Shown: positions 1 to 64,000, counted from the stretch's first letter. The stretch is DNA of 64,000 bases from Acidobacteriota bacterium (GCA_965248695.1 CBDFKD010000002.1:4736001-4800000), one strand, 5' to 3'. Numbers and translations: made by a program. The notes: generated by a model not told the origin, from the sequence alone.

Positions 1-369
1 TACGACGTTACCGGGGCCTGGCGTTTCAGGGACAATTGGGCCACCGTCGAAACGGTGGGTCAGCTGTACGACGGCAGCGCCATCGACGGTCCTGAGGATC
101 TGCGGCAGGCGCTATTGCAGTACTCCGAGGCGCTGATCACGAGTTTCACGCAAAACTTGATGGCATATGGATTGGGTAGGCGCGTGGAGTACGCTGATAT
201 GTCGGCGGTTCGCAGGATCGTCCATGCTGCGGCCGGCGACGGTGACAGGTTGTCTTCTCTGGTGCTGGGGGTGGTGAAGAGCGCCGCGTTCCAGAGCAAC
301 GAGCAACTCCGTCGAGTCGAAGTCACGGATGGCGTCGCGGAGTCGATGAAGAGCGTCGAGGAGGACTGA
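1..369 (+). CDS. DUF1592/DUF1588/DUF1585-type (PSD-domain) protein, C-terminal part; truncated by the window start
   Basis: Frame is open from base 1 (YDVTGAWR...). The C-terminus 'LMAYGLGRRVEYADMSAVRRIV...LSSLVLGVVKSAAFQ' matches the DUF1585 pattern. Its stop overlaps the ATG of a DUF1552 gene (TGATG), the usual pairing. Confidence 0.85.
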   Translation, partial: YDVTGAWRFRDNWATVETVGQLYDGSAIDGPEDLRQALLQYSEALITSFTQNLMAYGLGRRVEYADMSAVRRIVHAAAGDGDRLSSLVLGVVKSAAFQSNEQLRRVEVTDGVAESMKSVEED

Positions 370-1754
370 TGTACATCACAGGAAAGCGGATCCCGCGGCG
401 CACCGTCCTGCGGGGGGTCGGTGCGGCGGTGGCGTTGCCGTTCCTGGACTCGATGGTCCCAGCGGGAACCGTTTGGGCGAAGGTCTCTGAGGAGCTCGAT
501 CCGGTCCGCCTGATCTGCCTCGAGATGGTCCACGGCGCCGCCGGGAGCAGCAAGTACGGCGCCACCAAGAACTACTGGGCCCCGGCAGAGGAGGGCCGCG
601 AGTTTGACTTGAGTCCCAGCGCGTTGAGATCGCTGGAGCCGTTCCGTGACCGGCTGACGATTGTCAGCAATACCGACATCGAACCGGCGGAAGCGGTCAT
701 ACCCAAGGAGATCGGGGGCGACCACTACCGCTCGAGCGCTTGCTTCCTGACCCAGGCACACCCGCGCCAGACGGAAGGATCGGACGTCGAGGCCGGCACC
801 TCGCTCGACCAACTGTACGCACAGCGCTTCGGCCAGGACACGCCGGTCCCGGCGATGCAGCTCTGCATCGAGAACGTCGACCAGGCGGGGTCCTGCACCT
901 ACGGCTACGCCTGCGTCTATTCCGACACCATCAGCTGGGCCTCTTCGACCGAGCCGCTGCCGATGATCCGCGACCCGCGGGCGGTGTTCGACCGATTGTT
1001 CGGCGCCGGTGGGACGCCGGAGGAACGCGCCGCCCGGCGGCGCAGCAAGGCCAGCATCCTGGACTGGATCGCACAGGAGGCCGCCTACCTGAGGGCGGAG
1101 GTCGGACCCGAGGACCGCCGCCGATTGGACCGGTACCTGGAGAACGTGCGCGAGGTCGAGCGCCGCATCCAGAAGGTCGAGGAGCACAACACCAGCGGTG
1201 ATCTGCGGCAGCTCCCCGAAGCTCCGGCCGGAGTACCCGACTCCTTCGGCGATCACGTCCGGCTGATGTTCGACCTGCAGGCGTTGGCGTTCGCCGCCGA
1301 TGTCACGCGCGTGTTCTCGTTCAAGTTGGGGCGGGATGTCTCGGGTCGGATCTACCCCTCGAGCGGTGTGAACAAGCCGTTCCACCCGGCCTCGCATCAC
1401 GGCGATGTGGAGCAGAACATCGACGACTTCGCGCAGATCAACAACTACCACCTGAGCCTGGTTCCGTACCTGCTCGAGAAGCTGCAAGACCTGACGGAGG
1501 GCGACTCGAACCTGCTGGACAAGAGCATGGTGATCTACGGCTCCCCGATGGGAGATCCCAACGTGCACAACCACAAGCGCTGCCCGCTCTTCATCGTCGG
1601 CGGTGCCAAGGGTCGTCTCGAAGGGAACCTGCACCTGCGGGCGCCGGATGGAACTCCCATGGCCAACGTCATGCTCAGCCTGCTGCACACACTCGGGTTC
1701 GACGACATGCAGAGCTTCGGGAACAGCTCCGCGCCGTTCACATTGACTGGCTGA
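369..1754 (+). CDS. DUF1552 domain protein (HxxSHH family), Tat-like signal
   Basis: N-terminus 'IPRRTVLRGVGAAVALPFLDSM', 'HPASHH' motif, 'CxYGYACVY', 'NVHNH'. Confidence 0.9.
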   Translation: MYITGKRIPRRTVLRGVGAAVALPFLDSMVPAGTVWAKVSEELDPVRLICLEMVHGAAGSSKYGATKNYWAPAEEGREFDLSPSALRSLEPFRDRLTIVSNTDIEPAEAVIPKEIGGDHYRSSACFLTQAHPRQTEGSDVEAGTSLDQLYAQRFGQDTPVPAMQLCIENVDQAGSCTYGYACVYSDTISWASSTEPLPMIRDPRAVFDRLFGAGGTPEERAARRRSKASILDWIAQEAAYLRAEVGPEDRRRLDRYLENVREVERRIQKVEEHNTSGDLRQLPEAPAGVPDSFGDHVRLMFDLQALAFAADVTRVFSFKLGRDVSGRIYPSSGVNKPFHPASHHGDVEQNIDDFAQINNYHLSLVPYLLEKLQDLTEGDSNLLDKSMVIYGSPMGDPNVHNHKRCPLFIVGGAKGRLEGNLHLRAPDGTPMANVMLSLLHTLGFDDMQSFGNSSAPFTLTG

Positions 1755-1788
1755 GTTGCCTACCAGGCAGAAGGAGGAAAGCGGGACG

Positions 1789-3726
1789 ATGTCGCGATCC
1801 GCGCGAGCGGCCGCCGCCGACGCTCGCACCTGGTGCCTCGTCCTTTTGCTGGCCCTTGGGGCGCCCGCCCTGCTCGGGGCGAGTCCCGAGGACTCGTTTG
1901 TTGCCGACGCGGCCATGCGCGGCGACACGGAGACCGCCCGTTCCCTGCTGAGGAGCGGAGAGGACGTCAACGCCGCGCAGGCGGATGGCATGACGGCTCT
2001 CCACTGGGCCGCCGTCAACGACGAGGGCGAGCTCGCTGCGTTGCTCATCTACGCCGGTGCCAACCTGAAGGCGGGGACGCGGATCGGCAATTACTCGCCC
2101 CTCCATCTCGCCAGCCGCGCGGGCAGCGTCAAGGTGATGGCGACGTTGCTGCAAGCCGGCGCCGACCCGGACGCGCCGACGACCGCCGGCGGGGCCCGGC
2201 CGCTCCACTTCGCTGCCGGGATCGGTAGCACCGAGGCCATCGCGCTCTTGCTGCAGCATGGCTCCGACATCAACGCTACCGAAGACGCCTGGAGTCAGAC
2301 TCCACTGATGTTCGCCGCGGCCTCGGGTCGGGTCGATGCGGTGGACCTGCTGTTGCGGCACGGCGCTGACCCGGCGCTGACGAGCTCGGTCGTCGACATC
2401 GTCGAACGCGGCGCGTGGGATCGCGAGGAGATGCGTCGGCGCGCCCAGCAGAAGGCCGCGCTGCGCGCTCTCGAGGAAGAGGAAGAGGAGGAGCAGCCGG
2501 CGGCAGCCGAGGCCGAGGAAGGGGAGGAAGCCGAAGAGGGCGAGGAAGCGGAAGAGGGCGGGGAAGCGGGGGAGGCGACTCCCGTCAGTGAGACCCCCGA
2601 AAACCAGGAGACGGCGCAGGATGAGGAGGCCGTCGAGGGCGAGGAAGCGGAGGAGTCCGAGGAAGGCGTCGAGAGCGAGGGTGAGGGCAAAGGCGAGTCC
2701 GAGGAGGAAGGTAAGAAGGCGCCCATGGAGCGGCCGTCTTTCTTCGATCTCGTATTTGCTCATGGAGGATTGAGCGCGCTTCACTACGCCGCTCGCGAGG
2801 GCTACACGGATGCAGTTCTGGCGTTGCTGGAGGCCGGTGCCGATATCAACCAGGTGAGCGCCGGGGACCAGACCAGCCCGCTGTTGATCTCGATCTTGAA
2901 CGGCCACTTCGATCTGGCGCTGATCCTGTTGGAGGCCGGCGCCGATCCTCAGCGGGCGAGCGAGAACGGCGCGACGCCCCTCTTCCTGACGCTCAACACG
3001 CGCTGGATGCAGAAGTCGTCCTACCCGACGCAACAGGACGCCGCCATGCAGCAACAGGCAACGTATCTGGAGCTAATGGAGGCGTTGCTGGCCGCCGGCG
3101 CAGATCCCAACGTGCGACTGAAGAAACATCTCTGGTACAACGGCTTCAACTTCGATCTGCTGCCGGACGCAACCGGCGCTACGCCATTTTGGCGAGCCGC
3201 CTTTGCCCTTGACATCGACGCGATGAAGCTCCTGGTGGCCTACGGTGCTGACCCGGATGTCACGACGCTCAAGTTGCCGGAGCGCCGCCGCCGCCGGGGT
3301 CGCTCGCAACAAGAGGAGGACCTCTCGGGGCTGCCGCCTGTCGAGATCGGAGGCCCGGCAGCCTATCCGATCCATGCTGCGACGGGCCTGGCCTATGGCG
3401 AGGGATTCGCCGCCAACCAGCACCGCCACGTGCCGGACGGCTGGATGGCAGCGCTGACGTATCTGGTCGAAGATATCGGGGCCGACGTCAACGCCCGGGA
3501 CCACAACGGCTACGCACCGCTGCACAATGCGGCGGCGCGCGGCGACCTGGACATGGTGCGCTATCTCGTGTCGAAGGGCGCCGATGTCACCGCCGTGAGT
3601 CGCAAGGGACAGACCACAGCCGACATGGCGAATGGCCCAGTCCAGCGCATCCAGCCCTTTACCGAAACCTTGGCGCTGCTCGAGTCGCTGGGCGCAGAGA
3701 ACAACCACAACTGCATTTCTTGTTGA
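1789..3726 (+). CDS. Secreted ankyrin-repeat protein with Glu-rich insertion
   Basis: Multiple ankyrin repeats (GMTALHWAA, YSPLHLAS, TPLMFAA, ALHYAAREG, APLHNAAARGD). Hydrophobic signal peptide. AGGAGG upstream of ATG 1789. C-terminal CISC. Confidence 0.9.
   Translation: MSRSARAAAADARTWCLVLLLALGAPALLGASPEDSFVADAAMRGDTETARSLLRSGEDVNAAQADGMTALHWAAVNDEGELAALLIYAGANLKAGTRIGNYSPLHLASRAGSVKVMATLLQAGADPDAPTTAGGARPLHFAAGIGSTEAIALLLQHGSDINATEDAWSQTPLMFAAASGRVDAVDLLLRHGADPALTSSVVDIVERGAWDREEMRRRAQQKAALRALEEEEEEEQPAAAEAEEGEEAEEGEEAEEGGEAGEATPVSETPENQETAQDEEAVEGEEAEESEEGVESEGEGKGESEEEGKKAPMERPSFFDLVFAHGGLSALHYAAREGYTDAVLALLEAGADINQVSAGDQTSPLLISILNGHFDLALILLEAGADPQRASENGATPLFLTLNTRWMQKSSYPTQQDAAMQQQATYLELMEALLAAGADPNVRLKKHLWYNGFNFDLLPDATGATPFWRAAFALDIDAMKLLVAYGADPDVTTLKLPERRRRRGRSQQEEDLSGLPPVEIGGPAAYPIHAATGLAYGEGFAANQHRHVPDGWMAALTYLVEDIGADVNARDHNGYAPLHNAAARGDLDMVRYLVSKGADVTAVSRKGQTTADMANGPVQRIQPFTETLALLESLGAENNHNCISC
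2509..2580 (+). repeat. Imperfect 18-bp tandem repeat (about 4 units, EAEEGE-like) within the ankyrin gene
   Basis: gaggccgaggaaggggag / gaagccgaagagggcgag / gaagcggaagagggcggg / gaagcgggggaggcgact. Confidence 0.8.
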
Positions 3727-3780
3727 TGCTGGTCCACGGTTGCTGGCACTGAGGTGTGGGTGCCCCGCTACTCCGGAAGG

Positions 3781-4413
3781 CTATGGCTGTTCGGGCTGCA
3801 GATCCTTGCTGGCTAGCAGCGCCGCCGCGCCGATCATCATCGCGCCGCAGCCTCGGTTGATCCAGTCCGAGGAGAGCGTGCGGATGCCATGCGCCGCGTA
3901 CGCCGACAACCAGCCCCACCCAAGCAGGATGAACCCGTCGACGACCAGGTAGGTGCTGCCCAAGATAGCGAGCTGCGGGGCGGTAGCGAGTGACGGATCC
4001 AGAAACTGCGGAAACAGCGCGGCGAAGAACACCACCGCGAAGGGATTGGCGCTCGAGGTAATGAACCCCTGGCGGAACAGCTGCCAGCCGGATTTCGACT
4101 CAACGGGAGGAGCTGTTGCGGTCTCGCCCGATGAGAGCATCAGTCGCAGGCCGATCCAGGCTAGATACGCGACTCCGGCCCACTTGATCATCTGGAAGGT
4201 CTGCGCGGATGTCGCAATGGTCGCTGCAAGTCCGAATGCTGCGGCCGTCATTTGAACGCAGTTTGCGGTCAGATCGCCGACGATCGTCCAACAGCTGCGG
4301 CGTAATCCGTGTCGGGCGCTGTTGGAGATGACCAGGAGCTGGCTGGTATCGGGGGGCGTGGCGAAGAACACGAACACGGCGGCGAGATAGAGCCAGTAGG
4401 TCTCCCAGAGCAT
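3781..4413 (-). CDS. LysE/RhtB family amino-acid exporter
   Basis: 210-aa hydrophobic protein with 'IKWAGVAYLAWIG' and 'QGFITSSANPFAVVFFAALFPQF'. Confidence 0.9.
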   Translation of the reverse strand: MLWETYWLYLAAVFVFFATPPDTSQLLVISNSARHGLRRSCWTIVGDLTANCVQMTAAAFGLAATIATSAQTFQMIKWAGVAYLAWIGLRLMLSSGETATAPPVESKSGWQLFRQGFITSSANPFAVVFFAALFPQFLDPSLATAPQLAILGSTYLVVDGFILLGWGWLSAYAAHGIRTLSSDWINRGCGAMMIGAAALLASKDLQPEQP

Positions 4414-4444
4414 GGTGTCTCCTAGACTGAACGATTCTTCGACT

Positions 4445-5128
4445 CTAAAACAGGGAGCGGATCAGGTCCTCTTGAAAATCCGATCCGGGTGCCAGGTAAC
4501 CACCCAGCACGGCGCGACGATGCTCGGAACCCTCCTGTCGGCGGTCGATCAGGACGCTCCCGTCCAGCGCCTGTATGACCACGTGGAGCGTGTCGCCCCG
4601 GATGCGGTACCAGGTAGTGTCGCCATCCCTGATGCCGCGATCGCGGATCGGCTCGTACTGAGTCTCGATTTTGACGAGCAGGCTCCGATGTTCCTCGGCG
4701 GAGAGGAGGCCGGCGTCCCGAGCAGTTTCCAGGTTCTCGCGGATGCCGTCCAGTAGCTGCTCGAGGCTGATATTGCGGAGGAAGCTGCTCCGAACCAGCA
4801 CGTTTCGGGATTCGATGGCGGCGCTTGCGACTGACTCAGCCAGCCCGCCACTCCACTCTCGGCCCTCGATCAATCGCTCCAGCTCGCTGGCAGTTTGCTC
4901 TCCGAACCGCAGTGTCAGGCGCAGGACGTCCACTTGGAAGATCGTTCGCTCGTACAGCATTTCCATCGAGGCGAACGGACCGGTGGCCAGTCCGTCGCCG
5001 TCCACCGGAATCGAGGCGGCGAGCTCGTCCTGCGCCCGGACGGCAGGAGCGGCCCCTGGCACAGCGAACACGAGCGTCAGCGCCAGCAGTGCGATCTCGA
5101 GGCGGGCAATGAGTCGGCCGTGATGCAC
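4445..5128 (-). CDS. Secreted hypothetical protein, probable chalcone-isomerase-like fold
   Basis: Probable GTG start at 5128 followed by a signal peptide ending ...AVRA-Q. The 'ERTIFQVDV' and 'FLRNISLEQLLDGIRENL' segments and the C-terminal 'AVLGGYLAP...EDLIRSLF' resemble bacterial CHI-like proteins. Start is uncertain. Confidence 0.55.
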   Translation of the reverse strand: MHHGRLIARLEIALLALTLVFAVPGAAPAVRAQDELAASIPVDGDGLATGPFASMEMLYERTIFQVDVLRLTLRFGEQTASELERLIEGREWSGGLAESVASAAIESRNVLVRSSFLRNISLEQLLDGIRENLETARDAGLLSAEEHRSLLVKIETQYEPIRDRGIRDGDTTWYRIRGDTLHVVIQALDGSVLIDRRQEGSEHRRAVLGGYLAPGSDFQEDLIRSLF

Positions 5129-5304
5129 GTGGTCCCAAACAGTTCCCGGTAGAAGTGGTCGCGCTGATCGTGGTGGGCAGGCCACCGCCCGCGGTACCTG
5201 TTGGCCAGGCACGACTACGGGCGCCGCATTTTCCAAGGGTAACCGCAGCGCGGCGCCCGTGTCCGGTTGCAATAACCCGAAGTGCCGCGCTGTAGAGTCT
5301 TGGA

Positions 5305-6006
5305 GTGCTCGCACTCCGTAGTCGCGCAATCGTGCCAGAGGTCATGGATCAGCCTGGCCTCGACGCGGATGTCCATCGGCACGCCCTCGTGGGCCTGACC
5401 AGAGTGAATCGGCTCTCGCGGGTGTCCTCGACGATCTGGCGGGGGGTGTTCTCGGCGCTCGACACCTCGCCCACGCTCAGCGTGCTCGATCTCGGCTGCG
5501 CCTCGGGCGATGTTGCGCTGGGGCTGTATCAACGTGCCTCGGCCGCTGGCGTTCAGCTTCGTATCGAAGGTTGGGACATCAGCCCGCGGGCGGTCGATCG
5601 GGCACGACGCGCGGCGGAGCGAATGCGTGTTCCGGCGCGCTTTCGCGTACGTGATGTCCTCGTCGACGAGTTGCCGGGTGGATACGATGTGATCATGAGC
5701 AACTTGCTGATCCACCATCTCCACGACTCCGACGCCGCGCGACTGCTCGAGCGCATGGGTGCCGCTGCGGGTCGACTCGTGGTGATCGACGATCTCGTCC
5801 GCGGAGCCACGGGATACCTCCTGGCATTCGTGGGGACGCGCATGCTGAGCAGGTCGAGCGTCGTACACACCGACGGCCCGCGCTCCGTACGCGCCGCGTT
5901 CACGCCGGCCGAGGTGGCCGCGATGGCTCGTTCGGTGGGTCTGCGGCATGTTCGCACCCGTCGACACTGGCCGTGCCGATATCTGTTGCTGGCCGAGCCC
6001 CGATGA
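5305..6006 (+). CDS. Class I SAM-dependent methyltransferase (type III PKS-associated)
   Basis: 'VLDLGCASGD' motif I, 'PEVMDQP', 'NLLIHHL', 'HTDGPRSVRAAFT'. ATGA overlap with the next gene. Confidence 0.88.
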   Translation: MLALRSRAIVPEVMDQPGLDADVHRHALVGLTRVNRLSRVSSTIWRGVFSALDTSPTLSVLDLGCASGDVALGLYQRASAAGVQLRIEGWDISPRAVDRARRAAERMRVPARFRVRDVLVDELPGGYDVIMSNLLIHHLHDSDAARLLERMGAAAGRLVVIDDLVRGATGYLLAFVGTRMLSRSSVVHTDGPRSVRAAFTPAEVAAMARSVGLRHVRTRRHWPCRYLLLAEPR

Positions 6007-7145
6007 CGAACTCACACCTGATCGTACCGACGGTTCCGATGCCGACGCCGGATGCGCTCTGGGACCTGGTGATCATCGGCGCCGGGCCCGCCGGGTGTGC
6101 AGCGGCGATCACCGCTCGTCGCCAGGGCCTGCGCGTGTTGCTCGTCGAACGATCGAAGTTGCCGCGCTACAAGGTTTGCGGCTGCTGCTTGTCACCCCAG
6201 TCGCTAGCCTCTGTAAGGTCCTTCGGCATCCCTGTCGATGCCGCCGGTGCGCCACTTCACAAAGCGAGCATCCGTGGCTGGGGACAGCACGTCGAACTGC
6301 AGCTCGACGATCAGATTGCCGCATCGCGCGCCTGGCTCGATGCCCACCTGGCTCAGCGTGCTGTCGCTGCTGGCGTCGCCCTGCTGCATCCGGTCTCAGC
6401 GCACCTGGGCCGAAGCGCGCCCCAATGGAGGTTCGTGACGCTACGGTCTGCGAACGCCTCAGCGCGGGTTCGGGCACGCCTGGTGATTGCGGCGGACGGG
6501 CTGGGAAGTGGCAGCGAAGTCGGAAAGATGGCCCGGAAGCCAAGTCAGGTCGGAGTGGGGACGACGTTTGCCGCCGACACGGATGGGTTCGAGCGCGGTG
6601 TCGTCCATATGGCCGTTGGAGCCTCGGGCTACGTCGGTGTCGTTCGCCTCGAAGACGGCACCGTCAACGTCGCCGCGTCGCTGCGACGTGAGGCCCTGAG
6701 CGGATCCGACGTCATGGCGGCAACCGGCCAGCTACTTGACGATGCCGGAATGGCCCGACTGCCGGACGGCGGTGCGTGGCGCGGCACCCAGGGCCTCCGA
6801 TTCCGGCCCCGGCTCGCCACCCGGCATCGGGTCATCGCGGCGGGCGACGCGGCCGGGTTCTGGGAGCCGTTTACCGGGGAAGGGATCGGCTGGGCGCTTG
6901 ATGCCGGCGTTCGCGCCGGGGCCGCTGCGGCCGAGCTATCGGAGCACTGGAGCGAGCCGCGGGCGAAGCACTGGACGCGCGAGCAGGGCCGCTGGATCAG
7001 CGGACGTCAACGTCGGAGTCGTGCCGTCGGGCTGCTGGCGCAGTGGCCGTGGATGGGAGCATTGTCGCTTCGCGCCCTGCGGGCGCGGCCGCAACTGGCT
7101 CGATTCGTGATGCCGCGCGCGGATGCCACGGTGACGGCGTGGTGA
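6003..7145 (+). CDS. NAD(P)/FAD-dependent oxidoreductase (geranylgeranyl-reductase-like flavoprotein)
   Basis: 'IIGAGPAG', 'KVCGCCLS', 'IAADG', 'AGDAAGFWEPFTGEGI'. Coupled to both neighbours. Confidence 0.88.
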   Translation: MTNSHLIVPTVPMPTPDALWDLVIIGAGPAGCAAAITARRQGLRVLLVERSKLPRYKVCGCCLSPQSLASVRSFGIPVDAAGAPLHKASIRGWGQHVELQLDDQIAASRAWLDAHLAQRAVAAGVALLHPVSAHLGRSAPQWRFVTLRSANASARVRARLVIAADGLGSGSEVGKMARKPSQVGVGTTFAADTDGFERGVVHMAVGASGYVGVVRLEDGTVNVAASLRREALSGSDVMAATGQLLDDAGMARLPDGGAWRGTQGLRFRPRLATRHRVIAAGDAAGFWEPFTGEGIGWALDAGVRAGAAAAELSEHWSEPRAKHWTREQGRWISGRQRRSRAVGLLAQWPWMGALSLRALRARPQLARFVMPRADATVTAW

Positions 7146-8227
7146 ATAGGAGCGTCGTCAACATATGCGGCGTTGGCACTGGGGTGCCAGCCCTATCGAT
7201 CGCACAGGACGATGCAGCGGCGCTCAGCGCTGAGCTGGTGTGCCGAGATTCGCGACAGGAGCGTACGCTGCACAAGCTCTTCCGCCGCGCCGGCGTCGAG
7301 CGTCGACACAGCGTCCTGCTCGAATCAACGACGACGCCTTGGCAGAGCTTCTATCCGCCGCGGCAGGAAACCGCCCACGACGGCCCGTCGACCGGCGATC
7401 GGATGGAATCCTACGAGCAACACGCTGTTGAGTTGGGGCGCCTCGCGTCGCGAAACGCGCTGGCGGATGCGGACGTGTCGCCTGATGACGTCAGTCATCT
7501 GCTGACGGTGTCGTGCACGGGTTTCTTTGCCCCCGGTCTCGACGCCGGCTTGGTCTCGGCGCTCGGACTGAGCGCCGACGTCACGCGAGCCCATCTCGGG
7601 TTCATGGGATGTCACGGTCTGCTCAATGCGCTGGCGCTGGCACGTCCGATCGTCCGGAGTGATACCGACGCCCGGGTGCTGCTGTGCGCAGTCGAGCTGT
7701 GCAGCCTCCACTACAGCTACCGGTGGGATTCCGAGCGGCTGGTCGCCAACGCCCTGTTCGCCGACGGCGCCGCGGCTTTGCTCGTCGGGGGTGGCACGCC
7801 GATATTGAGCGTCTCGGCGCAGGGGTCGACGCTCCTACCGGACAGCGCCGAGGCGATGACCTGGCGGATTCGCGATCACGGCTTCGAGATGACGCTATCC
7901 TCCAACTTACCGGCGCTCATCCGGGATGGCGCAGCCCAGTGGGTGCGCGCCTGGCTCGCGGCACAGGGCGTCCGTCCGAGTGAGGTCAGGACCTGGGCAG
8001 TGCACCCGGGCGGCCCACGGATTCTGCGCGCTTTCGCCGAGGCGCTGGAGTTGGACGACGATGCGATGGCTCTTTCCCGAGGCATCCTCGAGCGCTACGG
8101 CAACATGTCATCCGCCACCATCGGGTTCATCCTCGCGACGGCGCGCGATCAGGAGCTCGTTGGTCCTGGCGTTGCCATCGGACTGGGCCCGGGGCTGACC
8201 GTCGAGGCAATGCTGTTCGACGCCTAG
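7142..8227 (+). CDS. Type III polyketide synthase (chalcone/stilbene synthase family)
   Basis: Cys-His-Asn triad contexts 'GFMGCHG', 'AVHPGGPRIL', 'YGNMSS'; also 'ELCSLH', 'LFADGAAA', 'GPGLTVE'. GTG start overlaps the upstream TGA. Confidence 0.95.
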   Translation: MNRSVVNICGVGTGVPALSIAQDDAAALSAELVCRDSRQERTLHKLFRRAGVERRHSVLLESTTTPWQSFYPPRQETAHDGPSTGDRMESYEQHAVELGRLASRNALADADVSPDDVSHLLTVSCTGFFAPGLDAGLVSALGLSADVTRAHLGFMGCHGLLNALALARPIVRSDTDARVLLCAVELCSLHYSYRWDSERLVANALFADGAAALLVGGGTPILSVSAQGSTLLPDSAEAMTWRIRDHGFEMTLSSNLPALIRDGAAQWVRAWLAAQGVRPSEVRTWAVHPGGPRILRAFAEALELDDDAMALSRGILERYGNMSSATIGFILATARDQELVGPGVAIGLGPGLTVEAMLFDA

Positions 8228-8298
8228 GGGTCCGGAGCGGCGGCGCGGTGGCTCGAGCCGCGCGCGGAGTGTCGGTCCATCCTGGCCCGAGCAGTCCT

Positions 8299-10602
8299 CT
8301 ACCACTGAAACGCGTAGGTCATCTTCGCGGTCAAGGATCGGTCTTCGAGGCCGGCGAACTCGCCGCTGAACCGGCGCGTCTGCCGATACACCAGATAGAA
8401 GCTGTCGCCGATGCGATAGATATAGCGCAGACGGCCGAACAACGAGATCTCGTCGGTGACGCTGTCGTACTGCACCAAAGCGTCCGTCAGCCATCGATCT
8501 GAAAACGAAACGTCGGCGCGTAGCCGCGCCAGATGAACGACGAACGACCCGCCGGGCAGACTTGCGCTATGGCGGCTGTAGTCGGCCCGCAGGCTGAAGT
8601 TCTCGCTCATCCTCAGGCCCAACCGCGGGGTCAGGAATAGCCTGTCGCCGTCGAAGAACTCGCCGGTGCGGATCGACAGGCCACCGCTGACGCGTCGACC
8701 CGGATAGCTGCTGAGGGTGATCGACCACTGGTTGAAGTCGTACCCGCCAGCCGGAATCGTGACGGTCGGATGAACATCGAAAGGAGCATCGAGCAGTTCG
8801 AAACGATTGCGAACGGTGGCGAAGAACGAGTCGCCAGATTCGAAGATGACACGAGTCAGCAACATGCTGGTGCGTGTCACCAGCTGCCCGTCCGTCGTCG
8901 TGTTGCGATCAAAGACCGGACCGATCTCCACCTGGCGCAGCCAGGACACCCCCGGCCGCGGCTTGTAGCTGCCGGTAAGTCGCTTCTTGATGATGTCGGT
9001 GCGAGGGATGAAGCCGAGGTCAGTGCGGAAGTCCTCCTCGATCACCATGATCTCAGCATTCGCCTCCCATAGATCGCTCTCCCAACGCGTTTGGAAGTGA
9101 CCGATCCACGAGCCGCCTTCGACCTCGTTGTCGTGCGCCTGGGCGGCGAAGCCCGAGATATTGAGGTGGTCGAAGAGGTTGAAGTCGGCGTCGATCCCGG
9201 CGACACGGTTGGTGTCCCCCTCGGGCCCCTGGACGTTGCTGACGAAGGCACCGACGCTGGAGCGGGCAAGTAGATCCTGGCGCCAGCGCAGGGCGGTGTA
9301 GTTGCGGCCCGCACCGAACTGCGAGTCGCCGGTCTGGACGTTGAGAAAGCCGAGGTTTCCGCTACCGATCTTGCCGGTGAGCTTGGCGCCGAAATCGATC
9401 GGCAGCGAGTTGCCGTCGTCATCCAGCCCGATGCGGCGCGAGAAGAAGAGCCGCGATGGCGGTGCCTGCCCGAGCCCACCCTCGGTGTTGCCGAAGGTGA
9501 AGCTGTTGGCAGCCTCCAGGAAGAACTCGCGCTTTTCCGGGAAGAAAAGCGAGAAGCGCGTCAGGTTGACCCGCTGCTCGTCGACTTCCACTTGGGCGAA
9601 ATCGGTGTTGTACGTCAGCTGTGCCGTGAGGTTCGAGGTCAGCTTGAACTTGAAGTCCTCGATGCCGAACGCGGCCGACGTTTCCGAGATCGGGGCCTCC
9701 CGCTGCTGGAAGGAATCGTATCCACCGAGCACGTACGGCTTGAGGCGAAAGCGCCCCGTCAATCGCAGGTTCTCCAGGCCCTGCAACCGTCCTGCCTGGG
9801 AGATCGTCATGAACTCGTAGTCCTGGCTGTAGTTGCTCCAGACGACCTCCTCGTTCTTGCGACGAATCTGGCGGCGAAAATCGATCCCCCATACCAGACT
9901 GCCCTGCGCATAACGCAGGCTGGCCAAGGGAATGCTCATCTCGGCCTCCCAGCCCCTGTCGGTGATCTGGGCTGCCGCCTCCCAACGCTCGTCCCAATCC
10001 TGATTGACCTCGCGCTCGTTTCGCACCGTCGCATCGCTGCGCGTGCCCAACGCGTTGACGGTGAACACGAAGGCGTTGCGATGATCGTGGAAGGTGTCCA
10101 GGATGACGCTCACGGTGTCGTCGGATCGTCCGGCCGCTCGAGCTCCGGCGCCGCCTCCGCCAGTACCTCTGCCCGGCCGCTGGGTGCGAAGTCGGAGGCT
10201 GTCGCGTCGCAGTTGCGTGGCGCGAATGCCACTCGGGTTGCTATCGAAGAGAACGAACCCGAAGTAGAGGTTCTCGTCGTCATAGAGGATGCGAACCTCG
10301 GTTCTCTCGGAAGCCGGAGCCCCCTCGATGGGCTCCCGCTGGCGGAATTCGGAGAGCGCCACCGCTTCGGTCCAGACCTGGTCGTCGAGGCGACCGTCCA
10401 GGGTCGGCGCAACGGCTACGCGGGTTGCAGAGACGGACTTCTCGACGTCCACGGTGAGGGGTGCCTGCGCTCCCTCCGTGAACCCTCCATTGGTTGCCCA
10501 GGCAACCGGGATCCACGGTGTTGGGAGCAGCGCACAGGTCGCCAGCAACAGGCCCGCTAGGCGCCGATGCACAGCACCGCCGGGTTTCAAGGGGTCGGTC
10601 AT
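8299..10602 (-). CDS. CBM9-like N-terminal domain + DUF5916 putative outer-membrane beta-barrel protein
   Basis: 'PTLDGRLDDQVW', 'TEVRILYDDENLY', 'NTDFAQVEVD...NLTRFSLFFPEKREFFLE', 'FFSRRIG'. C-terminal beta-strand ending in aromatic residues (TYAFQW). Start approximate. Confidence 0.85.
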   Translation of the reverse strand: MTDPLKPGGAVHRRLAGLLLATCALLPTPWIPVAWATNGGFTEGAQAPLTVDVEKSVSATRVAVAPTLDGRLDDQVWTEAVALSEFRQREPIEGAPASERTEVRILYDDENLYFGFVLFDSNPSGIRATQLRRDSLRLRTQRPGRGTGGGGAGARAAGRSDDTVSVILDTFHDHRNAFVFTVNALGTRSDATVRNEREVNQDWDERWEAAAQITDRGWEAEMSIPLASLRYAQGSLVWGIDFRRQIRRKNEEVVWSNYSQDYEFMTISQAGRLQGLENLRLTGRFRLKPYVLGGYDSFQQREAPISETSAAFGIEDFKFKLTSNLTAQLTYNTDFAQVEVDEQRVNLTRFSLFFPEKREFFLEAANSFTFGNTEGGLGQAPPSRLFFSRRIGLDDDGNSLPIDFGAKLTGKIGSGNLGFLNVQTGDSQFGAGRNYTALRWRQDLLARSSVGAFVSNVQGPEGDTNRVAGIDADFNLFDHLNISGFAAQAHDNEVEGGSWIGHFQTRWESDLWEANAEIMVIEEDFRTDLGFIPRTDIIKKRLTGSYKPRPGVSWLRQVEIGPVFDRNTTTDGQLVTRTSMLLTRVIFESGDSFFATVRNRFELLDAPFDVHPTVTIPAGGYDFNQWSITLSSYPGRRVSGGLSIRTGEFFDGDRLFLTPRLGLRMSENFSLRADYSRHSASLPGGSFVVHLARLRADVSFSDRWLTDALVQYDSVTDEISLFGRLRYIYRIGDSFYLVYRQTRRFSGEFAGLEDRSLTAKMTYAFQW

Positions 10603-10736
10603 CACGGGCGCTCCAATCCCGTCGAGATCCACGATCGCCGTCGGCCGGTGGATCCCGGAAGCGGTGTTTTTTGTCAGATCTCTGCACCCTGACCAGCTCA
10701 CATCGATGCACGGCTTGTATAGTGCCGTCTGAGTAC

Positions 10737-11591
10737 ATGCCGATGAGAACCCACCTGGTCTCCCTTGTCATTGTCGCAATCGCGACCCTCGCCGGCAGCC
10801 TGACTGCAGTTGGTGCGAGCCAGCTTCCGCTCTCCCCTTCTCGGGAAAGCGGCCAGTCGGTGACGCCGGTATTCGAGGGCTGGTTTCAGAACCAGGACGG
10901 CACGTTCGCGCTGTCGTTCGGTTACTTCAACCGCAATGCGGAGGAAGTGCTCGACATCCCGATCGGCGCGAACAACTTCATCGAGCCCGGTGCCAGGAAC
11001 CAGGGACAGCCGACACACTTTCTCACCAGCCGTTACTGGGGTGTGTTTACTGTGACCGTTCCGGCTGATTTCGGCGACCAGCAACTGGTATGGACCCTGA
11101 TGTCGGGCGGCGAGACCATTGCCATTCCGGGTCATCTCCACGTTGACTACGAGATCGAGGTCCTGAAGGACGGAGCATCCGGCAACGCACCGCCGAGCAT
11201 CACGTTCGATCCAGGCAGCCCGTTGGGCCAGGGGCCGACTGGCGTCACCGTCGGTCCGCGCACGGTCGCCATCAGTACACCGCTGACCCTGTCGGTGTCA
11301 GGACGCGATGATCTGGTGCGCCGACCGACCGACATTCCGTTTGCTCCTCCGGATCGACCTCCGATCACGATGACCTGGTTCAAGCACCAAGGACCGGGGC
11401 AGGTCGCGTTCCGCGAGTCGGTGCTCGCGATCGACAGCGCCAGCGGTGAGACGACGACGACCGCGACATTCAGCGCGCCGGGAGACTACCTCCTACGCGT
11501 AACCGCGAACGACTATTCGGGGATCCGGCACGCGGGGAACGCTCAGTGTTGTTGGACGAACGGCTTTGTAAGGGTTCGCGTGACGGAGTGA
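10737..11591 (+). CDS. Conserved secreted hypothetical protein with C-terminal PKD/Ig-like domain
   Basis: Signal peptide, 'PVFEGWFQN.DG...SFGYFNRN', 'TATFSAPGDYLLRVTAND', C-terminal 'QCCWTNG'. Confidence 0.75.
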   Translation: MPMRTHLVSLVIVAIATLAGSLTAVGASQLPLSPSRESGQSVTPVFEGWFQNQDGTFALSFGYFNRNAEEVLDIPIGANNFIEPGARNQGQPTHFLTSRYWGVFTVTVPADFGDQQLVWTLMSGGETIAIPGHLHVDYEIEVLKDGASGNAPPSITFDPGSPLGQGPTGVTVGPRTVAISTPLTLSVSGRDDLVRRPTDIPFAPPDRPPITMTWFKHQGPGQVAFRESVLAIDSASGETTTTATFSAPGDYLLRVTANDYSGIRHAGNAQCCWTNGFVRVRVTE

Positions 11592-11635
11592 TCTCGGATG
11601 GATCAGACGCCGAGACCGACAAAGGGAGTCAGGTC

Positions 11636-12961
11636 ATGAGTGGAAGGCGTTTCACGGGGCGTGTGGCGGCAGGCTGCGGGGTCTTTGCTCTGCTGCTGGT
11701 TGCGCCGGTTGTAACGGCGCAGACCGATGGCGAGGTCACCTTTGCCAAGGACGTGGCCCCGATCTTCCAGCAGAAGTGTCAGGTCTGTCATCAGCCCGAC
11801 TCCATCGGGCCCATGTCCTTGTTGACCTACGAGGAAGCGCGCCCTTGGGCACAGGCGATCAAACAGAAGGTGCTCGCCCGGGTCATGCCGCCGTGGCATA
11901 TCGCCAAGAACGTTGGCATCAAGAGCTTCAAGAACGACCGCTCATTGAACGATGGGGAAATCGAGTTGATCGCCCGATGGGTCGATACCGGCGCGCCGCT
12001 TGGCGACGTCAACGACCTCCCGCCCCCCGTCGTGTGGCCCGACCCGGAAGCCTGGCAGCTAGCGGAACGATTCGGCGAGCCAGATCTGATCGTGCGATCG
12101 GCCCCGCATTCGATGCCGGCGCAGGGGCAGGACAGGTGGTGGCGGCCGGTCGTCGACACCGGGCTCACCGAGCCTCGGTGGGTGCGGGCAATCGAGATCA
12201 AACCGTCGTTCCCGGGTGGCCGCAAGATCGTCCATCATGTGCTGGCCAGCCTCGTTCAGGAGGAGGACGAAGTCACCCGTCTGGCAACCAGCTTCGAGGG
12301 GAGTACTCCGGGGGCCGGCCTCTTCATGGAGTGGGCGATCGGAAAAGTCGGCGAGATCTTCCCGGACGACGCCGGCAAGTTGATGCTCCCGGGCTCGAAG
12401 ATCCGCTGGGAGGTCCACTACCACGCCATCGGTCAGGAGCTCGTGGACGACGTTGTCGAGATGGGTCTCTACTTCTACCCGAAAGGCCAGGAGCCGAAGT
12501 ACCGCTCGATCCTGACCGCATTCAGCGGCCGGGAGGGCGAGATGGACATCCGCCCGGAGCAGATCACCACCACCGTCGGTTTCACCCTGCTGAGGGCGCC
12601 GGCTCGAATCGAGAACTTCCAGCCTCACATGCACATGCGGGGCAGGGCGATGTCGATGGAGGCCATCTACCCGGACGGTCGCATCGAGCAGTTGAGCACG
12701 GTCGACAACTTCCAGTGGAACTGGCATGTCAACTACGTATACGCGGATGACGTCGCACCCGTGCTGCCAAGAGGCACCATCATCAAGATCACGACATGGC
12801 ACGACAACACCGCGGACAACCCGGCCAACCCGGATCCAGCGCAGTGGGTCGGGTACGGCGAGCGAACGGTCGACGAGATGGGGTTCGCCTGGGTCGACGT
12901 TACCTATCTGAACGAAGACGACTACGAGAGGCTGGCGGCCGAGCGAGGCGCGAGGCGGTAG
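11636..12961 (+). CDS. Cytochrome c + copper type II (PHM/DBH-like) monooxygenase fusion protein, secreted
   Basis: Signal peptide. Heme motif CQVCH with 'MPPWH'. Copper-ligand-like motifs 'IVHH', 'VHYH', 'PHMHMRG', 'DEMG'. Confidence 0.8.
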   Translation: MSGRRFTGRVAAGCGVFALLLVAPVVTAQTDGEVTFAKDVAPIFQQKCQVCHQPDSIGPMSLLTYEEARPWAQAIKQKVLARVMPPWHIAKNVGIKSFKNDRSLNDGEIELIARWVDTGAPLGDVNDLPPPVVWPDPEAWQLAERFGEPDLIVRSAPHSMPAQGQDRWWRPVVDTGLTEPRWVRAIEIKPSFPGGRKIVHHVLASLVQEEDEVTRLATSFEGSTPGAGLFMEWAIGKVGEIFPDDAGKLMLPGSKIRWEVHYHAIGQELVDDVVEMGLYFYPKGQEPKYRSILTAFSGREGEMDIRPEQITTTVGFTLLRAPARIENFQPHMHMRGRAMSMEAIYPDGRIEQLSTVDNFQWNWHVNYVYADDVAPVLPRGTIIKITTWHDNTADNPANPDPAQWVGYGERTVDEMGFAWVDVTYLNEDDYERLAAERGARR

Positions 12962-14107
12962 ATGTCCTCCTCTCGGCTCGGCAGCATCGTTGTCACGACG
13001 ATCATCGCGGCTCTGCTGTCGGCAGCCAGCCCCACTCGAGGCCAGTCTCCGATCCGGCGTTATCTCTACGTGGGAACGCCGGACGGGGCTCAGGCATATA
13101 TGCAACCGGCGGACCGTCGGTCCGCTCCTGGCATAGTCATTTTCGACATCGACAACGGCCACGAGTTTGTCCGACGGATCGACATGCCGCGCTTCGCGGA
13201 GGGTTTGCGCGGCTATTACGGTGGTCTGCGCGGCTTTACCGGCAACCTCTTGACACACAGTGTCTACTACTCCATCGGCGAGGGCGGCCTGGGGGCGTTC
13301 GATCTGGAGACGGAGGAGATCGTCTGGGAGCAGACCTACCACGACGGGGGTTGCTGCGATCGATCGTCGATCACGATGGACGGCAAGAAGATCTACGCCC
13401 CCACCGGATGGTGGTATCCAGGGGCGGATAGTGGCCTGGTGGTCATCGATGCAGAAACCGGCGAGCTGATCAAACGCATCCCAATCGGCCTTGAGGCCCA
13501 CAACAGCATCGTCAGCCTCGACGGCCGGCGCGCGTACCTGGGTACGCTAAAGATGCTGACGATCATCGACACGAGTACCGACCGCATCATCCGGCAGATC
13601 AAGGACTTGGGTGAAGACCGCGTATTTCCCTTCACCATGGATCGAGACAACCGCATCGGTTACGTGTGTCTCGGCGAGCATGTCGGGTTCCAAGTAGTCG
13701 ACCTGGAAACCGGAGAGATCAAGCACCGGGTTCTGGCCGGGAACGAGCCCATTCCCCATCAAACGCACGGAGTGGCACTCACACCCGATGAGACCGAGCT
13801 CTGGATCAGCGATCAAGCGAATCGCAAGTTCTACGTTTTCGACGCCACCAAGATGCCGCCGGAGCCGAAGGGGCAAGTAGAGGTGTCCGAGGACGGACAC
13901 GGGTGGTTGACGTTCAGCATCGACGGTCAGTACGCGTGGACCCATACGCCCGATGTCTTTGATGCGAAGACGAAGCAGCGCGTCGCCACCTTGAAGGATG
14001 AAACCGGCACGCCGATCGGCAGCTCGAAGTTTCTCGAAGTGCACTTTCGCGACGGCAAAGTCGTAGCGGTGGGCAACGAGTTCGGTCTGGGACGCAAGGG
14101 AGAATGA
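12962..14107 (+). CDS. Secreted YncE/YVTN-like beta-propeller protein
   Basis: Signal peptide, repeated propeller blades ('HNSIVSLDGRRAY', 'HGVALTPDETELW', 'WLTFSIDGQYAW'). Starts immediately after the upstream stop. Confidence 0.8.
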   Translation: MSSSRLGSIVVTTIIAALLSAASPTRGQSPIRRYLYVGTPDGAQAYMQPADRRSAPGIVIFDIDNGHEFVRRIDMPRFAEGLRGYYGGLRGFTGNLLTHSVYYSIGEGGLGAFDLETEEIVWEQTYHDGGCCDRSSITMDGKKIYAPTGWWYPGADSGLVVIDAETGELIKRIPIGLEAHNSIVSLDGRRAYLGTLKMLTIIDTSTDRIIRQIKDLGEDRVFPFTMDRDNRIGYVCLGEHVGFQVVDLETGEIKHRVLAGNEPIPHQTHGVALTPDETELWISDQANRKFYVFDATKMPPEPKGQVEVSEDGHGWLTFSIDGQYAWTHTPDVFDAKTKQRVATLKDETGTPIGSSKFLEVHFRDGKVVAVGNEFGLGRKGE

Positions 14108-15648
14108 CCGTGCGGACTCTGCTGGTCGTCATGTTTGCGATGCTTGCCGGCATCGGTTTGTCACCCGCCCAGCAGCATGGCGATCCTCCCGATCCGACGG
14201 AGGTGTCCGACGAGCTCAAGCGCGTTTACGGACACATCGACGCCAACTTCGACACCCACGTGGACCGTCTACGCGAGTGGATCAAGATCCCCAGCATTTC
14301 GAACCTGGTGGAAGGACAGCCGGGGATCTGGGATTCCGCCGTCTTCCTGCGCGATCTGATCACGGAGGAACTCGGTTGCCAGGCGGAGATTCACCATCCT
14401 GGCATCGGTGACTGGGGAGCCCCCGGCAACCCGGTTGTTTACGGTCGCTGCGATGTCGGCGCCGACAAGACCATCATCGACTACGTCATGGCCGACGTGA
14501 TGCCGATCTGGCCCGAGGAAGACTGGCCGGCGCCCCCCTTCGGTGGGCAGATCATCGAGAAGCCCCCGTACAAGAAGGTGATGGTGGGACGCGGTGCCAG
14601 CAACCAGAAGGGTCACGAGATGGCGCAGCTCAACGCGCTGATCTCGATCAAGGCGGCGACCGGTACGCTGCCGGTGAACATGATCTTCATCGTCGATCAC
14701 GACGAGGAGCGTCAGGAGATCGGCATCCGTTCCTTCATGATGGAGCACCCGGAGCTGTTCGAGGCGGATGCGGTCTTCGGCCTCGGGGCGGGCCAGGGGG
14801 CGAACGGCCAGGGCAGGGTTGGTGGCGCAGCCTCGATCGGCAATCTGGTCTTCGATCTGGAGACCCATCCGCTCGCCGGCCTCAACGCTTCCGACGGTAT
14901 GGCACCCGGTGTCGGGCTCTGGTTACCGGAGCAACCGATGTGGCGGCACATGCAGATGCTGCAGCTGTTCGCGGAGGACTCCGAGCTGCGTCGGCAGATG
15001 GCAGAAGGGGTGATCCAACCGTCTGCCGCGGAGATGGAGTACCTCCGCCAGCGCGCCGAGTCGAGTGGCAGGAGCTTCGAGGAAATCCTCCGGGTCCGTA
15101 CCGGCGTTCGGGTGGCAATCATGGGGACCTGGGGTGGCAACATGGTGCCCGGATACGCCGGACATCACCGACCGCCGGTCGCCGCATCGAAGATCGACAT
15201 CCGCTACCCGCCGAATGTCGACGGCGAGGTCCTTGCCGAGCTGATCCGCGACTATCTCGACAATCACGACTATGCGGACGTCAAGATGAACGTCATCGGC
15301 GATGTTCCCTGGTCCTACGCCAACACGGACACCGAGATCGCCGACGCCATTCGCGCAATGTACCGCCAGTTCGGCGTTCCCTTCGAGGAGCCGCCGGCGG
15401 GGGATTTCCTCGGCACCGCAACGGCGCGCTGGCCCGACTATCTGTTCACGCGCATGCCGTTGCAGCTACCGACCGCCCGAGGCGGTCTCGGTTACGGAAC
15501 GGGAGCCCACTTCCATCCAGAGGGCGAGTATTACGTCATCGAGGGGGACGGTGAGCGAGTGTACGGGTTTGCCGGCGCGATGAAGAGCTACGCCACGACG
15601 CTTTACAACTACGCTGGTCTGAACCAGGACACGCTACCGCGAGACTGA
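14104..15648 (+). CDS. Secreted M20/M25/M40 family metallo-hydrolase (atypical ligands)
   Basis: 'IKIPSIS', 'GNPVVYG', 'DVMP', 'GRGASNQKG', 'DEE', 'SKIDIRYPP', 'GAH'. ATGA overlap. Confidence 0.8.
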   Translation: MTVRTLLVVMFAMLAGIGLSPAQQHGDPPDPTEVSDELKRVYGHIDANFDTHVDRLREWIKIPSISNLVEGQPGIWDSAVFLRDLITEELGCQAEIHHPGIGDWGAPGNPVVYGRCDVGADKTIIDYVMADVMPIWPEEDWPAPPFGGQIIEKPPYKKVMVGRGASNQKGHEMAQLNALISIKAATGTLPVNMIFIVDHDEERQEIGIRSFMMEHPELFEADAVFGLGAGQGANGQGRVGGAASIGNLVFDLETHPLAGLNASDGMAPGVGLWLPEQPMWRHMQMLQLFAEDSELRRQMAEGVIQPSAAEMEYLRQRAESSGRSFEEILRVRTGVRVAIMGTWGGNMVPGYAGHHRPPVAASKIDIRYPPNVDGEVLAELIRDYLDNHDYADVKMNVIGDVPWSYANTDTEIADAIRAMYRQFGVPFEEPPAGDFLGTATARWPDYLFTRMPLQLPTARGGLGYGTGAHFHPEGEYYVIEGDGERVYGFAGAMKSYATTLYNYAGLNQDTLPRD

Positions 15649-16932
15649 CTCGGGGCTTCGGCCGCCGACGGCTGCGGTCGCCAGGACCTGCCGGAAAGTG
15701 GCCAGGGCCTCGGCGAGTTGCTCCCGGGTAACGATGAGCGGCGGGATCCAGCGGATCACGTTCCCGTAGCTCCCGCAGTTGAGCAGGAGCAATTTGCGAG
15801 CCAACGATTCGGCCAGCACAGCGTCGGCCGTGCCGGCATCCGGTCTGCCTTCCGCATCGGTGAACTCGAGCCCCACCATCAGGCCGCGGCCACGCACGTC
15901 GCCGATCGCCGGGTACTCGGCCTGGAGATCAAGAAGCTCGTCCATCAGGAATGCACCTGATGTGGCCGCGTTGTCGGCCAGCTTCTCTTCGCGAAGGACG
16001 TTAATCGTCGCAACAGCGGCAGCTGCGGCCACGGCGTTGCCGCCACCGTAGGTGCCGCCATGGGTGCCAGCTGGCCATTTCTCCATCAGCTCCGCCCGCG
16101 AGGCGATGGCTGAGATCGGCATGCCGCTGCCCAGGCCCTTGCCGATGACGAGGATGTCAGGCTCGATGCCCGCCTGTTCGCAGGCGAAGAACGTCCCGGT
16201 GCGTCCGAACCCTGTCTGCACCTCGTCGAGGACCAGCAGGATCCCCTCTCGATCACAAAGGGCCCGGAGCTCCTGCAGAAACGCGGCCGGTGCCGGCACA
16301 TAGCCGCCTTCGCCGAGGACGGGTTCGATAACCAGCGCCGCCGTCTCGTCAGGCGCAGTCTGGCTATGGAGCAGCAGGTCGAGCTGCTTCAAACAGAACT
16401 CGGTCGTCCGCGATTCGTCCCAGGCGTAGGCATAGCTGGAAGGGAAGGGGGCGACGAACACGCCACCCGGCAAGGGCTGGTAGTTGTGGCGATAGACGGT
16501 CTTCGACGTCGTCATCGCCATCGTTTGGTGGGTGCGGCCGTGGAAGCTCCCCTGGAACACGACGATGTTGCGGCGGCCCGTCGCCGACCGGGCCAGCTTG
16601 ACCGCAGCCTCCACCGCCTCGGCACCACTGTTGGAGAAAAAGAAGCGGTTGAGGGGCGACGGGGTCACCTCGTTCAGCTTCCCGGCCAGCTCCACGGCAA
16701 CCGGCGGGATGACGATGTTCATCTGGCCGAAGATGAGAGCGGACGCCTGCTCCTGGATCGCCCTGACCACCACCGGATGACAGTGGCCGGTGTTGATGAC
16801 GCCGATCCCGGACGTGAAGTCGGTGTAGCGACTGCCGTCGTCGCCGTACAGGTACACTCCTTCGCCGCGCACCGGCTGCAGGGTCGTCAAGTGCGTCCAG
16901 ACGGGCGAAAGCAATTCGGTCGTTGGAGTCAT
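15634..16932 (-). CDS. Class III PLP aminotransferase (4-aminobutyrate aminotransferase-like)
   Basis: 'NSGAEAVEAAVKLAR', 'FHGRT', 'EPVLGEGG', 'DEVQTGFGRTG', 'GKGLGSG'. Confidence 0.92.
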   Translation of the reverse strand: MTPTTELLSPVWTHLTTLQPVRGEGVYLYGDDGSRYTDFTSGIGVINTGHCHPVVVRAIQEQASALIFGQMNIVIPPVAVELAGKLNEVTPSPLNRFFFSNSGAEAVEAAVKLARSATGRRNIVVFQGSFHGRTHQTMAMTTSKTVYRHNYQPLPGGVFVAPFPSSYAYAWDESRTTEFCLKQLDLLLHSQTAPDETAALVIEPVLGEGGYVPAPAAFLQELRALCDREGILLVLDEVQTGFGRTGTFFACEQAGIEPDILVIGKGLGSGMPISAIASRAELMEKWPAGTHGGTYGGGNAVAAAAAVATINVLREEKLADNAATSGAFLMDELLDLQAEYPAIGDVRGRGLMVGLEFTDAEGRPDAGTADAVLAESLARKLLLLNCGSYGNVIRWIPPLIVTREQLAEALATFRQVLATAAVGGRSPESVSR

Positions 16933-17759
16933 CTTGTTTGCCCTCCCATCTCGGCGATGAAGGCCAGCGTGTGCTCCGTCACCTCGTCAGTGACCGACAT
17001 GTGGCCACGGTCCTCGTAGTGGACGAAGCGGTGGTGAACGCCCGCAGCCTCGAGTGCGGCTGCCATGTCCACGGCCTGCTGGACTGGCACGGATCGGTCG
17101 TCATCCGAGTGCACGATGAGGATCGGCCTGGTCGCGGGACCGATCTGGTGGATCGGCGACGCGATCTTCCGCGCCTCGTGGATGTCGCCCTCGACCGGTG
17201 TCCAGAGGTTCCCCCACGACAGTGTGTTCAGGTCGTACGGACCGGCGGCGCTGATGACGGCCCGCACATCGCTCCTGGCTTCCTCCCAACCGCCGACCCG
17301 CTCGTAGGGTCCCTCGCCCAGGGTGGCCACCAGGGCCACGAGGTGGCCTCCCGAGGAGTTGCCGATCAGGTAGATGCGATCTTGATCGATGCCGTACTCG
17401 TCGGCGTGCGCGTGTACCCAGCGAATTGCCGTCTGCACATCCTGATAGCCAGCCGGCGCGGGCGAAGCGCCAACCAAGCGGTAGTCGATCGTCATGGCGA
17501 AGAAGCCCCGACCGGCCCACTCGGCGACATGGAGCCCGTTGTCGTTGACGCGCTGGCCGCCGCGCCACCGACCTCCGTGCACGTACATGATGACGGGCAG
17601 ATTCTCGCCGTCGACCGGGTAGGCGATGTCCGCCAGGACGGCCGAGCCCAGCGTGCGGCTGTAGATAACGTCCGTTTCTACGGCTACCGGTACCTGCGCC
17701 AGCGCAACAGTCGGTGCCAGGTGCATCAGCACTACGAGCGTGATGATCGATCTCGACAT
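16929..17759 (-). CDS. Secreted alpha/beta hydrolase (HSL/BD-FAE-like esterase)
   Basis: 'YVHGGRW', nucleophile 'GNSSGG', 'VHSDDDRSV', 'RGH'. GGAGG precedes ATG 17759. Confidence 0.88.
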   Translation of the reverse strand: MSRSIITLVVLMHLAPTVALAQVPVAVETDVIYSRTLGSAVLADIAYPVDGENLPVIMYVHGGRWRGGQRVNDNGLHVAEWAGRGFFAMTIDYRLVGASPAPAGYQDVQTAIRWVHAHADEYGIDQDRIYLIGNSSGGHLVALVATLGEGPYERVGGWEEARSDVRAVISAAGPYDLNTLSWGNLWTPVEGDIHEARKIASPIHQIGPATRPILIVHSDDDRSVPVQQAVDMAAALEAAGVHHRFVHYEDRGHMSVTDEVTEHTLAFIAEMGGQTR

Positions 17760-17935
17760 TCCGGCCTCCCGTTCGTTCGTTGTCTTCCGAATGCTAGCGA
17801 ATCGTAGCTTCCGGACAAGGGCAACGCGGAAAGCCCCGGCGACAAGCGGTAGCACCGTGGCGTTCAACGAACGCGCCCACTACTATCCGGCAAAGCCTCG
17901 ACGCCCGCGCAAGCGAAGACGAACGTGATGCCGTC

Positions 17936-20155
17936 ATGAGCAGTTCATCGGATGTTCAAACAGATCCCCGGATCACCCGGCGAGGGTTCCTGCAGGCGAC
18001 GGCGGGGCTGACGTTCGCATTTGTGGCCGGTCCGCCTCCGGATGGCTCCGCTGCGTCGTCGGTAGCGGCAGAGACTCTGGCGCCCAACATCTGGGTCAAC
18101 ATCGCGCCGGATGGAATCATCACCATCGTCAATCCGGCTGCCGAGATGGGCCAGGGAACGATGACGGCGCTGCCGATCATCCTTGCCGAGGAGCTCGATG
18201 CGGATTGGAGTGACGTTCGGATCGAGCTGTCGCCCTCCGACGACGAGGTGTACGGGAATCCTGGGTACGTCGGCATTCTTCGCACCGGGGCAAGCGCCAC
18301 GGTCGCCGGCTACTACGACACGCTGCGATTGCACGGAGCGCAGGCACGTCGGGTGCTTCTCGACAGCGCTGCGACCAGGTGGGGCGTGCCGGTGGAGGAA
18401 CTCACTACCGAGCCCAGCGTAGTCGTTCACGCCAAGAGCGGCCGCAGGCTGCGCTACGGAGAGGTGGCCGGATTCACGACCATGCCCTCGGAACCACCCG
18501 ACATCGAGCCGGGCGACCTCAAAGATCCGGCCGACTTCCGGCTCATCGGCCATGATCTTCCCCGTGCGGACATCCCGGAGAAGGTGGACGGAACGGCGCA
18601 GTACAGCATCGACGTGCGTGTGCCGGAAATGGTCTACGCGACGGTGCTGCGGCCGCCGGTCATGGGGGCTCTGCCGGAGCAAGTCTCGGAGGGCGAGGCG
18701 CGCAGCGTACCGGGTGTCCTGGAGATCGTAAGGCTCCCCTACGGGATCGGTGTGGTCAGCGAGACCATCGAGGGGGCGCTTACCGCGGCGGGCCAGGTCG
18801 AGATCGAGTGGCAGCAGGTAGAGGGCTCGACCTTCGACAGCGACGCAGAGCTCGAGGCCCAAGCTCATCGGGCGCGTGAGTTGAGCCGCGATGGTGCCAG
18901 TCCCGAGGATCGAGAAGTAGAGAGCGCCCTCGCTGCCGCACCCCACCGTTACGAGTCCGAGTACAGCACCGAGTTCGTCTATCAAGCCCAAATGGAACCG
19001 CTGAACGCGGTGGCATGGGTCAAAGACAATGGACAACGAGCCGAGGTCTGGGCCGGATCGCAAACGCCGACGTATCTGCTTCGCACCGCCTCCAAGACGC
19101 TCGGGATCCCGATGGAGGACATCACGCTCCACAGGATGTATCTCGGTGGCGGGTTTGGTCGCAGGTCCGACATGAGGCACGAGTACGTCGTCGACGCCTT
19201 GTTGCTATCGCGCGCGGTAGGCAAGCCGGTCAAGCTCGTCTGGAGCCGCGAGGACGATGTGCGATACGGGCACTTCAAGCCCAGTAGCGCACACTATCTA
19301 CAGGCCGGTGTCGACGCCCAGGATCGGGTGACGGCATGGGAACACCGGAGTGTCTCGGACAATGTTCAGGCACAGGCCGACCCCTACATCAGAGAGCTGC
19401 GGCAACGGGTCAGCCAGGAGACCTTGGACGCGACCACCTTCAGCCGCAATCGAGGCTTGGGTCTCTATGATTTCGCACACCGACGAAGACAGAACGAATA
19501 CCGTGCCTTGCCGGTGCGGCTCGGCTGGATGCGAGGCGTCAACACGCTCCTGAGCGAGTTTGCGGCCGAGTCGCTGGTCGACGAGATCGCCGCCGACAGG
19601 AGTCTGGATCCGATCGAGTTCCGCCTGGCGCATCTGCACGAGCCTCTGGCGCGGAGGGTGCTGAACACCGTTGGCGAGATGGCCAACTGGACGGATCCCG
19701 GGGACCGAGCGCTCGGTGTCTCCTACGTGGCGTCTTTCGGATGCGTGATGGCAACCGTCGCACAGGTATCGGTCGATCCCGACAGCGGATGGATCCGTGT
19801 CCCCGACATCTGGGTCGCGGTCGATATCGGTATCCCGGTGCAGCCATTCAACTGCGTCGGCCAGATAGAAAGCTGTGTGGTGTATGCGCTCAGCAACGCG
19901 CTGACCGAGCGCATCTCTTTCAAGGACGGGCGCGTGCAGGAGTCCAACTTCCACGACTATCCAGTGCTCACCATGGAGGACACGCCGCAGATCCACGTCC
20001 GCGTGTTGCGCTCGGAGAGACCGCCGACGGGGGTCGGAGACCGCTCCGGCCTCGGGGTGGCACCTGCAGTGGCCAGTGCCTTTGCCCGCCTGACCGGTCG
20101 AAGACTGCGACACATGCCCATGACCCCCGAACACGTCTTGCAGGCGTTGGCGTAA
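17936..20155 (+). CDS. Xanthine dehydrogenase family molybdopterin-binding subunit (IorB-like), Tat signal
   Basis: 'TRRGFLQ', 'EMGQG...ILAEELDADW', 'GGGFGRR', 'WSREDD'. Confidence 0.92.
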   Translation: MSSSSDVQTDPRITRRGFLQATAGLTFAFVAGPPPDGSAASSVAAETLAPNIWVNIAPDGIITIVNPAAEMGQGTMTALPIILAEELDADWSDVRIELSPSDDEVYGNPGYVGILRTGASATVAGYYDTLRLHGAQARRVLLDSAATRWGVPVEELTTEPSVVVHAKSGRRLRYGEVAGFTTMPSEPPDIEPGDLKDPADFRLIGHDLPRADIPEKVDGTAQYSIDVRVPEMVYATVLRPPVMGALPEQVSEGEARSVPGVLEIVRLPYGIGVVSETIEGALTAAGQVEIEWQQVEGSTFDSDAELEAQAHRARELSRDGASPEDREVESALAAAPHRYESEYSTEFVYQAQMEPLNAVAWVKDNGQRAEVWAGSQTPTYLLRTASKTLGIPMEDITLHRMYLGGGFGRRSDMRHEYVVDALLLSRAVGKPVKLVWSREDDVRYGHFKPSSAHYLQAGVDAQDRVTAWEHRSVSDNVQAQADPYIRELRQRVSQETLDATTFSRNRGLGLYDFAHRRRQNEYRALPVRLGWMRGVNTLLSEFAAESLVDEIAADRSLDPIEFRLAHLHEPLARRVLNTVGEMANWTDPGDRALGVSYVASFGCVMATVAQVSVDPDSGWIRVPDIWVAVDIGIPVQPFNCVGQIESCVVYALSNALTERISFKDGRVQESNFHDYPVLTMEDTPQIHVRVLRSERPPTGVGDRSGLGVAPAVASAFARLTGRRLRHMPMTPEHVLQALA

Positions 20156-20181
20156 CCGGCGCAGCTCATCCGGAGGTTTCG

Positions 20182-20646
20182 ATGCAGTTCACCCTCATGG
20201 TCAATGGCAATGAGCAAACCGTTGAGGCTGAACCTGACACCCCCCTCCTTTGGGTGTTGCGTGAGCACATCGGGTTGACGGGCACGAAGTTCGGGTGCGG
20301 GATCGGCATGTGCATGGCCTGCACGGTCCACCTGACCGGCGAACGAGCCCTGAGTTGCCAGACGCCGATCAGCGCGGCTGCCGACCAGAAGGTCACGACC
20401 ATCGAGGGCCTCGCGGCCATGCAGCATGCACTGCTGGCGGCATGGGTCGAGGAGCAAGTGCCCCAGTGCGGCTACTGCCAGCCGGGAATGATCATGAACG
20501 CGGCCGATCTGTTGAGCAAGAATGACAACCCCAGTCGCGAGGACATCGTTACCCACATGAGAAACATCTGCCGTTGTGGAACCTATCCGCGGGTGATCCG
20601 CGCCATCGAACGAGTGGCCGCGGAGCCTACTCGGGAGCTTCCGTGA
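20182..20646 (+). CDS. (2Fe-2S)-binding small subunit (IorA-like)
   Basis: 'GTKFGCGIGMCMACTV', 'QCGYCQPG', 'NICRCGTY'. GGAGG RBS before ATG 20182. Confidence 0.95.
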   Translation: MQFTLMVNGNEQTVEAEPDTPLLWVLREHIGLTGTKFGCGIGMCMACTVHLTGERALSCQTPISAAADQKVTTIEGLAAMQHALLAAWVEEQVPQCGYCQPGMIMNAADLLSKNDNPSREDIVTHMRNICRCGTYPRVIRAIERVAAEPTRELP

Positions 20647-21107
20647 GCGTTTCGACGGGGATCAGACATCCGCTGTGGGTCGTGGCCTGGAGTGTCAAGC
20701 AGTCCCTGCTGGTCGTGATCGCGACGCTTGCCGGCGTCGGCTTCGTGGCCGGACAGGAACACGTTGACCCGCAGCAAATCCTTCGCGACTACGTGGCCGC
20801 GTGGAACGAGGACGATGCGTCGACGCGCGGCGAGATGCTCGCTCGTTCCTTCGCTGACGACGGCATCTACACCGATCCAACGGCGTGGGTCGCCGGGCGC
20901 TCGGCGCTTGTCGAGCACATCGGCGGCTTCCTGTCAGCGTCCCCCGGTAGCTCGCTTTCGTTGATCGAAGAACCGGAGCTGCACCACGGGCACGGACGCT
21001 TCGAATGGTCTCTGAGGACGGCGGCAGGCGAGGAGATGGTCCGCGGGGTGGATTTCGTCACGTTTGCCCCCGACGGCCGCATCGCGAAGATCGTGGGCTT
21101 CTTCTAG
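20643..21107 (+). CDS. NTF2/SnoaL-like protein with signal-like N-terminus
   Basis: 'YVAAWNE', 'YTDP', 'RFEWSL', 'GVDFVTFAPDGRIAKIVGFF'. GTGA overlap. Confidence 0.8.
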   Translation: MSVSTGIRHPLWVVAWSVKQSLLVVIATLAGVGFVAGQEHVDPQQILRDYVAAWNEDDASTRGEMLARSFADDGIYTDPTAWVAGRSALVEHIGGFLSASPGSSLSLIEEPELHHGHGRFEWSLRTAAGEEMVRGVDFVTFAPDGRIAKIVGFF

Positions 21108-22484
21108 CTATCGATCTGGTGCGCGCCTGACACTGCCTGGCCAGAGGATGGCGTGGTCGTCGATCGTCAGCCCTCCCGTCTTCGGGTCAACGCTACCCAC
21201 CGAAACGAAATCGACCGTCTTGCCGTCCGCCTTGTATCCGTGGCTGTTGAAAATCTGCACCGGCATGTTGGCGCGATCGTTGGTGCCCGGGACGAGCGCT
21301 ACGTGACCGGTGGCTCCTTCGAAGTCCATCTGGCGCAGGTATGGCATGAGGTTGCGGCCATTCACCTCCTGACCGGCTGCTTTGACGTCGCGGATGGCGT
21401 AGCCCACCGCCAGCATGTGGTCGTAGCTCAACGCTCCGTAGGCGAACGCTTTCGACGTCGGGTCGACGGTTCTGCCGAGGCGTTTCTCGAGCGCCGTCTT
21501 GAAGCGTGAAAGCGTCGGCGACGGGATGAGCTGGTTCATGGGAGCGAAGTACCCCAGGCTTCCGGACACGGCTGCCGGCGCCTCGTCTCCCGAGATCATC
21601 TCGGCGGCGTAGAACGAGTAGCCCGGCGCGTTCATGCCGAGCTCATGCAGCGCCCGGAACATCGTCACGGTGTCCGGCGTCGGGCTGGTGTTGAAGATGT
21701 GCTTGATGCCGGCCTGCCGAACGCTCGTCACATGCGCTTTGATCGTCTCGTACGACGTGTCACGCGGGTAGCCGTATTCCTGGGCGATTTGGATGCCCCT
21801 GGCCTTCGTAGCCTGATGGACGACGTTCCTGGCCCCGAGTCCCCAGGCATCGGTCGTATGGAAGTACGCAATCTCATCAACCCCGAAATACGCCGCGACG
21901 TCGATGAGGTAACCGTCGTATTGCTCGCTCGGAGTGACCACGCGCACGAAGTAGGGGAACTCTTCCGGCGACGAGAGCATCGAGGCGTTGGCACCGGTAG
22001 AGATGACCGGAACCTCGTATCTCTCGCCAACCCTGGCGATCTCCACTGCGGGGCCGCTACAGTCCGCACCCGTGAGAACGAGGATTCCCTTCCTCATGAG
22101 CGTCTCCGCCATGAGCGCTGCGTTCTCCGGCCAGCAGTGGTAGTCGATCGTGTTCTCGTCGGTCATGCGCAGGCGGTCGTCACCCAGCATGCCTGAGGCG
22201 TTGATCTCCTCGATGGCGAGCCGTGCGCCGTGGCGCTCGAAGTCCCCCCAATCGGCATAACGGCCGTCGCGGTAGTGATAGGTGTACATGCCGCCGAGAT
22301 CGTAGATTTGGGCCGCGCCTCCGGAATCGTGGGCTTCGGCCGCGCTCGAGGAGGGGAGGAGCGCCGTCAGTAGCAGCAACGCAGAGGCTACGCTCCTTGC
22401 GCCCCTCGTTGGATCCTGCCGGCGCTGACGATACGCTGCACGCGCTCGTGTTCCACGGATCGGTATTTCCATGCGACGGAACAA
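21108..22484 (-). CDS. Periplasmic-binding-protein type 1 / ANF-receptor (Venus flytrap) ligand-binding protein
   Basis: 'LAIEEINA', 'GADCSG', 'LSSPEEFPYFVRV', 'YDHMLAVGYAI', 'FEGATGHV', 'ILWPG'. Hydrophobic signal; start uncertain. Confidence 0.8.
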   Translation of the reverse strand: MFRRMEIPIRGTRARAAYRQRRQDPTRGARSVASALLLLTALLPSSSAAEAHDSGGAAQIYDLGGMYTYHYRDGRYADWGDFERHGARLAIEEINASGMLGDDRLRMTDENTIDYHCWPENAALMAETLMRKGILVLTGADCSGPAVEIARVGERYEVPVISTGANASMLSSPEEFPYFVRVVTPSEQYDGYLIDVAAYFGVDEIAYFHTTDAWGLGARNVVHQATKARGIQIAQEYGYPRDTSYETIKAHVTSVRQAGIKHIFNTSPTPDTVTMFRALHELGMNAPGYSFYAAEMISGDEAPAAVSGSLGYFAPMNQLIPSPTLSRFKTALEKRLGRTVDPTSKAFAYGALSYDHMLAVGYAIRDVKAAGQEVNGRNLMPYLRQMDFEGATGHVALVPGTNDRANMPVQIFNSHGYKADGKTVDFVSVGSVDPKTGGLTIDDHAILWPGSVRRAPDR

Positions 22485-22531
22485 TCGACTAGACCTCTAC
22501 CAAGTTGTCGAGAAGCCGCGGCGCTCGGGGC

Positions 22532-23650
22532 TCAGGCGGGTGCCGGCTCCGTGACAATGATCTCCTCGATCGCCGCGAGCGCCTGCGCGAGGAGCTCGGG
22601 CGCGGTGGCCCCGAAGGCGACGCGGAAGTGTTCCGGGTGGCCGAAACAGTCGCCGGGCGACAGGAGGATCCCCGCAGCTGCCAGCTGCTCGCAGAGTGGA
22701 CGGGCCGACGGTTCGTCGACGACCCATGGAAACGCGATCAGTCCCCCCGCCGGCTCGACCCATTGGAATCGGTCGGAGTGACGGTCGAAGAACGCCCGTA
22801 AGACGGGGAGATTTCGGCTGCCGACCGACTGTGCGCGGGCCAGCACACGCTGGCGCTGTCGCAGGGCGATCGCCGACAGTCGCTCTGACAGGGGCGGCGT
22901 GGAAATCGTGAAGAACCCCCGAAGGTCGAAGTAGCTTTTCCGGCGTTCCGGATTCGCGTCGACGATCCAGCCGAGTCGCAGCCCGGCCATCGACATGGCC
23001 TTGGACATGTCCCCGACTACAACCGCGCCCTCGACGGCGGCACCCGACGCCGATGTTCCGGTGTGCGTGATCGGGTGCTGCACCTGGTCGATCGACAGCA
23101 CTGCGCCGCACTTGGCCGCAGCATCGTGGATGGCACGCATGTCAGTCGTGCTGACGGTCGCGCCTGTGGGGTTGTGGGGAGTATTGACGATGACCAGGCC
23201 CGTGCGGTCGTCGATGAGGTCGATCACGACCTGCGGATCCAGCCGGAAGCCGTCGTTGCGGCTCAGCCGATACGGTCGCGGCTCTTGGTCGAAGATCTCC
23301 GGCAGCGCACCGAAGCTCGGATACCCGGGATCCGGAAACACGACGTTGCCACCGGGCGAAGCACAGGCCGCAACCAGTATCGCCAGACCCTCGGCGGCGC
23401 CGGAGGTGATGCGAACGTGGTCCGGGGCGGAGTCGGTGTGCGCCGCGACCGCGTTGCGAAGCTCGTCGGAACCGGTGACAGGCGCGTAGGTGAGTGCGTC
23501 GTCGGCGAGAGCGTCAGGGGTGAGATCCTCGAGAGCAAGCAGCTCGGAAAGCGTCCAAACCGGCCCGGTGCTGCCGGACAGGTTGAAGCGCAGCGGGCGT
23601 GCCTCATGCTGGTGCATCCACACTTCGAGCGCGAAGGTCGGAATGGACAA
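22532..23650 (-). CDS. Class I/II PLP-dependent aminotransferase
   Basis: 'ITSGAAEG', 'NTPHNPTG', 'MSKAMSMAGLRLGW'. TTG start with GAGGT RBS. Confidence 0.9.
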   Translation of the reverse strand: MSIPTFALEVWMHQHEARPLRFNLSGSTGPVWTLSELLALEDLTPDALADDALTYAPVTGSDELRNAVAAHTDSAPDHVRITSGAAEGLAILVAACASPGGNVVFPDPGYPSFGALPEIFDQEPRPYRLSRNDGFRLDPQVVIDLIDDRTGLVIVNTPHNPTGATVSTTDMRAIHDAAAKCGAVLSIDQVQHPITHTGTSASGAAVEGAVVVGDMSKAMSMAGLRLGWIVDANPERRKSYFDLRGFFTISTPPLSERLSAIALRQRQRVLARAQSVGSRNLPVLRAFFDRHSDRFQWVEPAGGLIAFPWVVDEPSARPLCEQLAAAGILLSPGDCFGHPEHFRVAFGATAPELLAQALAAIEEIIVTEPAPA

Positions 23651-23695
23651 TCGGCACCTCTGCCGTCGTCTTGGCCCCTCGATGCTCTTGGCGAG

Positions 23696-25687
23696 CTAGG
23701 GAAGCGCCAGCGCGACGTATTCGGGCGGGTGATCCTGCGCCCCGATCGACACGACGATGTATTGCTTGCCATCGAGCATGTAGGTCATAGGACCGGCGGT
23801 GGTCCCGGACGGGAGCTCCATCGCCCAGAGCACATCACCCGTTGCCTTGTCGTAGGCACGGAACACCTTGCCCCATGCCCAATCCTCGTTCAACGTCCCG
23901 CTCACGGCGTTGCTGCCTTCGCCCAGGAACAACAGCGTCTTGGTGACCAGCGGCGCCGGACGATTGGGAACCCCCAGCGGGGGCAGGCTCAAGTTCCTCA
24001 GCAACGGATGGTTGCGCGGTCCGTCACCGTTGGCCGCCATCCAAACCTGCTCGCCGCGGTTCAGATCCAAAGCCGTAATGCGGCCGTAAGGTCCCTTGGC
24101 GATGAACAGCCCTTCGATGGTGGGGGCGGCGGCGGGGACATAGGCGTATTCCATCGTTGCCGCCGGATCGGTTTGCTTCACCATGGCGCGGTTCGTGGGG
24201 CCGTACGAACTGTTGGAGACAGCGTAGTAGATCCCCGTTTCGGGATCGAAAGCGCCGGTGTTCCAGTTGCCGGCGCCCCAAGCGCCGGGATGTATGAGCG
24301 TGCCCTTCTTCCCGCCCGGCTCATCGCTCGGGACGGACGGTGGGGTATAGAGGGGCCCTAGGTGATACTCCTGGGCAAGCTCACGTGCCCGCCGCTGAAG
24401 CTCCGGCGTGTAGTCGATCAGGTCTGACTCGGTAATCCCCTGTTGGTCGAACGGCGGCGGCTTGGTCGGAAACGGCTGCGTCGGCGCGGACACCTCGCCG
24501 GGGACGGTCGACTGGGGTACCGGCCGTTCCTCGATCGGCCATACCGGCTCACCGGTTGTGCGGTCGAGGACGTACAGAAACGCGTTCTTGTTCGGCTGCA
24601 TCACGGCCTTGATGCGTCGACCGTCAACGGTGATATCGCCGAGAATCGCCGGTCCGATGTTGTCGTACTCCCACAGGTCGTGATGAACCATCTGGAAGTG
24701 CCAGACGCGCTCGCCGGTCTGTGCATCCAGCGCCACCAGCGTGTTCGAGAACAGGTTGTCGCCCGGTCTCCAGCCGCCATACCAGGCCGACGTGGGGGCG
24801 GAAAACGCGACGTAGAGGTGGCCGAGCTCCTCGTCACTGCTCATCAACGACCAGGCGCCGAGATCGCCTGCGACCTTCCACGAATCGTCGCCCCAGGTGT
24901 CGGTGCCGAACTCGCCGTCACGGGGCACGGCGTGAAACGTCCACAGCAGCCGACCGGTGCGGACGTCGAAGCCCCGGATGTCCTCGGAAGCCGCCTCTTT
25001 CCTGTTGCCGCCGTCCCCGGCCCCAGCGGTGATGCCGGTGACGATCACGACCTCGCCGACGACCATAGGACCGGTGCTGGTGCTGAACGTGCCCGCCAGT
25101 GGCTGGCGTTCCTGGAACCGCAGGCCGACCCTGCCGTTTTCACCGAACGCGCCATACGGCTCGCCGGTCCTGGTGTTGAGGGCGTACAGATATTCACCGC
25201 GAACCGCGAGGATCCGCTCGTCGCCGGTGCCACTGCTCCAGTACGCGACCCCGCGCGTGGTCCGAGCTTCAGCCTCCTCCTGCGTGGAGGCGAGGAGCTC
25301 CTGCTCCCAGATTGGCTCGCCGGTCCTGCCATCTAGGGCCATCACCAAACCATGGGCGTCCTGGGTATAGAGGACCCCGTCGATGAAGATCGGTGTGGAC
25401 CGCAGGTAGGGGGGCGCATACAGCTCGGCGAACTGCTCGGTGAGCTCGCTGCGCACTGCCGGACGTCGCCAGACGATGCGCAAGTCGGCGACGTTGTCGC
25501 GGTCGATTCGGTCCAGGGGGGAGTAGCGGGTAAAGGCCTTGCTGCCTCCGAAGTAGTGCCAGCTTTCCTCAGGAGGGTGTTGCTGCGATGCCGTTGCGGT
25601 CGGCAGCACTCCTGCAGCAACCGCCGCGGAGAGACAAAGAGCCAGGGCCGAGGTGGCTGCGGAGCGAAGGAGGTGTCTTCGGTTCAT
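23696..25687 (-). CDS. PQQ-dependent dehydrogenase (quinoprotein glucose dehydrogenase-like), exported
   Basis: 'RYSPLDRIDRDNVADL', 'RGVAYW', 'WHFQMVHHDLWEYD', 'PTQPFPTKP', 'PMTYMLDGKQY'. Confidence 0.92.
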   Translation of the reverse strand: MNRRHLLRSAATSALALCLSAAVAAGVLPTATASQQHPPEESWHYFGGSKAFTRYSPLDRIDRDNVADLRIVWRRPAVRSELTEQFAELYAPPYLRSTPIFIDGVLYTQDAHGLVMALDGRTGEPIWEQELLASTQEEAEARTTRGVAYWSSGTGDERILAVRGEYLYALNTRTGEPYGAFGENGRVGLRFQERQPLAGTFSTSTGPMVVGEVVIVTGITAGAGDGGNRKEAASEDIRGFDVRTGRLLWTFHAVPRDGEFGTDTWGDDSWKVAGDLGAWSLMSSDEELGHLYVAFSAPTSAWYGGWRPGDNLFSNTLVALDAQTGERVWHFQMVHHDLWEYDNIGPAILGDITVDGRRIKAVMQPNKNAFLYVLDRTTGEPVWPIEERPVPQSTVPGEVSAPTQPFPTKPPPFDQQGITESDLIDYTPELQRRARELAQEYHLGPLYTPPSVPSDEPGGKKGTLIHPGAWGAGNWNTGAFDPETGIYYAVSNSSYGPTNRAMVKQTDPAATMEYAYVPAAAPTIEGLFIAKGPYGRITALDLNRGEQVWMAANGDGPRNHPLLRNLSLPPLGVPNRPAPLVTKTLLFLGEGSNAVSGTLNEDWAWGKVFRAYDKATGDVLWAMELPSGTTAGPMTYMLDGKQYIVVSIGAQDHPPEYVALALP

Positions 25688-25816
25688 GGGGTCCGCCTGT
25701 TCGTTCGAGGAACATCGTGCACCCTACCGCACACGCGTCCGTGCATCAGCCCGGCGCTCATCGCCGGTGACTCGGTTTCTTCCACGCTCGATCGCTGTTC
25801 CCGGGAATGAGCATAG

Positions 25817-27022
25817 TCAGGCGAATCGTCCAGGGCGATACGGGCCCAGTGCGTCTGTTCCGCTGTCACCGAGGAGCTCGCGGCTGATCAATTGCCCCAT
25901 GATCGGTGCCAGCGTTACGCCGCTGTGCATGACGGCGAGATAGACATGAGAGGACCCGGGGACGTACCCGACGATGGGCAAACCGTCCGACGGCATCGGA
26001 CGGAATCCGAGCGTCAGTCGATCGAGCTCGGCGTGCCGGGCGTCCCGCATGACGTGCCCAATCCGCTCGAGGATGCGCTGACCGTGCTCCTCGCGCATAG
26101 CGCGATCGGGGAAATCACCGGCCTGCCGGAGGATCTCCTCGTGATCCGGTGTTTCGGGCAGCCCGTCGCTGTCGGCACCCACGATGCGCCCGTCAGGGAA
26201 CTGCTTGAAGTGCACCCCCGGTGCGTAATACACGGCGCTGGACAACGCACGGACCGGCCTGCTGTGCGCGAGGATGCCGGGAGCGTGATCGAGTGGCGGC
26301 TGGAACCCGGCGCCGGACGTCAGCCCACCGCTATCGACGCCCGCGGCGACCACTATCCGGTCAAGCCGATAGTCGCCCGTCGTGGTCGCGGCGACAACCT
26401 GACCGGTTTCCAGGCGCAGTCCGGTCACCTCACAGGGGATGTTGGTTTCGACGCCATGGCCCTGGGCCGCCTGCAGCAGCCGCTTCGTGGTTGCTACCGG
26501 ATCGAGGTGACCGTCTACGCCGCAGTGAACTGCGATCTCGAACTCGCCGGGAGATATCTGCGGCGCGATGGTGGAAAAGTCGGACGACGTGAGCGATTCC
26601 ACTGGGTAGTCAGGCGAGGAAATGGCCGCTTGCAGTGCGCGCAGCTCATCCACTGCTTGCGCTTCGGCGCTGCCACCGCGTTCCCACATCAGGACCCCGC
26701 CCCAGTTGATCTGCAGGTCGTGCTGCGAGGCAAGATCGCGCCAGGCGCGGAGGCTGCGCAATCGGAGTCGGCGATAGTCGGCGTTGGGGCTCATCGCGTT
26801 GAGCCACGCGAAGCTCTTGGAGGTAGCGCCTGCTGCTGCGGCTTCCCGTTCGAAGATCGTGACCTCGGCGCCGGCCTTGGCCAGATGTAGGGAAATCGAG
26901 GCCCCGACGATCCCGCCGCCGACGACTCCTACCCGCAACCGCGCCTGCCCGATAAGCGACGAGCACGGCAATGCCAATGAAGCGGTGCCTGCCAGGCGCT
27001 TCAGAAACGCGCGACGCTGCAT
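25817..27022 (-). CDS. FAD-dependent oxidoreductase (DAO family), Tat signal
   Basis: 'MQRRAFLK', 'VVGGGIVG', 'GATSKSFAWLN', 'RPMPSDGLPIVG', 'HSGVTLAP'. Confidence 0.9.
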   Translation of the reverse strand: MQRRAFLKRLAGTASLALPCSSLIGQARLRVGVVGGGIVGASISLHLAKAGAEVTIFEREAAAAGATSKSFAWLNAMSPNADYRRLRLRSLRAWRDLASQHDLQINWGGVLMWERGGSAEAQAVDELRALQAAISSPDYPVESLTSSDFSTIAPQISPGEFEIAVHCGVDGHLDPVATTKRLLQAAQGHGVETNIPCEVTGLRLETGQVVAATTTGDYRLDRIVVAAGVDSGGLTSGAGFQPPLDHAPGILAHSRPVRALSSAVYYAPGVHFKQFPDGRIVGADSDGLPETPDHEEILRQAGDFPDRAMREEHGQRILERIGHVMRDARHAELDRLTLGFRPMPSDGLPIVGYVPGSSHVYLAVMHSGVTLAPIMGQLISRELLGDSGTDALGPYRPGRFA

Positions 27023-27174
27023 TGCATCCTCCAGCACTAGTGATCTGCGCCTTGAGTGCGGCCAGGAGTGATTCTAGACCGCCCAACACGAGCAATCGCC
27101 GCTGGACCACGAGACCCTGACCAGCTATGAAGGAAGGTCTCAGCCCGGTGTCCCTAGAGCTCGAGAGTACCTAA

Positions 27175-28263
27175 ATGAGGGTGCATCCACAGGATCGCCG
27201 AATGCGGGCCGTGCTGCTGACCGGTCACGGCGGGCTCGACCAGCTCGAGTACCGTGACGACGTTCCCGTTCCCTCGCCGCGGCCGGGCGAGGTGCTGATC
27301 GAGGTTGCCGCGTGCGGGATGAACAACACCGACGTCAATGCACGTACCGGCTGGTACGCGAAGACGGTCTCCACGGCCACCGGCGAAGACCATGCGACTC
27401 CCGACACGGGCGGCGGATGGGGCGATAGTCTCAGCTTCCCGCGCATCCAGGGCGCCGACCCGGCGGGCCGAATCGTTGCCGTTGGTGACTGCGTCGCCGT
27501 CGCCCGCATCGGCCAGCGTGTGCTCGTCGACGCCTGGCTGCGCGACCCCAGCGGACTCCTCGCGCGGGCGAGATACCTCGGCTCCGAAGTCGACGGCGGC
27601 TACGCCGAGTTCGTGTCGGTTCCCGCCAGCAACGCCCACCCGATCGAATCGGACCTGAGCGACGTAGAACTGGCCACTTTCCCCTGCTCCTACGCCACTG
27701 CAGAGCACATGCTCCACCGTGCGGGCGTGGAGGAGGGCCAATGGGTGCTGGTGACCGGCGCCTCCGGTGGTGTGGGCGGCGCGCTCGTTCAACTCGCCAA
27801 GCGCCGCGGTGCCCGGGTGCTCGCTGTGACGAGTGCAACGAAGACGGCCGCAGTGCGCGCCATCGGCGCCGACGAGGTGCTCGATCGGGCGCGGCACGAT
27901 CTGGACAAAGCCGTGCTCGACGTGACCGGGGGCATCGATGTCTTCGCCGACGTCGTAGGCGGCGAGTCGTTCGGTCCGCTGCTGGAGACCGTCCGACGGG
28001 GTGGTCACTGCACGACCGCCGGTGCGATTGCCGGGCCGATCGTCTCGCTTGACCTCCGGACTCTGTACCTCCGCGACCTGACGCTGCACGGCGCGACGGT
28101 GCTTCCAGCCGAGGTGTTCGCCAACCTCGTGCGCTACATCGAGCGTGGCGAGGTCCAGCCTGTCGTCGCTGCCACCTTCCCGCTGCATCGCATGGCCGAG
28201 GCACAAGCCGCGTTCATGAAAAAGGAGCACGTCGGCGCGATGGTGATCCAGATCGAGCCCTGA
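27175..28263 (+). CDS. Medium-chain dehydrogenase/reductase (zinc-binding ADH-like)
   Basis: 'PGEVLIEVAACGMNNTD', 'GSEVDGGYAE', 'LVTGASGGVG'. Start may be 27202. Confidence 0.9.
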   Translation: MRVHPQDRRMRAVLLTGHGGLDQLEYRDDVPVPSPRPGEVLIEVAACGMNNTDVNARTGWYAKTVSTATGEDHATPDTGGGWGDSLSFPRIQGADPAGRIVAVGDCVAVARIGQRVLVDAWLRDPSGLLARARYLGSEVDGGYAEFVSVPASNAHPIESDLSDVELATFPCSYATAEHMLHRAGVEEGQWVLVTGASGGVGGALVQLAKRRGARVLAVTSATKTAAVRAIGADEVLDRARHDLDKAVLDVTGGIDVFADVVGGESFGPLLETVRRGGHCTTAGAIAGPIVSLDLRTLYLRDLTLHGATVLPAEVFANLVRYIERGEVQPVVAATFPLHRMAEAQAAFMKKEHVGAMVIQIEP

Positions 28264-28375
28264 ATGGCCTTCTCGCCGGACGGCGGCGTTGGATCTGTCG
28301 TATCCCAGCCGATAGGCTCTCAGGCGCTCGACGAGACGTCCGCCAAAGGCGGCCGGCGGCGAGGGGATCACGTAC

Positions 28376-28753
28376 GTGCGAGACACCGGTCAACCTGCAC
28401 GACAGCTCAGCATCAAGACCCTGGGCCGCCCGTTCGCACCGTGCGTCGACTGGGAAATCTTCGAGGGCGAGGTGCACGCGGCCGAGGTAGTGAGCGGCGA
28501 CACGAGTCAGCTCCGCGTCTACGACGTCGCCTTTCGACCGGGTGCGCGCACCGCCTGGCACTCGCATACGGTTGACCAGCTGTTGATCATCACCGCCGGT
28601 CACGGCATCGTCTCGACCGAGGAAGAGGAGCATGAAGTACGCGCCGGTGATCTCGTCGTCGTGCCGGCGGACATGCGGCACTGGCACGGTGCGATGAAGG
28701 ACACGGAAATGGCGCACCTGGCGGTGATGAACGAGGGAGAAGACGTGCTCTGA
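28376..28753 (+). CDS. Cupin domain protein
   Basis: 'FRPGARTAWHSH...Q' and 'GDLVVVPADMRHWHGA'. Confidence 0.85.
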   Translation: MRDTGQPARQLSIKTLGRPFAPCVDWEIFEGEVHAAEVVSGDTSQLRVYDVAFRPGARTAWHSHTVDQLLIITAGHGIVSTEEEEHEVRAGDLVVVPADMRHWHGAMKDTEMAHLAVMNEGEDVL

Positions 28754-29769
28754 TGCGCGCCGTCGCGTCGATACCGGCAGCCTGGTATCGGGAGCCCGGG
28801 CAGCTGGCGCGGGAAAACGAGCGCGTGTTTGCCCCGGCGTGGCAGTACATCGGATCGGCGGCGCCGGTCGAGGCGACAGGCACGTATCTCGCTGCGGATC
28901 TTGCCGGCCTGCCCATCGTGATCACGCGCGACGCCGAAGGCGTGTTGCGGGGGCTGGTCAACGTCTGCCGGCATCGCGGCTCGGTAATCATGGAGGGGTG
29001 CGGTCAGGTGAGCACCCTACAGTGCCGCTATCACGGCTGGAGCTATCGACTCGACGGGGCACTGCACGCCTCTCGGGGCGTGGAGATCGAGCCTGAAGAG
29101 GGGCAGCTGCCACACGTAGCCGTCGCAACCATCGGCTCGCTGCTCTTCGCATCCTCCGCCGGCACCGACGAAGCCCGTGCTGCCGCCCCGACGTTGCCCG
29201 AGCTGCTGGCGCCATTCACGGCTCTCGTCAGCGACGTCTCCGGGCTCGACATGGCCCGTCTCGAGCGTCGGCAAAGCGTTCACCACGAGGTCGCGGCCAA
29301 CTGGAAGCTCGTGGCGGAAAACTTCATGGACTGCTACCACTGCCCGCTCGTTCATCGGGATACTCTGCCCGAGTACGGCGGATCGGATTACGTCGTGGAG
29401 GAGCACGGGATCCTGGTCACCCATCGGCTCGACCGGGACCGCTTCTCCTGGGCCTCACTATTTCCCAACACACAGATCTCGGTGTTCGGGGATCACGGCG
29501 CCCTGGTGGCTCGCCAGCTGTCACCGGATGGTGCGGAGCGCACTCGGGTCACGCTCGACTACTGGTTCGATCGCGACACCGAGGACGTCGCGGCGCGGGC
29601 ATTCGTTGAATGGTTCGAGCGTGTCGTGGCGGAAGATCTGCCGCTTTGCGCCTCGGTGCAGCGCGGGATCGACTCCAATGCGCTCGAACGCGGTCTTCTT
29701 CACCCCGACCAAGAGCGCAGCGTGGTGCATTTTCAACGCCTGCTGATCGACGCTCTCGGAGAGGCGTGA
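28753..29769 (+). CDS. Rieske non-heme iron oxygenase alpha subunit (choline monooxygenase-like)
   Basis: Rieske 'NVCRHRG...CRYHGW'. Mononuclear-Fe 'NWKLVAENFMDCYHCPLVH' and 'ED'. Confidence 0.92.
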   Translation: MRAVASIPAAWYREPGQLARENERVFAPAWQYIGSAAPVEATGTYLAADLAGLPIVITRDAEGVLRGLVNVCRHRGSVIMEGCGQVSTLQCRYHGWSYRLDGALHASRGVEIEPEEGQLPHVAVATIGSLLFASSAGTDEARAAAPTLPELLAPFTALVSDVSGLDMARLERRQSVHHEVAANWKLVAENFMDCYHCPLVHRDTLPEYGGSDYVVEEHGILVTHRLDRDRFSWASLFPNTQISVFGDHGALVARQLSPDGAERTRVTLDYWFDRDTEDVAARAFVEWFERVVAEDLPLCASVQRGIDSNALERGLLHPDQERSVVHFQRLLIDALGEA

Positions 29770-30188
29770 CGGTGTCGACCAACTTCCGGCGCATCGACGA
29801 ACAGCCCGTGCGCACTCAGCATGACCCATCCGATCAGCACTGGGCGGAGGCCTCTGGCGGCAAGCTAGGCGACGAGGGTCGCTATGTCGAGCTCGTCTCC
29901 CGATCGCTCAACGGCGGCTCGACGCTGGTCGGGGTCGATTGGCTCGAGCCGGGACAAACCCACCTGCTGCACTCTCACGCCGAGGCCGACGAGTGGTACT
30001 ACGTCGTTCGTGGAGAGGTGGTGGTTCGCGTCGACGACGAGGAACAGCTTTGCGGACCCGGGACCGGCATCTTCATTCCCGCCGGCGCTCGCCACCGCGT
30101 TCACAACGGCGGGACGGAGACGTGTGAGTTCCTCTGGGGGTTCAACTGCGGGGAGCTCAAGGACCTGACATACGTCTGGCACGAGTAG
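29766..30188 (+). CDS. Cupin domain protein
   Basis: 'HSHAEADEWYYV' and 'IFIPAGARH'. GTGA overlap with the Rieske gene. Confidence 0.85.
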   Translation: MTVSTNFRRIDEQPVRTQHDPSDQHWAEASGGKLGDEGRYVELVSRSLNGGSTLVGVDWLEPGQTHLLHSHAEADEWYYVVRGEVVVRVDDEEQLCGPGTGIFIPAGARHRVHNGGTETCEFLWGFNCGELKDLTYVWHE

Positions 30189-30337
30189 TTCACGACCAGA
30201 TTGCCTTGCTCCAAGACGGACGCGATCTCGGCCGAGCCGGGACTTTGGGGACCAGTTTCGACGCGGCACCACCCTTGATCGCTGGCTCCGGTCGCCCCTA
30301 CGCTATGCGTCCTCTTCGAACTCGTCCCGAGGTGAAC

Positions 30338-31798
30338 ATGCTCAGTTCCAACTCCGTGATGAAGAAGGCATCTGTCTGCATAGTGTTGGCGCTCTCACTG
30401 ACCGTGGCGCCTCTGAGCGCTCAGAGCCCGAGTCCCGCCGATGACCCCGATGTCCAGGGAGCGATCAGGCTCTTCTCCGCCTGGATGAACGGTCAGGTCG
30501 CCTGGCGGGGGCTTCCCGGCGTGGCTGTGGGTGTGGTCGCTGACCAGGAGTTGGTTTGGAGCCACGGGTTCGGATTGGCAGACATTGCCGCAGAACGACC
30601 CATGACGCGCGACACGAAGTTCCGCATGGCGTCGCATAGCAAGCTCTTCACGGCCACTGCGATCATGCAGCTGCGCGAGCAGGGCAAGATCCGACTCGAC
30701 AATCCGGTATCCGAATATCTGCCCTGGTTCGAGTTCAAATCGGCGGCGACAGATGATCCGCCGATTACCATCGAACATCTGCTGACGCACAGCTCGGGGC
30801 TGCAGCGCGAAGCGGGCGACCACTGGACGACGCGCGATTTTCCCACCCGCGAGGAGCTCAAGAGCCTGATTCCCGAGCGCCAGGCGGCCTTTTCTCCCGA
30901 GGTGCGCTGGAAGTACTCCAACCTGGCGTACTCGATTGCCGGAATGGTGGTGGAAGCGGTGAGCGGCCAGTCGTGGGCCGACTATCTGCAGACCAACATT
31001 TTCGATCCGCTCGGAATGTCCTCGTCGAGCGTCGACCGGGCGGTCGACGGCATGGCAATCGGCTATACGAGCCGGTTGCGCGACGGATCGAGAGAAACGA
31101 TCGACTTTGTCGACGCTCGCGGCATGGCGTCGGCAACGGGACTCACCTCGACGGTGACCGACATGGCGAAGTTCGTCTCGGCGCAGTTCCGTAAGGGCCA
31201 GCGGGGCGGCAATCGGATCTTGAGCACCGCGTCGCTGCGGGAGATGCATCGCGTCCGCATGCTGGAGAACACCTGGACCAACGGGCAGGGCATCGGGTTC
31301 TCCGTCCGCAGGGTGGACGACAAGCTCTATGTCGGTCACGGCGGCGGTTATCCCGGGTACACGACAAACACCACGATTCAGCTCGACTCGAAGGTCGCGG
31401 TGATCGTGCTGACGAATACGAACGACTCGAACCCGAGCCAGATCGCGGTGCAGCTCATGAGCACGGTGGGCGCCGCGGTTGCTCAGGCCACCAAGGTAGA
31501 GCCCGACGTCGTTGCCTGGGACCCGTCCTGGGAACGGTTTGCGGGCCTGTACCGCAGGCCCGGAAGGGGTAGTGAGTCGCAGGTCGTGCTGTTGAACGAG
31601 CGCCTCGTGATCATGAGCCCGAGCGCGCGTAGCGTCGGCAACCCGACCCGACTCGAACCGATCGGCAACGGCGTCTTCCGATACACCGCGCCTACAGGCG
31701 GCAGCGTTGTAGGCGAGGAGGTCCGCTTCCTGGAGGAGAACGGTGAAGTGGTGCGTATGTTCGTGGGCGACTCGTTCATGGACCGTGTCAGGGAGTAG
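30338..31798 (+). CDS. Serine hydrolase (beta-lactamase/PBP-like family), secreted
   Basis: SxxK 'MASHSK', 'LLTHSSG', YxN 'YSN', 'HGG'. Signal peptide; start may be 30359. Confidence 0.92.
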   Translation: MLSSNSVMKKASVCIVLALSLTVAPLSAQSPSPADDPDVQGAIRLFSAWMNGQVAWRGLPGVAVGVVADQELVWSHGFGLADIAAERPMTRDTKFRMASHSKLFTATAIMQLREQGKIRLDNPVSEYLPWFEFKSAATDDPPITIEHLLTHSSGLQREAGDHWTTRDFPTREELKSLIPERQAAFSPEVRWKYSNLAYSIAGMVVEAVSGQSWADYLQTNIFDPLGMSSSSVDRAVDGMAIGYTSRLRDGSRETIDFVDARGMASATGLTSTVTDMAKFVSAQFRKGQRGGNRILSTASLREMHRVRMLENTWTNGQGIGFSVRRVDDKLYVGHGGGYPGYTTNTTIQLDSKVAVIVLTNTNDSNPSQIAVQLMSTVGAAVAQATKVEPDVVAWDPSWERFAGLYRRPGRGSESQVVLLNERLVIMSPSARSVGNPTRLEPIGNGVFRYTAPTGGSVVGEEVRFLEENGEVVRMFVGDSFMDRVRE

Positions 31799-31823
31799 TG
31801 GCGAAGTAGAGGGGAGTCCGACG

Positions 31824-32579
31824 ATGTCGGGAGTTGAAGGACGCGTGACCCTGGTTACCGGCGCGGGCCGCGGCATTGGCAAGGCGACCACGGAACTTCT
31901 GAGCGCGCGTGGCGCGCGCGTGATGGCGGTGTCGCGCTCGGAGGCGGAATTAGCGTCCTTGGGTGTCGAGTACGCTGTCGCGGACCTGGGTACGGCGGAT
32001 GGTTGCGCACTTGCGGTCGAGGAGACCGTGAGAAGGCTGGGGCCGGTCGAAGTGTTCGTTTGCAACCACGGCATCGGTTCAGCCGACGAACGGGTGATCT
32101 GGGAACAGGACCCTGATGCCTGGTCCGGAACCATGCGGATCAATCTGGACGGGCCGTTCCATCTGTCCAGGTTGCTGCTGCGGAGCATGGTGGAACGCGG
32201 CTACGGGCGCGCCGTGTACACGAGCTCGACGGCAGCTCGGGTAGCCGAGCCGGCGGCCGCCGCCTACAACTCCTCCAAGCACGGCCTGCTGGGGCTGATG
32301 CGGTCTGTAGCGCAGGACGGCGGCGCCTATGGCATCACCTCCAACGCCGTGCTGCCCGGCTGGGTGCGAACCGAGATGGCCGAGCGCTCCGCGCGCACTG
32401 CCGCGCGCGACCGTGGTGTTTCACCGCAACAGATCTGGGACGAACGGGATTCGCTGTATCTGCGCGGCCGTGTGGTGATGCCCGGGGAGGTTGCCGAATT
32501 GATCGCCTTCCTGGCTTCCGAGGAATCCAGTGGGGTCAGCGGCCAGGCGATCACCGTCGCGCTCGGGAGCGAGTCCTAG
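31824..32579 (+). CDS. SDR family NAD(P)-dependent oxidoreductase
   Basis: 'VTGAGRGIG', YxxxK 'YNSSK', 'PGWVRT'. Confidence 0.92.
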   Translation: MSGVEGRVTLVTGAGRGIGKATTELLSARGARVMAVSRSEAELASLGVEYAVADLGTADGCALAVEETVRRLGPVEVFVCNHGIGSADERVIWEQDPDAWSGTMRINLDGPFHLSRLLLRSMVERGYGRAVYTSSTAARVAEPAAAAYNSSKHGLLGLMRSVAQDGGAYGITSNAVLPGWVRTEMAERSARTAARDRGVSPQQIWDERDSLYLRGRVVMPGEVAELIAFLASEESSGVSGQAITVALGSES

Positions 32580-32601
32580 CGAATGGCGGCTAGTCGCCTG
32601 G

Positions 32602-33579
32602 TCAGCATTCGATCGCTGTTCCGAGTCCCTTCTCACGAGCGGCTTTCAGCGTCGCGCTGGCGATGGCGGCGTCCTGGACGCCGACGCCGGTCAGATCGGC
32701 AACCGTGATCTGATCCTCGGTCTCGCGGCCGGCGGTGCGGCCCAGCACGACATCTCCCAGCTCGACGCAGGCATCGGCTTGTAGCCGGCCCGCATCGACG
32801 GCGTGGTGGATCTCACCAAGCTCGATACACTGGGACAACCGATCCGCGACCACGAGATCGGCGAGGCCTAGCACCGCCGGGTCAAGTTCCTGCTTGTCCG
32901 GGCCGTCGGACCCGACGGCGGTGATGTGCGTTCCGGGCCCGATCCATTCGGCGAGCACGAGGGGCTCGCGGGCAGGGGTTACGGTGAGCACCAGATTCGC
33001 TCCCTGGACCGCCTCCTCGATGCTGCCGACAGCGTCCGCCGCGAGCCCGAGCTCACCGGTCATATCGGCGGCGCATTGCTGCGCCCGGTCCGGATTTCGG
33101 CTCCAGATCGAGGCGGCGGGGACGGTGCGCACCTCGGCCAAGGCGCGTAGCTGCATGCGGGCCTGCTCACCAGCACCGATCACGGCTACACGGCGAAGCT
33201 GTTGCGGCGCCAGATAGCGCGCCACCACGGCCCCAGCCGCTCCAGTCCGTAGGTCGCTGAGGTAGCCGTTGTCGAACAGCAGGGCAGCCGGCTGGCCGTG
33301 GTTGGCGTCGAAAGCGAGCACCAGCCCGCTGGCCATCGGCAATCCCTTCTGTGGGTTCTGGTAAAAGCCGGACACGAGCTTGAACACGAAGTGATCGCTG
33401 CCGTGCATGTGCGCTCCCTTCACGTGCACCTCGGCGTCGAGTTCAGGGATGTCGAGGCCGATCGGGGGCGGCAGCGTGACCCGGTCCTGGGCCAGCGCCT
33501 CGAATGCCTTCTCGACCGCATCGACTGCGACTGCCATGTCGACGCTGTGGCGAACTTCCTGTTCCGTTAGCAGGAGCAT
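32602..33579 (-). CDS. Ornithine cyclodeaminase / mu-crystallin family protein
   Basis: 'LRTGAAGAV', 'IGAGEQAR', 'HITAVGSD', 'DLTGVGVQD'. Confidence 0.92.
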   Translation of the reverse strand: MLLLTEQEVRHSVDMAVAVDAVEKAFEALAQDRVTLPPPIGLDIPELDAEVHVKGAHMHGSDHFVFKLVSGFYQNPQKGLPMASGLVLAFDANHGQPAALLFDNGYLSDLRTGAAGAVVARYLAPQQLRRVAVIGAGEQARMQLRALAEVRTVPAASIWSRNPDRAQQCAADMTGELGLAADAVGSIEEAVQGANLVLTVTPAREPLVLAEWIGPGTHITAVGSDGPDKQELDPAVLGLADLVVADRLSQCIELGEIHHAVDAGRLQADACVELGDVVLGRTAGRETEDQITVADLTGVGVQDAAIASATLKAAREKGLGTAIEC

Positions 33580-33661
33580 CGGCCTCTCCGTTGGGTTGAC
33601 AATGTCATCGACTCTACGGCGTGTGTTAGCAGCAAGAGAACGCGTTCTGAGATGTTCTTGC

Positions 33662-35122
33662 TCATCGCGGAGGCTCACCCTCCAGACGGTTTCGTCGCAA
33701 CTTGCCGTTGGCATACAGACCTACCCCGACGATGATCAGCAACGCCAGCATGCCGAAGACGGTGATATAGAAGAACGTCGGGTCGGCGACGCTCTCGCTC
33801 GGGATGAGGGCAAACACCAGCGACGCCGCGGTGACCACGAAGCCCGTCCCGCCGGCAAAATAGGCGCCATAGGGGGCGAACGGCGCCCGCTGCACGCCCT
33901 CCGGCGCCGGATGCCGCTGCATGACGAGAAGCGCCGCGAACATGTACAGGTAGGGGATGAAGTAGGTGACGATCTCGAGGCTGATGAAGATGCGATAGAT
34001 CTGCTGTGCCGTGCCTCCCATGGTACCGAGGACGATCAACACGGCCGTGGCGATCCCGAGCGTGATCACCGAGACGTGCGGGGTAGCGTACTTCGGGTGC
34101 AGGGTTCCGAAGGCGGCCGGGAGGTAGCCGTCGAGCCCGGCAGCGAACGGTACTCTCGCGCAGGTCGCCATCCAGGCGCTCACCGTTCCGAACGCCGCGA
34201 GGCCGAGGCACAGTGCAACGAGCGAGCCCAACACTCCGCCCATGGTAGCGCCGAACAGCCTGGTTCCGGCGATCCTCGCGGTGTCAGTCAGTCCGGTGAG
34301 CCCCGTCACCTGATCCGCCGGGAGCACCGTCAGTATCGTCCAGGAGATCAGGATGAACATGCCGAGGATCATCACACCGGCGATACCCAGCGCTCGTGGG
34401 ACGTTGCGCCTGGGGTCCTGCACCTCCTCGCTCAACACCGAGGGTGCTTCGAGACCGGAGAACGCGTAGGCGACCGCGGCTAGCAAGACGAGATCGGAGA
34501 GTCCGCCAAACGTCGGAGTGACGGTGCGCATCGAGAATTCGGTCGCCGAGCCGTAATTGACCCAGGTGAGAAAGCCCAACCCCACGACCATCAGCCCGGG
34601 CATACCTATGTTCAAATAGCCGCTGGCATTGTGGAGACGCTTGGCGATATCGAGCCCGCGAACATTGACCACGACGACGATGGCGAGCCCTACCAGCGAG
34701 GCCGCCAGCAAGTACCCTGGCTGATCGGCGAGATACGACCAACGCGGGATGATGAACGCGGCGTTCGTAGCCGAGAACATCAGCGCGGCGGGGAAGTAGA
34801 CGAGGATGGTGGCCCAGTAGAACCACGCCGTGATGAAGCCGTGGAAATCGCCGAAGGCACGCTGCACCCAGATGTAAATGCCGCCCTCGTCCGGATGTCG
34901 GGCAGTCAGCTCCAGCGACGTGAACGCCTGCGGGACGTAGAAGAGGAAGAAGCCCAGCACCCAGAGCCCCAGCACGCTCGGACCGTTCTCGGTCGACAGA
35001 GCCACGACGCGCATCGAGGCGGTGCAGGCGATATAGAAAAGCACCAGGTCGCGGGGCCCCACGACTTTCTTGAGCTTGCTTTTTTCGGCGTGCGCCGTCG
35101 CCGTGATCGCGCGCTCGGTCAC
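33662..35122 (-). CDS. APC family amino acid/polyamine permease
   Basis: About 12 hydrophobic segments, 'EGGIYIWV', 'AFSGLE', 'LHPKYATP'. Confidence 0.9.
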   Translation of the reverse strand: MTERAITATAHAEKSKLKKVVGPRDLVLFYIACTASMRVVALSTENGPSVLGLWVLGFFLFYVPQAFTSLELTARHPDEGGIYIWVQRAFGDFHGFITAWFYWATILVYFPAALMFSATNAAFIIPRWSYLADQPGYLLAASLVGLAIVVVVNVRGLDIAKRLHNASGYLNIGMPGLMVVGLGFLTWVNYGSATEFSMRTVTPTFGGLSDLVLLAAVAYAFSGLEAPSVLSEEVQDPRRNVPRALGIAGVMILGMFILISWTILTVLPADQVTGLTGLTDTARIAGTRLFGATMGGVLGSLVALCLGLAAFGTVSAWMATCARVPFAAGLDGYLPAAFGTLHPKYATPHVSVITLGIATAVLIVLGTMGGTAQQIYRIFISLEIVTYFIPYLYMFAALLVMQRHPAPEGVQRAPFAPYGAYFAGGTGFVVTAASLVFALIPSESVADPTFFYITVFGMLALLIIVGVGLYANGKLRRNRLEGEPPR

Positions 35123-38100
35123 TGGGAAGGCGCGCGCTCCAGGCCCACGGGCTCGAGAGTCGAGCCGTCGTAGCTTCGACCGTTCTTCATCACCATGCGG
35201 ATCGTCGCCGAGTTGCGAATGTTGTCGAGGGGGTTGTCATCCAAAACCAGCAGGTCGGCGAGCTTGCCCGGGGTGATCGAGCCGAGATCGCCGTCCAGCC
35301 CGATCGCCTCGGCGCCGAAGATCGTGGCGACCCTGAGCGCGTCATGCTCGGACAGGCCGCCGGACTGGAGCGCCCACAGCTCCCAGTGGTAGCCGAGCCC
35401 CTGCAGCTGACCGTGGCTGCCGACGCCGGCCCGACCGCCGGCCTCCACGATGTCTCTCACCACCGCGGCATGGCGCTGGAAGATGTGCTCGTCGTCACGG
35501 AACCAGCCGCCCGGCCCGGGTCCGGAGCCCTGTCCTCGACGGCGGGTCTTGCGGTCAATGTCCACGTGCGGTGTGAAGCGGTTGAGCTTGGCGTCGTCGT
35601 GGGGGTTTTCGCGCGTGTAGAACCAGTTCTCGGCCCAGGGTCCGCCGTAGGCTACCAGGAGGGTCGGCGTGTAGGTCATGCCGGCCTGCGCCGTGAGCTG
35701 AACTACGTCCTCGTACAGCGGCGATATCGGGAACGAGTGCTCCTGGCCGGGGTAGCCGTCGATCAGCATCTCGAGGTTGTACTTCATCTCCAGGCCACCC
35801 TCGGTGGTCGGCATGAGCCCGAGCTCGCGCGCCGCCATGATGATCCACTGGCGCTGCTGGCGGTTCCCCGACACGTACATCTTGATGGTCTTGGTGTCGT
35901 AGTAGTCGCTGTAGCGCCTGAGGATGTTGCGTGCGTGATCGGCGTCCTTGATGTTCTCGCCGCTGAAAACGCCCGGTCCGGTGGAGTAGATGCGGGGGCC
36001 CTGCATCAGCCCTGCGCGAACCTTGTCGGCGTAGGTGAGCACATCGGTCGAACCGGTCTGCGGGTCGCGCGTCGTCGTGACGCCGTAGGCGAGGTTGGCG
36101 CGATAGGCCCAGGACTCCTGCTTGTGGACGTTGAAGGCGGGTCGCAAGTGGCCGTGGGTGTCGACGAAGCCGGGCACGATGGTGCGACCCGTGGTGTCGA
36201 TGGTGTGGGCACCGGCAGGCTCGTCGATCTGTCCGCGCTGGCCGACCGCGACGATGCGGTTGTCGCGGACGACGATCACGCCGTCGTCGATGACCTCGTT
36301 GCCGTTCATCGTGATGATGCGCCCGCCACGCAGGACGATGGTGCCGCGGGGCATATCACGCTGGGCCTGGATGACCACCCGGACCTCGTCGGGCCGGTAG
36401 GCAGGCTCGTCGTCCCCAGCTGCGCCATCCTCATCGGCCGCATCCTCATCGGCGCCGTCCTCGTCCGACCCCGTCGTGGCTTCCTCGGCCTCCTCCTGCC
36501 GACGCTGCTCCTCGTCCGCGGCTTCTTCGGCGACCTGCGCTGCCTCGAGGTCGTAGACGAAGTGGGCGTTGCCCATGGAGAAATGGACCCTGGCGCCGTC
36601 GCCGCTCCAGGACTGGAACTGGCCGCCGATCTCGGTGAGCTTGCGCGTCGGAGTTGACGCGTCGTCGGGATCGTCGACGCTGATCGTCGGCGTCTCGCCG
36701 CCGACGTAGGGAATGGTCACCGTGTAGAGGTCGTTGTTGACCTGTGCCAGCGCCCGGTCGCCCATCGGCGCCCTGAGGATGAGCGAGGCGCGCTGCGGCT
36801 CCCGCGCCCCCGGCAGCGTGTGCCCGGTTACCTTCACGTGGCTTTTCTGATCGGTTCCGTCCCATCGGATCGACACCAACCCGTCGTCGACGCTGCTGAG
36901 CCAGATGCGCTTCGGATCCTCTGCGAAGTGGGGACGCGAGCGTCCCTGGGTCGGTGCGACGAGGGTCCAGTCACCGCCGTCCGCCGGGATCCAGACAATG
37001 TCGTCGGCGGCGCCGAAGCCGCCCTGGGTAAGCACCTCGCGGTACGCCCTGGCGGAGCCTCGAATGGCCACGATCCGATCGCCGACCGGTGACCAGGCCG
37101 GATGCTGGTAAATGCCCTCCATCGTTGTGAGTCGCTCGGGACCACCGTCTCCGGAGGAACGCACCTTGTAGACATGTCCGCCGGTCTCCTCGTCCCAGGT
37201 GACGAACACGATCCAGTCGCCGTCGGGTGACCAGGCCGGCTGGGCTTGGATGACCTGCAGGTCCGTCAGTCGCCGTGGGTCGCCGTCGGGCCACTCCATG
37301 ACGTAGAGCTGGTCGAGCGACGTGAAGGCGAGCTTGTTGCCGTCCGGCGACGGGACGGTGTCGCGAATCTGCCGAACGGTGAACTCAGGGGTGTCCTCCA
37401 CCGGATAGTCGAAGTCGACCTTGGGTCCGATCTCCAGATCCACCGCGACCCTGAAAGGGATGTCGACCGGGTCGCCGCCGGAGATCGGGGCGCGCCGGAT
37501 GCGGCCGTCGTAGGAGAGCAGCAGCTCGCTGCTGTCGGGTGTGAAGGTCATGCCGGGATAGACGTCGCGGGTCGCAGGCGACTCCTGATCGTCACGCTGT
37601 ACCGGGTACAGGAACATCTCCTCGTCGCCTGTCCTGAGATCGCGCCGCACGATGCCGGTCTCCGCATCGTGACGGGTGGCATAGACCAGCCAGCGGCCAT
37701 CCGGCGACAGCGTGGGCCGAAAGGCCGAGCCGCCGCGTGAAGTCCGGGTGTATGTCTTCCCGGTGTCACGGTCGTAGTAGGCGATCTGGTACAGCGGGAA
37801 AATCGAGTTGTAGGTCCAGCTCCTCGTGCGGAAGGCGTACCAGACGCGGCGCTCGTCGGCACCGAAGGCGGCGCCGAACGTCTGCAGGTCGCGCGGCTCC
37901 TTGATCAGTGGAATTCCGGCTCCGCCGTCGACGTGAAACAGAACCAGCTTGGGGTTGCCGAGCGAGCCGCCACCCTTGGAAGCAACGACGTAGTCCGGAT
38001 CGGGCGTCCACTCGGGCGAGGCGTAGCTGTTGTTGTTTCCCTTCGTCAGTTGCCGAGTCTCGGGCTCGCCCGTCTCCTCGTCCCGATCCTCCAGGTCGAG

Positions 38101-38487
38101 GATCCACAGGTTCTCGCCGCCGCTGTAGTCGGAGACATAGACGATCTCGGTGCCGTCCGGTGAGAAGCGCGGCTGGCTGTCGAGCTCCATGCCCGAGGTG
38201 ATGGGCTGGGCGTCACCGCCGGCGAACGGCAGCAGGTACAGGTCGCCGAGGAAGTCGAACACGATCGTCGAGCCGTCGGGGCTCAGATCGAGCGAAAGCC
38301 AGGAGCCGTGGTCAGCGTCGATGGAGACCTTCCGCGCTGCCTCGAGCGGCAGGTTCTCGTTGTCGGGCTTGTGGGCGTCGGGTGCTGTGGCCTCGTCTTG
38401 GCCAGAAAAAGCCACGGACGCGGCCGGCGCCGGCAGCAGCGCGAGCAGTTGAACTGTCAGAAGGATCGGAAGACGGCGAGGAAGCAT
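35119..38487 (-). CDS. Secreted PD40/TolB-repeat amidohydrolase
   Basis: PD40 repeats (SPDG), 'PGFVDTHGH', 'GSHGQLQG', 'GSITPGKLADL'. Confidence 0.9.
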   Translation of the reverse strand: MLPRRLPILLTVQLLALLPAPAASVAFSGQDEATAPDAHKPDNENLPLEAARKVSIDADHGSWLSLDLSPDGSTIVFDFLGDLYLLPFAGGDAQPITSGMELDSQPRFSPDGTEIVYVSDYSGGENLWILDLEDRDEETGEPETRQLTKGNNNSYASPEWTPDPDYVVASKGGGSLGNPKLVLFHVDGGAGIPLIKEPRDLQTFGAAFGADERRVWYAFRTRSWTYNSIFPLYQIAYYDRDTGKTYTRTSRGGSAFRPTLSPDGRWLVYATRHDAETGIVRRDLRTGDEEMFLYPVQRDDQESPATRDVYPGMTFTPDSSELLLSYDGRIRRAPISGGDPVDIPFRVAVDLEIGPKVDFDYPVEDTPEFTVRQIRDTVPSPDGNKLAFTSLDQLYVMEWPDGDPRRLTDLQVIQAQPAWSPDGDWIVFVTWDEETGGHVYKVRSSGDGGPERLTTMEGIYQHPAWSPVGDRIVAIRGSARAYREVLTQGGFGAADDIVWIPADGGDWTLVAPTQGRSRPHFAEDPKRIWLSSVDDGLVSIRWDGTDQKSHVKVTGHTLPGAREPQRASLILRAPMGDRALAQVNNDLYTVTIPYVGGETPTISVDDPDDASTPTRKLTEIGGQFQSWSGDGARVHFSMGNAHFVYDLEAAQVAEEAADEEQRRQEEAEEATTGSDEDGADEDAADEDGAAGDDEPAYRPDEVRVVIQAQRDMPRGTIVLRGGRIITMNGNEVIDDGVIVVRDNRIVAVGQRGQIDEPAGAHTIDTTGRTIVPGFVDTHGHLRPAFNVHKQESWAYRANLAYGVTTTRDPQTGSTDVLTYADKVRAGLMQGPRIYSTGPGVFSGENIKDADHARNILRRYSDYYDTKTIKMYVSGNRQQRQWIIMAARELGLMPTTEGGLEMKYNLEMLIDGYPGQEHSFPISPLYEDVVQLTAQAGMTYTPTLLVAYGGPWAENWFYTRENPHDDAKLNRFTPHVDIDRKTRRRGQGSGPGPGGWFRDDEHIFQRHAAVVRDIVEAGGRAGVGSHGQLQGLGYHWELWALQSGGLSEHDALRVATIFGAEAIGLDGDLGSITPGKLADLLVLDDNPLDNIRNSATIRMVMKNGRSYDGSTLEPVGLERAPSQ
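36422..36466 (-). repeat. Imperfect 15-bp tandem repeat (3 units, DEDGA/DEDAA) in the acidic linker of the amidohydrolase
   Basis: + strand: gcgccatcctcatcg / gccgcatcctcatcg / gcgccgtcctcgtcc. Confidence 0.75.
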
Positions 38488-38567
38488 GGATCGCTCTCTG
38501 TGGATTTCGACGGGTTGACTATTGTCACCGGGCCTGTGGCGCTCCAGCGTGCCGCCAGCCTACACCG

Positions 38568-38831
38568 ATGGCCGCTGCGAAACGGACGTCGCCGACCTGG
38601 TGTGGCGCCGAGCTAGCGCCGCGAGCTCTGGACGAGGCGCGCGCGCGCCGCTTCGCTGAAGTCGTGCTCTGGGAGATCGACTCCAACGATCGGGGGCGGC
38701 ACTTCTACGCCGCGTTGGGCTTCCAGAGGGGCGGCACCACGCGGGTGTTCATCGAACGCCCCGATGCTGTTGTGCACGAGGAGCGGTACCGTATCGGTAC
38801 TCTCGTGACACCGGGCGGTGCAAATGACTGA
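38568..38831 (+). pseudogene. GNAT acetyltransferase remnant (C-terminal half only)
   Basis: 'VVLWEIDSNDRGRHFYAALGF' is a GNAT motif-B-like segment. No intact motif A or N-terminal half is recognisable upstream. Confidence 0.6.
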
Positions 38832-38872
38832 GATGCTGAAGTCTCCGTCAACCGTCCTGTTACGCGCCCTTC

Positions 38873-40891
38873 CTATCGGGCCGCCCCCTCGTCTGTAGCG
38901 GCAGGACCTCGGCGGGCGCGGCTTCGAACGAGGAGCTGCTCGCGGACCGCTCGATGCGCCTCGTCGATGGCCGAGTCCGTGTGCGTCGAGGCAGCAGCAT
39001 CGGAGTTGGCGATGGAGATCCGACCGAACCGCCGCCGCCCGACCACACACGGCCGGTCGTCGGGGGTAAACAGCGCCCACTCGATCGGATCGTCGAGCGT
39101 GTTGTAGCTGTAGGCGTAGCCGTGCGGCCAGCGATTCACAGTGATCGCTTCGATGTCCCGGGCCGGGTCGAAGCCCCCACCCTGCAGCATTCGCCCGAGC
39201 TGGTCGCGGATATTGCGCTCGAAGGTCTCGAAGGTGGTGGCCAACAGATCTTCTCGCCCAGCTCGATGCTGCTCTTTCTTCGGGAGTCCAGGGGCACAAG
39301 GCACCCTAGTCATGTGCAGGATCATCGGGTCGTCAGGCGATCTGGAAGGCTCGTAGTCACCGAACTGTATCGACCGGCCGAGGCTGGCGCCGCTGTGGTA
39401 CATCCCCGGTGCGGATACCCGTGAGATGCCCAGGTTGGTGAAGGACGTCCAGTCTCGGATGAGGACGTTGGTGTAGACCAGCGGCATCTTGACGCCATAC
39501 TTGAGCGCCACCTTCTGCTCATCGGACATCTCGGGGCACAGGTTCGGGATAATCCCGTTGTAGCAGCCCATCACACAGTGACGCGCCCGTACCTTCTCGG
39601 CCTTGCCGTCTCGCACATAGGTGATCTCGACCTCGCGGGCGGTGTCGGGATCGCCCAGGTGCCGGGCGGAGACGCCCATGCTGTTGAGGCGAATCCGGGC
39701 GTCGGAGCCATCGCGGTCGATGCGGTCGTACCTGAGGCGCGACGTCATCGAGTCTTCCAGCGTAGTACCCGGAAGCGCGTCGGGGATCATGGCGCGAACC
39801 AGCAGCCGGGCCAGGGTCGCGTTGCCGTCGGGGAAGTGGATGTCCGGTCGCTCATCCCACTCGTTCTCGCGTCCGTGTTGTCCGCCGCCGATGTGGGCCA
39901 GGGGGCCTACGGGGGACAAGGGCGCGAGGTTCATCCCCTGGAATCCGGGATACCCCTGGGCCCACGCATACAGCGCCGGATGGCCGTCGATGCCGACGCA
40001 GAAGCTGCCCTTGGGGCGGTCATCGAAGAACGGGATCACATCCGGGTGGACCTTGGCCAGATCCAGGATGAAGTCTCGATAGCTGATCCGAGCCAAGCGC
40101 TCCTTCTTGTCGGCATCCGACAGGCCGGGCATGTAGTCCGGGTTCGCACTGTCGTCGTAGAGCCGCGCGATGTCTCGCTGCGCCTCAGGTGACATTGGCG
40201 TCTTGGCGAGCCAACCCGGCCATCCACCGGACTGGCCACCGGATCGCCCACCGCGTCCCATCACCAGCCGATCCTCGCCGAACACCTCTTTGCTGAAGAA
40301 CGTGGCATTGCCGAGGCCCAGTGATCCGTAGAACCGCCTACCAGCAGCGCTGGTGGTATTCGCGCTGTCGATGTCGATGCCGACAGCCGCGAGAAGCGTC
40401 CTGGAGACGGCGCTGTAGTGGCCGACGGACTCCAGGTACGACGTGCCGCCGTTGAGCATCAGCGTGCGGCCGCGGTAGGTCATCTCGTTGCGCTTGGCAT
40501 GCCCACCGAAGTCATCGTGGTTGTCGAGCACCAGCACGCGCGCACCGGGCCCGGCCGAGGTGAGGAAGAAATAGGCCGCCGAGAGCCCGCTCAGCCCCCC
40601 GCCGACCACCACGCAGTCGTACGTCTCGCCGGTGTCGACGGCATCAGCCCAGGCGGTCCCGTCGCGCAGTGCATGGCCGGCTTCGAACGAGCCGGGGTGG
40701 CTGCCCCGCATGCCGGTCAGGGCGGGTGGATAGTAATCCTGCGTCAGGGACGCATGGGGTGTGGCCTCGCGCGTGGGAAACCAGCTCGGTGCGAGGAGTG
40801 ACCCTCCGACCGCGACACCGACGCCGTTGACGAAATCCCGCCGGGTGATGTCCCGACGCATCCCGAGCTCACGATCCTTACTCCTGGACAC
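38873..40891 (-). CDS. FAD-dependent oxidoreductase, spermidine dehydrogenase (SpdH)-like, Tat signal
   Basis: 'ITRRDFVNG', 'YYPPALTGMRGSHPGSFE', 'DNHDDFGGHAKRNE', 'NRWPHGYAY'. True start is probably GTG 40891, not the 41725 ORF start. Confidence 0.88.
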   Translation of the reverse strand: MSRSKDRELGMRRDITRRDFVNGVGVAVGGSLLAPSWFPTREATPHASLTQDYYPPALTGMRGSHPGSFEAGHALRDGTAWADAVDTGETYDCVVVGGGLSGLSAAYFFLTSAGPGARVLVLDNHDDFGGHAKRNEMTYRGRTLMLNGGTSYLESVGHYSAVSRTLLAAVGIDIDSANTTSAAGRRFYGSLGLGNATFFSKEVFGEDRLVMGRGGRSGGQSGGWPGWLAKTPMSPEAQRDIARLYDDSANPDYMPGLSDADKKERLARISYRDFILDLAKVHPDVIPFFDDRPKGSFCVGIDGHPALYAWAQGYPGFQGMNLAPLSPVGPLAHIGGGQHGRENEWDERPDIHFPDGNATLARLLVRAMIPDALPGTTLEDSMTSRLRYDRIDRDGSDARIRLNSMGVSARHLGDPDTAREVEITYVRDGKAEKVRARHCVMGCYNGIIPNLCPEMSDEQKVALKYGVKMPLVYTNVLIRDWTSFTNLGISRVSAPGMYHSGASLGRSIQFGDYEPSRSPDDPMILHMTRVPCAPGLPKKEQHRAGREDLLATTFETFERNIRDQLGRMLQGGGFDPARDIEAITVNRWPHGYAYSYNTLDDPIEWALFTPDDRPCVVGRRRFGRISIANSDAAASTHTDSAIDEAHRAVREQLLVRSRARRGPAATDEGAAR

Positions 40892-41042
40892 GGCACCCTC
40901 CGGAATTGCTGAAGTTGAGCGGCGCGTGGCGCCGATCTCTGTCGTCGACAAGGCTATGCCCCGGTGCGCTCCAGGACAATGTGGATTCGCACTCCGTATT
41001 CGCGCTAGCCGCCGTAGAAACGCAGCACGGTGTGTAGCCGAT

Positions 41043-43241
41043 TCAGCCCGGCATCCCCGTCGGCACCAGCGGTAGGGCCCGGAGCCGGACGCCGCTGGCG
41101 TCGAAGATAGCGTTGCCGACGGCCGGCGCGATGCCGACGATGGGGGTCTCTCCAGCGCCCACAGAGGCAAGATCCTGGCGGTCGACGAGGACCGTTTCGA
41201 TCTCGGGGACGTCGCTGAAGCGTGGCACTCGATAGTCTGACAAGCGCGGGTTGAGGATGCGCCCGTTCTCGAAGCGGATGGCCTCGAATAGCGCGCCGCC
41301 GAGACCCTGGACGAGGGAGCCTTCGACCTGGCTCCGGAGGTGGACCGGGTTGACGATCGCACCGCATTCGAACGCTTGAGTTGCTCGCAGAACGCGTACG
41401 TCGCCGGCGGAGCTGATCTCGACCTCGGCACAACAGGCGACGTAGCTACCCTTCTCGGTACCGATGCCGAGACCGACGCCACGTCCGCCGCGTGCGGTCG
41501 CACCGTCCCAACCGAAGGCATCGGCGGCTGCCACGAGAACATCGCGCAGCCGCCCGGCGTCGAGGTTGCGCAGCCGAATCTCCAGTGGGTCGATGCCCAC
41601 CGCCGCGGCGAGCTCGTCCATGGCAGTTTCCCGAGCGAACACGTTGGAGGTCGCGGCCAGGCCCCGATAGGAGCCCTGACGGAGCGGATAGGCGGTGCGG
41701 TGGAAATGAACGCTCCGGTTGGCAACTGCGTAGGGCGTCGATAGCGCCGAGGCGCCCGAGTTGTAGTTGTGGTACTCCCAGGCGGTCAGACGGCCGTCGG
41801 CGTCGGCTGCCGCGCGCACGTCGATGACGCCAGCGGGGCGGAAGTAAGCCCAGGTGAACTCCTCCTCGCGTGTCCACGTCAGGCGCACCGGACGCCCCGC
41901 TGCTCGGGCAAGGCGAGACGCTTCGACGGCCGCCTCGCCGGTGTGCTTGCCGCCGTACCCGGAGCCGGTATCCGGCATGATCACGCGCACGCGATCCTCC
42001 GGAATTCGGAAGGTCTCGGCCAGTTCGGTGCGGACGCCGAACGGTCGCTGTGTGCCGGTGTGCACGGCGAGCCGGTCGCCGTTCCAGGAGGCGACCGCGG
42101 CACGCGGTTCCAACGGCACGTGCTGGATGTACGCAACCTCGTAGGTCGCGTCGATGGATACCGCCGCACTCTCGAAGGCGGCTTCGCGCGCGCCGGTCAC
42201 CTCGGTGCGAGCGCGGCCGAAGCCACCATCAGATTCGTCGGAGACGTTGTCACGCAGATACCCGTACAGCTCCCTGTCGTCCGGCTGAGCGGGCGCTGAC
42301 CACTCCGCGCGGATTGACGCCAGGGCGGTCTCGGCCTCATCGAGCGTCGGCGCGGCGACCCCTACGAAGTCGCCGTCGTGCACCACCGTTACGCCCGGCA
42401 GGGCTTCGGCCGCCGACAGGTCGATGTGCTCGAGGCGTGCGTTGAACGCCGTCGGTCGCAGCACCTTTCCATGGAGCATGTCTGGGAGGCTCACGTCAGT
42501 CGGGTATCGGTGGGCGCCGGTCACGAACCCCACGCCGGCCACCTTCGAGGCGCTCGAACCGGATACCGCCCATTGTGCCGGAGCAGTCACCGGCTCCTCG
42601 TCGAGCACCGTCTGGAGCAATTCCCGCCCGCCCGTCAGCTCGCCGAGGGTCACGGCGCGTCCGGAGGGCTGATGCGAGATCCGGCCCGTTGACACAGTCA
42701 ATGTCGCCACGTCGACGCCGAGCCTCTCGGCCGCGAGCTCGAGCAACGTCTTCCGCGCCGCAGCGGCGATCTTACGAAGATGCGACGACATGACCGGAGT
42801 CGTCTGGCTGCCGAACGTACCGCGGTCGTAGGGCACGCGATCGGTGTCGCCCATGACCAGCTGGACGGCGTCGGTCGGGACCCGCAGTTCCTCGCAAACT
42901 GCCTGGGTCAGCGACGTGCGGATGTTCTGCCCGACCTCTACCTTGCCAGTGAAGACGGTGATCTCACCGTTGTCACCGATGTGTAGCCAGGCAGCGATCT
43001 CACCGGGCATCGTGCGGCGCCCGCCACGACCGGACTCCTGTGCGGCGGTGTCGACCGGTAGCACCATCGCCACCGCAAGCCCGGCGCCGAGAGCTCGAAA
43101 CAGCTCGCGCCGATCCAGGGCGAACACATAGGCCGGGCGTTCGCTCAGCTCGTAGCGCTCAGGCTCGAGCTCGACGGGCACCAGCGACTCCTGCTCGGTG
43201 GGGCGCGACACGGCGGCTCCGTCGCGAGGGCGGTCGCTCAT
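41043..43241 (-). CDS. Xanthine dehydrogenase family molybdopterin-binding subunit
   Basis: 'GKVEVGQ', 'HVPLEPR', 'GSGYGGKH', 'YRGL', 'GAGETP'. ATGA-coupled to the upstream Fe-S gene. Confidence 0.92.
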   Translation of the reverse strand: MSDRPRDGAAVSRPTEQESLVPVELEPERYELSERPAYVFALDRRELFRALGAGLAVAMVLPVDTAAQESGRGGRRTMPGEIAAWLHIGDNGEITVFTGKVEVGQNIRTSLTQAVCEELRVPTDAVQLVMGDTDRVPYDRGTFGSQTTPVMSSHLRKIAAAARKTLLELAAERLGVDVATLTVSTGRISHQPSGRAVTLGELTGGRELLQTVLDEEPVTAPAQWAVSGSSASKVAGVGFVTGAHRYPTDVSLPDMLHGKVLRPTAFNARLEHIDLSAAEALPGVTVVHDGDFVGVAAPTLDEAETALASIRAEWSAPAQPDDRELYGYLRDNVSDESDGGFGRARTEVTGAREAAFESAAVSIDATYEVAYIQHVPLEPRAAVASWNGDRLAVHTGTQRPFGVRTELAETFRIPEDRVRVIMPDTGSGYGGKHTGEAAVEASRLARAAGRPVRLTWTREEEFTWAYFRPAGVIDVRAAADADGRLTAWEYHNYNSGASALSTPYAVANRSVHFHRTAYPLRQGSYRGLAATSNVFARETAMDELAAAVGIDPLEIRLRNLDAGRLRDVLVAAADAFGWDGATARGGRGVGLGIGTEKGSYVACCAEVEISSAGDVRVLRATQAFECGAIVNPVHLRSQVEGSLVQGLGGALFEAIRFENGRILNPRLSDYRVPRFSDVPEIETVLVDRQDLASVGAGETPIVGIAPAVGNAIFDASGVRLRALPLVPTGMPG

Positions 43242-43762
43242 CGCTCGTCCTCGGGAGCAGTCTCGCTGACGGACTGGATGGCGGCGACGATACGGTGGTA
43301 CACGCCGCAGCGGCAGACGTTGCCCTCCATGTGGCGGGTGATCTCTCGCGCCGACGGGTTCGGGTTGCGTCTCAGCAGCGCCACCCCGGAGACGATCATT
43401 CCGGATGTGCAGTAGCCGCACTGCAGGGCATCCTGACGAAGGAAAGCTCTTTGTAGCGGATGCAGCTGACCGTCTCGGGCAAGACCCTCGATCGTCGTGA
43501 TCGCCCGGCCGCGGAGATCACCAACGGCCGTGATGCACGAGCGCCGCGGTGTGCCGTCGACGAGCACAGTGCACGCGCCGCACTGACCTTCACCGCAGCC
43601 GTAGTGGCTTCCGGTGAGGCCGAGATCGTCGCGCAGCACCGACAGGAGCAGTCTGTGAGGATCGACATCGACGCGGACGTTCTTACCGTTGATGCGCAGC
43701 TCGGCGAGCCGACGCGCTCTCAGCGCTGCAGGTCGCCTGATACTTCCGTGTTCGGTTGACAT
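43238..43762 (-). CDS. (2Fe-2S)-binding small subunit
   Basis: 'YGCGEGQCGACTV', 'QCGYCTSG', 'NVCRCG'. Start uncertain (43762 or 43834). Confidence 0.92.
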   Translation of the reverse strand: MSTEHGSIRRPAALRARRLAELRINGKNVRVDVDPHRLLLSVLRDDLGLTGSHYGCGEGQCGACTVLVDGTPRRSCITAVGDLRGRAITTIEGLARDGQLHPLQRAFLRQDALQCGYCTSGMIVSGVALLRRNPNPSAREITRHMEGNVCRCGVYHRIVAAIQSVSETAPEDER

Positions 43763-43855
43763 GTGCCCAGAGGCTATCGCCACCGCGTCGTCGACGACAG
43801 GGGGCGCTGGAACGGTGCTTCGCTCGGTAGCCATAGTGCCCGGCCGTCGACAGCG

Positions 43856-45801
43856 TCAGGAGACGACTAGGATCACTTCTGCTGAGGCATCGCCGATGCC
43901 GCAGGCGTGGACCGTCCGCACGCGCACGAAGTACGTGCCCGCAGCGACTCCGTTCGCCACGAAAGTCGTGCCGGTGCTCCCGGTGTCGAAGTTGGCCAGG
44001 TCGGATAGTCCCGTCGTAGATCCCGCCTCGATCATGTACGAGGTGGCAGCCTCGGCCCCCGGAGTCCAGCTGAGCGTGATTCGGGAGCCACTGGCCGAGG
44101 CGGTCAGGTTTCCCGGCACGCCGGCCGTTGTGTCGCAAGCGCTCGTGGGGTCCTCGACCATGGCCACCACGTTATTGGATTGTGCGCTCGTCCCGGCAGC
44201 GTTCACGGCGCTCACGGTGAGGTTGAAGGTCGCGCTGGCAACATTCGTGGCCGTGAACGAGGTGCTGGCGTTGCCGGTGTTGAAGTCCGCCAGATCGTTG
44301 CCAGAGGGAGCGGAGCCGGCCTGGATCCGATACGAGGTGGGCTCTCCGCCCGCGGCGGGTGCGCTCCATTCCAGGGCCACCGTCGAGTCGTTGACCTCCA
44401 CCTCCAGCTCTTCCGGGGGGCCGGGCGCCGTCGCCTCGCGGCCGGATAGCCTGCGTCGATCACGGGCGAGCCACCAACCAGCGTGTAGCCCTCGGTGATG
44501 CTGTCGCCAAAAGCCAGCCAGCGGCGTGACGAGGACATCTTGCCGACGATCGGTGCGGGGAACGAGCTTGTCGGGGCCACGTCGGCCGCCCGCCCCACGA
44601 CCACCTGAAGATCTGCGGCCCCACCTCGGGACCGGGCACCGGCGCCCTCCGCCACGGTCAGCCCGCCGCGCAGGTTCTTCCATCCCAGACGAAGCCGGCC
44701 GTCGGCGGTGGCTGCAGCGGCGATGTCGGCGTTGGCCGACAGGACGACATCTCGGGGCCGTTGCCACGAACGCTCGCCGAGGCGACTCCAGCGCACGACG
44801 CTTCGCTTTGAACCCGGGATGTTCTCGGCCACTGTCCAGATCAGGCTCAATTGGCCCCGCGAGGCCAGCGCGATCGGAGAGCTGCTAGCGCTGCGTGAGA
44901 CCGTTCGCGGCGCGTCCCATCCTTGCCGAGGATGCCCGACAACGGCTTCCGTCCAGTATGCGTGTTTCCGGAAGGAGCTCCAGGCGATCAACCAGCGGTC
45001 GCCGCTCACGGCGATGCTTGGCGCAACGTCGGGTGTCTCGTCGCGTGTCAGCGCAAGCGGTCGATCCCATCCCGCCGACCCGCGCCAGCTCACCCATATC
45101 TCGGCGTGGCCAGCATCATCGGCGGCCCAGACGACAGCTGGCAACCCTCGATCGCTCACTGCGATCGCCGGAGCCATGGGCTCGCCGGATGGCTGCGGCA
45201 AGCGTTCGGGAGAGCTCCAGCCGTCACCCAGCCGCTGCGACGCGTAGAGACCGGGGCGTCCGCGGTTGCCGACTTCATCGGACGCAATCCACACAGCCCA
45301 GAGTGATTCGCCACCCGAGGCCAGTGCAGGGTGACGATTGTATGCCCCGGCTGAAGGGCCGTTCTCGGGGGGCTGCCAGCGCCCCCGGTCGTATTGCTGC
45401 GCCCAGAGCCGGCTTGCCGACCCTCGAGATCGCGATGCGACGACCCAGGTCGAGCCATCGGCTCGAGCCGCAGCCGCAGGCTGGCCGTCGCGACCGGTCG
45501 ACGCAGGTCCGAGGCGGCGCGCCGGCATCTCCGGCGGCACCGCACCGTACACGCTGGTGCCAGCCACGGAGTCATCGGCAGCGCGCCAGATCGAAGCCGG
45601 TGTGTCGGCTGCCGTCACCACCGGGAGCCCGACGAACAGCCGCTCGCGAGCGCCTTGCACGGAGGCCAGCCCGGCGCTGATCTGGGGCGTCGCCAGGCCG
45701 ATGGAAACCAAGCACACCAGCAACAGTCGAGGACTCCATCCGTGATGCCTCCGCGGTGCATTGAACCGGGCGGCGCTGGTGCTCTGACGGGTGGAACTCA
45801 T
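43856..45801 (-). pseudogene. Secreted multidomain protein (repeat N-terminus + truncated SGNH/GDSL + two FN3 domains), frame-disrupted near 44440
   Basis: ORF 45801 has a signal peptide and reaches 'AFGDSITEGY...GYPA', then loses sense. A different frame carries 'PGPPEELEVEVNDSTVALEW...YRIQAGS' and a second FN3 to the stop at 43856 but has no start of its own. Confidence 0.75.
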
Positions 45802-46346
45802 CGACGCTGGCTGGTGACCGGGGGCTCGCGGTTGGGCGCGAAATGGAGAGAGGGAGACGTGTTGGCCACCGGATGCTACTGGGAGTCCAAGCGCGCGGCA
45901 AGAGGGGGTTTGGACGCCGGGGAGTGAGGCGTAGACACGTCAGTCTGGAGGGGACAACGGCGGTCAAGTACGCTCTCAGCTACGCAGGTATTGACATCGA
46001 GACACGCCGAATCCGTCTGCAGCACCTCGTTCAGAATCGACGCCTAGCGCGTCTTCTCCGGAGCCGGATTCGGACGGTCATCCGCTGAGCCGAACGGCGT
46101 GTCGCGTCGGGTCGTTTCGAATACCACGAATCCTCAGCGCGCAGACGAGGTCGTATCCAGGGTCGGGGCCGTCGTGTCGCACCATCGCCGACGGAAGCAA
46201 GGTTACGGCGAGCGTTGCCGGGACGATCGCGTGCGCCTATTCTTGGCCGACCTCGAGCCGCGCATGCGCCACCGATGTCGGTACGGCGGTTCCTGAGACG
46301 AGCCGGCCACCGGCCCGACTGGAAGCCTGCTGCAGGACCGGAGATC

Positions 46347-47588
46347 ATGAACGCCGCCACCGCTACCACCGAGCAGATCCGCCGGCAGTTCCCCGCGCTG
46401 GGGCGACAGTGTCAGGGGCTGCCGGTCGCCTATTTCGACGGCCCGGGTGGCACCCAGGTGCCCCGTTCGGTCGTCGAAGCGATGGTCGAGTACCTCTACG
46501 GCCACAACGCGAACGCCGGCTGGGCCTATCCATCCAGCCAGGAGACGGACGGTCATATCGCCGCGGCCCGCGAAGCCGTCGCATGCCTGCTCAACGCGAC
46601 GCCGTCCGAGATCGTGTTCGGGGCGAACATGACCACCCTGACGTATCGCTTGGCTCGCGTCCTCGGGCATGTGTACGGACCGGAGGCGGAGATTCTCGTC
46701 AACGAGCTCGAGCATCACGCCAACGTCGATCCGTGGATCGAGCTCGGACGGCAAACAGGAGCCCGGGTCAGGTCGGCGAAGATGGATCCGTCCACCGGAC
46801 AGATCGACTGGCCGGATCTCGAGCGTCAGTGCAGCCCGCGCACGCGTCTGATTGCCATCGGCGCCGCATCCAACGCCCTGGGCACCATCAACGAAGTAGC
46901 CCGGGCGTCCGAGCTGGCACGAAGCGTCGGGGCGCACCTGTTCGTCGACGCGGTGCATCTGGCCGCCCACGAGCTCATCGATGTTCGAGCGATGGGGTGC
47001 GATTTCCTGGTCTGCTCGTCCTACAAGTTCTACGGGCCTCACATGGGAGCCCTCTTCCTTCGCGGCGAGCTTCTGAGCTCACTCGAGTTCCCGCGGGTCG
47101 CGCCGGCGCCGGATTGCGCTCCCGATCGGGCTGAGACCGGTACCCGGAATCATGAGGGGCTCGCCGGGGTCACGGCCGCGGTCGACTTTCTCGCCTCGTG
47201 CGGCGCGGGCGAGGTCCGGCGTCAACGACTCGAGAGCTTCTTCGAGAGCCAGCAAACGGCTGGCGCCGAGCTGACGCGCCAGTTGTGGGACGGGCTATCC
47301 GCCATCGCCGGGGTCCGCGTCGTCGGTCCTCCTCCGGAGGTGCCGCGCACGCCGACCGTCAGCTTTGTCGTCGAGGGGATAGAGGCTGAGGCGGTAAGCG
47401 CCCGGCTGGCTCAGGAGGCCATCTTCACCTCGCACGGGGACTTCTATGCCAGTACGGCCGTTGCCCGATTGGGGTTCTCCCAGCAGGGTCTGGTGCGCGC
47501 CGGTTGTGCTTGCTACACGACTACCGCCGAGGTAGAGCGGTTGGTGGACGGCGTGCGACGCATTGCCGCTGGAGGAGACGGCCCATGA
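46347..47588 (+). CDS. Cysteine desulfurase-like protein (class V PLP aminotransferase)
   Basis: 'YFDGPGGTQVP', 'GANMTTL', 'VDAVH', 'SSYKFYGPH', 'ETGT'. Confidence 0.92.
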   Translation: MNAATATTEQIRRQFPALGRQCQGLPVAYFDGPGGTQVPRSVVEAMVEYLYGHNANAGWAYPSSQETDGHIAAAREAVACLLNATPSEIVFGANMTTLTYRLARVLGHVYGPEAEILVNELEHHANVDPWIELGRQTGARVRSAKMDPSTGQIDWPDLERQCSPRTRLIAIGAASNALGTINEVARASELARSVGAHLFVDAVHLAAHELIDVRAMGCDFLVCSSYKFYGPHMGALFLRGELLSSLEFPRVAPAPDCAPDRAETGTRNHEGLAGVTAAVDFLASCGAGEVRRQRLESFFESQQTAGAELTRQLWDGLSAIAGVRVVGPPPEVPRTPTVSFVVEGIEAEAVSARLAQEAIFTSHGDFYASTAVARLGFSQQGLVRAGCACYTTTAEVERLVDGVRRIAAGGDGP

Positions 47589-47758
47589 CCATCGGTCCGG
47601 GCGAAGCCGTTGTCGAGACGCTCGTGTTGAACAACAACTCCTGGGACGCCGAAGTGGCCAGCGTGATCGAGGTCCTCGTGGATCCCGAGGAGATACCTTT
47701 CCCGGCGCGCGCCGCCGACATCTATACCAACTGGAAGCCGCCCGAGCCGGCGGGATGA
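47585..47758 (+). pseudogene. 57-aa remnant of a thiamine-diphosphate (TPP)-dependent enzyme with internal deletions
   Basis: ATGA-coupled start. 'GEAVVETL' (TPP enzyme N-terminus) + 'VLNNNSW' (end of the TPP-binding motif) + 'VIEVLVDPEE' (C-terminal strand), all fused in one frame. Confidence 0.65.
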
Positions 47759-47786
47759 CCGGCAGGCGTCGCAAGCAGATCTGAAT

Positions 47787-48950
47787 ATGGGCTACCGACT
47801 CAACGGGCAGCAACAGCTTATTTGCGACGGCGTGCGCGATGCGTGCCGGGCGTTCCCCGATGAATACTGGCGGGCTCTCGAGCGGCAGGATGCCTACCCC
47901 ACCGAGTTCGTCGACGCGCTGACCGAGGGGGGTTGGCTCGCGGCGCTCATTCCCGAGGAATATGGCGGGATGGGCCTCGGGGTTCTCGAAGCCAGTCTGA
48001 TCCTCGAGGAGATGAACCGCTCTGGCGGCAACGCTGCCGTGTGTCACGCGCAGATGTACATCATGGGAACGCTGCTGCGGCATGGCTCGGACGAGCAAAA
48101 GCAGCGGTTCCTGCCGCCGATTGCTGGCGGCGAGTTGCGGTTGCAGGCCTTCGGCGTGACCGAGCCCACGACGGGGACCGATACAACGCGCACGCAGACC
48201 ATGGCGGTGCGCCACGGCGACCGCTACGTCGTAAATGGGCAGAAAGTCTTCATATCAAGGGCATTGCAGTCGGATTTGATGCTGCTGCTGGTGCGGACAA
48301 CGCCACTGGATGCGGTTGACAAGCGGACCCACGGGCTCTCGCTCTTGCTGGTCGACCTGAAGGAAGCGGTGGGCAACGGCATAACGATCCGTCCGATCCG
48401 GACGATGATGAACCACCAGAGCACCGAGTTGTTCATCGACGACCTCGAGGTGCCCGTTGATCGACTCGTGGGCGAGGAAGGGCGGGGATTTCACTACGTG
48501 CTCGACGGGATGAACGCCGAGCGCGTGCTGATCGCCGCCGAGTGCATCGGTGACGGCCGTTGGTTCATCGAACGGGCGAGCAAGTACGCCTGCGATCGGG
48601 TGGTGTTCGATCGACCGATCGGCCAGAACCAGGGCGTCCAGTTTCCGCTCGCCCGAGCTCACGTAGCGGTTGAGGCAGCTGACCTGATGCGCTTCCATGC
48701 GGCCGAGCTGTTCGATGCCGGCGAACCCTGCGGCGCCGAGGCCAACATGGCCAAGCTGCTGGCCGCCGACGCCTCCTGGGAGGCGGCGAACGTGGCGCTA
48801 CAGACGCACGGTGGGTTCGGCTTTGCGGAGGAGTACGACATCGAGCGTAAGTTTCGCGAGACCCGGCTGTACCAGGTGGCACCGGTATCGACCAACATGA
48901 TCCTGGCGTTCATCGCCACCAAGGTGCTGGGGCTGCCGAGGTCGTATTGA
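47787..48950 (+). CDS. Acyl-CoA dehydrogenase
   Basis: 'IPEEYGG', 'VTEPTTGTD', 'NGQKVFIS', 'FDRPIGQNQGVQF', 'QTHGGFGF'. Confidence 0.95.
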   Translation: MGYRLNGQQQLICDGVRDACRAFPDEYWRALERQDAYPTEFVDALTEGGWLAALIPEEYGGMGLGVLEASLILEEMNRSGGNAAVCHAQMYIMGTLLRHGSDEQKQRFLPPIAGGELRLQAFGVTEPTTGTDTTRTQTMAVRHGDRYVVNGQKVFISRALQSDLMLLLVRTTPLDAVDKRTHGLSLLLVDLKEAVGNGITIRPIRTMMNHQSTELFIDDLEVPVDRLVGEEGRGFHYVLDGMNAERVLIAAECIGDGRWFIERASKYACDRVVFDRPIGQNQGVQFPLARAHVAVEAADLMRFHAAELFDAGEPCGAEANMAKLLAADASWEAANVALQTHGGFGFAEEYDIERKFRETRLYQVAPVSTNMILAFIATKVLGLPRSY

Positions 48951-49014
48951 TGCGCTTCGCAGTACCCGGCCAACCGGCGATAGGCACCACGCTCGCGACG
49001 TGGCAGGGGTCGGC

Positions 49015-50193
49015 ATGGTGATGCCGCTCGACGACGTCACCGTAGTGGCGCTCGAGCAGGCTGTGGCCGCCCCGTTCGCCAGCCGGCAGCTGGCAGATCA
49101 CGGAGCGCGCGTCATCAAGATCGAGCGCCCCGGCACAGGGGACTTCGCTCGCGCCTACGACACCCGCGCCAACGGCCTGGCGAGCTACTTCGTGTGGCTC
49201 AATCGTGGCAAGGAATCGCTGACCCTCGATCTCAAACATCCGGAGGGCAAGGAGCTACTGGCGAAACTGCTGGCGGACGCCGACGTGTTCCTGTCGAACC
49301 TTGCTCCGGGGGCGGTGGAGAGGCTCGGTTTCGGCGCCACGACGCTACGACGACGCCACCCGCGGTTGGTGGTGTGCGAGGTGTCGGGCTACGGCATCGG
49401 CGGTCCCGACGAGCAACGCAAGGCGTATGATCTGCTCGTGCAGGCCGAGGCCGGCCTGATGTCGGTAACTGGCACGGACGAACAGCCCAGCAAGGTGGGT
49501 ATCTCGGTGGCCGACATCTCCGCCGGTATGTACGCCTTCTCGGGCGTTCTGACCGCGCTGTACCAACGAGCTCGGAGCGGCTCGGGGACGATCGTGCGCG
49601 TGGCGCTTCTGGACACGCTGGCTGAATGGATGAGTCAGCCGATGTACTACGCCGGCGAGGACGGTGAGCCGCCTCGACGCAGCGGCGCAGAGCACGCGAC
49701 GATCGCGCCTTATGGCCCCTTCGTCTGTGCCGACGGGCAGGTATTTCTGGGGATTCAGAATGAGCGTGAGTGGGCGGTGTTCTGCGACCAGGTGCTCGGC
49801 GACGCGACCCTGGCCGCGGACGCAGAGTTCGCCGACAACTCGGCGCGCGTAGCGAACCGGCAGCGGCTGCAGGAGATCGTCGAGGGCGTGCTGTGCGACC
49901 GCTCCGTCGTCGACGTCCTCAGACAGCTTGATGCAACCGGCATTGCCAGTGCGAGAATGAGATCTGTGGGCGAGCTGGTCGAGCACCCGCAGCTGACAGC
50001 ACGTGATCGGTGGCGCCAGGTTGACTCGCCCGTCGGGCCGTTGCCCGCCTTGCTGCCGCCCGTGATCATGGAAGGAGTAGAGCCCGCGATGGGGCCGGTA
50101 CCCGATGTCGGCGAGCAGACGGAACAGATTCTTCGAGAGTTGCAGCTCGATGACGTTACGATCTCGCAGTTGCGGCAGCGCCAAGTCATCTGA
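49015..50193 (+). CDS. CaiB/BaiF (class III) CoA-transferase
   Basis: 'AAPFASRQLADHGARVIKIERP', 'LNRGKESLTLDLK', 'KAYD'. Confidence 0.95.
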   Translation: MVMPLDDVTVVALEQAVAAPFASRQLADHGARVIKIERPGTGDFARAYDTRANGLASYFVWLNRGKESLTLDLKHPEGKELLAKLLADADVFLSNLAPGAVERLGFGATTLRRRHPRLVVCEVSGYGIGGPDEQRKAYDLLVQAEAGLMSVTGTDEQPSKVGISVADISAGMYAFSGVLTALYQRARSGSGTIVRVALLDTLAEWMSQPMYYAGEDGEPPRRSGAEHATIAPYGPFVCADGQVFLGIQNEREWAVFCDQVLGDATLAADAEFADNSARVANRQRLQEIVEGVLCDRSVVDVLRQLDATGIASARMRSVGELVEHPQLTARDRWRQVDSPVGPLPALLPPVIMEGVEPAMGPVPDVGEQTEQILRELQLDDVTISQLRQRQVI

Positions 50194-50219
50194 TCCCGAA
50201 GGGGCGACGAGAACAGGAG

Positions 50220-50726
50220 GTGAGCGTGGCGATCAAGGAAGGTTGGACCGGCCGCGTGTACGAAGATTTCGAAGTTGGAGACATCTACGAGCATCCCCTC
50301 GGGCGCACGATCACGCAGACCGACAACAGCTGGTTCACGCTCCTGACGCAGAACACCAACCCGATCCACTTCGATCGTGAGCTCAGCGCCGCCACCGAGT
50401 TCGGCAAGCCGCTGGTGAACTCCGCTCTGACCCTGGCGATGGTGACCGGGCAGTCGGTGACCGATCTGTCGCAGAACGTCATGGCGAACCTCGGCTGGGA
50501 CAAGGTGCGTCTCCCGGCGCCGCTGTTCGAGGGCGATACGCTGTATTCCCGCAGCGAGGTGCTGGAGAAGCGAGAGTCGAGATCCCGCTCCAACGTCGGC
50601 ATCGTGAGGGTAAAGTCGAGCGGCTACAAGCAGGACGGCACATTGGTAATCGAGTACGAGCGCACCTTCATGGTCTACAAGCGTGGTCATGTGCCGCAGC
50701 GCCCGCGGCCGCAGCCGCCCGAGTGA
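50220..50726 (+). CDS. MaoC family (R)-specific dehydratase/hydratase
   Basis: 'YEDFEVG', 'GRTITQTDNSWFTLLTQNTNPIHFD', 'GDTLY'. AGGAG RBS before GTG. Confidence 0.92.
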   Translation: MSVAIKEGWTGRVYEDFEVGDIYEHPLGRTITQTDNSWFTLLTQNTNPIHFDRELSAATEFGKPLVNSALTLAMVTGQSVTDLSQNVMANLGWDKVRLPAPLFEGDTLYSRSEVLEKRESRSRSNVGIVRVKSSGYKQDGTLVIEYERTFMVYKRGHVPQRPRPQPPE

Positions 50727-50783
50727 GCGCATGACGGAGCCGTCGCTGACCGAGCGCATGACAGAGCCGTCGCTGACCGAGCG
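50725..50783 (+). repeat. 27-bp tandem duplication covering the start of the MmgE/PrpD gene
   Basis: gagcgcatgacggagccgtcgctgacc / gagcgcatgacagagccgtcgctgacc / gagcg (one mismatch). Gives MTEPSLTER twice. Confidence 0.95.
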
Positions 50784-52122
50784 GCTTGCCGCATGGCTCG
50801 TCGGCCGCCGCGAGGCCGGACTCCCGGCATCGGTGCTCGATACCGCACGCACCTATGTCGTCGACTGGCTGGGCTCGCTGCTCGCCGGCACGAAGTCTGT
50901 TCCTGGCGGCATGCTGTTGGCTCACGCGGCCTCCAGATCCGGTGGCCCGTGCAGCGTCGCGGGGCTCGCGGTCGACTGCTCACCCGAGCTTGCGGCACTG
51001 ACGAACGGTGGCCTGTCGCACATCGTGGAGATGGACGACTTGCACCGGTTCTCGGTGGTGCATCCTGCCGCAGTCGTGATCCCGGCCAGCCTGGCTGTGG
51101 CCGAGGCTGAGGGCGCCACTGGCGATGCGTTCCTGGCCTCCGTGGTCGCTGGATACGAGGTCGCGATCCGTGTAGGCGAGGCTGTCGGCCCGACGCATTA
51201 CCGCCACTTCCACAACACCGCAACGTGCGGCGGTTTCGGCGCCGCAGCGGCCGCCGGCTGGCTGATGGGATTGGGTCGCGACGAGCTGGTGTGGGCGCTC
51301 GGCAATGCCGGCACGCAGGCATCGGGCTTCTGGGAATTCAACGCTGACGGTGCGATGAGCAAGCACCTGCACGCCGGGCGGGCGGCGTCCAACGGAGTGT
51401 TGGCGGCGGCGCTTGCGGCCCACGGCTTCACCGGCGCCCGCCGAATTCTCGAGGGCGAGCGAGGACTGTTCGCCGGCATGGCACCCGACGCCACCCCCGA
51501 GCGTGTGGTCGAGAACCTCGATTCTCCTGAGCTCAAGATCGGTGGAACGTCGCTGAAGCCGCATGCGTCGTGTCGCCATACGCATGCTCCCGTGGATGCG
51601 GCGTTGGAGCTACGTGCGCAGCTGGGAGACAACGGAGTCGAGGCCATTGAATCGGTGCAGGTCGACACCTACCAGGCGGCACTGGATCTGTGTGACCGGC
51701 CCGACCCACAAACACCGTACGAGGCCAGCTTCAGCTTGCAGTACTGCGTCGCCTCGGCGGTGCTGCGTGGGAGCGTCGGGTTGGCGGAGTTCATGCCGCC
51801 GAGTGTCGCCCAGGCCGACGTACGCCGCCTGCTGGCGGCAGTCGAGTGCCGCGTCGAGCCGCAGGTGGAAGCCGCGTATCCCGAGCAGTGGAGATCTCGC
51901 GTGCAGCTGAGGCTAGCCGGCGGCACAACGCTCGAAGCTGAAGTCCATGCGCCGCGCGGCGATCCAGAAAACCCGCTGTCGGCGGCCGAGGTCGAGGCCA
52001 AGTTCCGGCGGCTCGCAGAGCACGCCGACCGAGACGGTGAGGCCGATCAGTGGCTGGCTTGGGTGCGCAGCCTGGGCGCGGGTCCGCTGGGTACGAACCG
52101 GCTCCCCTGGGCGGCTCGTTGA
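50731..52122 (+). CDS. MmgE/PrpD family protein
   Basis: 'SHIVEMDDLH...HP', 'GYEV', 'KPHASCRHTH', 'PRGDPENPL'. Alternative start at 50758. Confidence 0.92.
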   Translation: MTEPSLTERMTEPSLTERLAAWLVGRREAGLPASVLDTARTYVVDWLGSLLAGTKSVPGGMLLAHAASRSGGPCSVAGLAVDCSPELAALTNGGLSHIVEMDDLHRFSVVHPAAVVIPASLAVAEAEGATGDAFLASVVAGYEVAIRVGEAVGPTHYRHFHNTATCGGFGAAAAAGWLMGLGRDELVWALGNAGTQASGFWEFNADGAMSKHLHAGRAASNGVLAAALAAHGFTGARRILEGERGLFAGMAPDATPERVVENLDSPELKIGGTSLKPHASCRHTHAPVDAALELRAQLGDNGVEAIESVQVDTYQAALDLCDRPDPQTPYEASFSLQYCVASAVLRGSVGLAEFMPPSVAQADVRRLLAAVECRVEPQVEAAYPEQWRSRVQLRLAGGTTLEAEVHAPRGDPENPLSAAEVEAKFRRLAEHADRDGEADQWLAWVRSLGAGPLGTNRLPWAAR

Positions 52123-52185
52123 CGAGAACGTAGGCGCCAGGGACAACCGCGCGTCTGTCCCGGTATGGGGTTGCGGAGACCCACC

Positions 52186-52191
52186 TATAAT
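52186..52191 (+). promoter_or_regulatory. Putative sigma70 -10 element for the NIPSNAP gene
   Basis: Perfect TATAAT in a GC-rich intergenic region, about 60 bp upstream of GGAGG-ATG 52252. No clear -35. Confidence 0.5.
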
Positions 52192-52251
52192 GGCGCTTCC
52201 ATTCTCTCGTCCGCGCGTCGCGGGCGATCGGTGCTCCCGTGGGAGGACAGC

Positions 52252-52680
52252 ATGATCCGCAGATACGGTCTTGTGGTGTTGGTGGTGGCGGTCGCGTTCG
52301 TTGCCGGTATGGTGGTCGATCAGGTGGCCACGGCGGAAGCGCAGCACAACAAGATCTACGAGCTGCGCACCTACACCACGGCCGAGGGGCGGCTGCCGGC
52401 GCTGCTGCAACGCTTTGGTGGTGGCGAGCTTGATCTGTTCGACAAGCAGGGCATGGCGAGTGTCGGATACTGGGTGCCAGATGACGCGCCGGAGTCGGAC
52501 AACACCATGATCTACATTCTGGCGCACGACAGCCGCGAAGCGGCGGCCGCTTCCTGGCAGGGATTCATGGACGACCCGGCGTGGAAGACGATGCGAGAGG
52601 AGTCGCTGGTTGACGGGCCAATCGTGATCAAGGTCGAGTCGACGTTCATGAACCCGACCGACTTCTCGCCCGCCAAGTAG
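52252..52680 (+). CDS. NIPSNAP family protein with signal peptide
   Basis: 'IYELRTY', 'VGYW', 'YILAH.SREAA..SW..F..DP.W', 'PTDFSP'. Confidence 0.9.
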
Positions 52681-52715
52681 CCGTCACGTTTGTTCAGGCG
52701 ACGGTCCGCCAGCTG

Positions 52716-53663
52716 ATGGGGCGATACCGAAGGCTCGGACCCGTGCTCGTGTGCTTGACACTCGCGAGCCTTGCGGTTGGCACCGAGGCGCGCGCGCAGT
52801 CCTCGTTGATCGGCGCACGCGGTTGCATCGCGCACGCCGGTGCGAGCGCCCATGCCCCGCCGCACACGATGGCGGCCTACCGGCGCGCGTTGGAACTGGA
52901 TGCCGATTTCGTCGAGCCCGATCTGCAGCTCACGCGCGACGGTGTGCTGGTGTGCCTGCACGATCTGTCGCTCGAACGAACGACCGATGTCGAGGAAGTC
53001 TATCCCGAGCGTGCCACGGAAGTCGTGACGGCTGGGGTCACGGCGCGCACCTGGCTCGTGAACGACTTCACCCTGGAAGAGATTTGACGACTCGATGCCG
53101 GGGCCTGGTTCGATCCGGCGTTCGCCGGTGAGCGCGTACCGACGTTACAGGAGCTGATCGACCTGGCGGCCGGCAAGGCCGGCATCTACCCGGAGACCAA
53201 GGACGTCGAGTTCTATCTCGGACGCGGGATCGATGTCGATCTGAAGCTGCACCAATTGCTGGCGTCCAACGGACTGGACACGCGCGCCGGGCAGCGAGCC
53301 ACGCCGGTGCTCATCCAGTCGTTTCATGAGCGCAGCCTGCGCACGCTTAGACGGCTGGGAGGTGATCAGTACGATCTCATCCAGCTGGTCTGGATCCACC
53401 AATGGGAGCAGTTCCTCAGCGATGAAGGGCTCGACCATGTAGCGGAGTACGCTCAGGGCGTCAGCCCGTTTCTGACCTTCGTGCTCGGCGATCCGACGCT
53501 GGTGGGTCGGGCCCACGAGCGCGGCCTCGCCGTTCACGCGTGGCAGGCGTTCGAGGCCTTTCCACCGACCGAGCTCGGCGACGAGGCCGCCTATATTCGC
53601 TACCTGCTGGACGACGTGGGACTTGACGGTTTGTTCGTTCATGATCCGGGGCTCTGCCCCTGA
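52716..53663 (+). pseudogene. Glycerophosphodiester phosphodiesterase interrupted by an in-frame TGA (53085-53087)
   Basis: '[22 protein letters not shown]'. Reading through the stop gives 'FTLEEI*RLDAGAWF...ERVPTLQE...YPETK...IQSF' in the same frame to 53663. Confidence 0.88.
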
Positions 53664-53682
53664 GACGGTCCCAGGAGGAACC

Positions 53683-54081
53683 ATGAGAACACTCGCCGTC
53701 GCGACCGCAACGACGCTGGCGCTGCTCGGCGCCGGATCAGGCCTGGCCGCGGAGGATCCCAGGGTCCCGAGCGTCGAAGACATCATGGCGTTGCGGATCG
53801 TCAGCTCGGCCGAGATCTCGCCCGACGGAGCCCATGTGGCCTTTGTCCAGCATGGCGAGAACGATCGGCGGGTAACGATCGCCAATGGCTACCAGTTCCG
53901 CCAGCTGTTGCTGGACAAGGGCATCGAGGCACGCATGATCGTCTACAACGGAATGGGCCACGGTCCCTCGACTCCGCGCATGCGGCGCGCGATCAACGAG
54001 CATGCGCTCGCCTGGTTCCAGGAACACCTGTTTGGCGGTGACGCTCCTGACTTCGTCCATCCGGTTGCGGCCGACAAGTAG
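53683..54081 (+). pseudogene. S9 (prolyl oligopeptidase/acylaminoacyl peptidase) gene with a large in-frame internal deletion
   Basis: AGGAGG RBS and signal peptide. 'SVEDIMALR.VS...ISPDG..VAFV' is joined directly to 'QHGENDRRV...Y.GMGH...WF'. Propeller body and GxSxG are absent. Confidence 0.85.
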
Positions 54082-54109
54082 GCGACGAGCCGGGGATCGA
54101 AGGGCTGCG

Positions 54110-56209
54110 ATGAGCTATCGGATCGGCGTCGACATCGGGGGCACGTTTACCGATCTGGTGCTGGTGGACGACGACGGGGCCGTCTTCGAGGTCGCGAAAG
54201 TGTTGACGACCTCCGCCGATCCTGCCCAGGCCGTGGGGGAGGGGGTCGAGGCACTGTTGAAGGCGACTGGAGTGCCGGCCGGGTCGATCTCGCACGTCGT
54301 GCATGGCACGACGCTCTTCGCCAATGCGCTGATCGAGCGCAAGGGGGCGCGCACGGCGCTGATCACCACTGCCGGGTTCCGTGACGCCCTGGAGATTGCG
54401 CGCGAGCATCGCTACGACATGTACGACCTGCGGCTGGAGCGTGCCGCGCCGCTGGTACCTCGCCGCCTTCGCTACGAGGTTGACGAGCGGGTGTTGGACG
54501 ATGGCTCCGTTCACCGGCCGCTCGACCTCGACAGCGCCGTGCGAGTCATCGACGAGTTGCGCGCAGAAGCCGTCCAGGCGGTGGCCGTCTGCTTGCTCCA
54601 CAGCTATGCCAACGCGGACCACGAGCAGGCCATCGGACAGCTGCTGCGCGAGCGTGCTCCGGACCTTGCGTGCTCGCTGTCCTCGGAAGTGGCGCCTGAG
54701 ATCCGGGAGTACGAGCGGACATCGACGACGGTGGCCAACGTCTACATCCAGCGGCTGGCCGAACGGTACCTGACCCGCCTCGTCGAGCGGCTGCGAGAGT
54801 TGGGTGTTGCCGGGACGCTGTTCATCATGCAGTCCAACGGTGGTACCTGTACCGTCGAGGCGGCCTGCGAGCTGCCAATCCATATCGTCGAGTCGGGACC
54901 GGCGGCGGGCGCGCTGGCCGCAGCGCACTACGGTCGGCGAATGGGGCAGTCGGACCTACTGTCGTTCGACATGGGCGGTACGACGGCCAAGGCGGGTGTG
55001 ATCGAGGACGGCGAGCCGCTCATCGCGCGCGAGTTCGAGGTGGCGCGCGTGTACCACTTCAGGCGCGGCAGCGGGCTGCCGATCAAGGCGCCGGTGATCG
55101 AGATGATCGAGATCGGAGCGGGCGGCGGCAGCATCGCCCGCCTCAACCGCCTCGGGTTGCTGGAGGTGGGGCCCCACAGCGCTGGCTCCGATCCTGGTCC
55201 CGCCTGCTATGGGCGCGGCGGGACGGCGCCGACGGTCACCGACGCCGACCTGCTGCTCGGGCTCCTCGATCCCGACTTCTTCCTCGGCGGAACCATGACG
55301 CTGGACGGCACCGCCGCCCGCGACGCCATCGCGAAACAGGTCGCAGAGCCGTTGGATCTCGACCCGGTGCGCGCCGCCTGGGGCATTCATCAAGTGGTCA
55401 ACGAGAGCATGGCTGCGGCGGCGCGGGTGCACGCTGTTGAGCGCGGCAAGGACCTGCGCCGGTTTCCGTTGTTCGCCTTCGGCGGCGCCGGGCCGGTGCA
55501 CGCGGATCGCGTGGCGCGGATCCTCGGGTGCCCGGGTTTCGTCTGCCCACGAGGTGCCGGTGTTACCTCGGCGGTCGGATTCTTGGCCGCACCCCTGTCC
55601 ACCGAATCCGTGCGCACGCTGCCTGGCAGGCTGGCGGAGCTGGACTGGTCGGCGGTCAACGATTGCCTATCGGAGATGGAGCTCGAGGGACGCCAGGTTC
55701 TGGAGGCCACGGTTCCTCCCGAGCAGATCACGGTTCGTCGATGGGGTGATTTTCGCTACAGCCTGCAGGGGCACGAGATGCGTGTTGCGGTGCCTGGCGG
55801 CACGCTCGGCAGCGCCAGTGAACCGCAGTTACGCGCCGCCTTCGAAACGGAATACGAAGCCATCTACGGGCGGACGCCCCCCGGCCCGGAGATCGAGGCA
55901 GTGAGCTGGCGGCTGTCGTGCTCCGGTCCACTGCCGGATCTGCACCTGCCCGAGGCTTCGTCCGGCGAGGTGGGTTCGACGCCAAACGCCCTCGAGGGCG
56001 AGGGCGCGATCAAGGGGAGGCGCCCGGTGTACCTGCCGGAGGAATCGGATCTGGTGCCGGTGCCGGTTTACGACCGCTACGCGCTGGTGTCCGGCGAGCG
56101 TTTCACCGGCCCCGCGATCGTCGAGGAGCGCGAGTCGACCGTAGTTGTCGGTGCGGGAGCAGACGCTCGGATCGACGATTCACTGAACCTGGTGGTGGAC
56201 TTCGGATGA
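54110..56209 (+). CDS. Hydantoinase A / 5-oxoprolinase family subunit
   Basis: 'IGVDIGGTFTD', 'HGTT', 'ESGPAAG', 'DMGGTT', 'IGAGGGSIA'. Confidence 0.95.
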   Translation: MSYRIGVDIGGTFTDLVLVDDDGAVFEVAKVLTTSADPAQAVGEGVEALLKATGVPAGSISHVVHGTTLFANALIERKGARTALITTAGFRDALEIAREHRYDMYDLRLERAAPLVPRRLRYEVDERVLDDGSVHRPLDLDSAVRVIDELRAEAVQAVAVCLLHSYANADHEQAIGQLLRERAPDLACSLSSEVAPEIREYERTSTTVANVYIQRLAERYLTRLVERLRELGVAGTLFIMQSNGGTCTVEAACELPIHIVESGPAAGALAAAHYGRRMGQSDLLSFDMGGTTAKAGVIEDGEPLIAREFEVARVYHFRRGSGLPIKAPVIEMIEIGAGGGSIARLNRLGLLEVGPHSAGSDPGPACYGRGGTAPTVTDADLLLGLLDPDFFLGGTMTLDGTAARDAIAKQVAEPLDLDPVRAAWGIHQVVNESMAAAARVHAVERGKDLRRFPLFAFGGAGPVHADRVARILGCPGFVCPRGAGVTSAVGFLAAPLSTESVRTLPGRLAELDWSAVNDCLSEMELEGRQVLEATVPPEQITVRRWGDFRYSLQGHEMRVAVPGGTLGSASEPQLRAAFETEYEAIYGRTPPGPEIEAVSWRLSCSGPLPDLHLPEASSGEVGSTPNALEGEGAIKGRRPVYLPEESDLVPVPVYDRYALVSGERFTGPAIVEERESTVVVGAGADARIDDSLNLVVDFG

Positions 56210-56246
56210 TGACAACGTCGCGACAACGCGCAATGGTGCAAGCCTG

Positions 56247-57950
56247 ATGGATCCGATCCTGCTGGAGGTGCTGTGGAACCGTCTGATCGGCGTCGTCAAC
56301 GAGCAGGCCGCCGCCCTCATGCGGACCTCGTTCACCTCGGTGCTGCGGGAGGCCGGGGATCTGTCGGCAGGCATCTTCGATCGGCGCGGCCGCATGATCG
56401 CGCAAGCGGTCACCGGTACCCCGGGGCACATCAACTCGATGGCCACAAGCATGGGGCACTTCCTACGTGCCTTCCCGGTCGATTCGCTGCAGCCAGGAGA
56501 CGTGCTGGCAACCAACGATCCCTGGAAGACCGCCTCGCAGCTCAACGACATCACCGTCATCACGCCGATATTCCACCGATCCCGCCTGGTGGCGTTCTTC
56601 GGCAACACCTGTCACGCGCTCGATATCGGGGGCCGCGGTCTGTCGGCCGATTCGCGCCAGGTGTTCGAGGAGGGGCTCTTCATACCGATCATCAAGCTGC
56701 ACGATGCGGGGAGCCCGAACGAGACGCTGCTGGCGCTGCTGCGGGCCAACGTGCGGACACCCGACGAGGTGCTCGGCGACCTTCATGCCCAGGTGGTCGC
56801 CAATGAAGTGGGCGGTCACCAGCTCCTCAAGAGCCTGGCGGAGTTCGATCTGGCCGATATCGAGGATCTGTCCGACCTGATCGTCGAACGCTCGGAGGCG
56901 GCCATGCGCGAGCGGATCGCTGCGATCCCGGACGGCCAGTACGACTCCGAGGTGGTGTGCGACGGGTTCGAGGAACCGATCCGTATCCGCACGACGATCG
57001 TCGTCGACGGGGACTCGCTGCAGGTCGACTACGCGGGTACGTCGCCCGAAGTGGGGTGGGGGATCAACGTGGCGTTCAACTACAGCCACGCCTACACGAC
57101 GTACGGGGTGAAATGCGCCATCTCGCCCGATGTACCGAATAACGAAGGCAGCTTTCGGCCGGTGAGTGTGACGGCGCCGGCCGGGTGCATCCTCAACGCC
57201 CAGCCGCCAGCCGCGATCGGCGGCCGACACCTGATCGGCCACTACCTGCCCTGCGCCATCTTCGAGGCGCTCGCCGAGACGCTGCCCGACCAGGTCTCCG
57301 CTGCCGGCTTCGACAGCCTGTGGGACACCCAGGTTTACGGTCACGATACGCGCACGGATGAGCCGTTCAGCTACGTCTGGTTTTCCTCCGGTGGCACCGG
57401 TGCCATGGCGCATCGCGATGGTCTGTCCGCCACCGCGTTTCCGAGCGGCATCGCGGGCGTGCCTGTGGAGGTCATCGAAGCGGTATCCCCTGTGATGCTC
57501 GAGCGGCGCGCATTGTTGCCCGATTCGGGCGGACCAGGGCGATTCCGAGGCGGCCTCGGGCAGGTGATGAAGATCGCTGTGCGCACTGAGCGTCCCTATA
57601 TGTTCTCCGGCCTTTACGAGCGCGTCCAGTTTCCCGCACCGGGGCTTGCCGGAGGTGGAGCCGGGGCCCCGGGCGCCGTGCGTGCCAGCGGCGACACACC
57701 CGTCTACGCCAAGATCCGTGAGCAGCTGCCGGCCGGCACCGCGGTAACGATCGAGTTGCCGGGCGGCGGTGGCTACGGGCCCCCGGAGGAGCGCGATCCG
57801 GCCCTGGTGCTCGAGGACGTACTTGACGGCTACGTGTCGATCGAGCGTGCCCACGATGACTACAAGGTGGTCATCGACCAGGAGACGATGCAGCTGGACG
57901 CGACCGAGACGGCGCGGCTACGCGGGCAGGCTTCCTCTGGAGTGTCCTAA
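56247..57950 (+). CDS. Hydantoinase B / oxoprolinase family subunit
   Basis: 'DPILLEVLWNRL', 'RTSFTSVLREAGD', 'NDPW', 'DSGGPGRFRGGLG', 'PGGGGYGPP'. Confidence 0.95.
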   Translation: MDPILLEVLWNRLIGVVNEQAAALMRTSFTSVLREAGDLSAGIFDRRGRMIAQAVTGTPGHINSMATSMGHFLRAFPVDSLQPGDVLATNDPWKTASQLNDITVITPIFHRSRLVAFFGNTCHALDIGGRGLSADSRQVFEEGLFIPIIKLHDAGSPNETLLALLRANVRTPDEVLGDLHAQVVANEVGGHQLLKSLAEFDLADIEDLSDLIVERSEAAMRERIAAIPDGQYDSEVVCDGFEEPIRIRTTIVVDGDSLQVDYAGTSPEVGWGINVAFNYSHAYTTYGVKCAISPDVPNNEGSFRPVSVTAPAGCILNAQPPAAIGGRHLIGHYLPCAIFEALAETLPDQVSAAGFDSLWDTQVYGHDTRTDEPFSYVWFSSGGTGAMAHRDGLSATAFPSGIAGVPVEVIEAVSPVMLERRALLPDSGGPGRFRGGLGQVMKIAVRTERPYMFSGLYERVQFPAPGLAGGGAGAPGAVRASGDTPVYAKIREQLPAGTAVTIELPGGGGYGPPEERDPALVLEDVLDGYVSIERAHDDYKVVIDQETMQLDATETARLRGQASSGVS

Positions 57951-57971
57951 GGGGCACCGGTTCGGCGGCTC

Positions 57972-58016
57972 TTGACCTTCTATATATAGATGATCTATAT
58001 ATAGAAGGTCTATAGA
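57972..58016 (+). promoter_or_regulatory. Promoter/operator of the PadR operon: perfect 17-bp inverted repeat
   Basis: gaccttctatatataga-tga-tctatatatagaaggtc (57974-58010). It overlaps TTGACC (57972) and a TATATA -10-like hexamer, about 50 bp upstream of padR. Confidence 0.8.
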
Positions 58017-58061
58017 AGTGATCGACACGAATTCTCGAGCGACGCAGCGAGCGAGCATCCG

Positions 58062-58412
58062 ATGCCGGCCGATCCCACCGTCGAGGTTCAGAGCCTGACG
58101 CGCACGTGTAACGAGGCGCTGATTCTCGCGGCGTTGCGCGCTAGCCCAAAACACGGCTATCAGTTGGCGCTGGAGGTGGAGGCACGCGGCGGGGGCGGCT
58201 TTCGCCTGCAGCACGGGACGCTGTATCCGATTCTGCACAGGCTGGAAAAGCGAGGCCTGATCGACGGTACATGGTCGCAGGCGGATTCGGCTCGCCGGCG
58301 AAAGCTCTACACGCTGACCGCTGAGGGGCGTCGGTACGCGGCCCGCCAACTCGAGGCTTGGCGGTGCTTCGTGGATCGTTTCGTCGCCGCAACGGAGGAT
58401 TCGGAGGCATGA
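58062..58412 (+). CDS. PadR family transcriptional regulator (short type)
   Basis: 'ILAAL...PKHGYQL', 'GTLYPILHRLE..GLI...W', 'RRKLYTLT.EG'. Confidence 0.95.
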   Translation: MPADPTVEVQSLTRTCNEALILAALRASPKHGYQLALEVEARGGGGFRLQHGTLYPILHRLEKRGLIDGTWSQADSARRRKLYTLTAEGRRYAARQLEAWRCFVDRFVAATEDSEA

Positions 58413-58876
58413 TGAACGCCCGCGCCCGGACGGAGCCCGGCATGCCGAGCCGCTTCGCCGACATCATCAGCAAGACCGGTGACCGACTGCGGTTGCCGCT
58501 ACCAGCGCGCACGCGGATTCTGCTCGAGATCCACGCCGATCTCGAGGACCTCTACGAGTACTTCCGCACCCAGGGCATGTCCGATACTGATGCCCATGAA
58601 GAGGCGCTCCGTAGGTTCGATCTGTCCGACGCGGCTCTCATCGCCCTGCTGATCGGATCCCTCGGCTGGTGGCTGCAGGCGCTGGCGATCACGCATCGCG
58701 TGGCCGGCGCATCCGTCTCGGTATCCGACGTCGCCGCCGGGCTCGCCGCCGGGGCCGCCACCGCAGTCATCGCGATGACCGGCGCGCTGACCTGCTGCCT
58801 GATCTGGACGCTGCTCGCCCACAAAGTCGCAGCGGTGGAGCGAGCCGAGGCCGAGGTTCTGCTGGAGTCTGGATGA
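58409..58876 (+). CDS. PadR-associated membrane protein (HAAS-like N-terminal helical domain + 2 TM), possibly internally shortened
   Basis: ATGA overlap with padR. 'RILLEIHADLEDLYE...GMS...A...ALRRF' followed abruptly by hydrophobic segments. Confidence 0.6.
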   Translation: MMNARARTEPGMPSRFADIISKTGDRLRLPLPARTRILLEIHADLEDLYEYFRTQGMSDTDAHEEALRRFDLSDAALIALLIGSLGWWLQALAITHRVAGASVSVSDVAAGLAAGAATAVIAMTGALTCCLIWTLLAHKVAAVERAEAEVLLESG

Positions 58877-58921
58877 CCTGGCTCGAGTACGAGCTACCCC
58901 ACAACCACTGAGGAGGCACAC

Positions 58922-59299
58922 ATGCTGTCCACTTTCCAAACGATGGGGCCGTTCGCCTGGCCGCTACTCATCATCGCCGTTGCCAACCTGGCAATGATCG
59001 GCCTCCGGGCACGCGACCTCTACGGGTCCGGAGCGGCTTCGGATGCCCGGTTGGGCGCGCGCATCAACGCCGTCCTGTTCTGGGGCGTCGTGGCGCTGCT
59101 GCTCGGCTACCTCAGCCAGTACGCTGGCCTGTACTTGTCGATGACCGCCATCGCCCAGCTCGACGGAGTCAGCACCGGCCTGGTCGCAAAGGGGATCGCG
59201 GAGTCGATCATGGCGACGATCTTCGGTCTCGTCATCATGGTTCTGTCGAGCATCGCATGGTTCCTGCTGCGAGCACGCCACCGCAGTCTCGCGGCGTAG
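58922..59299 (+). CDS. Small MotA/TolQ/ExbB-like membrane protein
   Basis: GAGGAGG RBS, 3 TM segments, 'MGPFAWPLL', 'VAKGIAESIMATIFGL'. Confidence 0.7.
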   Translation: MLSTFQTMGPFAWPLLIIAVANLAMIGLRARDLYGSGAASDARLGARINAVLFWGVVALLLGYLSQYAGLYLSMTAIAQLDGVSTGLVAKGIAESIMATIFGLVIMVLSSIAWFLLRARHRSLAA

Positions 59300-59429
59300 T
59301 CGTTTCGCCGTCACAGACGGTCGCGCCCGCCAACGGCGAGGGATTGGAATCGGCGCGAGCCACGGAATAGTGTCTGCGGACAGCCGCACCCAAGCAGAGG
59401 TGCTTGCACGCCAACCTTGGGAGAACGTC

Positions 59430-61124
59430 ATGAGGTCGACTCGACTCTTTCGGTGCATTGCCGTGCTCGGCACCCTCCTGTCGTTGGCCTGTGCCGGACG
59501 CGAGGCCGATGATCCACAGGCGGCCCTGGCCGCGCGCAACGCCCTCGCCGCGCGTGCCGGAGCCCCGTTGTTCGATGGCATGGGCGACCATCACTACCCG
59601 GTCACCACTAGCGACGCCGATGCGCAGCGCTATTTCGACCAGGGTCTGGTGATCGATTTCGCCTTCAATCACGCCGAGTCCGTGCGCTCGTTCCGCGCCG
59701 CGCAGCGACTCGATGAGGGCTGCGCCATGTGCTACTGGGGCGAGGCGTTGGCGCTGGGCCCCAACATCAACGTGACCTTCAACGGCAAGGTCGTGATGGC
59801 CGACGAGGATCGGCTGGCGGCTCACGCCGCGGCGCAGAAAGCCGTCGCGCGCAACGGCAATGCGACGCCGAAGGAACGAGATCTCATCGACGCGCTGGCG
59901 GTCCGCTACAACGGTGACCCGACGACGGAGCGCGAGCCGCTCGACCTGGCGTACGCCGACGCGATGCGTCAGTTACATGCGAAGTACGCTGACGATGACG
60001 ACGTGGCAGCCCTGTTCGCGGAGTCGTTGATGAACACCATGCCGTGGGACTACTGGCTCGATCCCGAGAGCCCGAAGCCCGAGACGGTGGAGGTGATCGG
60101 CGCTCTCGAGGGGGTTCTCGCCCGGACGCCCGATCATCCGCTGGCCATCCACCTCTACATCCACGCGGTCGAGGCGTCGTCGTCGCCGGAGCGTGCCGAA
60201 GTGGGTGCCGACGTGCTCGTAAGTCTGGTGCCGGGCGCGGGGCACCTGGTGCACATGCCGGCGCACATCTACTGGCGAGTGGGTCGCTACCACGATGCCT
60301 CGGAGGTGAATGTCCTCGCCGCCGCGGTGGATGAGGCTTACATCGCAGCGTGCAACGCCCAGGGCTTTTACCCCGCTGCCTACTACCCCCACAACATTCA
60401 CTTCCTGTGGGCTGCGTCGACCATGGAGGGGCGCAGCGAGATCGCCATCGACGCGGGCCGTCGCGTCGCCGCCAACATCCAGTTGGAGATGATCGAACAG
60501 TTCCCCGGGGTCGAGTTCTTCCACACCATCCCGCTGCTCGCGCTGACACGATTCGGACGCTGGGACGACGTGCTGAGCGAGCCGCAACCGGCCGAGCAGC
60601 TGGATTTCTCCAACGCCATATGGCGCTACGCTCGCGCCACTGCCTACGCCGCCCAGGGTGATCTGACTGCGGCGAGGGCCGAGCGGCGAGTTCTCGTTGA
60701 GCTACTCGAAAGCGACAAGATCCATCACATCGACTCGGTCGACTATCCCGCCAGCTTGCTGCTGGCGATCGCCGACGCGCTGGTTCTCGGCGACATTGCC
60801 ATGACCGAGGGCGATCTCGGCGCGGCGGTGGGGCACTTCGAGCGCGCCGTCAGCACCCAGGACGAGCTTCCGTACACGGAGCCGCCGTTCTGGTACTACC
60901 CGACGCGGCAATCCCTGGGCCATGCGCTCCTGGCGAACGGCGACGCGGCTGCAGCCGAACAGATCTACCGCGACGATCTCGGCATACATCCGCGCAACGG
61001 CTGGTCCATGTTCGGGTTGGTGCAGAGCCTCGAGGCGCAAGGGAAGGACGCTACGGACGCCCGCGCGCGGTTCGAGCAGGTGTGGTCGTTGGCCGATGTG
61101 ACCCTGACTGGCTCGCGGATGTAG
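59430..61124 (+). CDS. TPR-like helical lipoprotein (conserved His-rich family)
   Basis: Lipobox 'LSLAC', 'AQRYFDQGL...FAFNHAES', 'HPLAIHLYIH', 'GHLVHMPAHIY', 'YYPHNIHF'. Confidence 0.8.
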   Translation: MRSTRLFRCIAVLGTLLSLACAGREADDPQAALAARNALAARAGAPLFDGMGDHHYPVTTSDADAQRYFDQGLVIDFAFNHAESVRSFRAAQRLDEGCAMCYWGEALALGPNINVTFNGKVVMADEDRLAAHAAAQKAVARNGNATPKERDLIDALAVRYNGDPTTEREPLDLAYADAMRQLHAKYADDDDVAALFAESLMNTMPWDYWLDPESPKPETVEVIGALEGVLARTPDHPLAIHLYIHAVEASSSPERAEVGADVLVSLVPGAGHLVHMPAHIYWRVGRYHDASEVNVLAAAVDEAYIAACNAQGFYPAAYYPHNIHFLWAASTMEGRSEIAIDAGRRVAANIQLEMIEQFPGVEFFHTIPLLALTRFGRWDDVLSEPQPAEQLDFSNAIWRYARATAYAAQGDLTAARAERRVLVELLESDKIHHIDSVDYPASLLLAIADALVLGDIAMTEGDLGAAVGHFERAVSTQDELPYTEPPFWYYPTRQSLGHALLANGDAAAAEQIYRDDLGIHPRNGWSMFGLVQSLEAQGKDATDARARFEQVWSLADVTLTGSRM

Positions 61125-61128
61125 AGGT

Positions 61129-62166
61129 ATGCGCGCGATGGTGCTCGGCGTGGCCGTTTCGATGGCGTCGCTTACCGCAGGTGCGGCTCACGCCCAGCAT
61201 AGGGTGATCTTCGACACCGACTTCGCCATGCCGCCGCAGGACGACGGCATGGCGCTGCTGCTGGCCTTGCAGTCACCGGAGCTGGAGATCGTTGGCATCA
61301 CCACGGTGGCCGGTAACTTCTCGCTCGAGCAGGCCAACGCCGATGTGCTGCGTTTACTGGAGATCGCCGGACGCGACGACGTGCCGGTCTACTCGGGCGC
61401 TGACATGCCGCTGGTGCACGAGAAGTCCGACTACGCGATGCAGAACCACGGCGAGTGGTGGTCGGACGCGCCACCGCGCGAGCCGACGGGCGGCTTCGCC
61501 GCCAAGACGCTCGAGGCCGCCGGCGCGGTCGAGTTCATGGTGCAAGCGGTGCGTCGCCACCCAGGCGAGATCACCGTCGTCGCCATCGGTCCGTTGACCA
61601 ACGTGGCGATGGCCATTCGCCACGACGCCGACTTCACCCGACAAGTGAAGAAGCTCTTCATCATGGGGGGCGCCATTGCCGCGTTTCCCGACGGACGCGG
61701 CAATGCCACGCCGAATGCCGAATTCAATTTCTGGGTCGATCCGGAGGCCGCCCACGCCGTGCTGCGCTCCGGAATTCCGATCGAGCTGTCGCCGCTCAAC
61801 GTGTCGCGCAAGACCGCTCTGGATCGGTCCGCATACGAGAGCATGGTGGCCACCGACACGCCGATCACTCGGCTGATTCGCCGTGCGATGGACCCACTCT
61901 TCGAACAGAATCCATCGAGGGTCTGGTTGATGTATGACCAGGTGGCGGTGGCGAGCCTGATCGATCCCACGCTGGTGAGCACGAAGGAGCTGTTCGTCGA
62001 CGTCGACATCAATCGCGGCATCAACTACGGCACCTCAGTTGGCGGCGAGCACATCTGGCCCGGGGCCGAGGGAGCTCGCCGAATGGCGGTTCAGTACGAC
62101 CTTGATTGGCCGCGGTTCATCGAAATGTTCGCCGAGCGGGTATCGAAGCCGTTCGCTGATCGCTGA
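61129..62166 (+). CDS. Nucleoside hydrolase (IU-NH family) with signal peptide
   Basis: 'IFDTD...QDD', 'ITTVAGN', 'IGPLTNVA', 'IMGG', 'AEFNFWVDPEAA'. Confidence 0.92.
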   Translation: MRAMVLGVAVSMASLTAGAAHAQHRVIFDTDFAMPPQDDGMALLLALQSPELEIVGITTVAGNFSLEQANADVLRLLEIAGRDDVPVYSGADMPLVHEKSDYAMQNHGEWWSDAPPREPTGGFAAKTLEAAGAVEFMVQAVRRHPGEITVVAIGPLTNVAMAIRHDADFTRQVKKLFIMGGAIAAFPDGRGNATPNAEFNFWVDPEAAHAVLRSGIPIELSPLNVSRKTALDRSAYESMVATDTPITRLIRRAMDPLFEQNPSRVWLMYDQVAVASLIDPTLVSTKELFVDVDINRGINYGTSVGGEHIWPGAEGARRMAVQYDLDWPRFIEMFAERVSKPFADR

Positions 62167-62194
62167 TCAGCTCGCGTACGGCGGTGGCGTGCGC

Positions 62195-62524
62195 TCAGTG
62201 CCCGACCGTGGACGAGAAGACGTTCATGACCACCAGGCCGACGAGGATCAACGCCATTCCCAGTATGGCCGGCGCGTCCGGGATCTCGTTGTAGACAACG
62301 GCTCCGGCGATGGCCACCAGCACGACACCCAACCCCGACCAGATCGCGTAGGTGATCCCTACCGGGATGCTCCGTACGACTGTCGACAGGCAGTAGAACG
62401 AGACGCTGTAGGCGATGACGACGACCAGGCTCGGGACCAACCGCGTGAATTCATCGGAAGCCTTCAACGACGTCGTCCCGATCACTTCGGCGACGATCGC
62501 GACGGCTAGATATACGTAGGCCAT
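62195..62524 (-). CDS. SMR family small multidrug efflux transporter (EmrE/QacE-like)
   Basis: 109 aa, 4 TM, conserved Glu in 'AIVAEVIGTTSLK', 'IPVGITYAIWSGLG'. Confidence 0.93.
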   Translation of the reverse strand: MAYVYLAVAIVAEVIGTTSLKASDEFTRLVPSLVVVIAYSVSFYCLSTVVRSIPVGITYAIWSGLGVVLVAIAGAVVYNEIPDAPAILGMALILVGLVVMNVFSSTVGH

Positions 62525-62656
62525 TTCATCTCCAGAAGTCGTTGGTTTCCGAGCTGTTCGGTGTCGGCGGGAAGCGCCGTGCCCGATGCACCTTGCCCGT
62601 TCCGCACGGCTAGGGCAAAGTGCAGCGAGGCATCGAGACATAGGAGGCTTGCAGCG

Positions 62657-64000
62657 ATGACGACCGTCGACGGGAGAGTTGGGAGCCGGCTCCTGAAGCT
62701 GGGCGTGGTGGTGCTCACCGGGCTGGCGGCCGTCAGCGCCGGAGCGACACCCGGCCAGCGCGCCTCGATGCAAGACTCAGGGGGGCGCATCCTGCCGCCT
62801 CAGGGAGACTATGAGGTCAGCGTCCGGCGCAGCATCATGGTGCCGATGCGCGACGGCGTCGAGCTGTCGACGGACCTGTATTTCCCCGAGGGCGCCGGCG
62901 ACAAGCTGCCGGTCATTCTGCTGCGGACCCCCTATGACAAGAACAACTACTGGCGTTCTGAACGCGGTGCCCCGTACATCTTTGGCAAACACGGGTATGC
63001 CGTCGCGGTGCAGGACAAGCGCGGCAAGTTCGAGTCGTATCAGGGGCGCTACGCGATGTACAACCGCGACGGTCTCGACGGCTATGACACCGTGGACTGG
63101 CTCGCGGCGCAATCGTGGTCCAACGGCAAGGTGGGGACCTACGGCTGTTCCTACCTCGGCGACGTGCAGATACTGCAATCACGGCACCGCAACCCGCACC
63201 TGACAGCGATGGTTCCGCAACACTCGGGCGGTTCGTACGGTGCGATCGACGGACGGGTTCGCTACGGTGGCATCTTTGCCGGTGGGGCTCTGGAGCTGGC
63301 GTACGGTTTCGGTTGGTTCTGGGGCGCGGGCAACAAGATCTACTACGGTCCGCCGGAGGGGATGGACGCCTCGGAGTGGTTCACCTCGGGCCAGGCGGAG
63401 TTGTTCCAGCAGCGACCGACGTTACCCGAGATCGACTACGAGCAGACCTGGAACACGCTGCCTGTCATCGACATGATCCGCGCTCAGGGCGGCCCACTGA
63501 CCGACTGGGAAGATCTGCTCGAAGCCGACCTGGTCGGCCCGTACTGGGACGACTTCAGCTACCTGCGCGACGACGATCAGTTCGATGTGCCGGCGTTGTT
63601 CATCAACTCTTGGTACGACTACGGAACCCGTGATCTGTTCCACGAGTTCAACCTTCTGCGCCGCAATGCCATGAGCGAGCGCGGCCGCGACAACCAGTTC
63701 ATCATCACATCGCCCTCGACCCACTGCGGCTCCGAGCGTGCCACCGAGCACACCATCATCGGCGAACGCGACATGGGCGACGCGCGCAAGAACTTCTGGC
63801 GTATCTATCTCGACTGGTTCGATCACTGGCTCAAGGGTGTCGACAACGGCGTCACCGAGATGGCCAAGGTGCAGTACTACCTGATGGGTGCGAACGAATG
63901 GCGCGAGGCACAGGAGTGGCCGATCGCAAGCACCGAGTTCACACCGTTCTACCTGCACAGCGACGGCCGCGCCAACGGCCGGTTCGGTTCCGGCGAGTTG
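62657..64000 (+). CDS. CocE/NonD family hydrolase (runs off the window end; absent from the ORF track)
   Basis: My translation from AGGAGG-ATG 62657 gives a signal peptide, 'MVPMRDGVELSTDLY', 'RTPY', 'QDKRGK', 'WSNGKVGTYGCSYLG' and 'SWYD'. Confidence 0.92.
   Translation, partial: MTTVDGRVGSRLLKLGVVVLTGLAAVSAGATPGQRASMQDSGGRILPPQGDYEVSVRRSIMVPMRDGVELSTDLYFPEGAGDKLPVILLRTPYDKNNYWRSERGAPYIFGKHGYAVAVQDKRGKFESYQGRYAMYNRDGLDGYDTVDWLAAQSWSNGKVGTYGCSYLGDVQILQSRHRNPHLTAMVPQHSGGSYGAIDGRVRYGGIFAGGALELAYGFGWFWGAGNKIYYGPPEGMDASEWFTSGQAELFQQRPTLPEIDYEQTWNTLPVIDMIRAQGGPLTDWEDLLEADLVGPYWDDFSYLRDDDQFDVPALFINSWYDYGTRDLFHEFNLLRRNAMSERGRDNQFIITSPSTHCGSERATEHTIIGERDMGDARKNFWRIYLDWFDHWLKGVDNGVTEMAKVQYYLMGANEWREAQEWPIASTEFTPFYLHSDGRANGRFGSGEL

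Follow-up and report, generated by a model that had tools for sequence, protein, structure and literature searches.

Within the window, a stretch of 64,000 nucleotides from Acidobacteriota bacterium (GCA_965248695.1, CBDFKD010000002.1:4736001-4800000), the region 43856..58876 contains four genes that have really lost their interiors, which encode an S9 peptidase, a TPP enzyme, a GDSL-FN3 protein and a PadR-linked membrane protein. The initial annotation had proposed at least three unrelated genes with intact ends and missing interiors, with the membrane protein as a possible fourth, and all four were confirmed against full-length relatives. A fifth damaged gene in the region, which had been missed, encodes a glycerophosphodiester phosphodiesterase (GDPD) and carries a nonsense codon. 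The features are as follows, with the supporting evidence in brackets.

43856..44440, minus strand: GDSL-FN3 gene, 3' piece, two fibronectin type III domains in a frame different from that of the 5' piece (Pfam fn3 E=1.5e-14, two stretches)
44441..45801, minus strand: GDSL-FN3 gene, 5' piece, N-terminal domain, GDSL block I (FGDSITEGY) and ~15 residues (orthologue alignment)
47585..47758, plus strand: TPP-dependent enzyme remnant, 57 codons (collinear mapping to a 566-aa relative)
52716..53663, plus strand: GDPD gene with one in-frame TGA at 53085-53087 (Pfam, G003 alignment)
53683..54081, plus strand: S9 (prolyl-oligopeptidase family) peptidase remnant, 132 codons (Pfam, congener alignments, contigs)
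58062..58412, plus strand: PadR regulator, intact, partner of the truncated membrane protein (Pfam PadR E=1.1e-23, profile positions 1-74 of 75)
58409..58876, plus strand: PadR-linked membrane protein, ~90 central residues absent (relatives' alignment, contigs)

The S9 remnant retains the signal peptide and the first 53 residues, joined at 53844/53845 (±3) to the last 79 residues. Relative to G003, a sister species of the same genus in which the locus is syntenic and the full-length orthologue has 669 aa, this corresponds to an in-frame deletion of 1,611 bp (537 codons); the orthologue of the congener G002, with NIPSNAP upstream, has 668 aa. In alignments to both, residues 54-590, including GWSQGG with the catalytic Ser and most of the fold, are absent and the GMGHG stretch is retained, and the Peptidase_S9 profile is matched at positions 148-210 of 213 only (Pfam). 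Taking a beta-propeller plus an alpha/beta-hydrolase domain with a Ser-Asp-His triad as the definition of Peptidase S9, the remnant does not qualify as a member. Over the retained codons, dN/dS is 0.23 between the genome studied here (G000) and G003, about that of the intact pair G003-G002 for the same codons (0.21), which argues that the deletion is young. Its breakpoints lie within two in-register patches identical at 16/27 positions, including the 9-nt exact match CGAGAACGA, and rank 2nd of 2,008 positions; the junction itself is not on the 9-nt repeat, and joining the G003 patches in register would give 3 nt fewer than the window has.

The TPP remnant is made up of three short pieces, in collinear order, from an enzyme of 566 aa (residues 1-14, 468-476 and 530-566), its codons 1-14 mapping to the N-terminus, 12-20 to residues 468-476 and 20-57 to residues 530-566. 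For each of the three pieces, 0/300 shuffles equalled the observed score against P0001, and the last 41 residues are 76% identical to the relative. Therefore, whereas the internal loss claimed by the initial annotation is real, it involved two in-frame joins and not a single direct one, the first lying inside a common T/A-L/V-V motif. Pfam assigned the mini-ORF to 0 families at E<=1, and its origin was recovered only by searching among longer proteins, where four of 141 candidates proved to be relatives (566-567 aa, with PF02776, PF00205 and PF02775). A TPP enzyme was defined by three domains of ~170 residues each with a complete C-terminal TPP-binding domain, an architecture that the mini-ORF does not have. 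Judged by its sequence, it is descended from the TPP family but is not predicted to be a working member. It begins with an ATG that shares bases with the TGA stop of the aminotransferase gene (ATGA); this overlap is retained and the flanking genes are intact, in line with the operon coupling noted at the outset. When the mini-ORF was searched for in 41 related genomes, the meaningful matches were itself and G003, the other eight being at E >= 0.17. G003 carries the same remnant in the same place, 63 bp shorter, frameshifted and with stops, and the remnant shared by the two species, more eroded in G003, is older than their split. Because the downstream gene in G003 is intact (97% protein identity) despite the loss of start and frame, the mini-ORF is not needed for coupling.

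In the GDSL-FN3 gene, the junction predicted near 44440 was placed at ~44441. The join changes the frame, and translation past it meets a stop at 44212. The gap between the two pieces has cost the SGNH hydrolase domain ~496 bp, a segment of 495-498 bp in the G001, G002 and G004 orthologues. The 5' piece is 70% identical to the orthologue in G002, 68% to that in G004 and 54% to that in G001; the last is an intact open frame of 820 aa, and homopolymer frameshifts, which may reflect sequencing error, occur in those of G002 and G004. SGNH/GDSL hydrolases share the conserved blocks I (GDS), II, III (GxND) and V (DxxH). The gene keeps FGDSITEGY and has lost the next ~165 codons, including GTNDI and ADHLHP as seen in G001 and G004, besides being frameshifted, and thus is no longer a hydrolase of this class; its 5' ORF had no Pfam match.

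The membrane protein has lost ~90 aa in frame at ~58640-58655, a segment that forms 2-3 predicted membrane helices in its relatives, and its true start is likely near 58442. It is 155 aa long, as opposed to 246-251 aa in all four relatives found among 5.8 billion proteins, a set in which the only short form was the window's own; in same-order genomes (n=3) the open frames are of 256-289 aa. In the GDPD gene, the two halves match positions 1-65 and 136-243 of the 244 of the Pfam profile, and G003 has CGT at the TGA codon, with no indel between the two genes.

The junctions were checked against contigs, not raw reads, built by a second assembler from four runs of one sample, probably the source of the genome assembly. 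No run on record as RNA contained the stretch. The contigs, which could miss a minority intact allele, cover 43001-48539, 52360-54430 and 54401-59500 with 0 differences, and each junction is spanned by contigs of 2-3 runs: X1, X2 and X4 for GDSL-FN3 (0 differences), X1 (52360-54430) and X4 (52360-54038) for S9, and X1 (54401-59500) and X4 (57192-59500) for the membrane protein, where X2 contigs end and start at 58642/58643 (depth 4.5-6.9). The X1 contig 52360-54430 also shows 0 differences over the GDPD TGA. The depth of X1 contigs across the junctions (7.9-9.4) equals that of the flanking contigs, so that, as far as contigs of one sample can tell, the junctions exist in the sequencing data as well as in the assembly. 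None of the joints and loose ends listed fell at the four junctions, a further 120 joints and 1,388 loose ends lying beyond those listed. A search of the 5.89-Mb assembly for the missing interiors, as the initial annotation had advised, found none of them and only paralogues of <=36% identity, S9 itself having at least 14 near-full-length matches (paralogues) in the genome. The deletions are real in the contigs, and they are derived and of differing ages. All four genes qualify as internal-deletion pseudogenes by comparison with full-length counterparts, which for S9 lie at a syntenic locus in G003, for GDSL are the orthologues in G001, G002 and G004 irrespective of locus, and for the TPP enzyme and the membrane protein are non-syntenic relatives only.

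Four of the five joins (S9, the two in TPP and the membrane protein) are in frame, GDSL-FN3 being the exception, as the statement that most joins stay in frame had anticipated. Against an expectation of one third, our own arithmetic gives P = 0.045, an excess inflated by the fact that a reader will recognise as mini-ORFs only those remnants that stay in frame. As to a microhomology or motif common to the breakpoints, which the initial annotation had advised looking for, similar patches occur at S9 and at the first TPP join, no repeat common to the junctions was present among the repeats listed (20 of 59 direct families and 25 of 49 inverted pairs), and no clean microhomology was readable at any junction with the 15%-diverged proxy sequence. 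In agreement with the initial reading that no IS or transposase is visible, no transposase or integrase domain was detected by Pfam in the 60 window ORFs scanned. The genes flanking the remnants are intact, with full-length Pfam coverage, including those immediately downstream of the TPP and S9 remnants.

The genome is of 5.89 Mb, similar to its congeners G002 (~6.0 Mb), G003 (6.0 Mb) and G004 (5.7 Mb), G001 being smaller (3.9 Mb in 240 contigs). Relative to G003, at most 19 of the 482 ORFs tested (3.9%) are disrupted in G000, and 18 of 426 (4.2%) in the reverse direction, as counted over 0.91 of 5.89 Mb by a longest-ORF-coverage test with a crude ORF filter (GC3) that admits some antisense false positives. 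A first lesion count of 135/535, in which the projected sequence was translated from the first ATG/GTG, was rejected as dominated by start-site and alignment artefacts. Neither its size nor its rate of disrupted ORFs, in the 0.91 Mb sampled, marks this genome as undergoing reductive evolution. The same 0.91 Mb, aligned to G003 from 1.07 Mb of sequence, contains 42 clean indels >=150 bp, seven of them within one ORF (four absent in G000, three in G003), and S9 is the only intragenic deletion >600 bp in G000. G003 has three intragenic deletions of 0.8-1.2 kb, two of which retain both ends (~0.83 and ~1.17 kb; tblastn); these genes were read from tblastn frames, MAFFT global alignment having put the gaps at sequence ends in 4/7 cases. 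The sister species thus carries similar gutted genes at other loci. The window is mosaic relative to G003, and the adjoining 205 kb are collinear with no indel >~520 bp. With five of ~14 genes damaged within ~15 kb, the locus is denser in lesions than the ~4-5% background; by our arithmetic the chance of this is ~4e-4 for one 15-kb segment and ~0.1-0.2 after correction for the ~390 segments of equal size in the genome.

We consider it probable that these are ordinary pseudogenes, mostly formed by deletion and clustered locally in a flexible, accessory part of a large genome of Acidobacteriota type and free-living habit. Five dispensable genes would have been inactivated independently and at different times, four by spontaneous deletions of 0.16-1.6 kb that removed their interiors and the fifth by acquiring a nonsense codon. 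Short similarities in codon phase most likely gave rise to the deletions, through replication slippage or end-joining, and the gene ends would survive only because no deletion was as long as the gene it struck. Selection would have purged any that ran into useful neighbours, namely the acyl-CoA dehydrogenase/CoA-transferase/hydratase block and the hydantoinase A/B genes. Only the flexible-region argument would account for the lesion density in these 15 kb. As a whole, the locus resembles the usual decay of genes in a variable chromosomal region and not a new mode of gene loss.

The initial annotation had instead favoured a distinctive, recurrent mode of loss by short-homology deletion that leaves non-polar mini-ORFs, such as a reductive lineage might show; as considered here, the deletions would be selected to be in frame and non-polar and the mini-ORFs would act as spacers that preserve operon coupling. 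The predominance of in-frame joins, the ATGA overlap between the aminotransferase gene and the TPP remnant, the intact genes directly 3' of the TPP and S9 remnants and the clustering of the lesions would all fit such a mode. Nevertheless, we regard it as unlikely, given a 5.89-Mb genome whose load of disrupted ORFs equals that of its sister, the S9 deletion as the sole one of its kind >600 bp in 0.91 Mb, the out-of-frame GDSL join, the bias of any reader towards in-frame remnants, the very different ages of the lesions, and the intact gene that follows the startless, frameless TPP remnant in G003. A more specific version, in which end-preserving in-frame gutting is favoured in the lineage and the stubs are translated spacers that maintain coupling, promoters or mRNA stability for downstream catabolic genes, seems to us improbable. 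Were it true, the remnants would be structures under selection and not debris, and stub ORFs that are in frame and precede intact genes should be over-represented across the whole genome.

It is likewise doubtful that the deleted alleles are variants of one strain that coexist in the community with intact alleles, the assembly giving the majority or a single haplotype. The genome is metagenome-assembled at a modest depth of ~2-10x per run, and the X2 contig breaks at 53874/53876 and 58642/58643, near two junctions. These breaks, however, lack the k-1 overlap of a graph branch and, at a depth of 2-7, look like coverage gaps, whereas the X1 and X4 contigs run unbroken through all junctions at flank-like depth and with no branch, and two species have a fixed TPP remnant. 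Such heterogeneity, if present, would leave the nature of the lesions unchanged.

That an assembler collapsed or dropped the interiors was an alternative raised from the start and, like an artefact of polishing, could be suspected in a metagenome assembly of two contigs, presumably long-read, given the homopolymer frameshifts of the G002 and G004 orthologues; it is very hard to believe in view of the identical sequence that an independent assembler gives over all junctions in 2-3 runs, the lack of any match to the interiors within the assembly and the independent presence of the TPP remnant in G003. Equally far-fetched is the idea that selection maintains the short products as functional mini-proteins, for instance an S9 tail of 110 aa that is secreted or a membrane protein with two helices that partners PadR. 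Open frames, a dN/dS of 0.23 over the S9 codons that remain and an intact PadR gene would speak for it, but a young deletion predicts the same dN/dS, the 155-aa membrane protein is the only short form of its kind among the 5.8 billion proteins, the TPP remnant is decaying in G003 and the S9 catalytic Ser is lost.

Under the favoured reading of a local pseudogene cluster, the practical consequence concerns annotation, since automatic pipelines would annotate the stubs as hypothetical proteins of small size or as incomplete TPP, S9 or GDPD genes, which ought not to be counted when the metabolism of this genome is reconstructed. The locus illustrates how deletions of different ages pile up in a flexible region and how common in-frame joins are among them, and its junctions could be placed within a few bases by a reader from the sequence alone; it raises no new question on the mechanism of gene loss.

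The erosion of bacterial pseudogenes under deletional bias was reportedly described by Mira, Ochman and Moran in 2001. In such erosion, which two later papers reportedly treat (Kuo & Ochman 2009, PMC2817411; Kuo & Ochman 2010, PMC2916853), genes likewise shrink by deletion, remnants of mixed age lie between intact genes and a mobile element is unnecessary. In contrast, here several remnants lie together in 15 kb of a genome that is large, free-living and low in overall load, and they stem from large single events (0.16-1.6 kb) instead of many small ones. Short gene relics between retained neighbours are reportedly also a feature of the reductive genomes of Rickettsia and Mycobacterium leprae and of Buchnera spacers (PMC2374718, PMC3164680), but our genome, with its 5.89 Mb, <=3.9% disrupted ORFs and many paralogues, shows no sign of reduction. 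Finally, a bias of deletions in bacterial pseudogenes towards multiples of three (3n), linked to microhomology whose spacing in genomes is itself biased to multiples of three, has been published (Genome Biol Evol 2018, PMC6054270). In the relevant passages of that study, the intervals counted reach 20 nt and the indels shown are no longer than 15 nt, whereas the deletions here span hundreds to 1,611 bp, with microhomology that is not exactly readable. In both cases in-frame deletions are over-represented, here with the S9 and first TPP breakpoints in codon-phased similar patches, and the in-frame excess at this locus matches the 3n deletion bias reported there.

The genome that holds the window measures 5.89 Mb in two contigs (marker genes 96% complete, G+C about 65%), with the window on contig 2. 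About 14 genes were counted across 43.8-58.9 kb, where inactivated genes are interspersed with retained ones:

GDSL-FN3 secreted protein, minus strand
Class-V aminotransferase, then the TPP-enzyme mini-ORF (47585-47758)
Acyl-CoA dehydrogenase, family-III CoA-transferase, MaoC hydratase and MmgE/PrpD protein
NIPSNAP protein, GDPD phosphodiesterase and the S9 peptidase mini-ORF (53683-54081)
Hydantoinase A and hydantoinase B
PadR and a small membrane protein (58409-58876)

The S9 peptidase gene, described in the initial annotation as keeping its ends and lacking its interior, is indeed so built when compared with the sister species G003, a member of the same genus that is syntenic around this gene (80-92% DNA identity). 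The two sequences are collinear for 6.2 kb up to window position 53842, where 1,616 bp are found only in G003, and are collinear again from 53848. Residues 1-53 and the last 79 of the 669-aa G003 peptidase are retained in a single frame, and therefore 537 codons (1,611 bp) are missing, with the serine motif GWSQGG falling within the deleted segment. Since a second congener, G002, also has a full-length orthologue (668 aa, NIPSNAP gene upstream), the long form is the ancestral state. In G003 the breakpoints correspond to two in-register patches, identical at 16 of 27 positions and with an exact CGAGAACGA, whose similarity ranks second-best among 2,008 positions of the gene. Because these breakpoints are read against a proxy that is 15% diverged, and the window junction lies a few bases left of the CGAGAACGA repeat and carries 3 extra nucleotides, the exact event is not readable. 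The dN/dS of the retained codons is 0.23 between the window genome (G000) and G003, compared with 0.21 for the same codons in the two intact genes, so the deletion is young relative to the species split.

The PadR-linked membrane protein, previously proposed as a possible fourth case near 58640, was confirmed. Three genomes of the same order have frames of 256-289 codons matching residues 5-77 and 82-154 of the window protein, with about 100 additional residues between, and among 5.8 billion proteins four relatives have 246-251 aa, the sole 155-aa form being the window's own; no match was detected in any of the four congeners. About 90 residues have been lost in frame near 58640-58655. Just upstream of the PadR gene (57969-58015), an AT-rich 23-nt palindrome, 91% complementary with arms 1 nt apart, lies amid 65% G+C surroundings and is likely an operator or promoter. 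The GDPD gene (52716-53663), which aligns to G003 without indels, has a single in-frame TGA at 53085-53087 where G003 has CGT, a fifth lesion within the same 15 kb that was missing from the initial list.

For the TPP enzyme, the proposed joining of N- and C-terminal parts holds, but with two in-frame joins instead of one. The 57-codon ORF was not recognized by Pfam, and a search among longer proteins (141 candidates scored) found four, each of 566-567 aa with all three TPP-enzyme domains, the best showing 76% identity across the final 41 residues. In local alignments, three overlapping pieces of the ORF were placed collinearly on these relatives:

Codons 1-14 on residues 1-14
Codons 12-20 (TLVLNNNSW) on residues 468-476
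Codons 20-57 on residues 530-566

None of 300 shuffles equalled the observed score for any piece against the relative P0001, and 1-5 of 300 did so for piece A against the other three proteins. There are thus two in-frame joins, the first within a shared T/A-L/V-V motif. In G003 the same remnant occupies the same place, with the first 63 bp absent, one extra base and stops, while the acyl-CoA dehydrogenase downstream of it has stayed intact (97% identity). The gene was therefore lost before the two species split, and the mini-ORF is not conserved as an ORF.

Other observations concern neighboring genes. The G003 class-V aminotransferase (locus L011, contig C26 6151-6281, versus window 47375-47657) has an in-frame gap of 90 bp close to the 3' end; this gene's identity between species is only 78% versus 84-87% for its neighbors, and it may be decaying after the TPP gene. 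The acyl-CoA dehydrogenase/CoA-transferase/MaoC block (47826-50699) matches a genome from another family of the phylum (G033, locus L015) at 71-77% DNA identity, as closely as in G001, G002 and G004, and could have been horizontally transferred. In the MmgE/PrpD open frame, a 27-nt tandem duplication at the 5' end (50725-50778, 96% identical) encodes ERMTEPSLT twice.

At the GDSL-FN3 gene, internal loss near 44440 was borne out, but the frame was not kept. A segment of 495-498 bp present in the orthologues of G001, G002 and G004 (54%, 70% and 68% identity, respectively) is absent from the window at about 44441; FGDSITEGY and about 15 further residues remain, after which the FN3 part is read in a different frame, making this join an out-of-frame one. 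The gene is intact in G001 (open frame of 820 codons) and absent from the corresponding locus of G003 in the alignment. The orthologues in G002 (L025) and G004 (L026) are frameshift-split at runs of 7-8 G, reflecting either long-read homopolymer errors in the assemblies or further independent decay in the genus.

Assembler collapse, raised earlier as an alternative, is excluded by contigs from four public runs containing the stretch, all from one sample and one study, which were built by a different assembler than the genome, cross the junctions and show 0 differences from the window. Contigs of run X1 cover 43001-48539, 52360-54430 and 54401-59500 (depth 7.9-9.4 on all), those of X4 cover 43297-48530, 52360-54038 and 57192-59500, and those of X2 cross the GDSL and TPP junctions. 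In X2, where depth is 2-7, there are contig breaks at 53874/53876 and 58642/58643, which we read as coverage gaps because the 30-base overlap seen at true graph branches is absent. The contigs probably come from the source sample, in which a minority intact allele may coexist. The missing interiors were also sought through the rest of the assembly, where all that tblastn with full-length relatives gave were paralogues, none above 36% identity.

The suggestion of a lineage under reductive evolution finds no support in genome size, as G000 is not smaller than G002, G003 or G004 (G001 is smaller, 3.9 Mb in 240 contigs), nor in point lesions, which are symmetric: G000 has broken versions of 19 of 482 G003 ORFs, and G003 of 18 of 426 G000 ORFs. 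Some antisense ORFs are among those counted, so both figures are upper bounds.

The hollowed-out genes had further been regarded as a distinctive mode of gene loss. The comparison used 1.07 Mb of G003, of which 0.91 Mb aligns, covering 15% of the genome; among 121 adjacent collinear block pairs there are 42 clean indels of at least 150 bp, seven of which each fall within a single ORF. Four of these are absences in G000 (S9, 1,611 bp; 171, 210 and 154 bp) and three in G003 (about 830, 985 and 1,167 bp). By tblastn, two of the three G003 cases keep both gene ends, one of them in frame, and the third keeps just the final 17 residues. The sister species therefore holds as many gutted genes or more, at other genome sites, which argues against a distinctive mode.

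The window matches G003 C26 8-90 kb as a patchwork of blocks that are reordered, inverted, missing or matching elsewhere, and the adjoining 205 kb shows clean collinearity (largest indel at most about 520 bp), suggesting that the window lies in a flexible part of the chromosome. One insert of ~1,043 bp, which carries a 338-codon ORF, is present in G003 at C26 89802-90889 and at 228389-229423 of contig C34 and missing from both corresponding sites in G000; it appears to be IS-like and active in the sister species. A ~2.2-kb stretch of the window (38621-40889) encodes an NAD/FAD-binding oxidoreductase, not an IS by Pfam; it is a member of a recently expanded paralogue family, since the matching G003 segment also matches three further places in G000 at 85-89% identity.

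Taken together, the lesions represent dispensable genes that were inactivated independently within a flexible region, at times spread over a long period, with the TPP loss old, the S9 loss young and the GDSL loss probably young. The intact ends can be explained without any special process: if a deletion is shorter than its gene and spares the neighbors, it is internal by definition. Among 50 ORFs scanned with Pfam in the remaining window, the majority span their profiles end to end and none has a comparably clear gutted domain. With a background of 5%, we calculate that finding five of about 14 genes damaged has a probability of about 4e-4 in one window and about 0.1-0.2 across the approximately 390 such windows in the genome, so the clustering is suggestive of local relaxation and not of a new mechanism.

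The claim that most joins stay in frame stands as a count (4 of 5; P = 0.045 versus one third, by our arithmetic), but this excess is inflated, as only in-frame stubs could be recognized in the initial annotation. PMC6054270 has already reported that deletions in bacterial pseudogenes are enriched for 3n lengths and that the spacing of microhomologies across genomes favors multiples of three.
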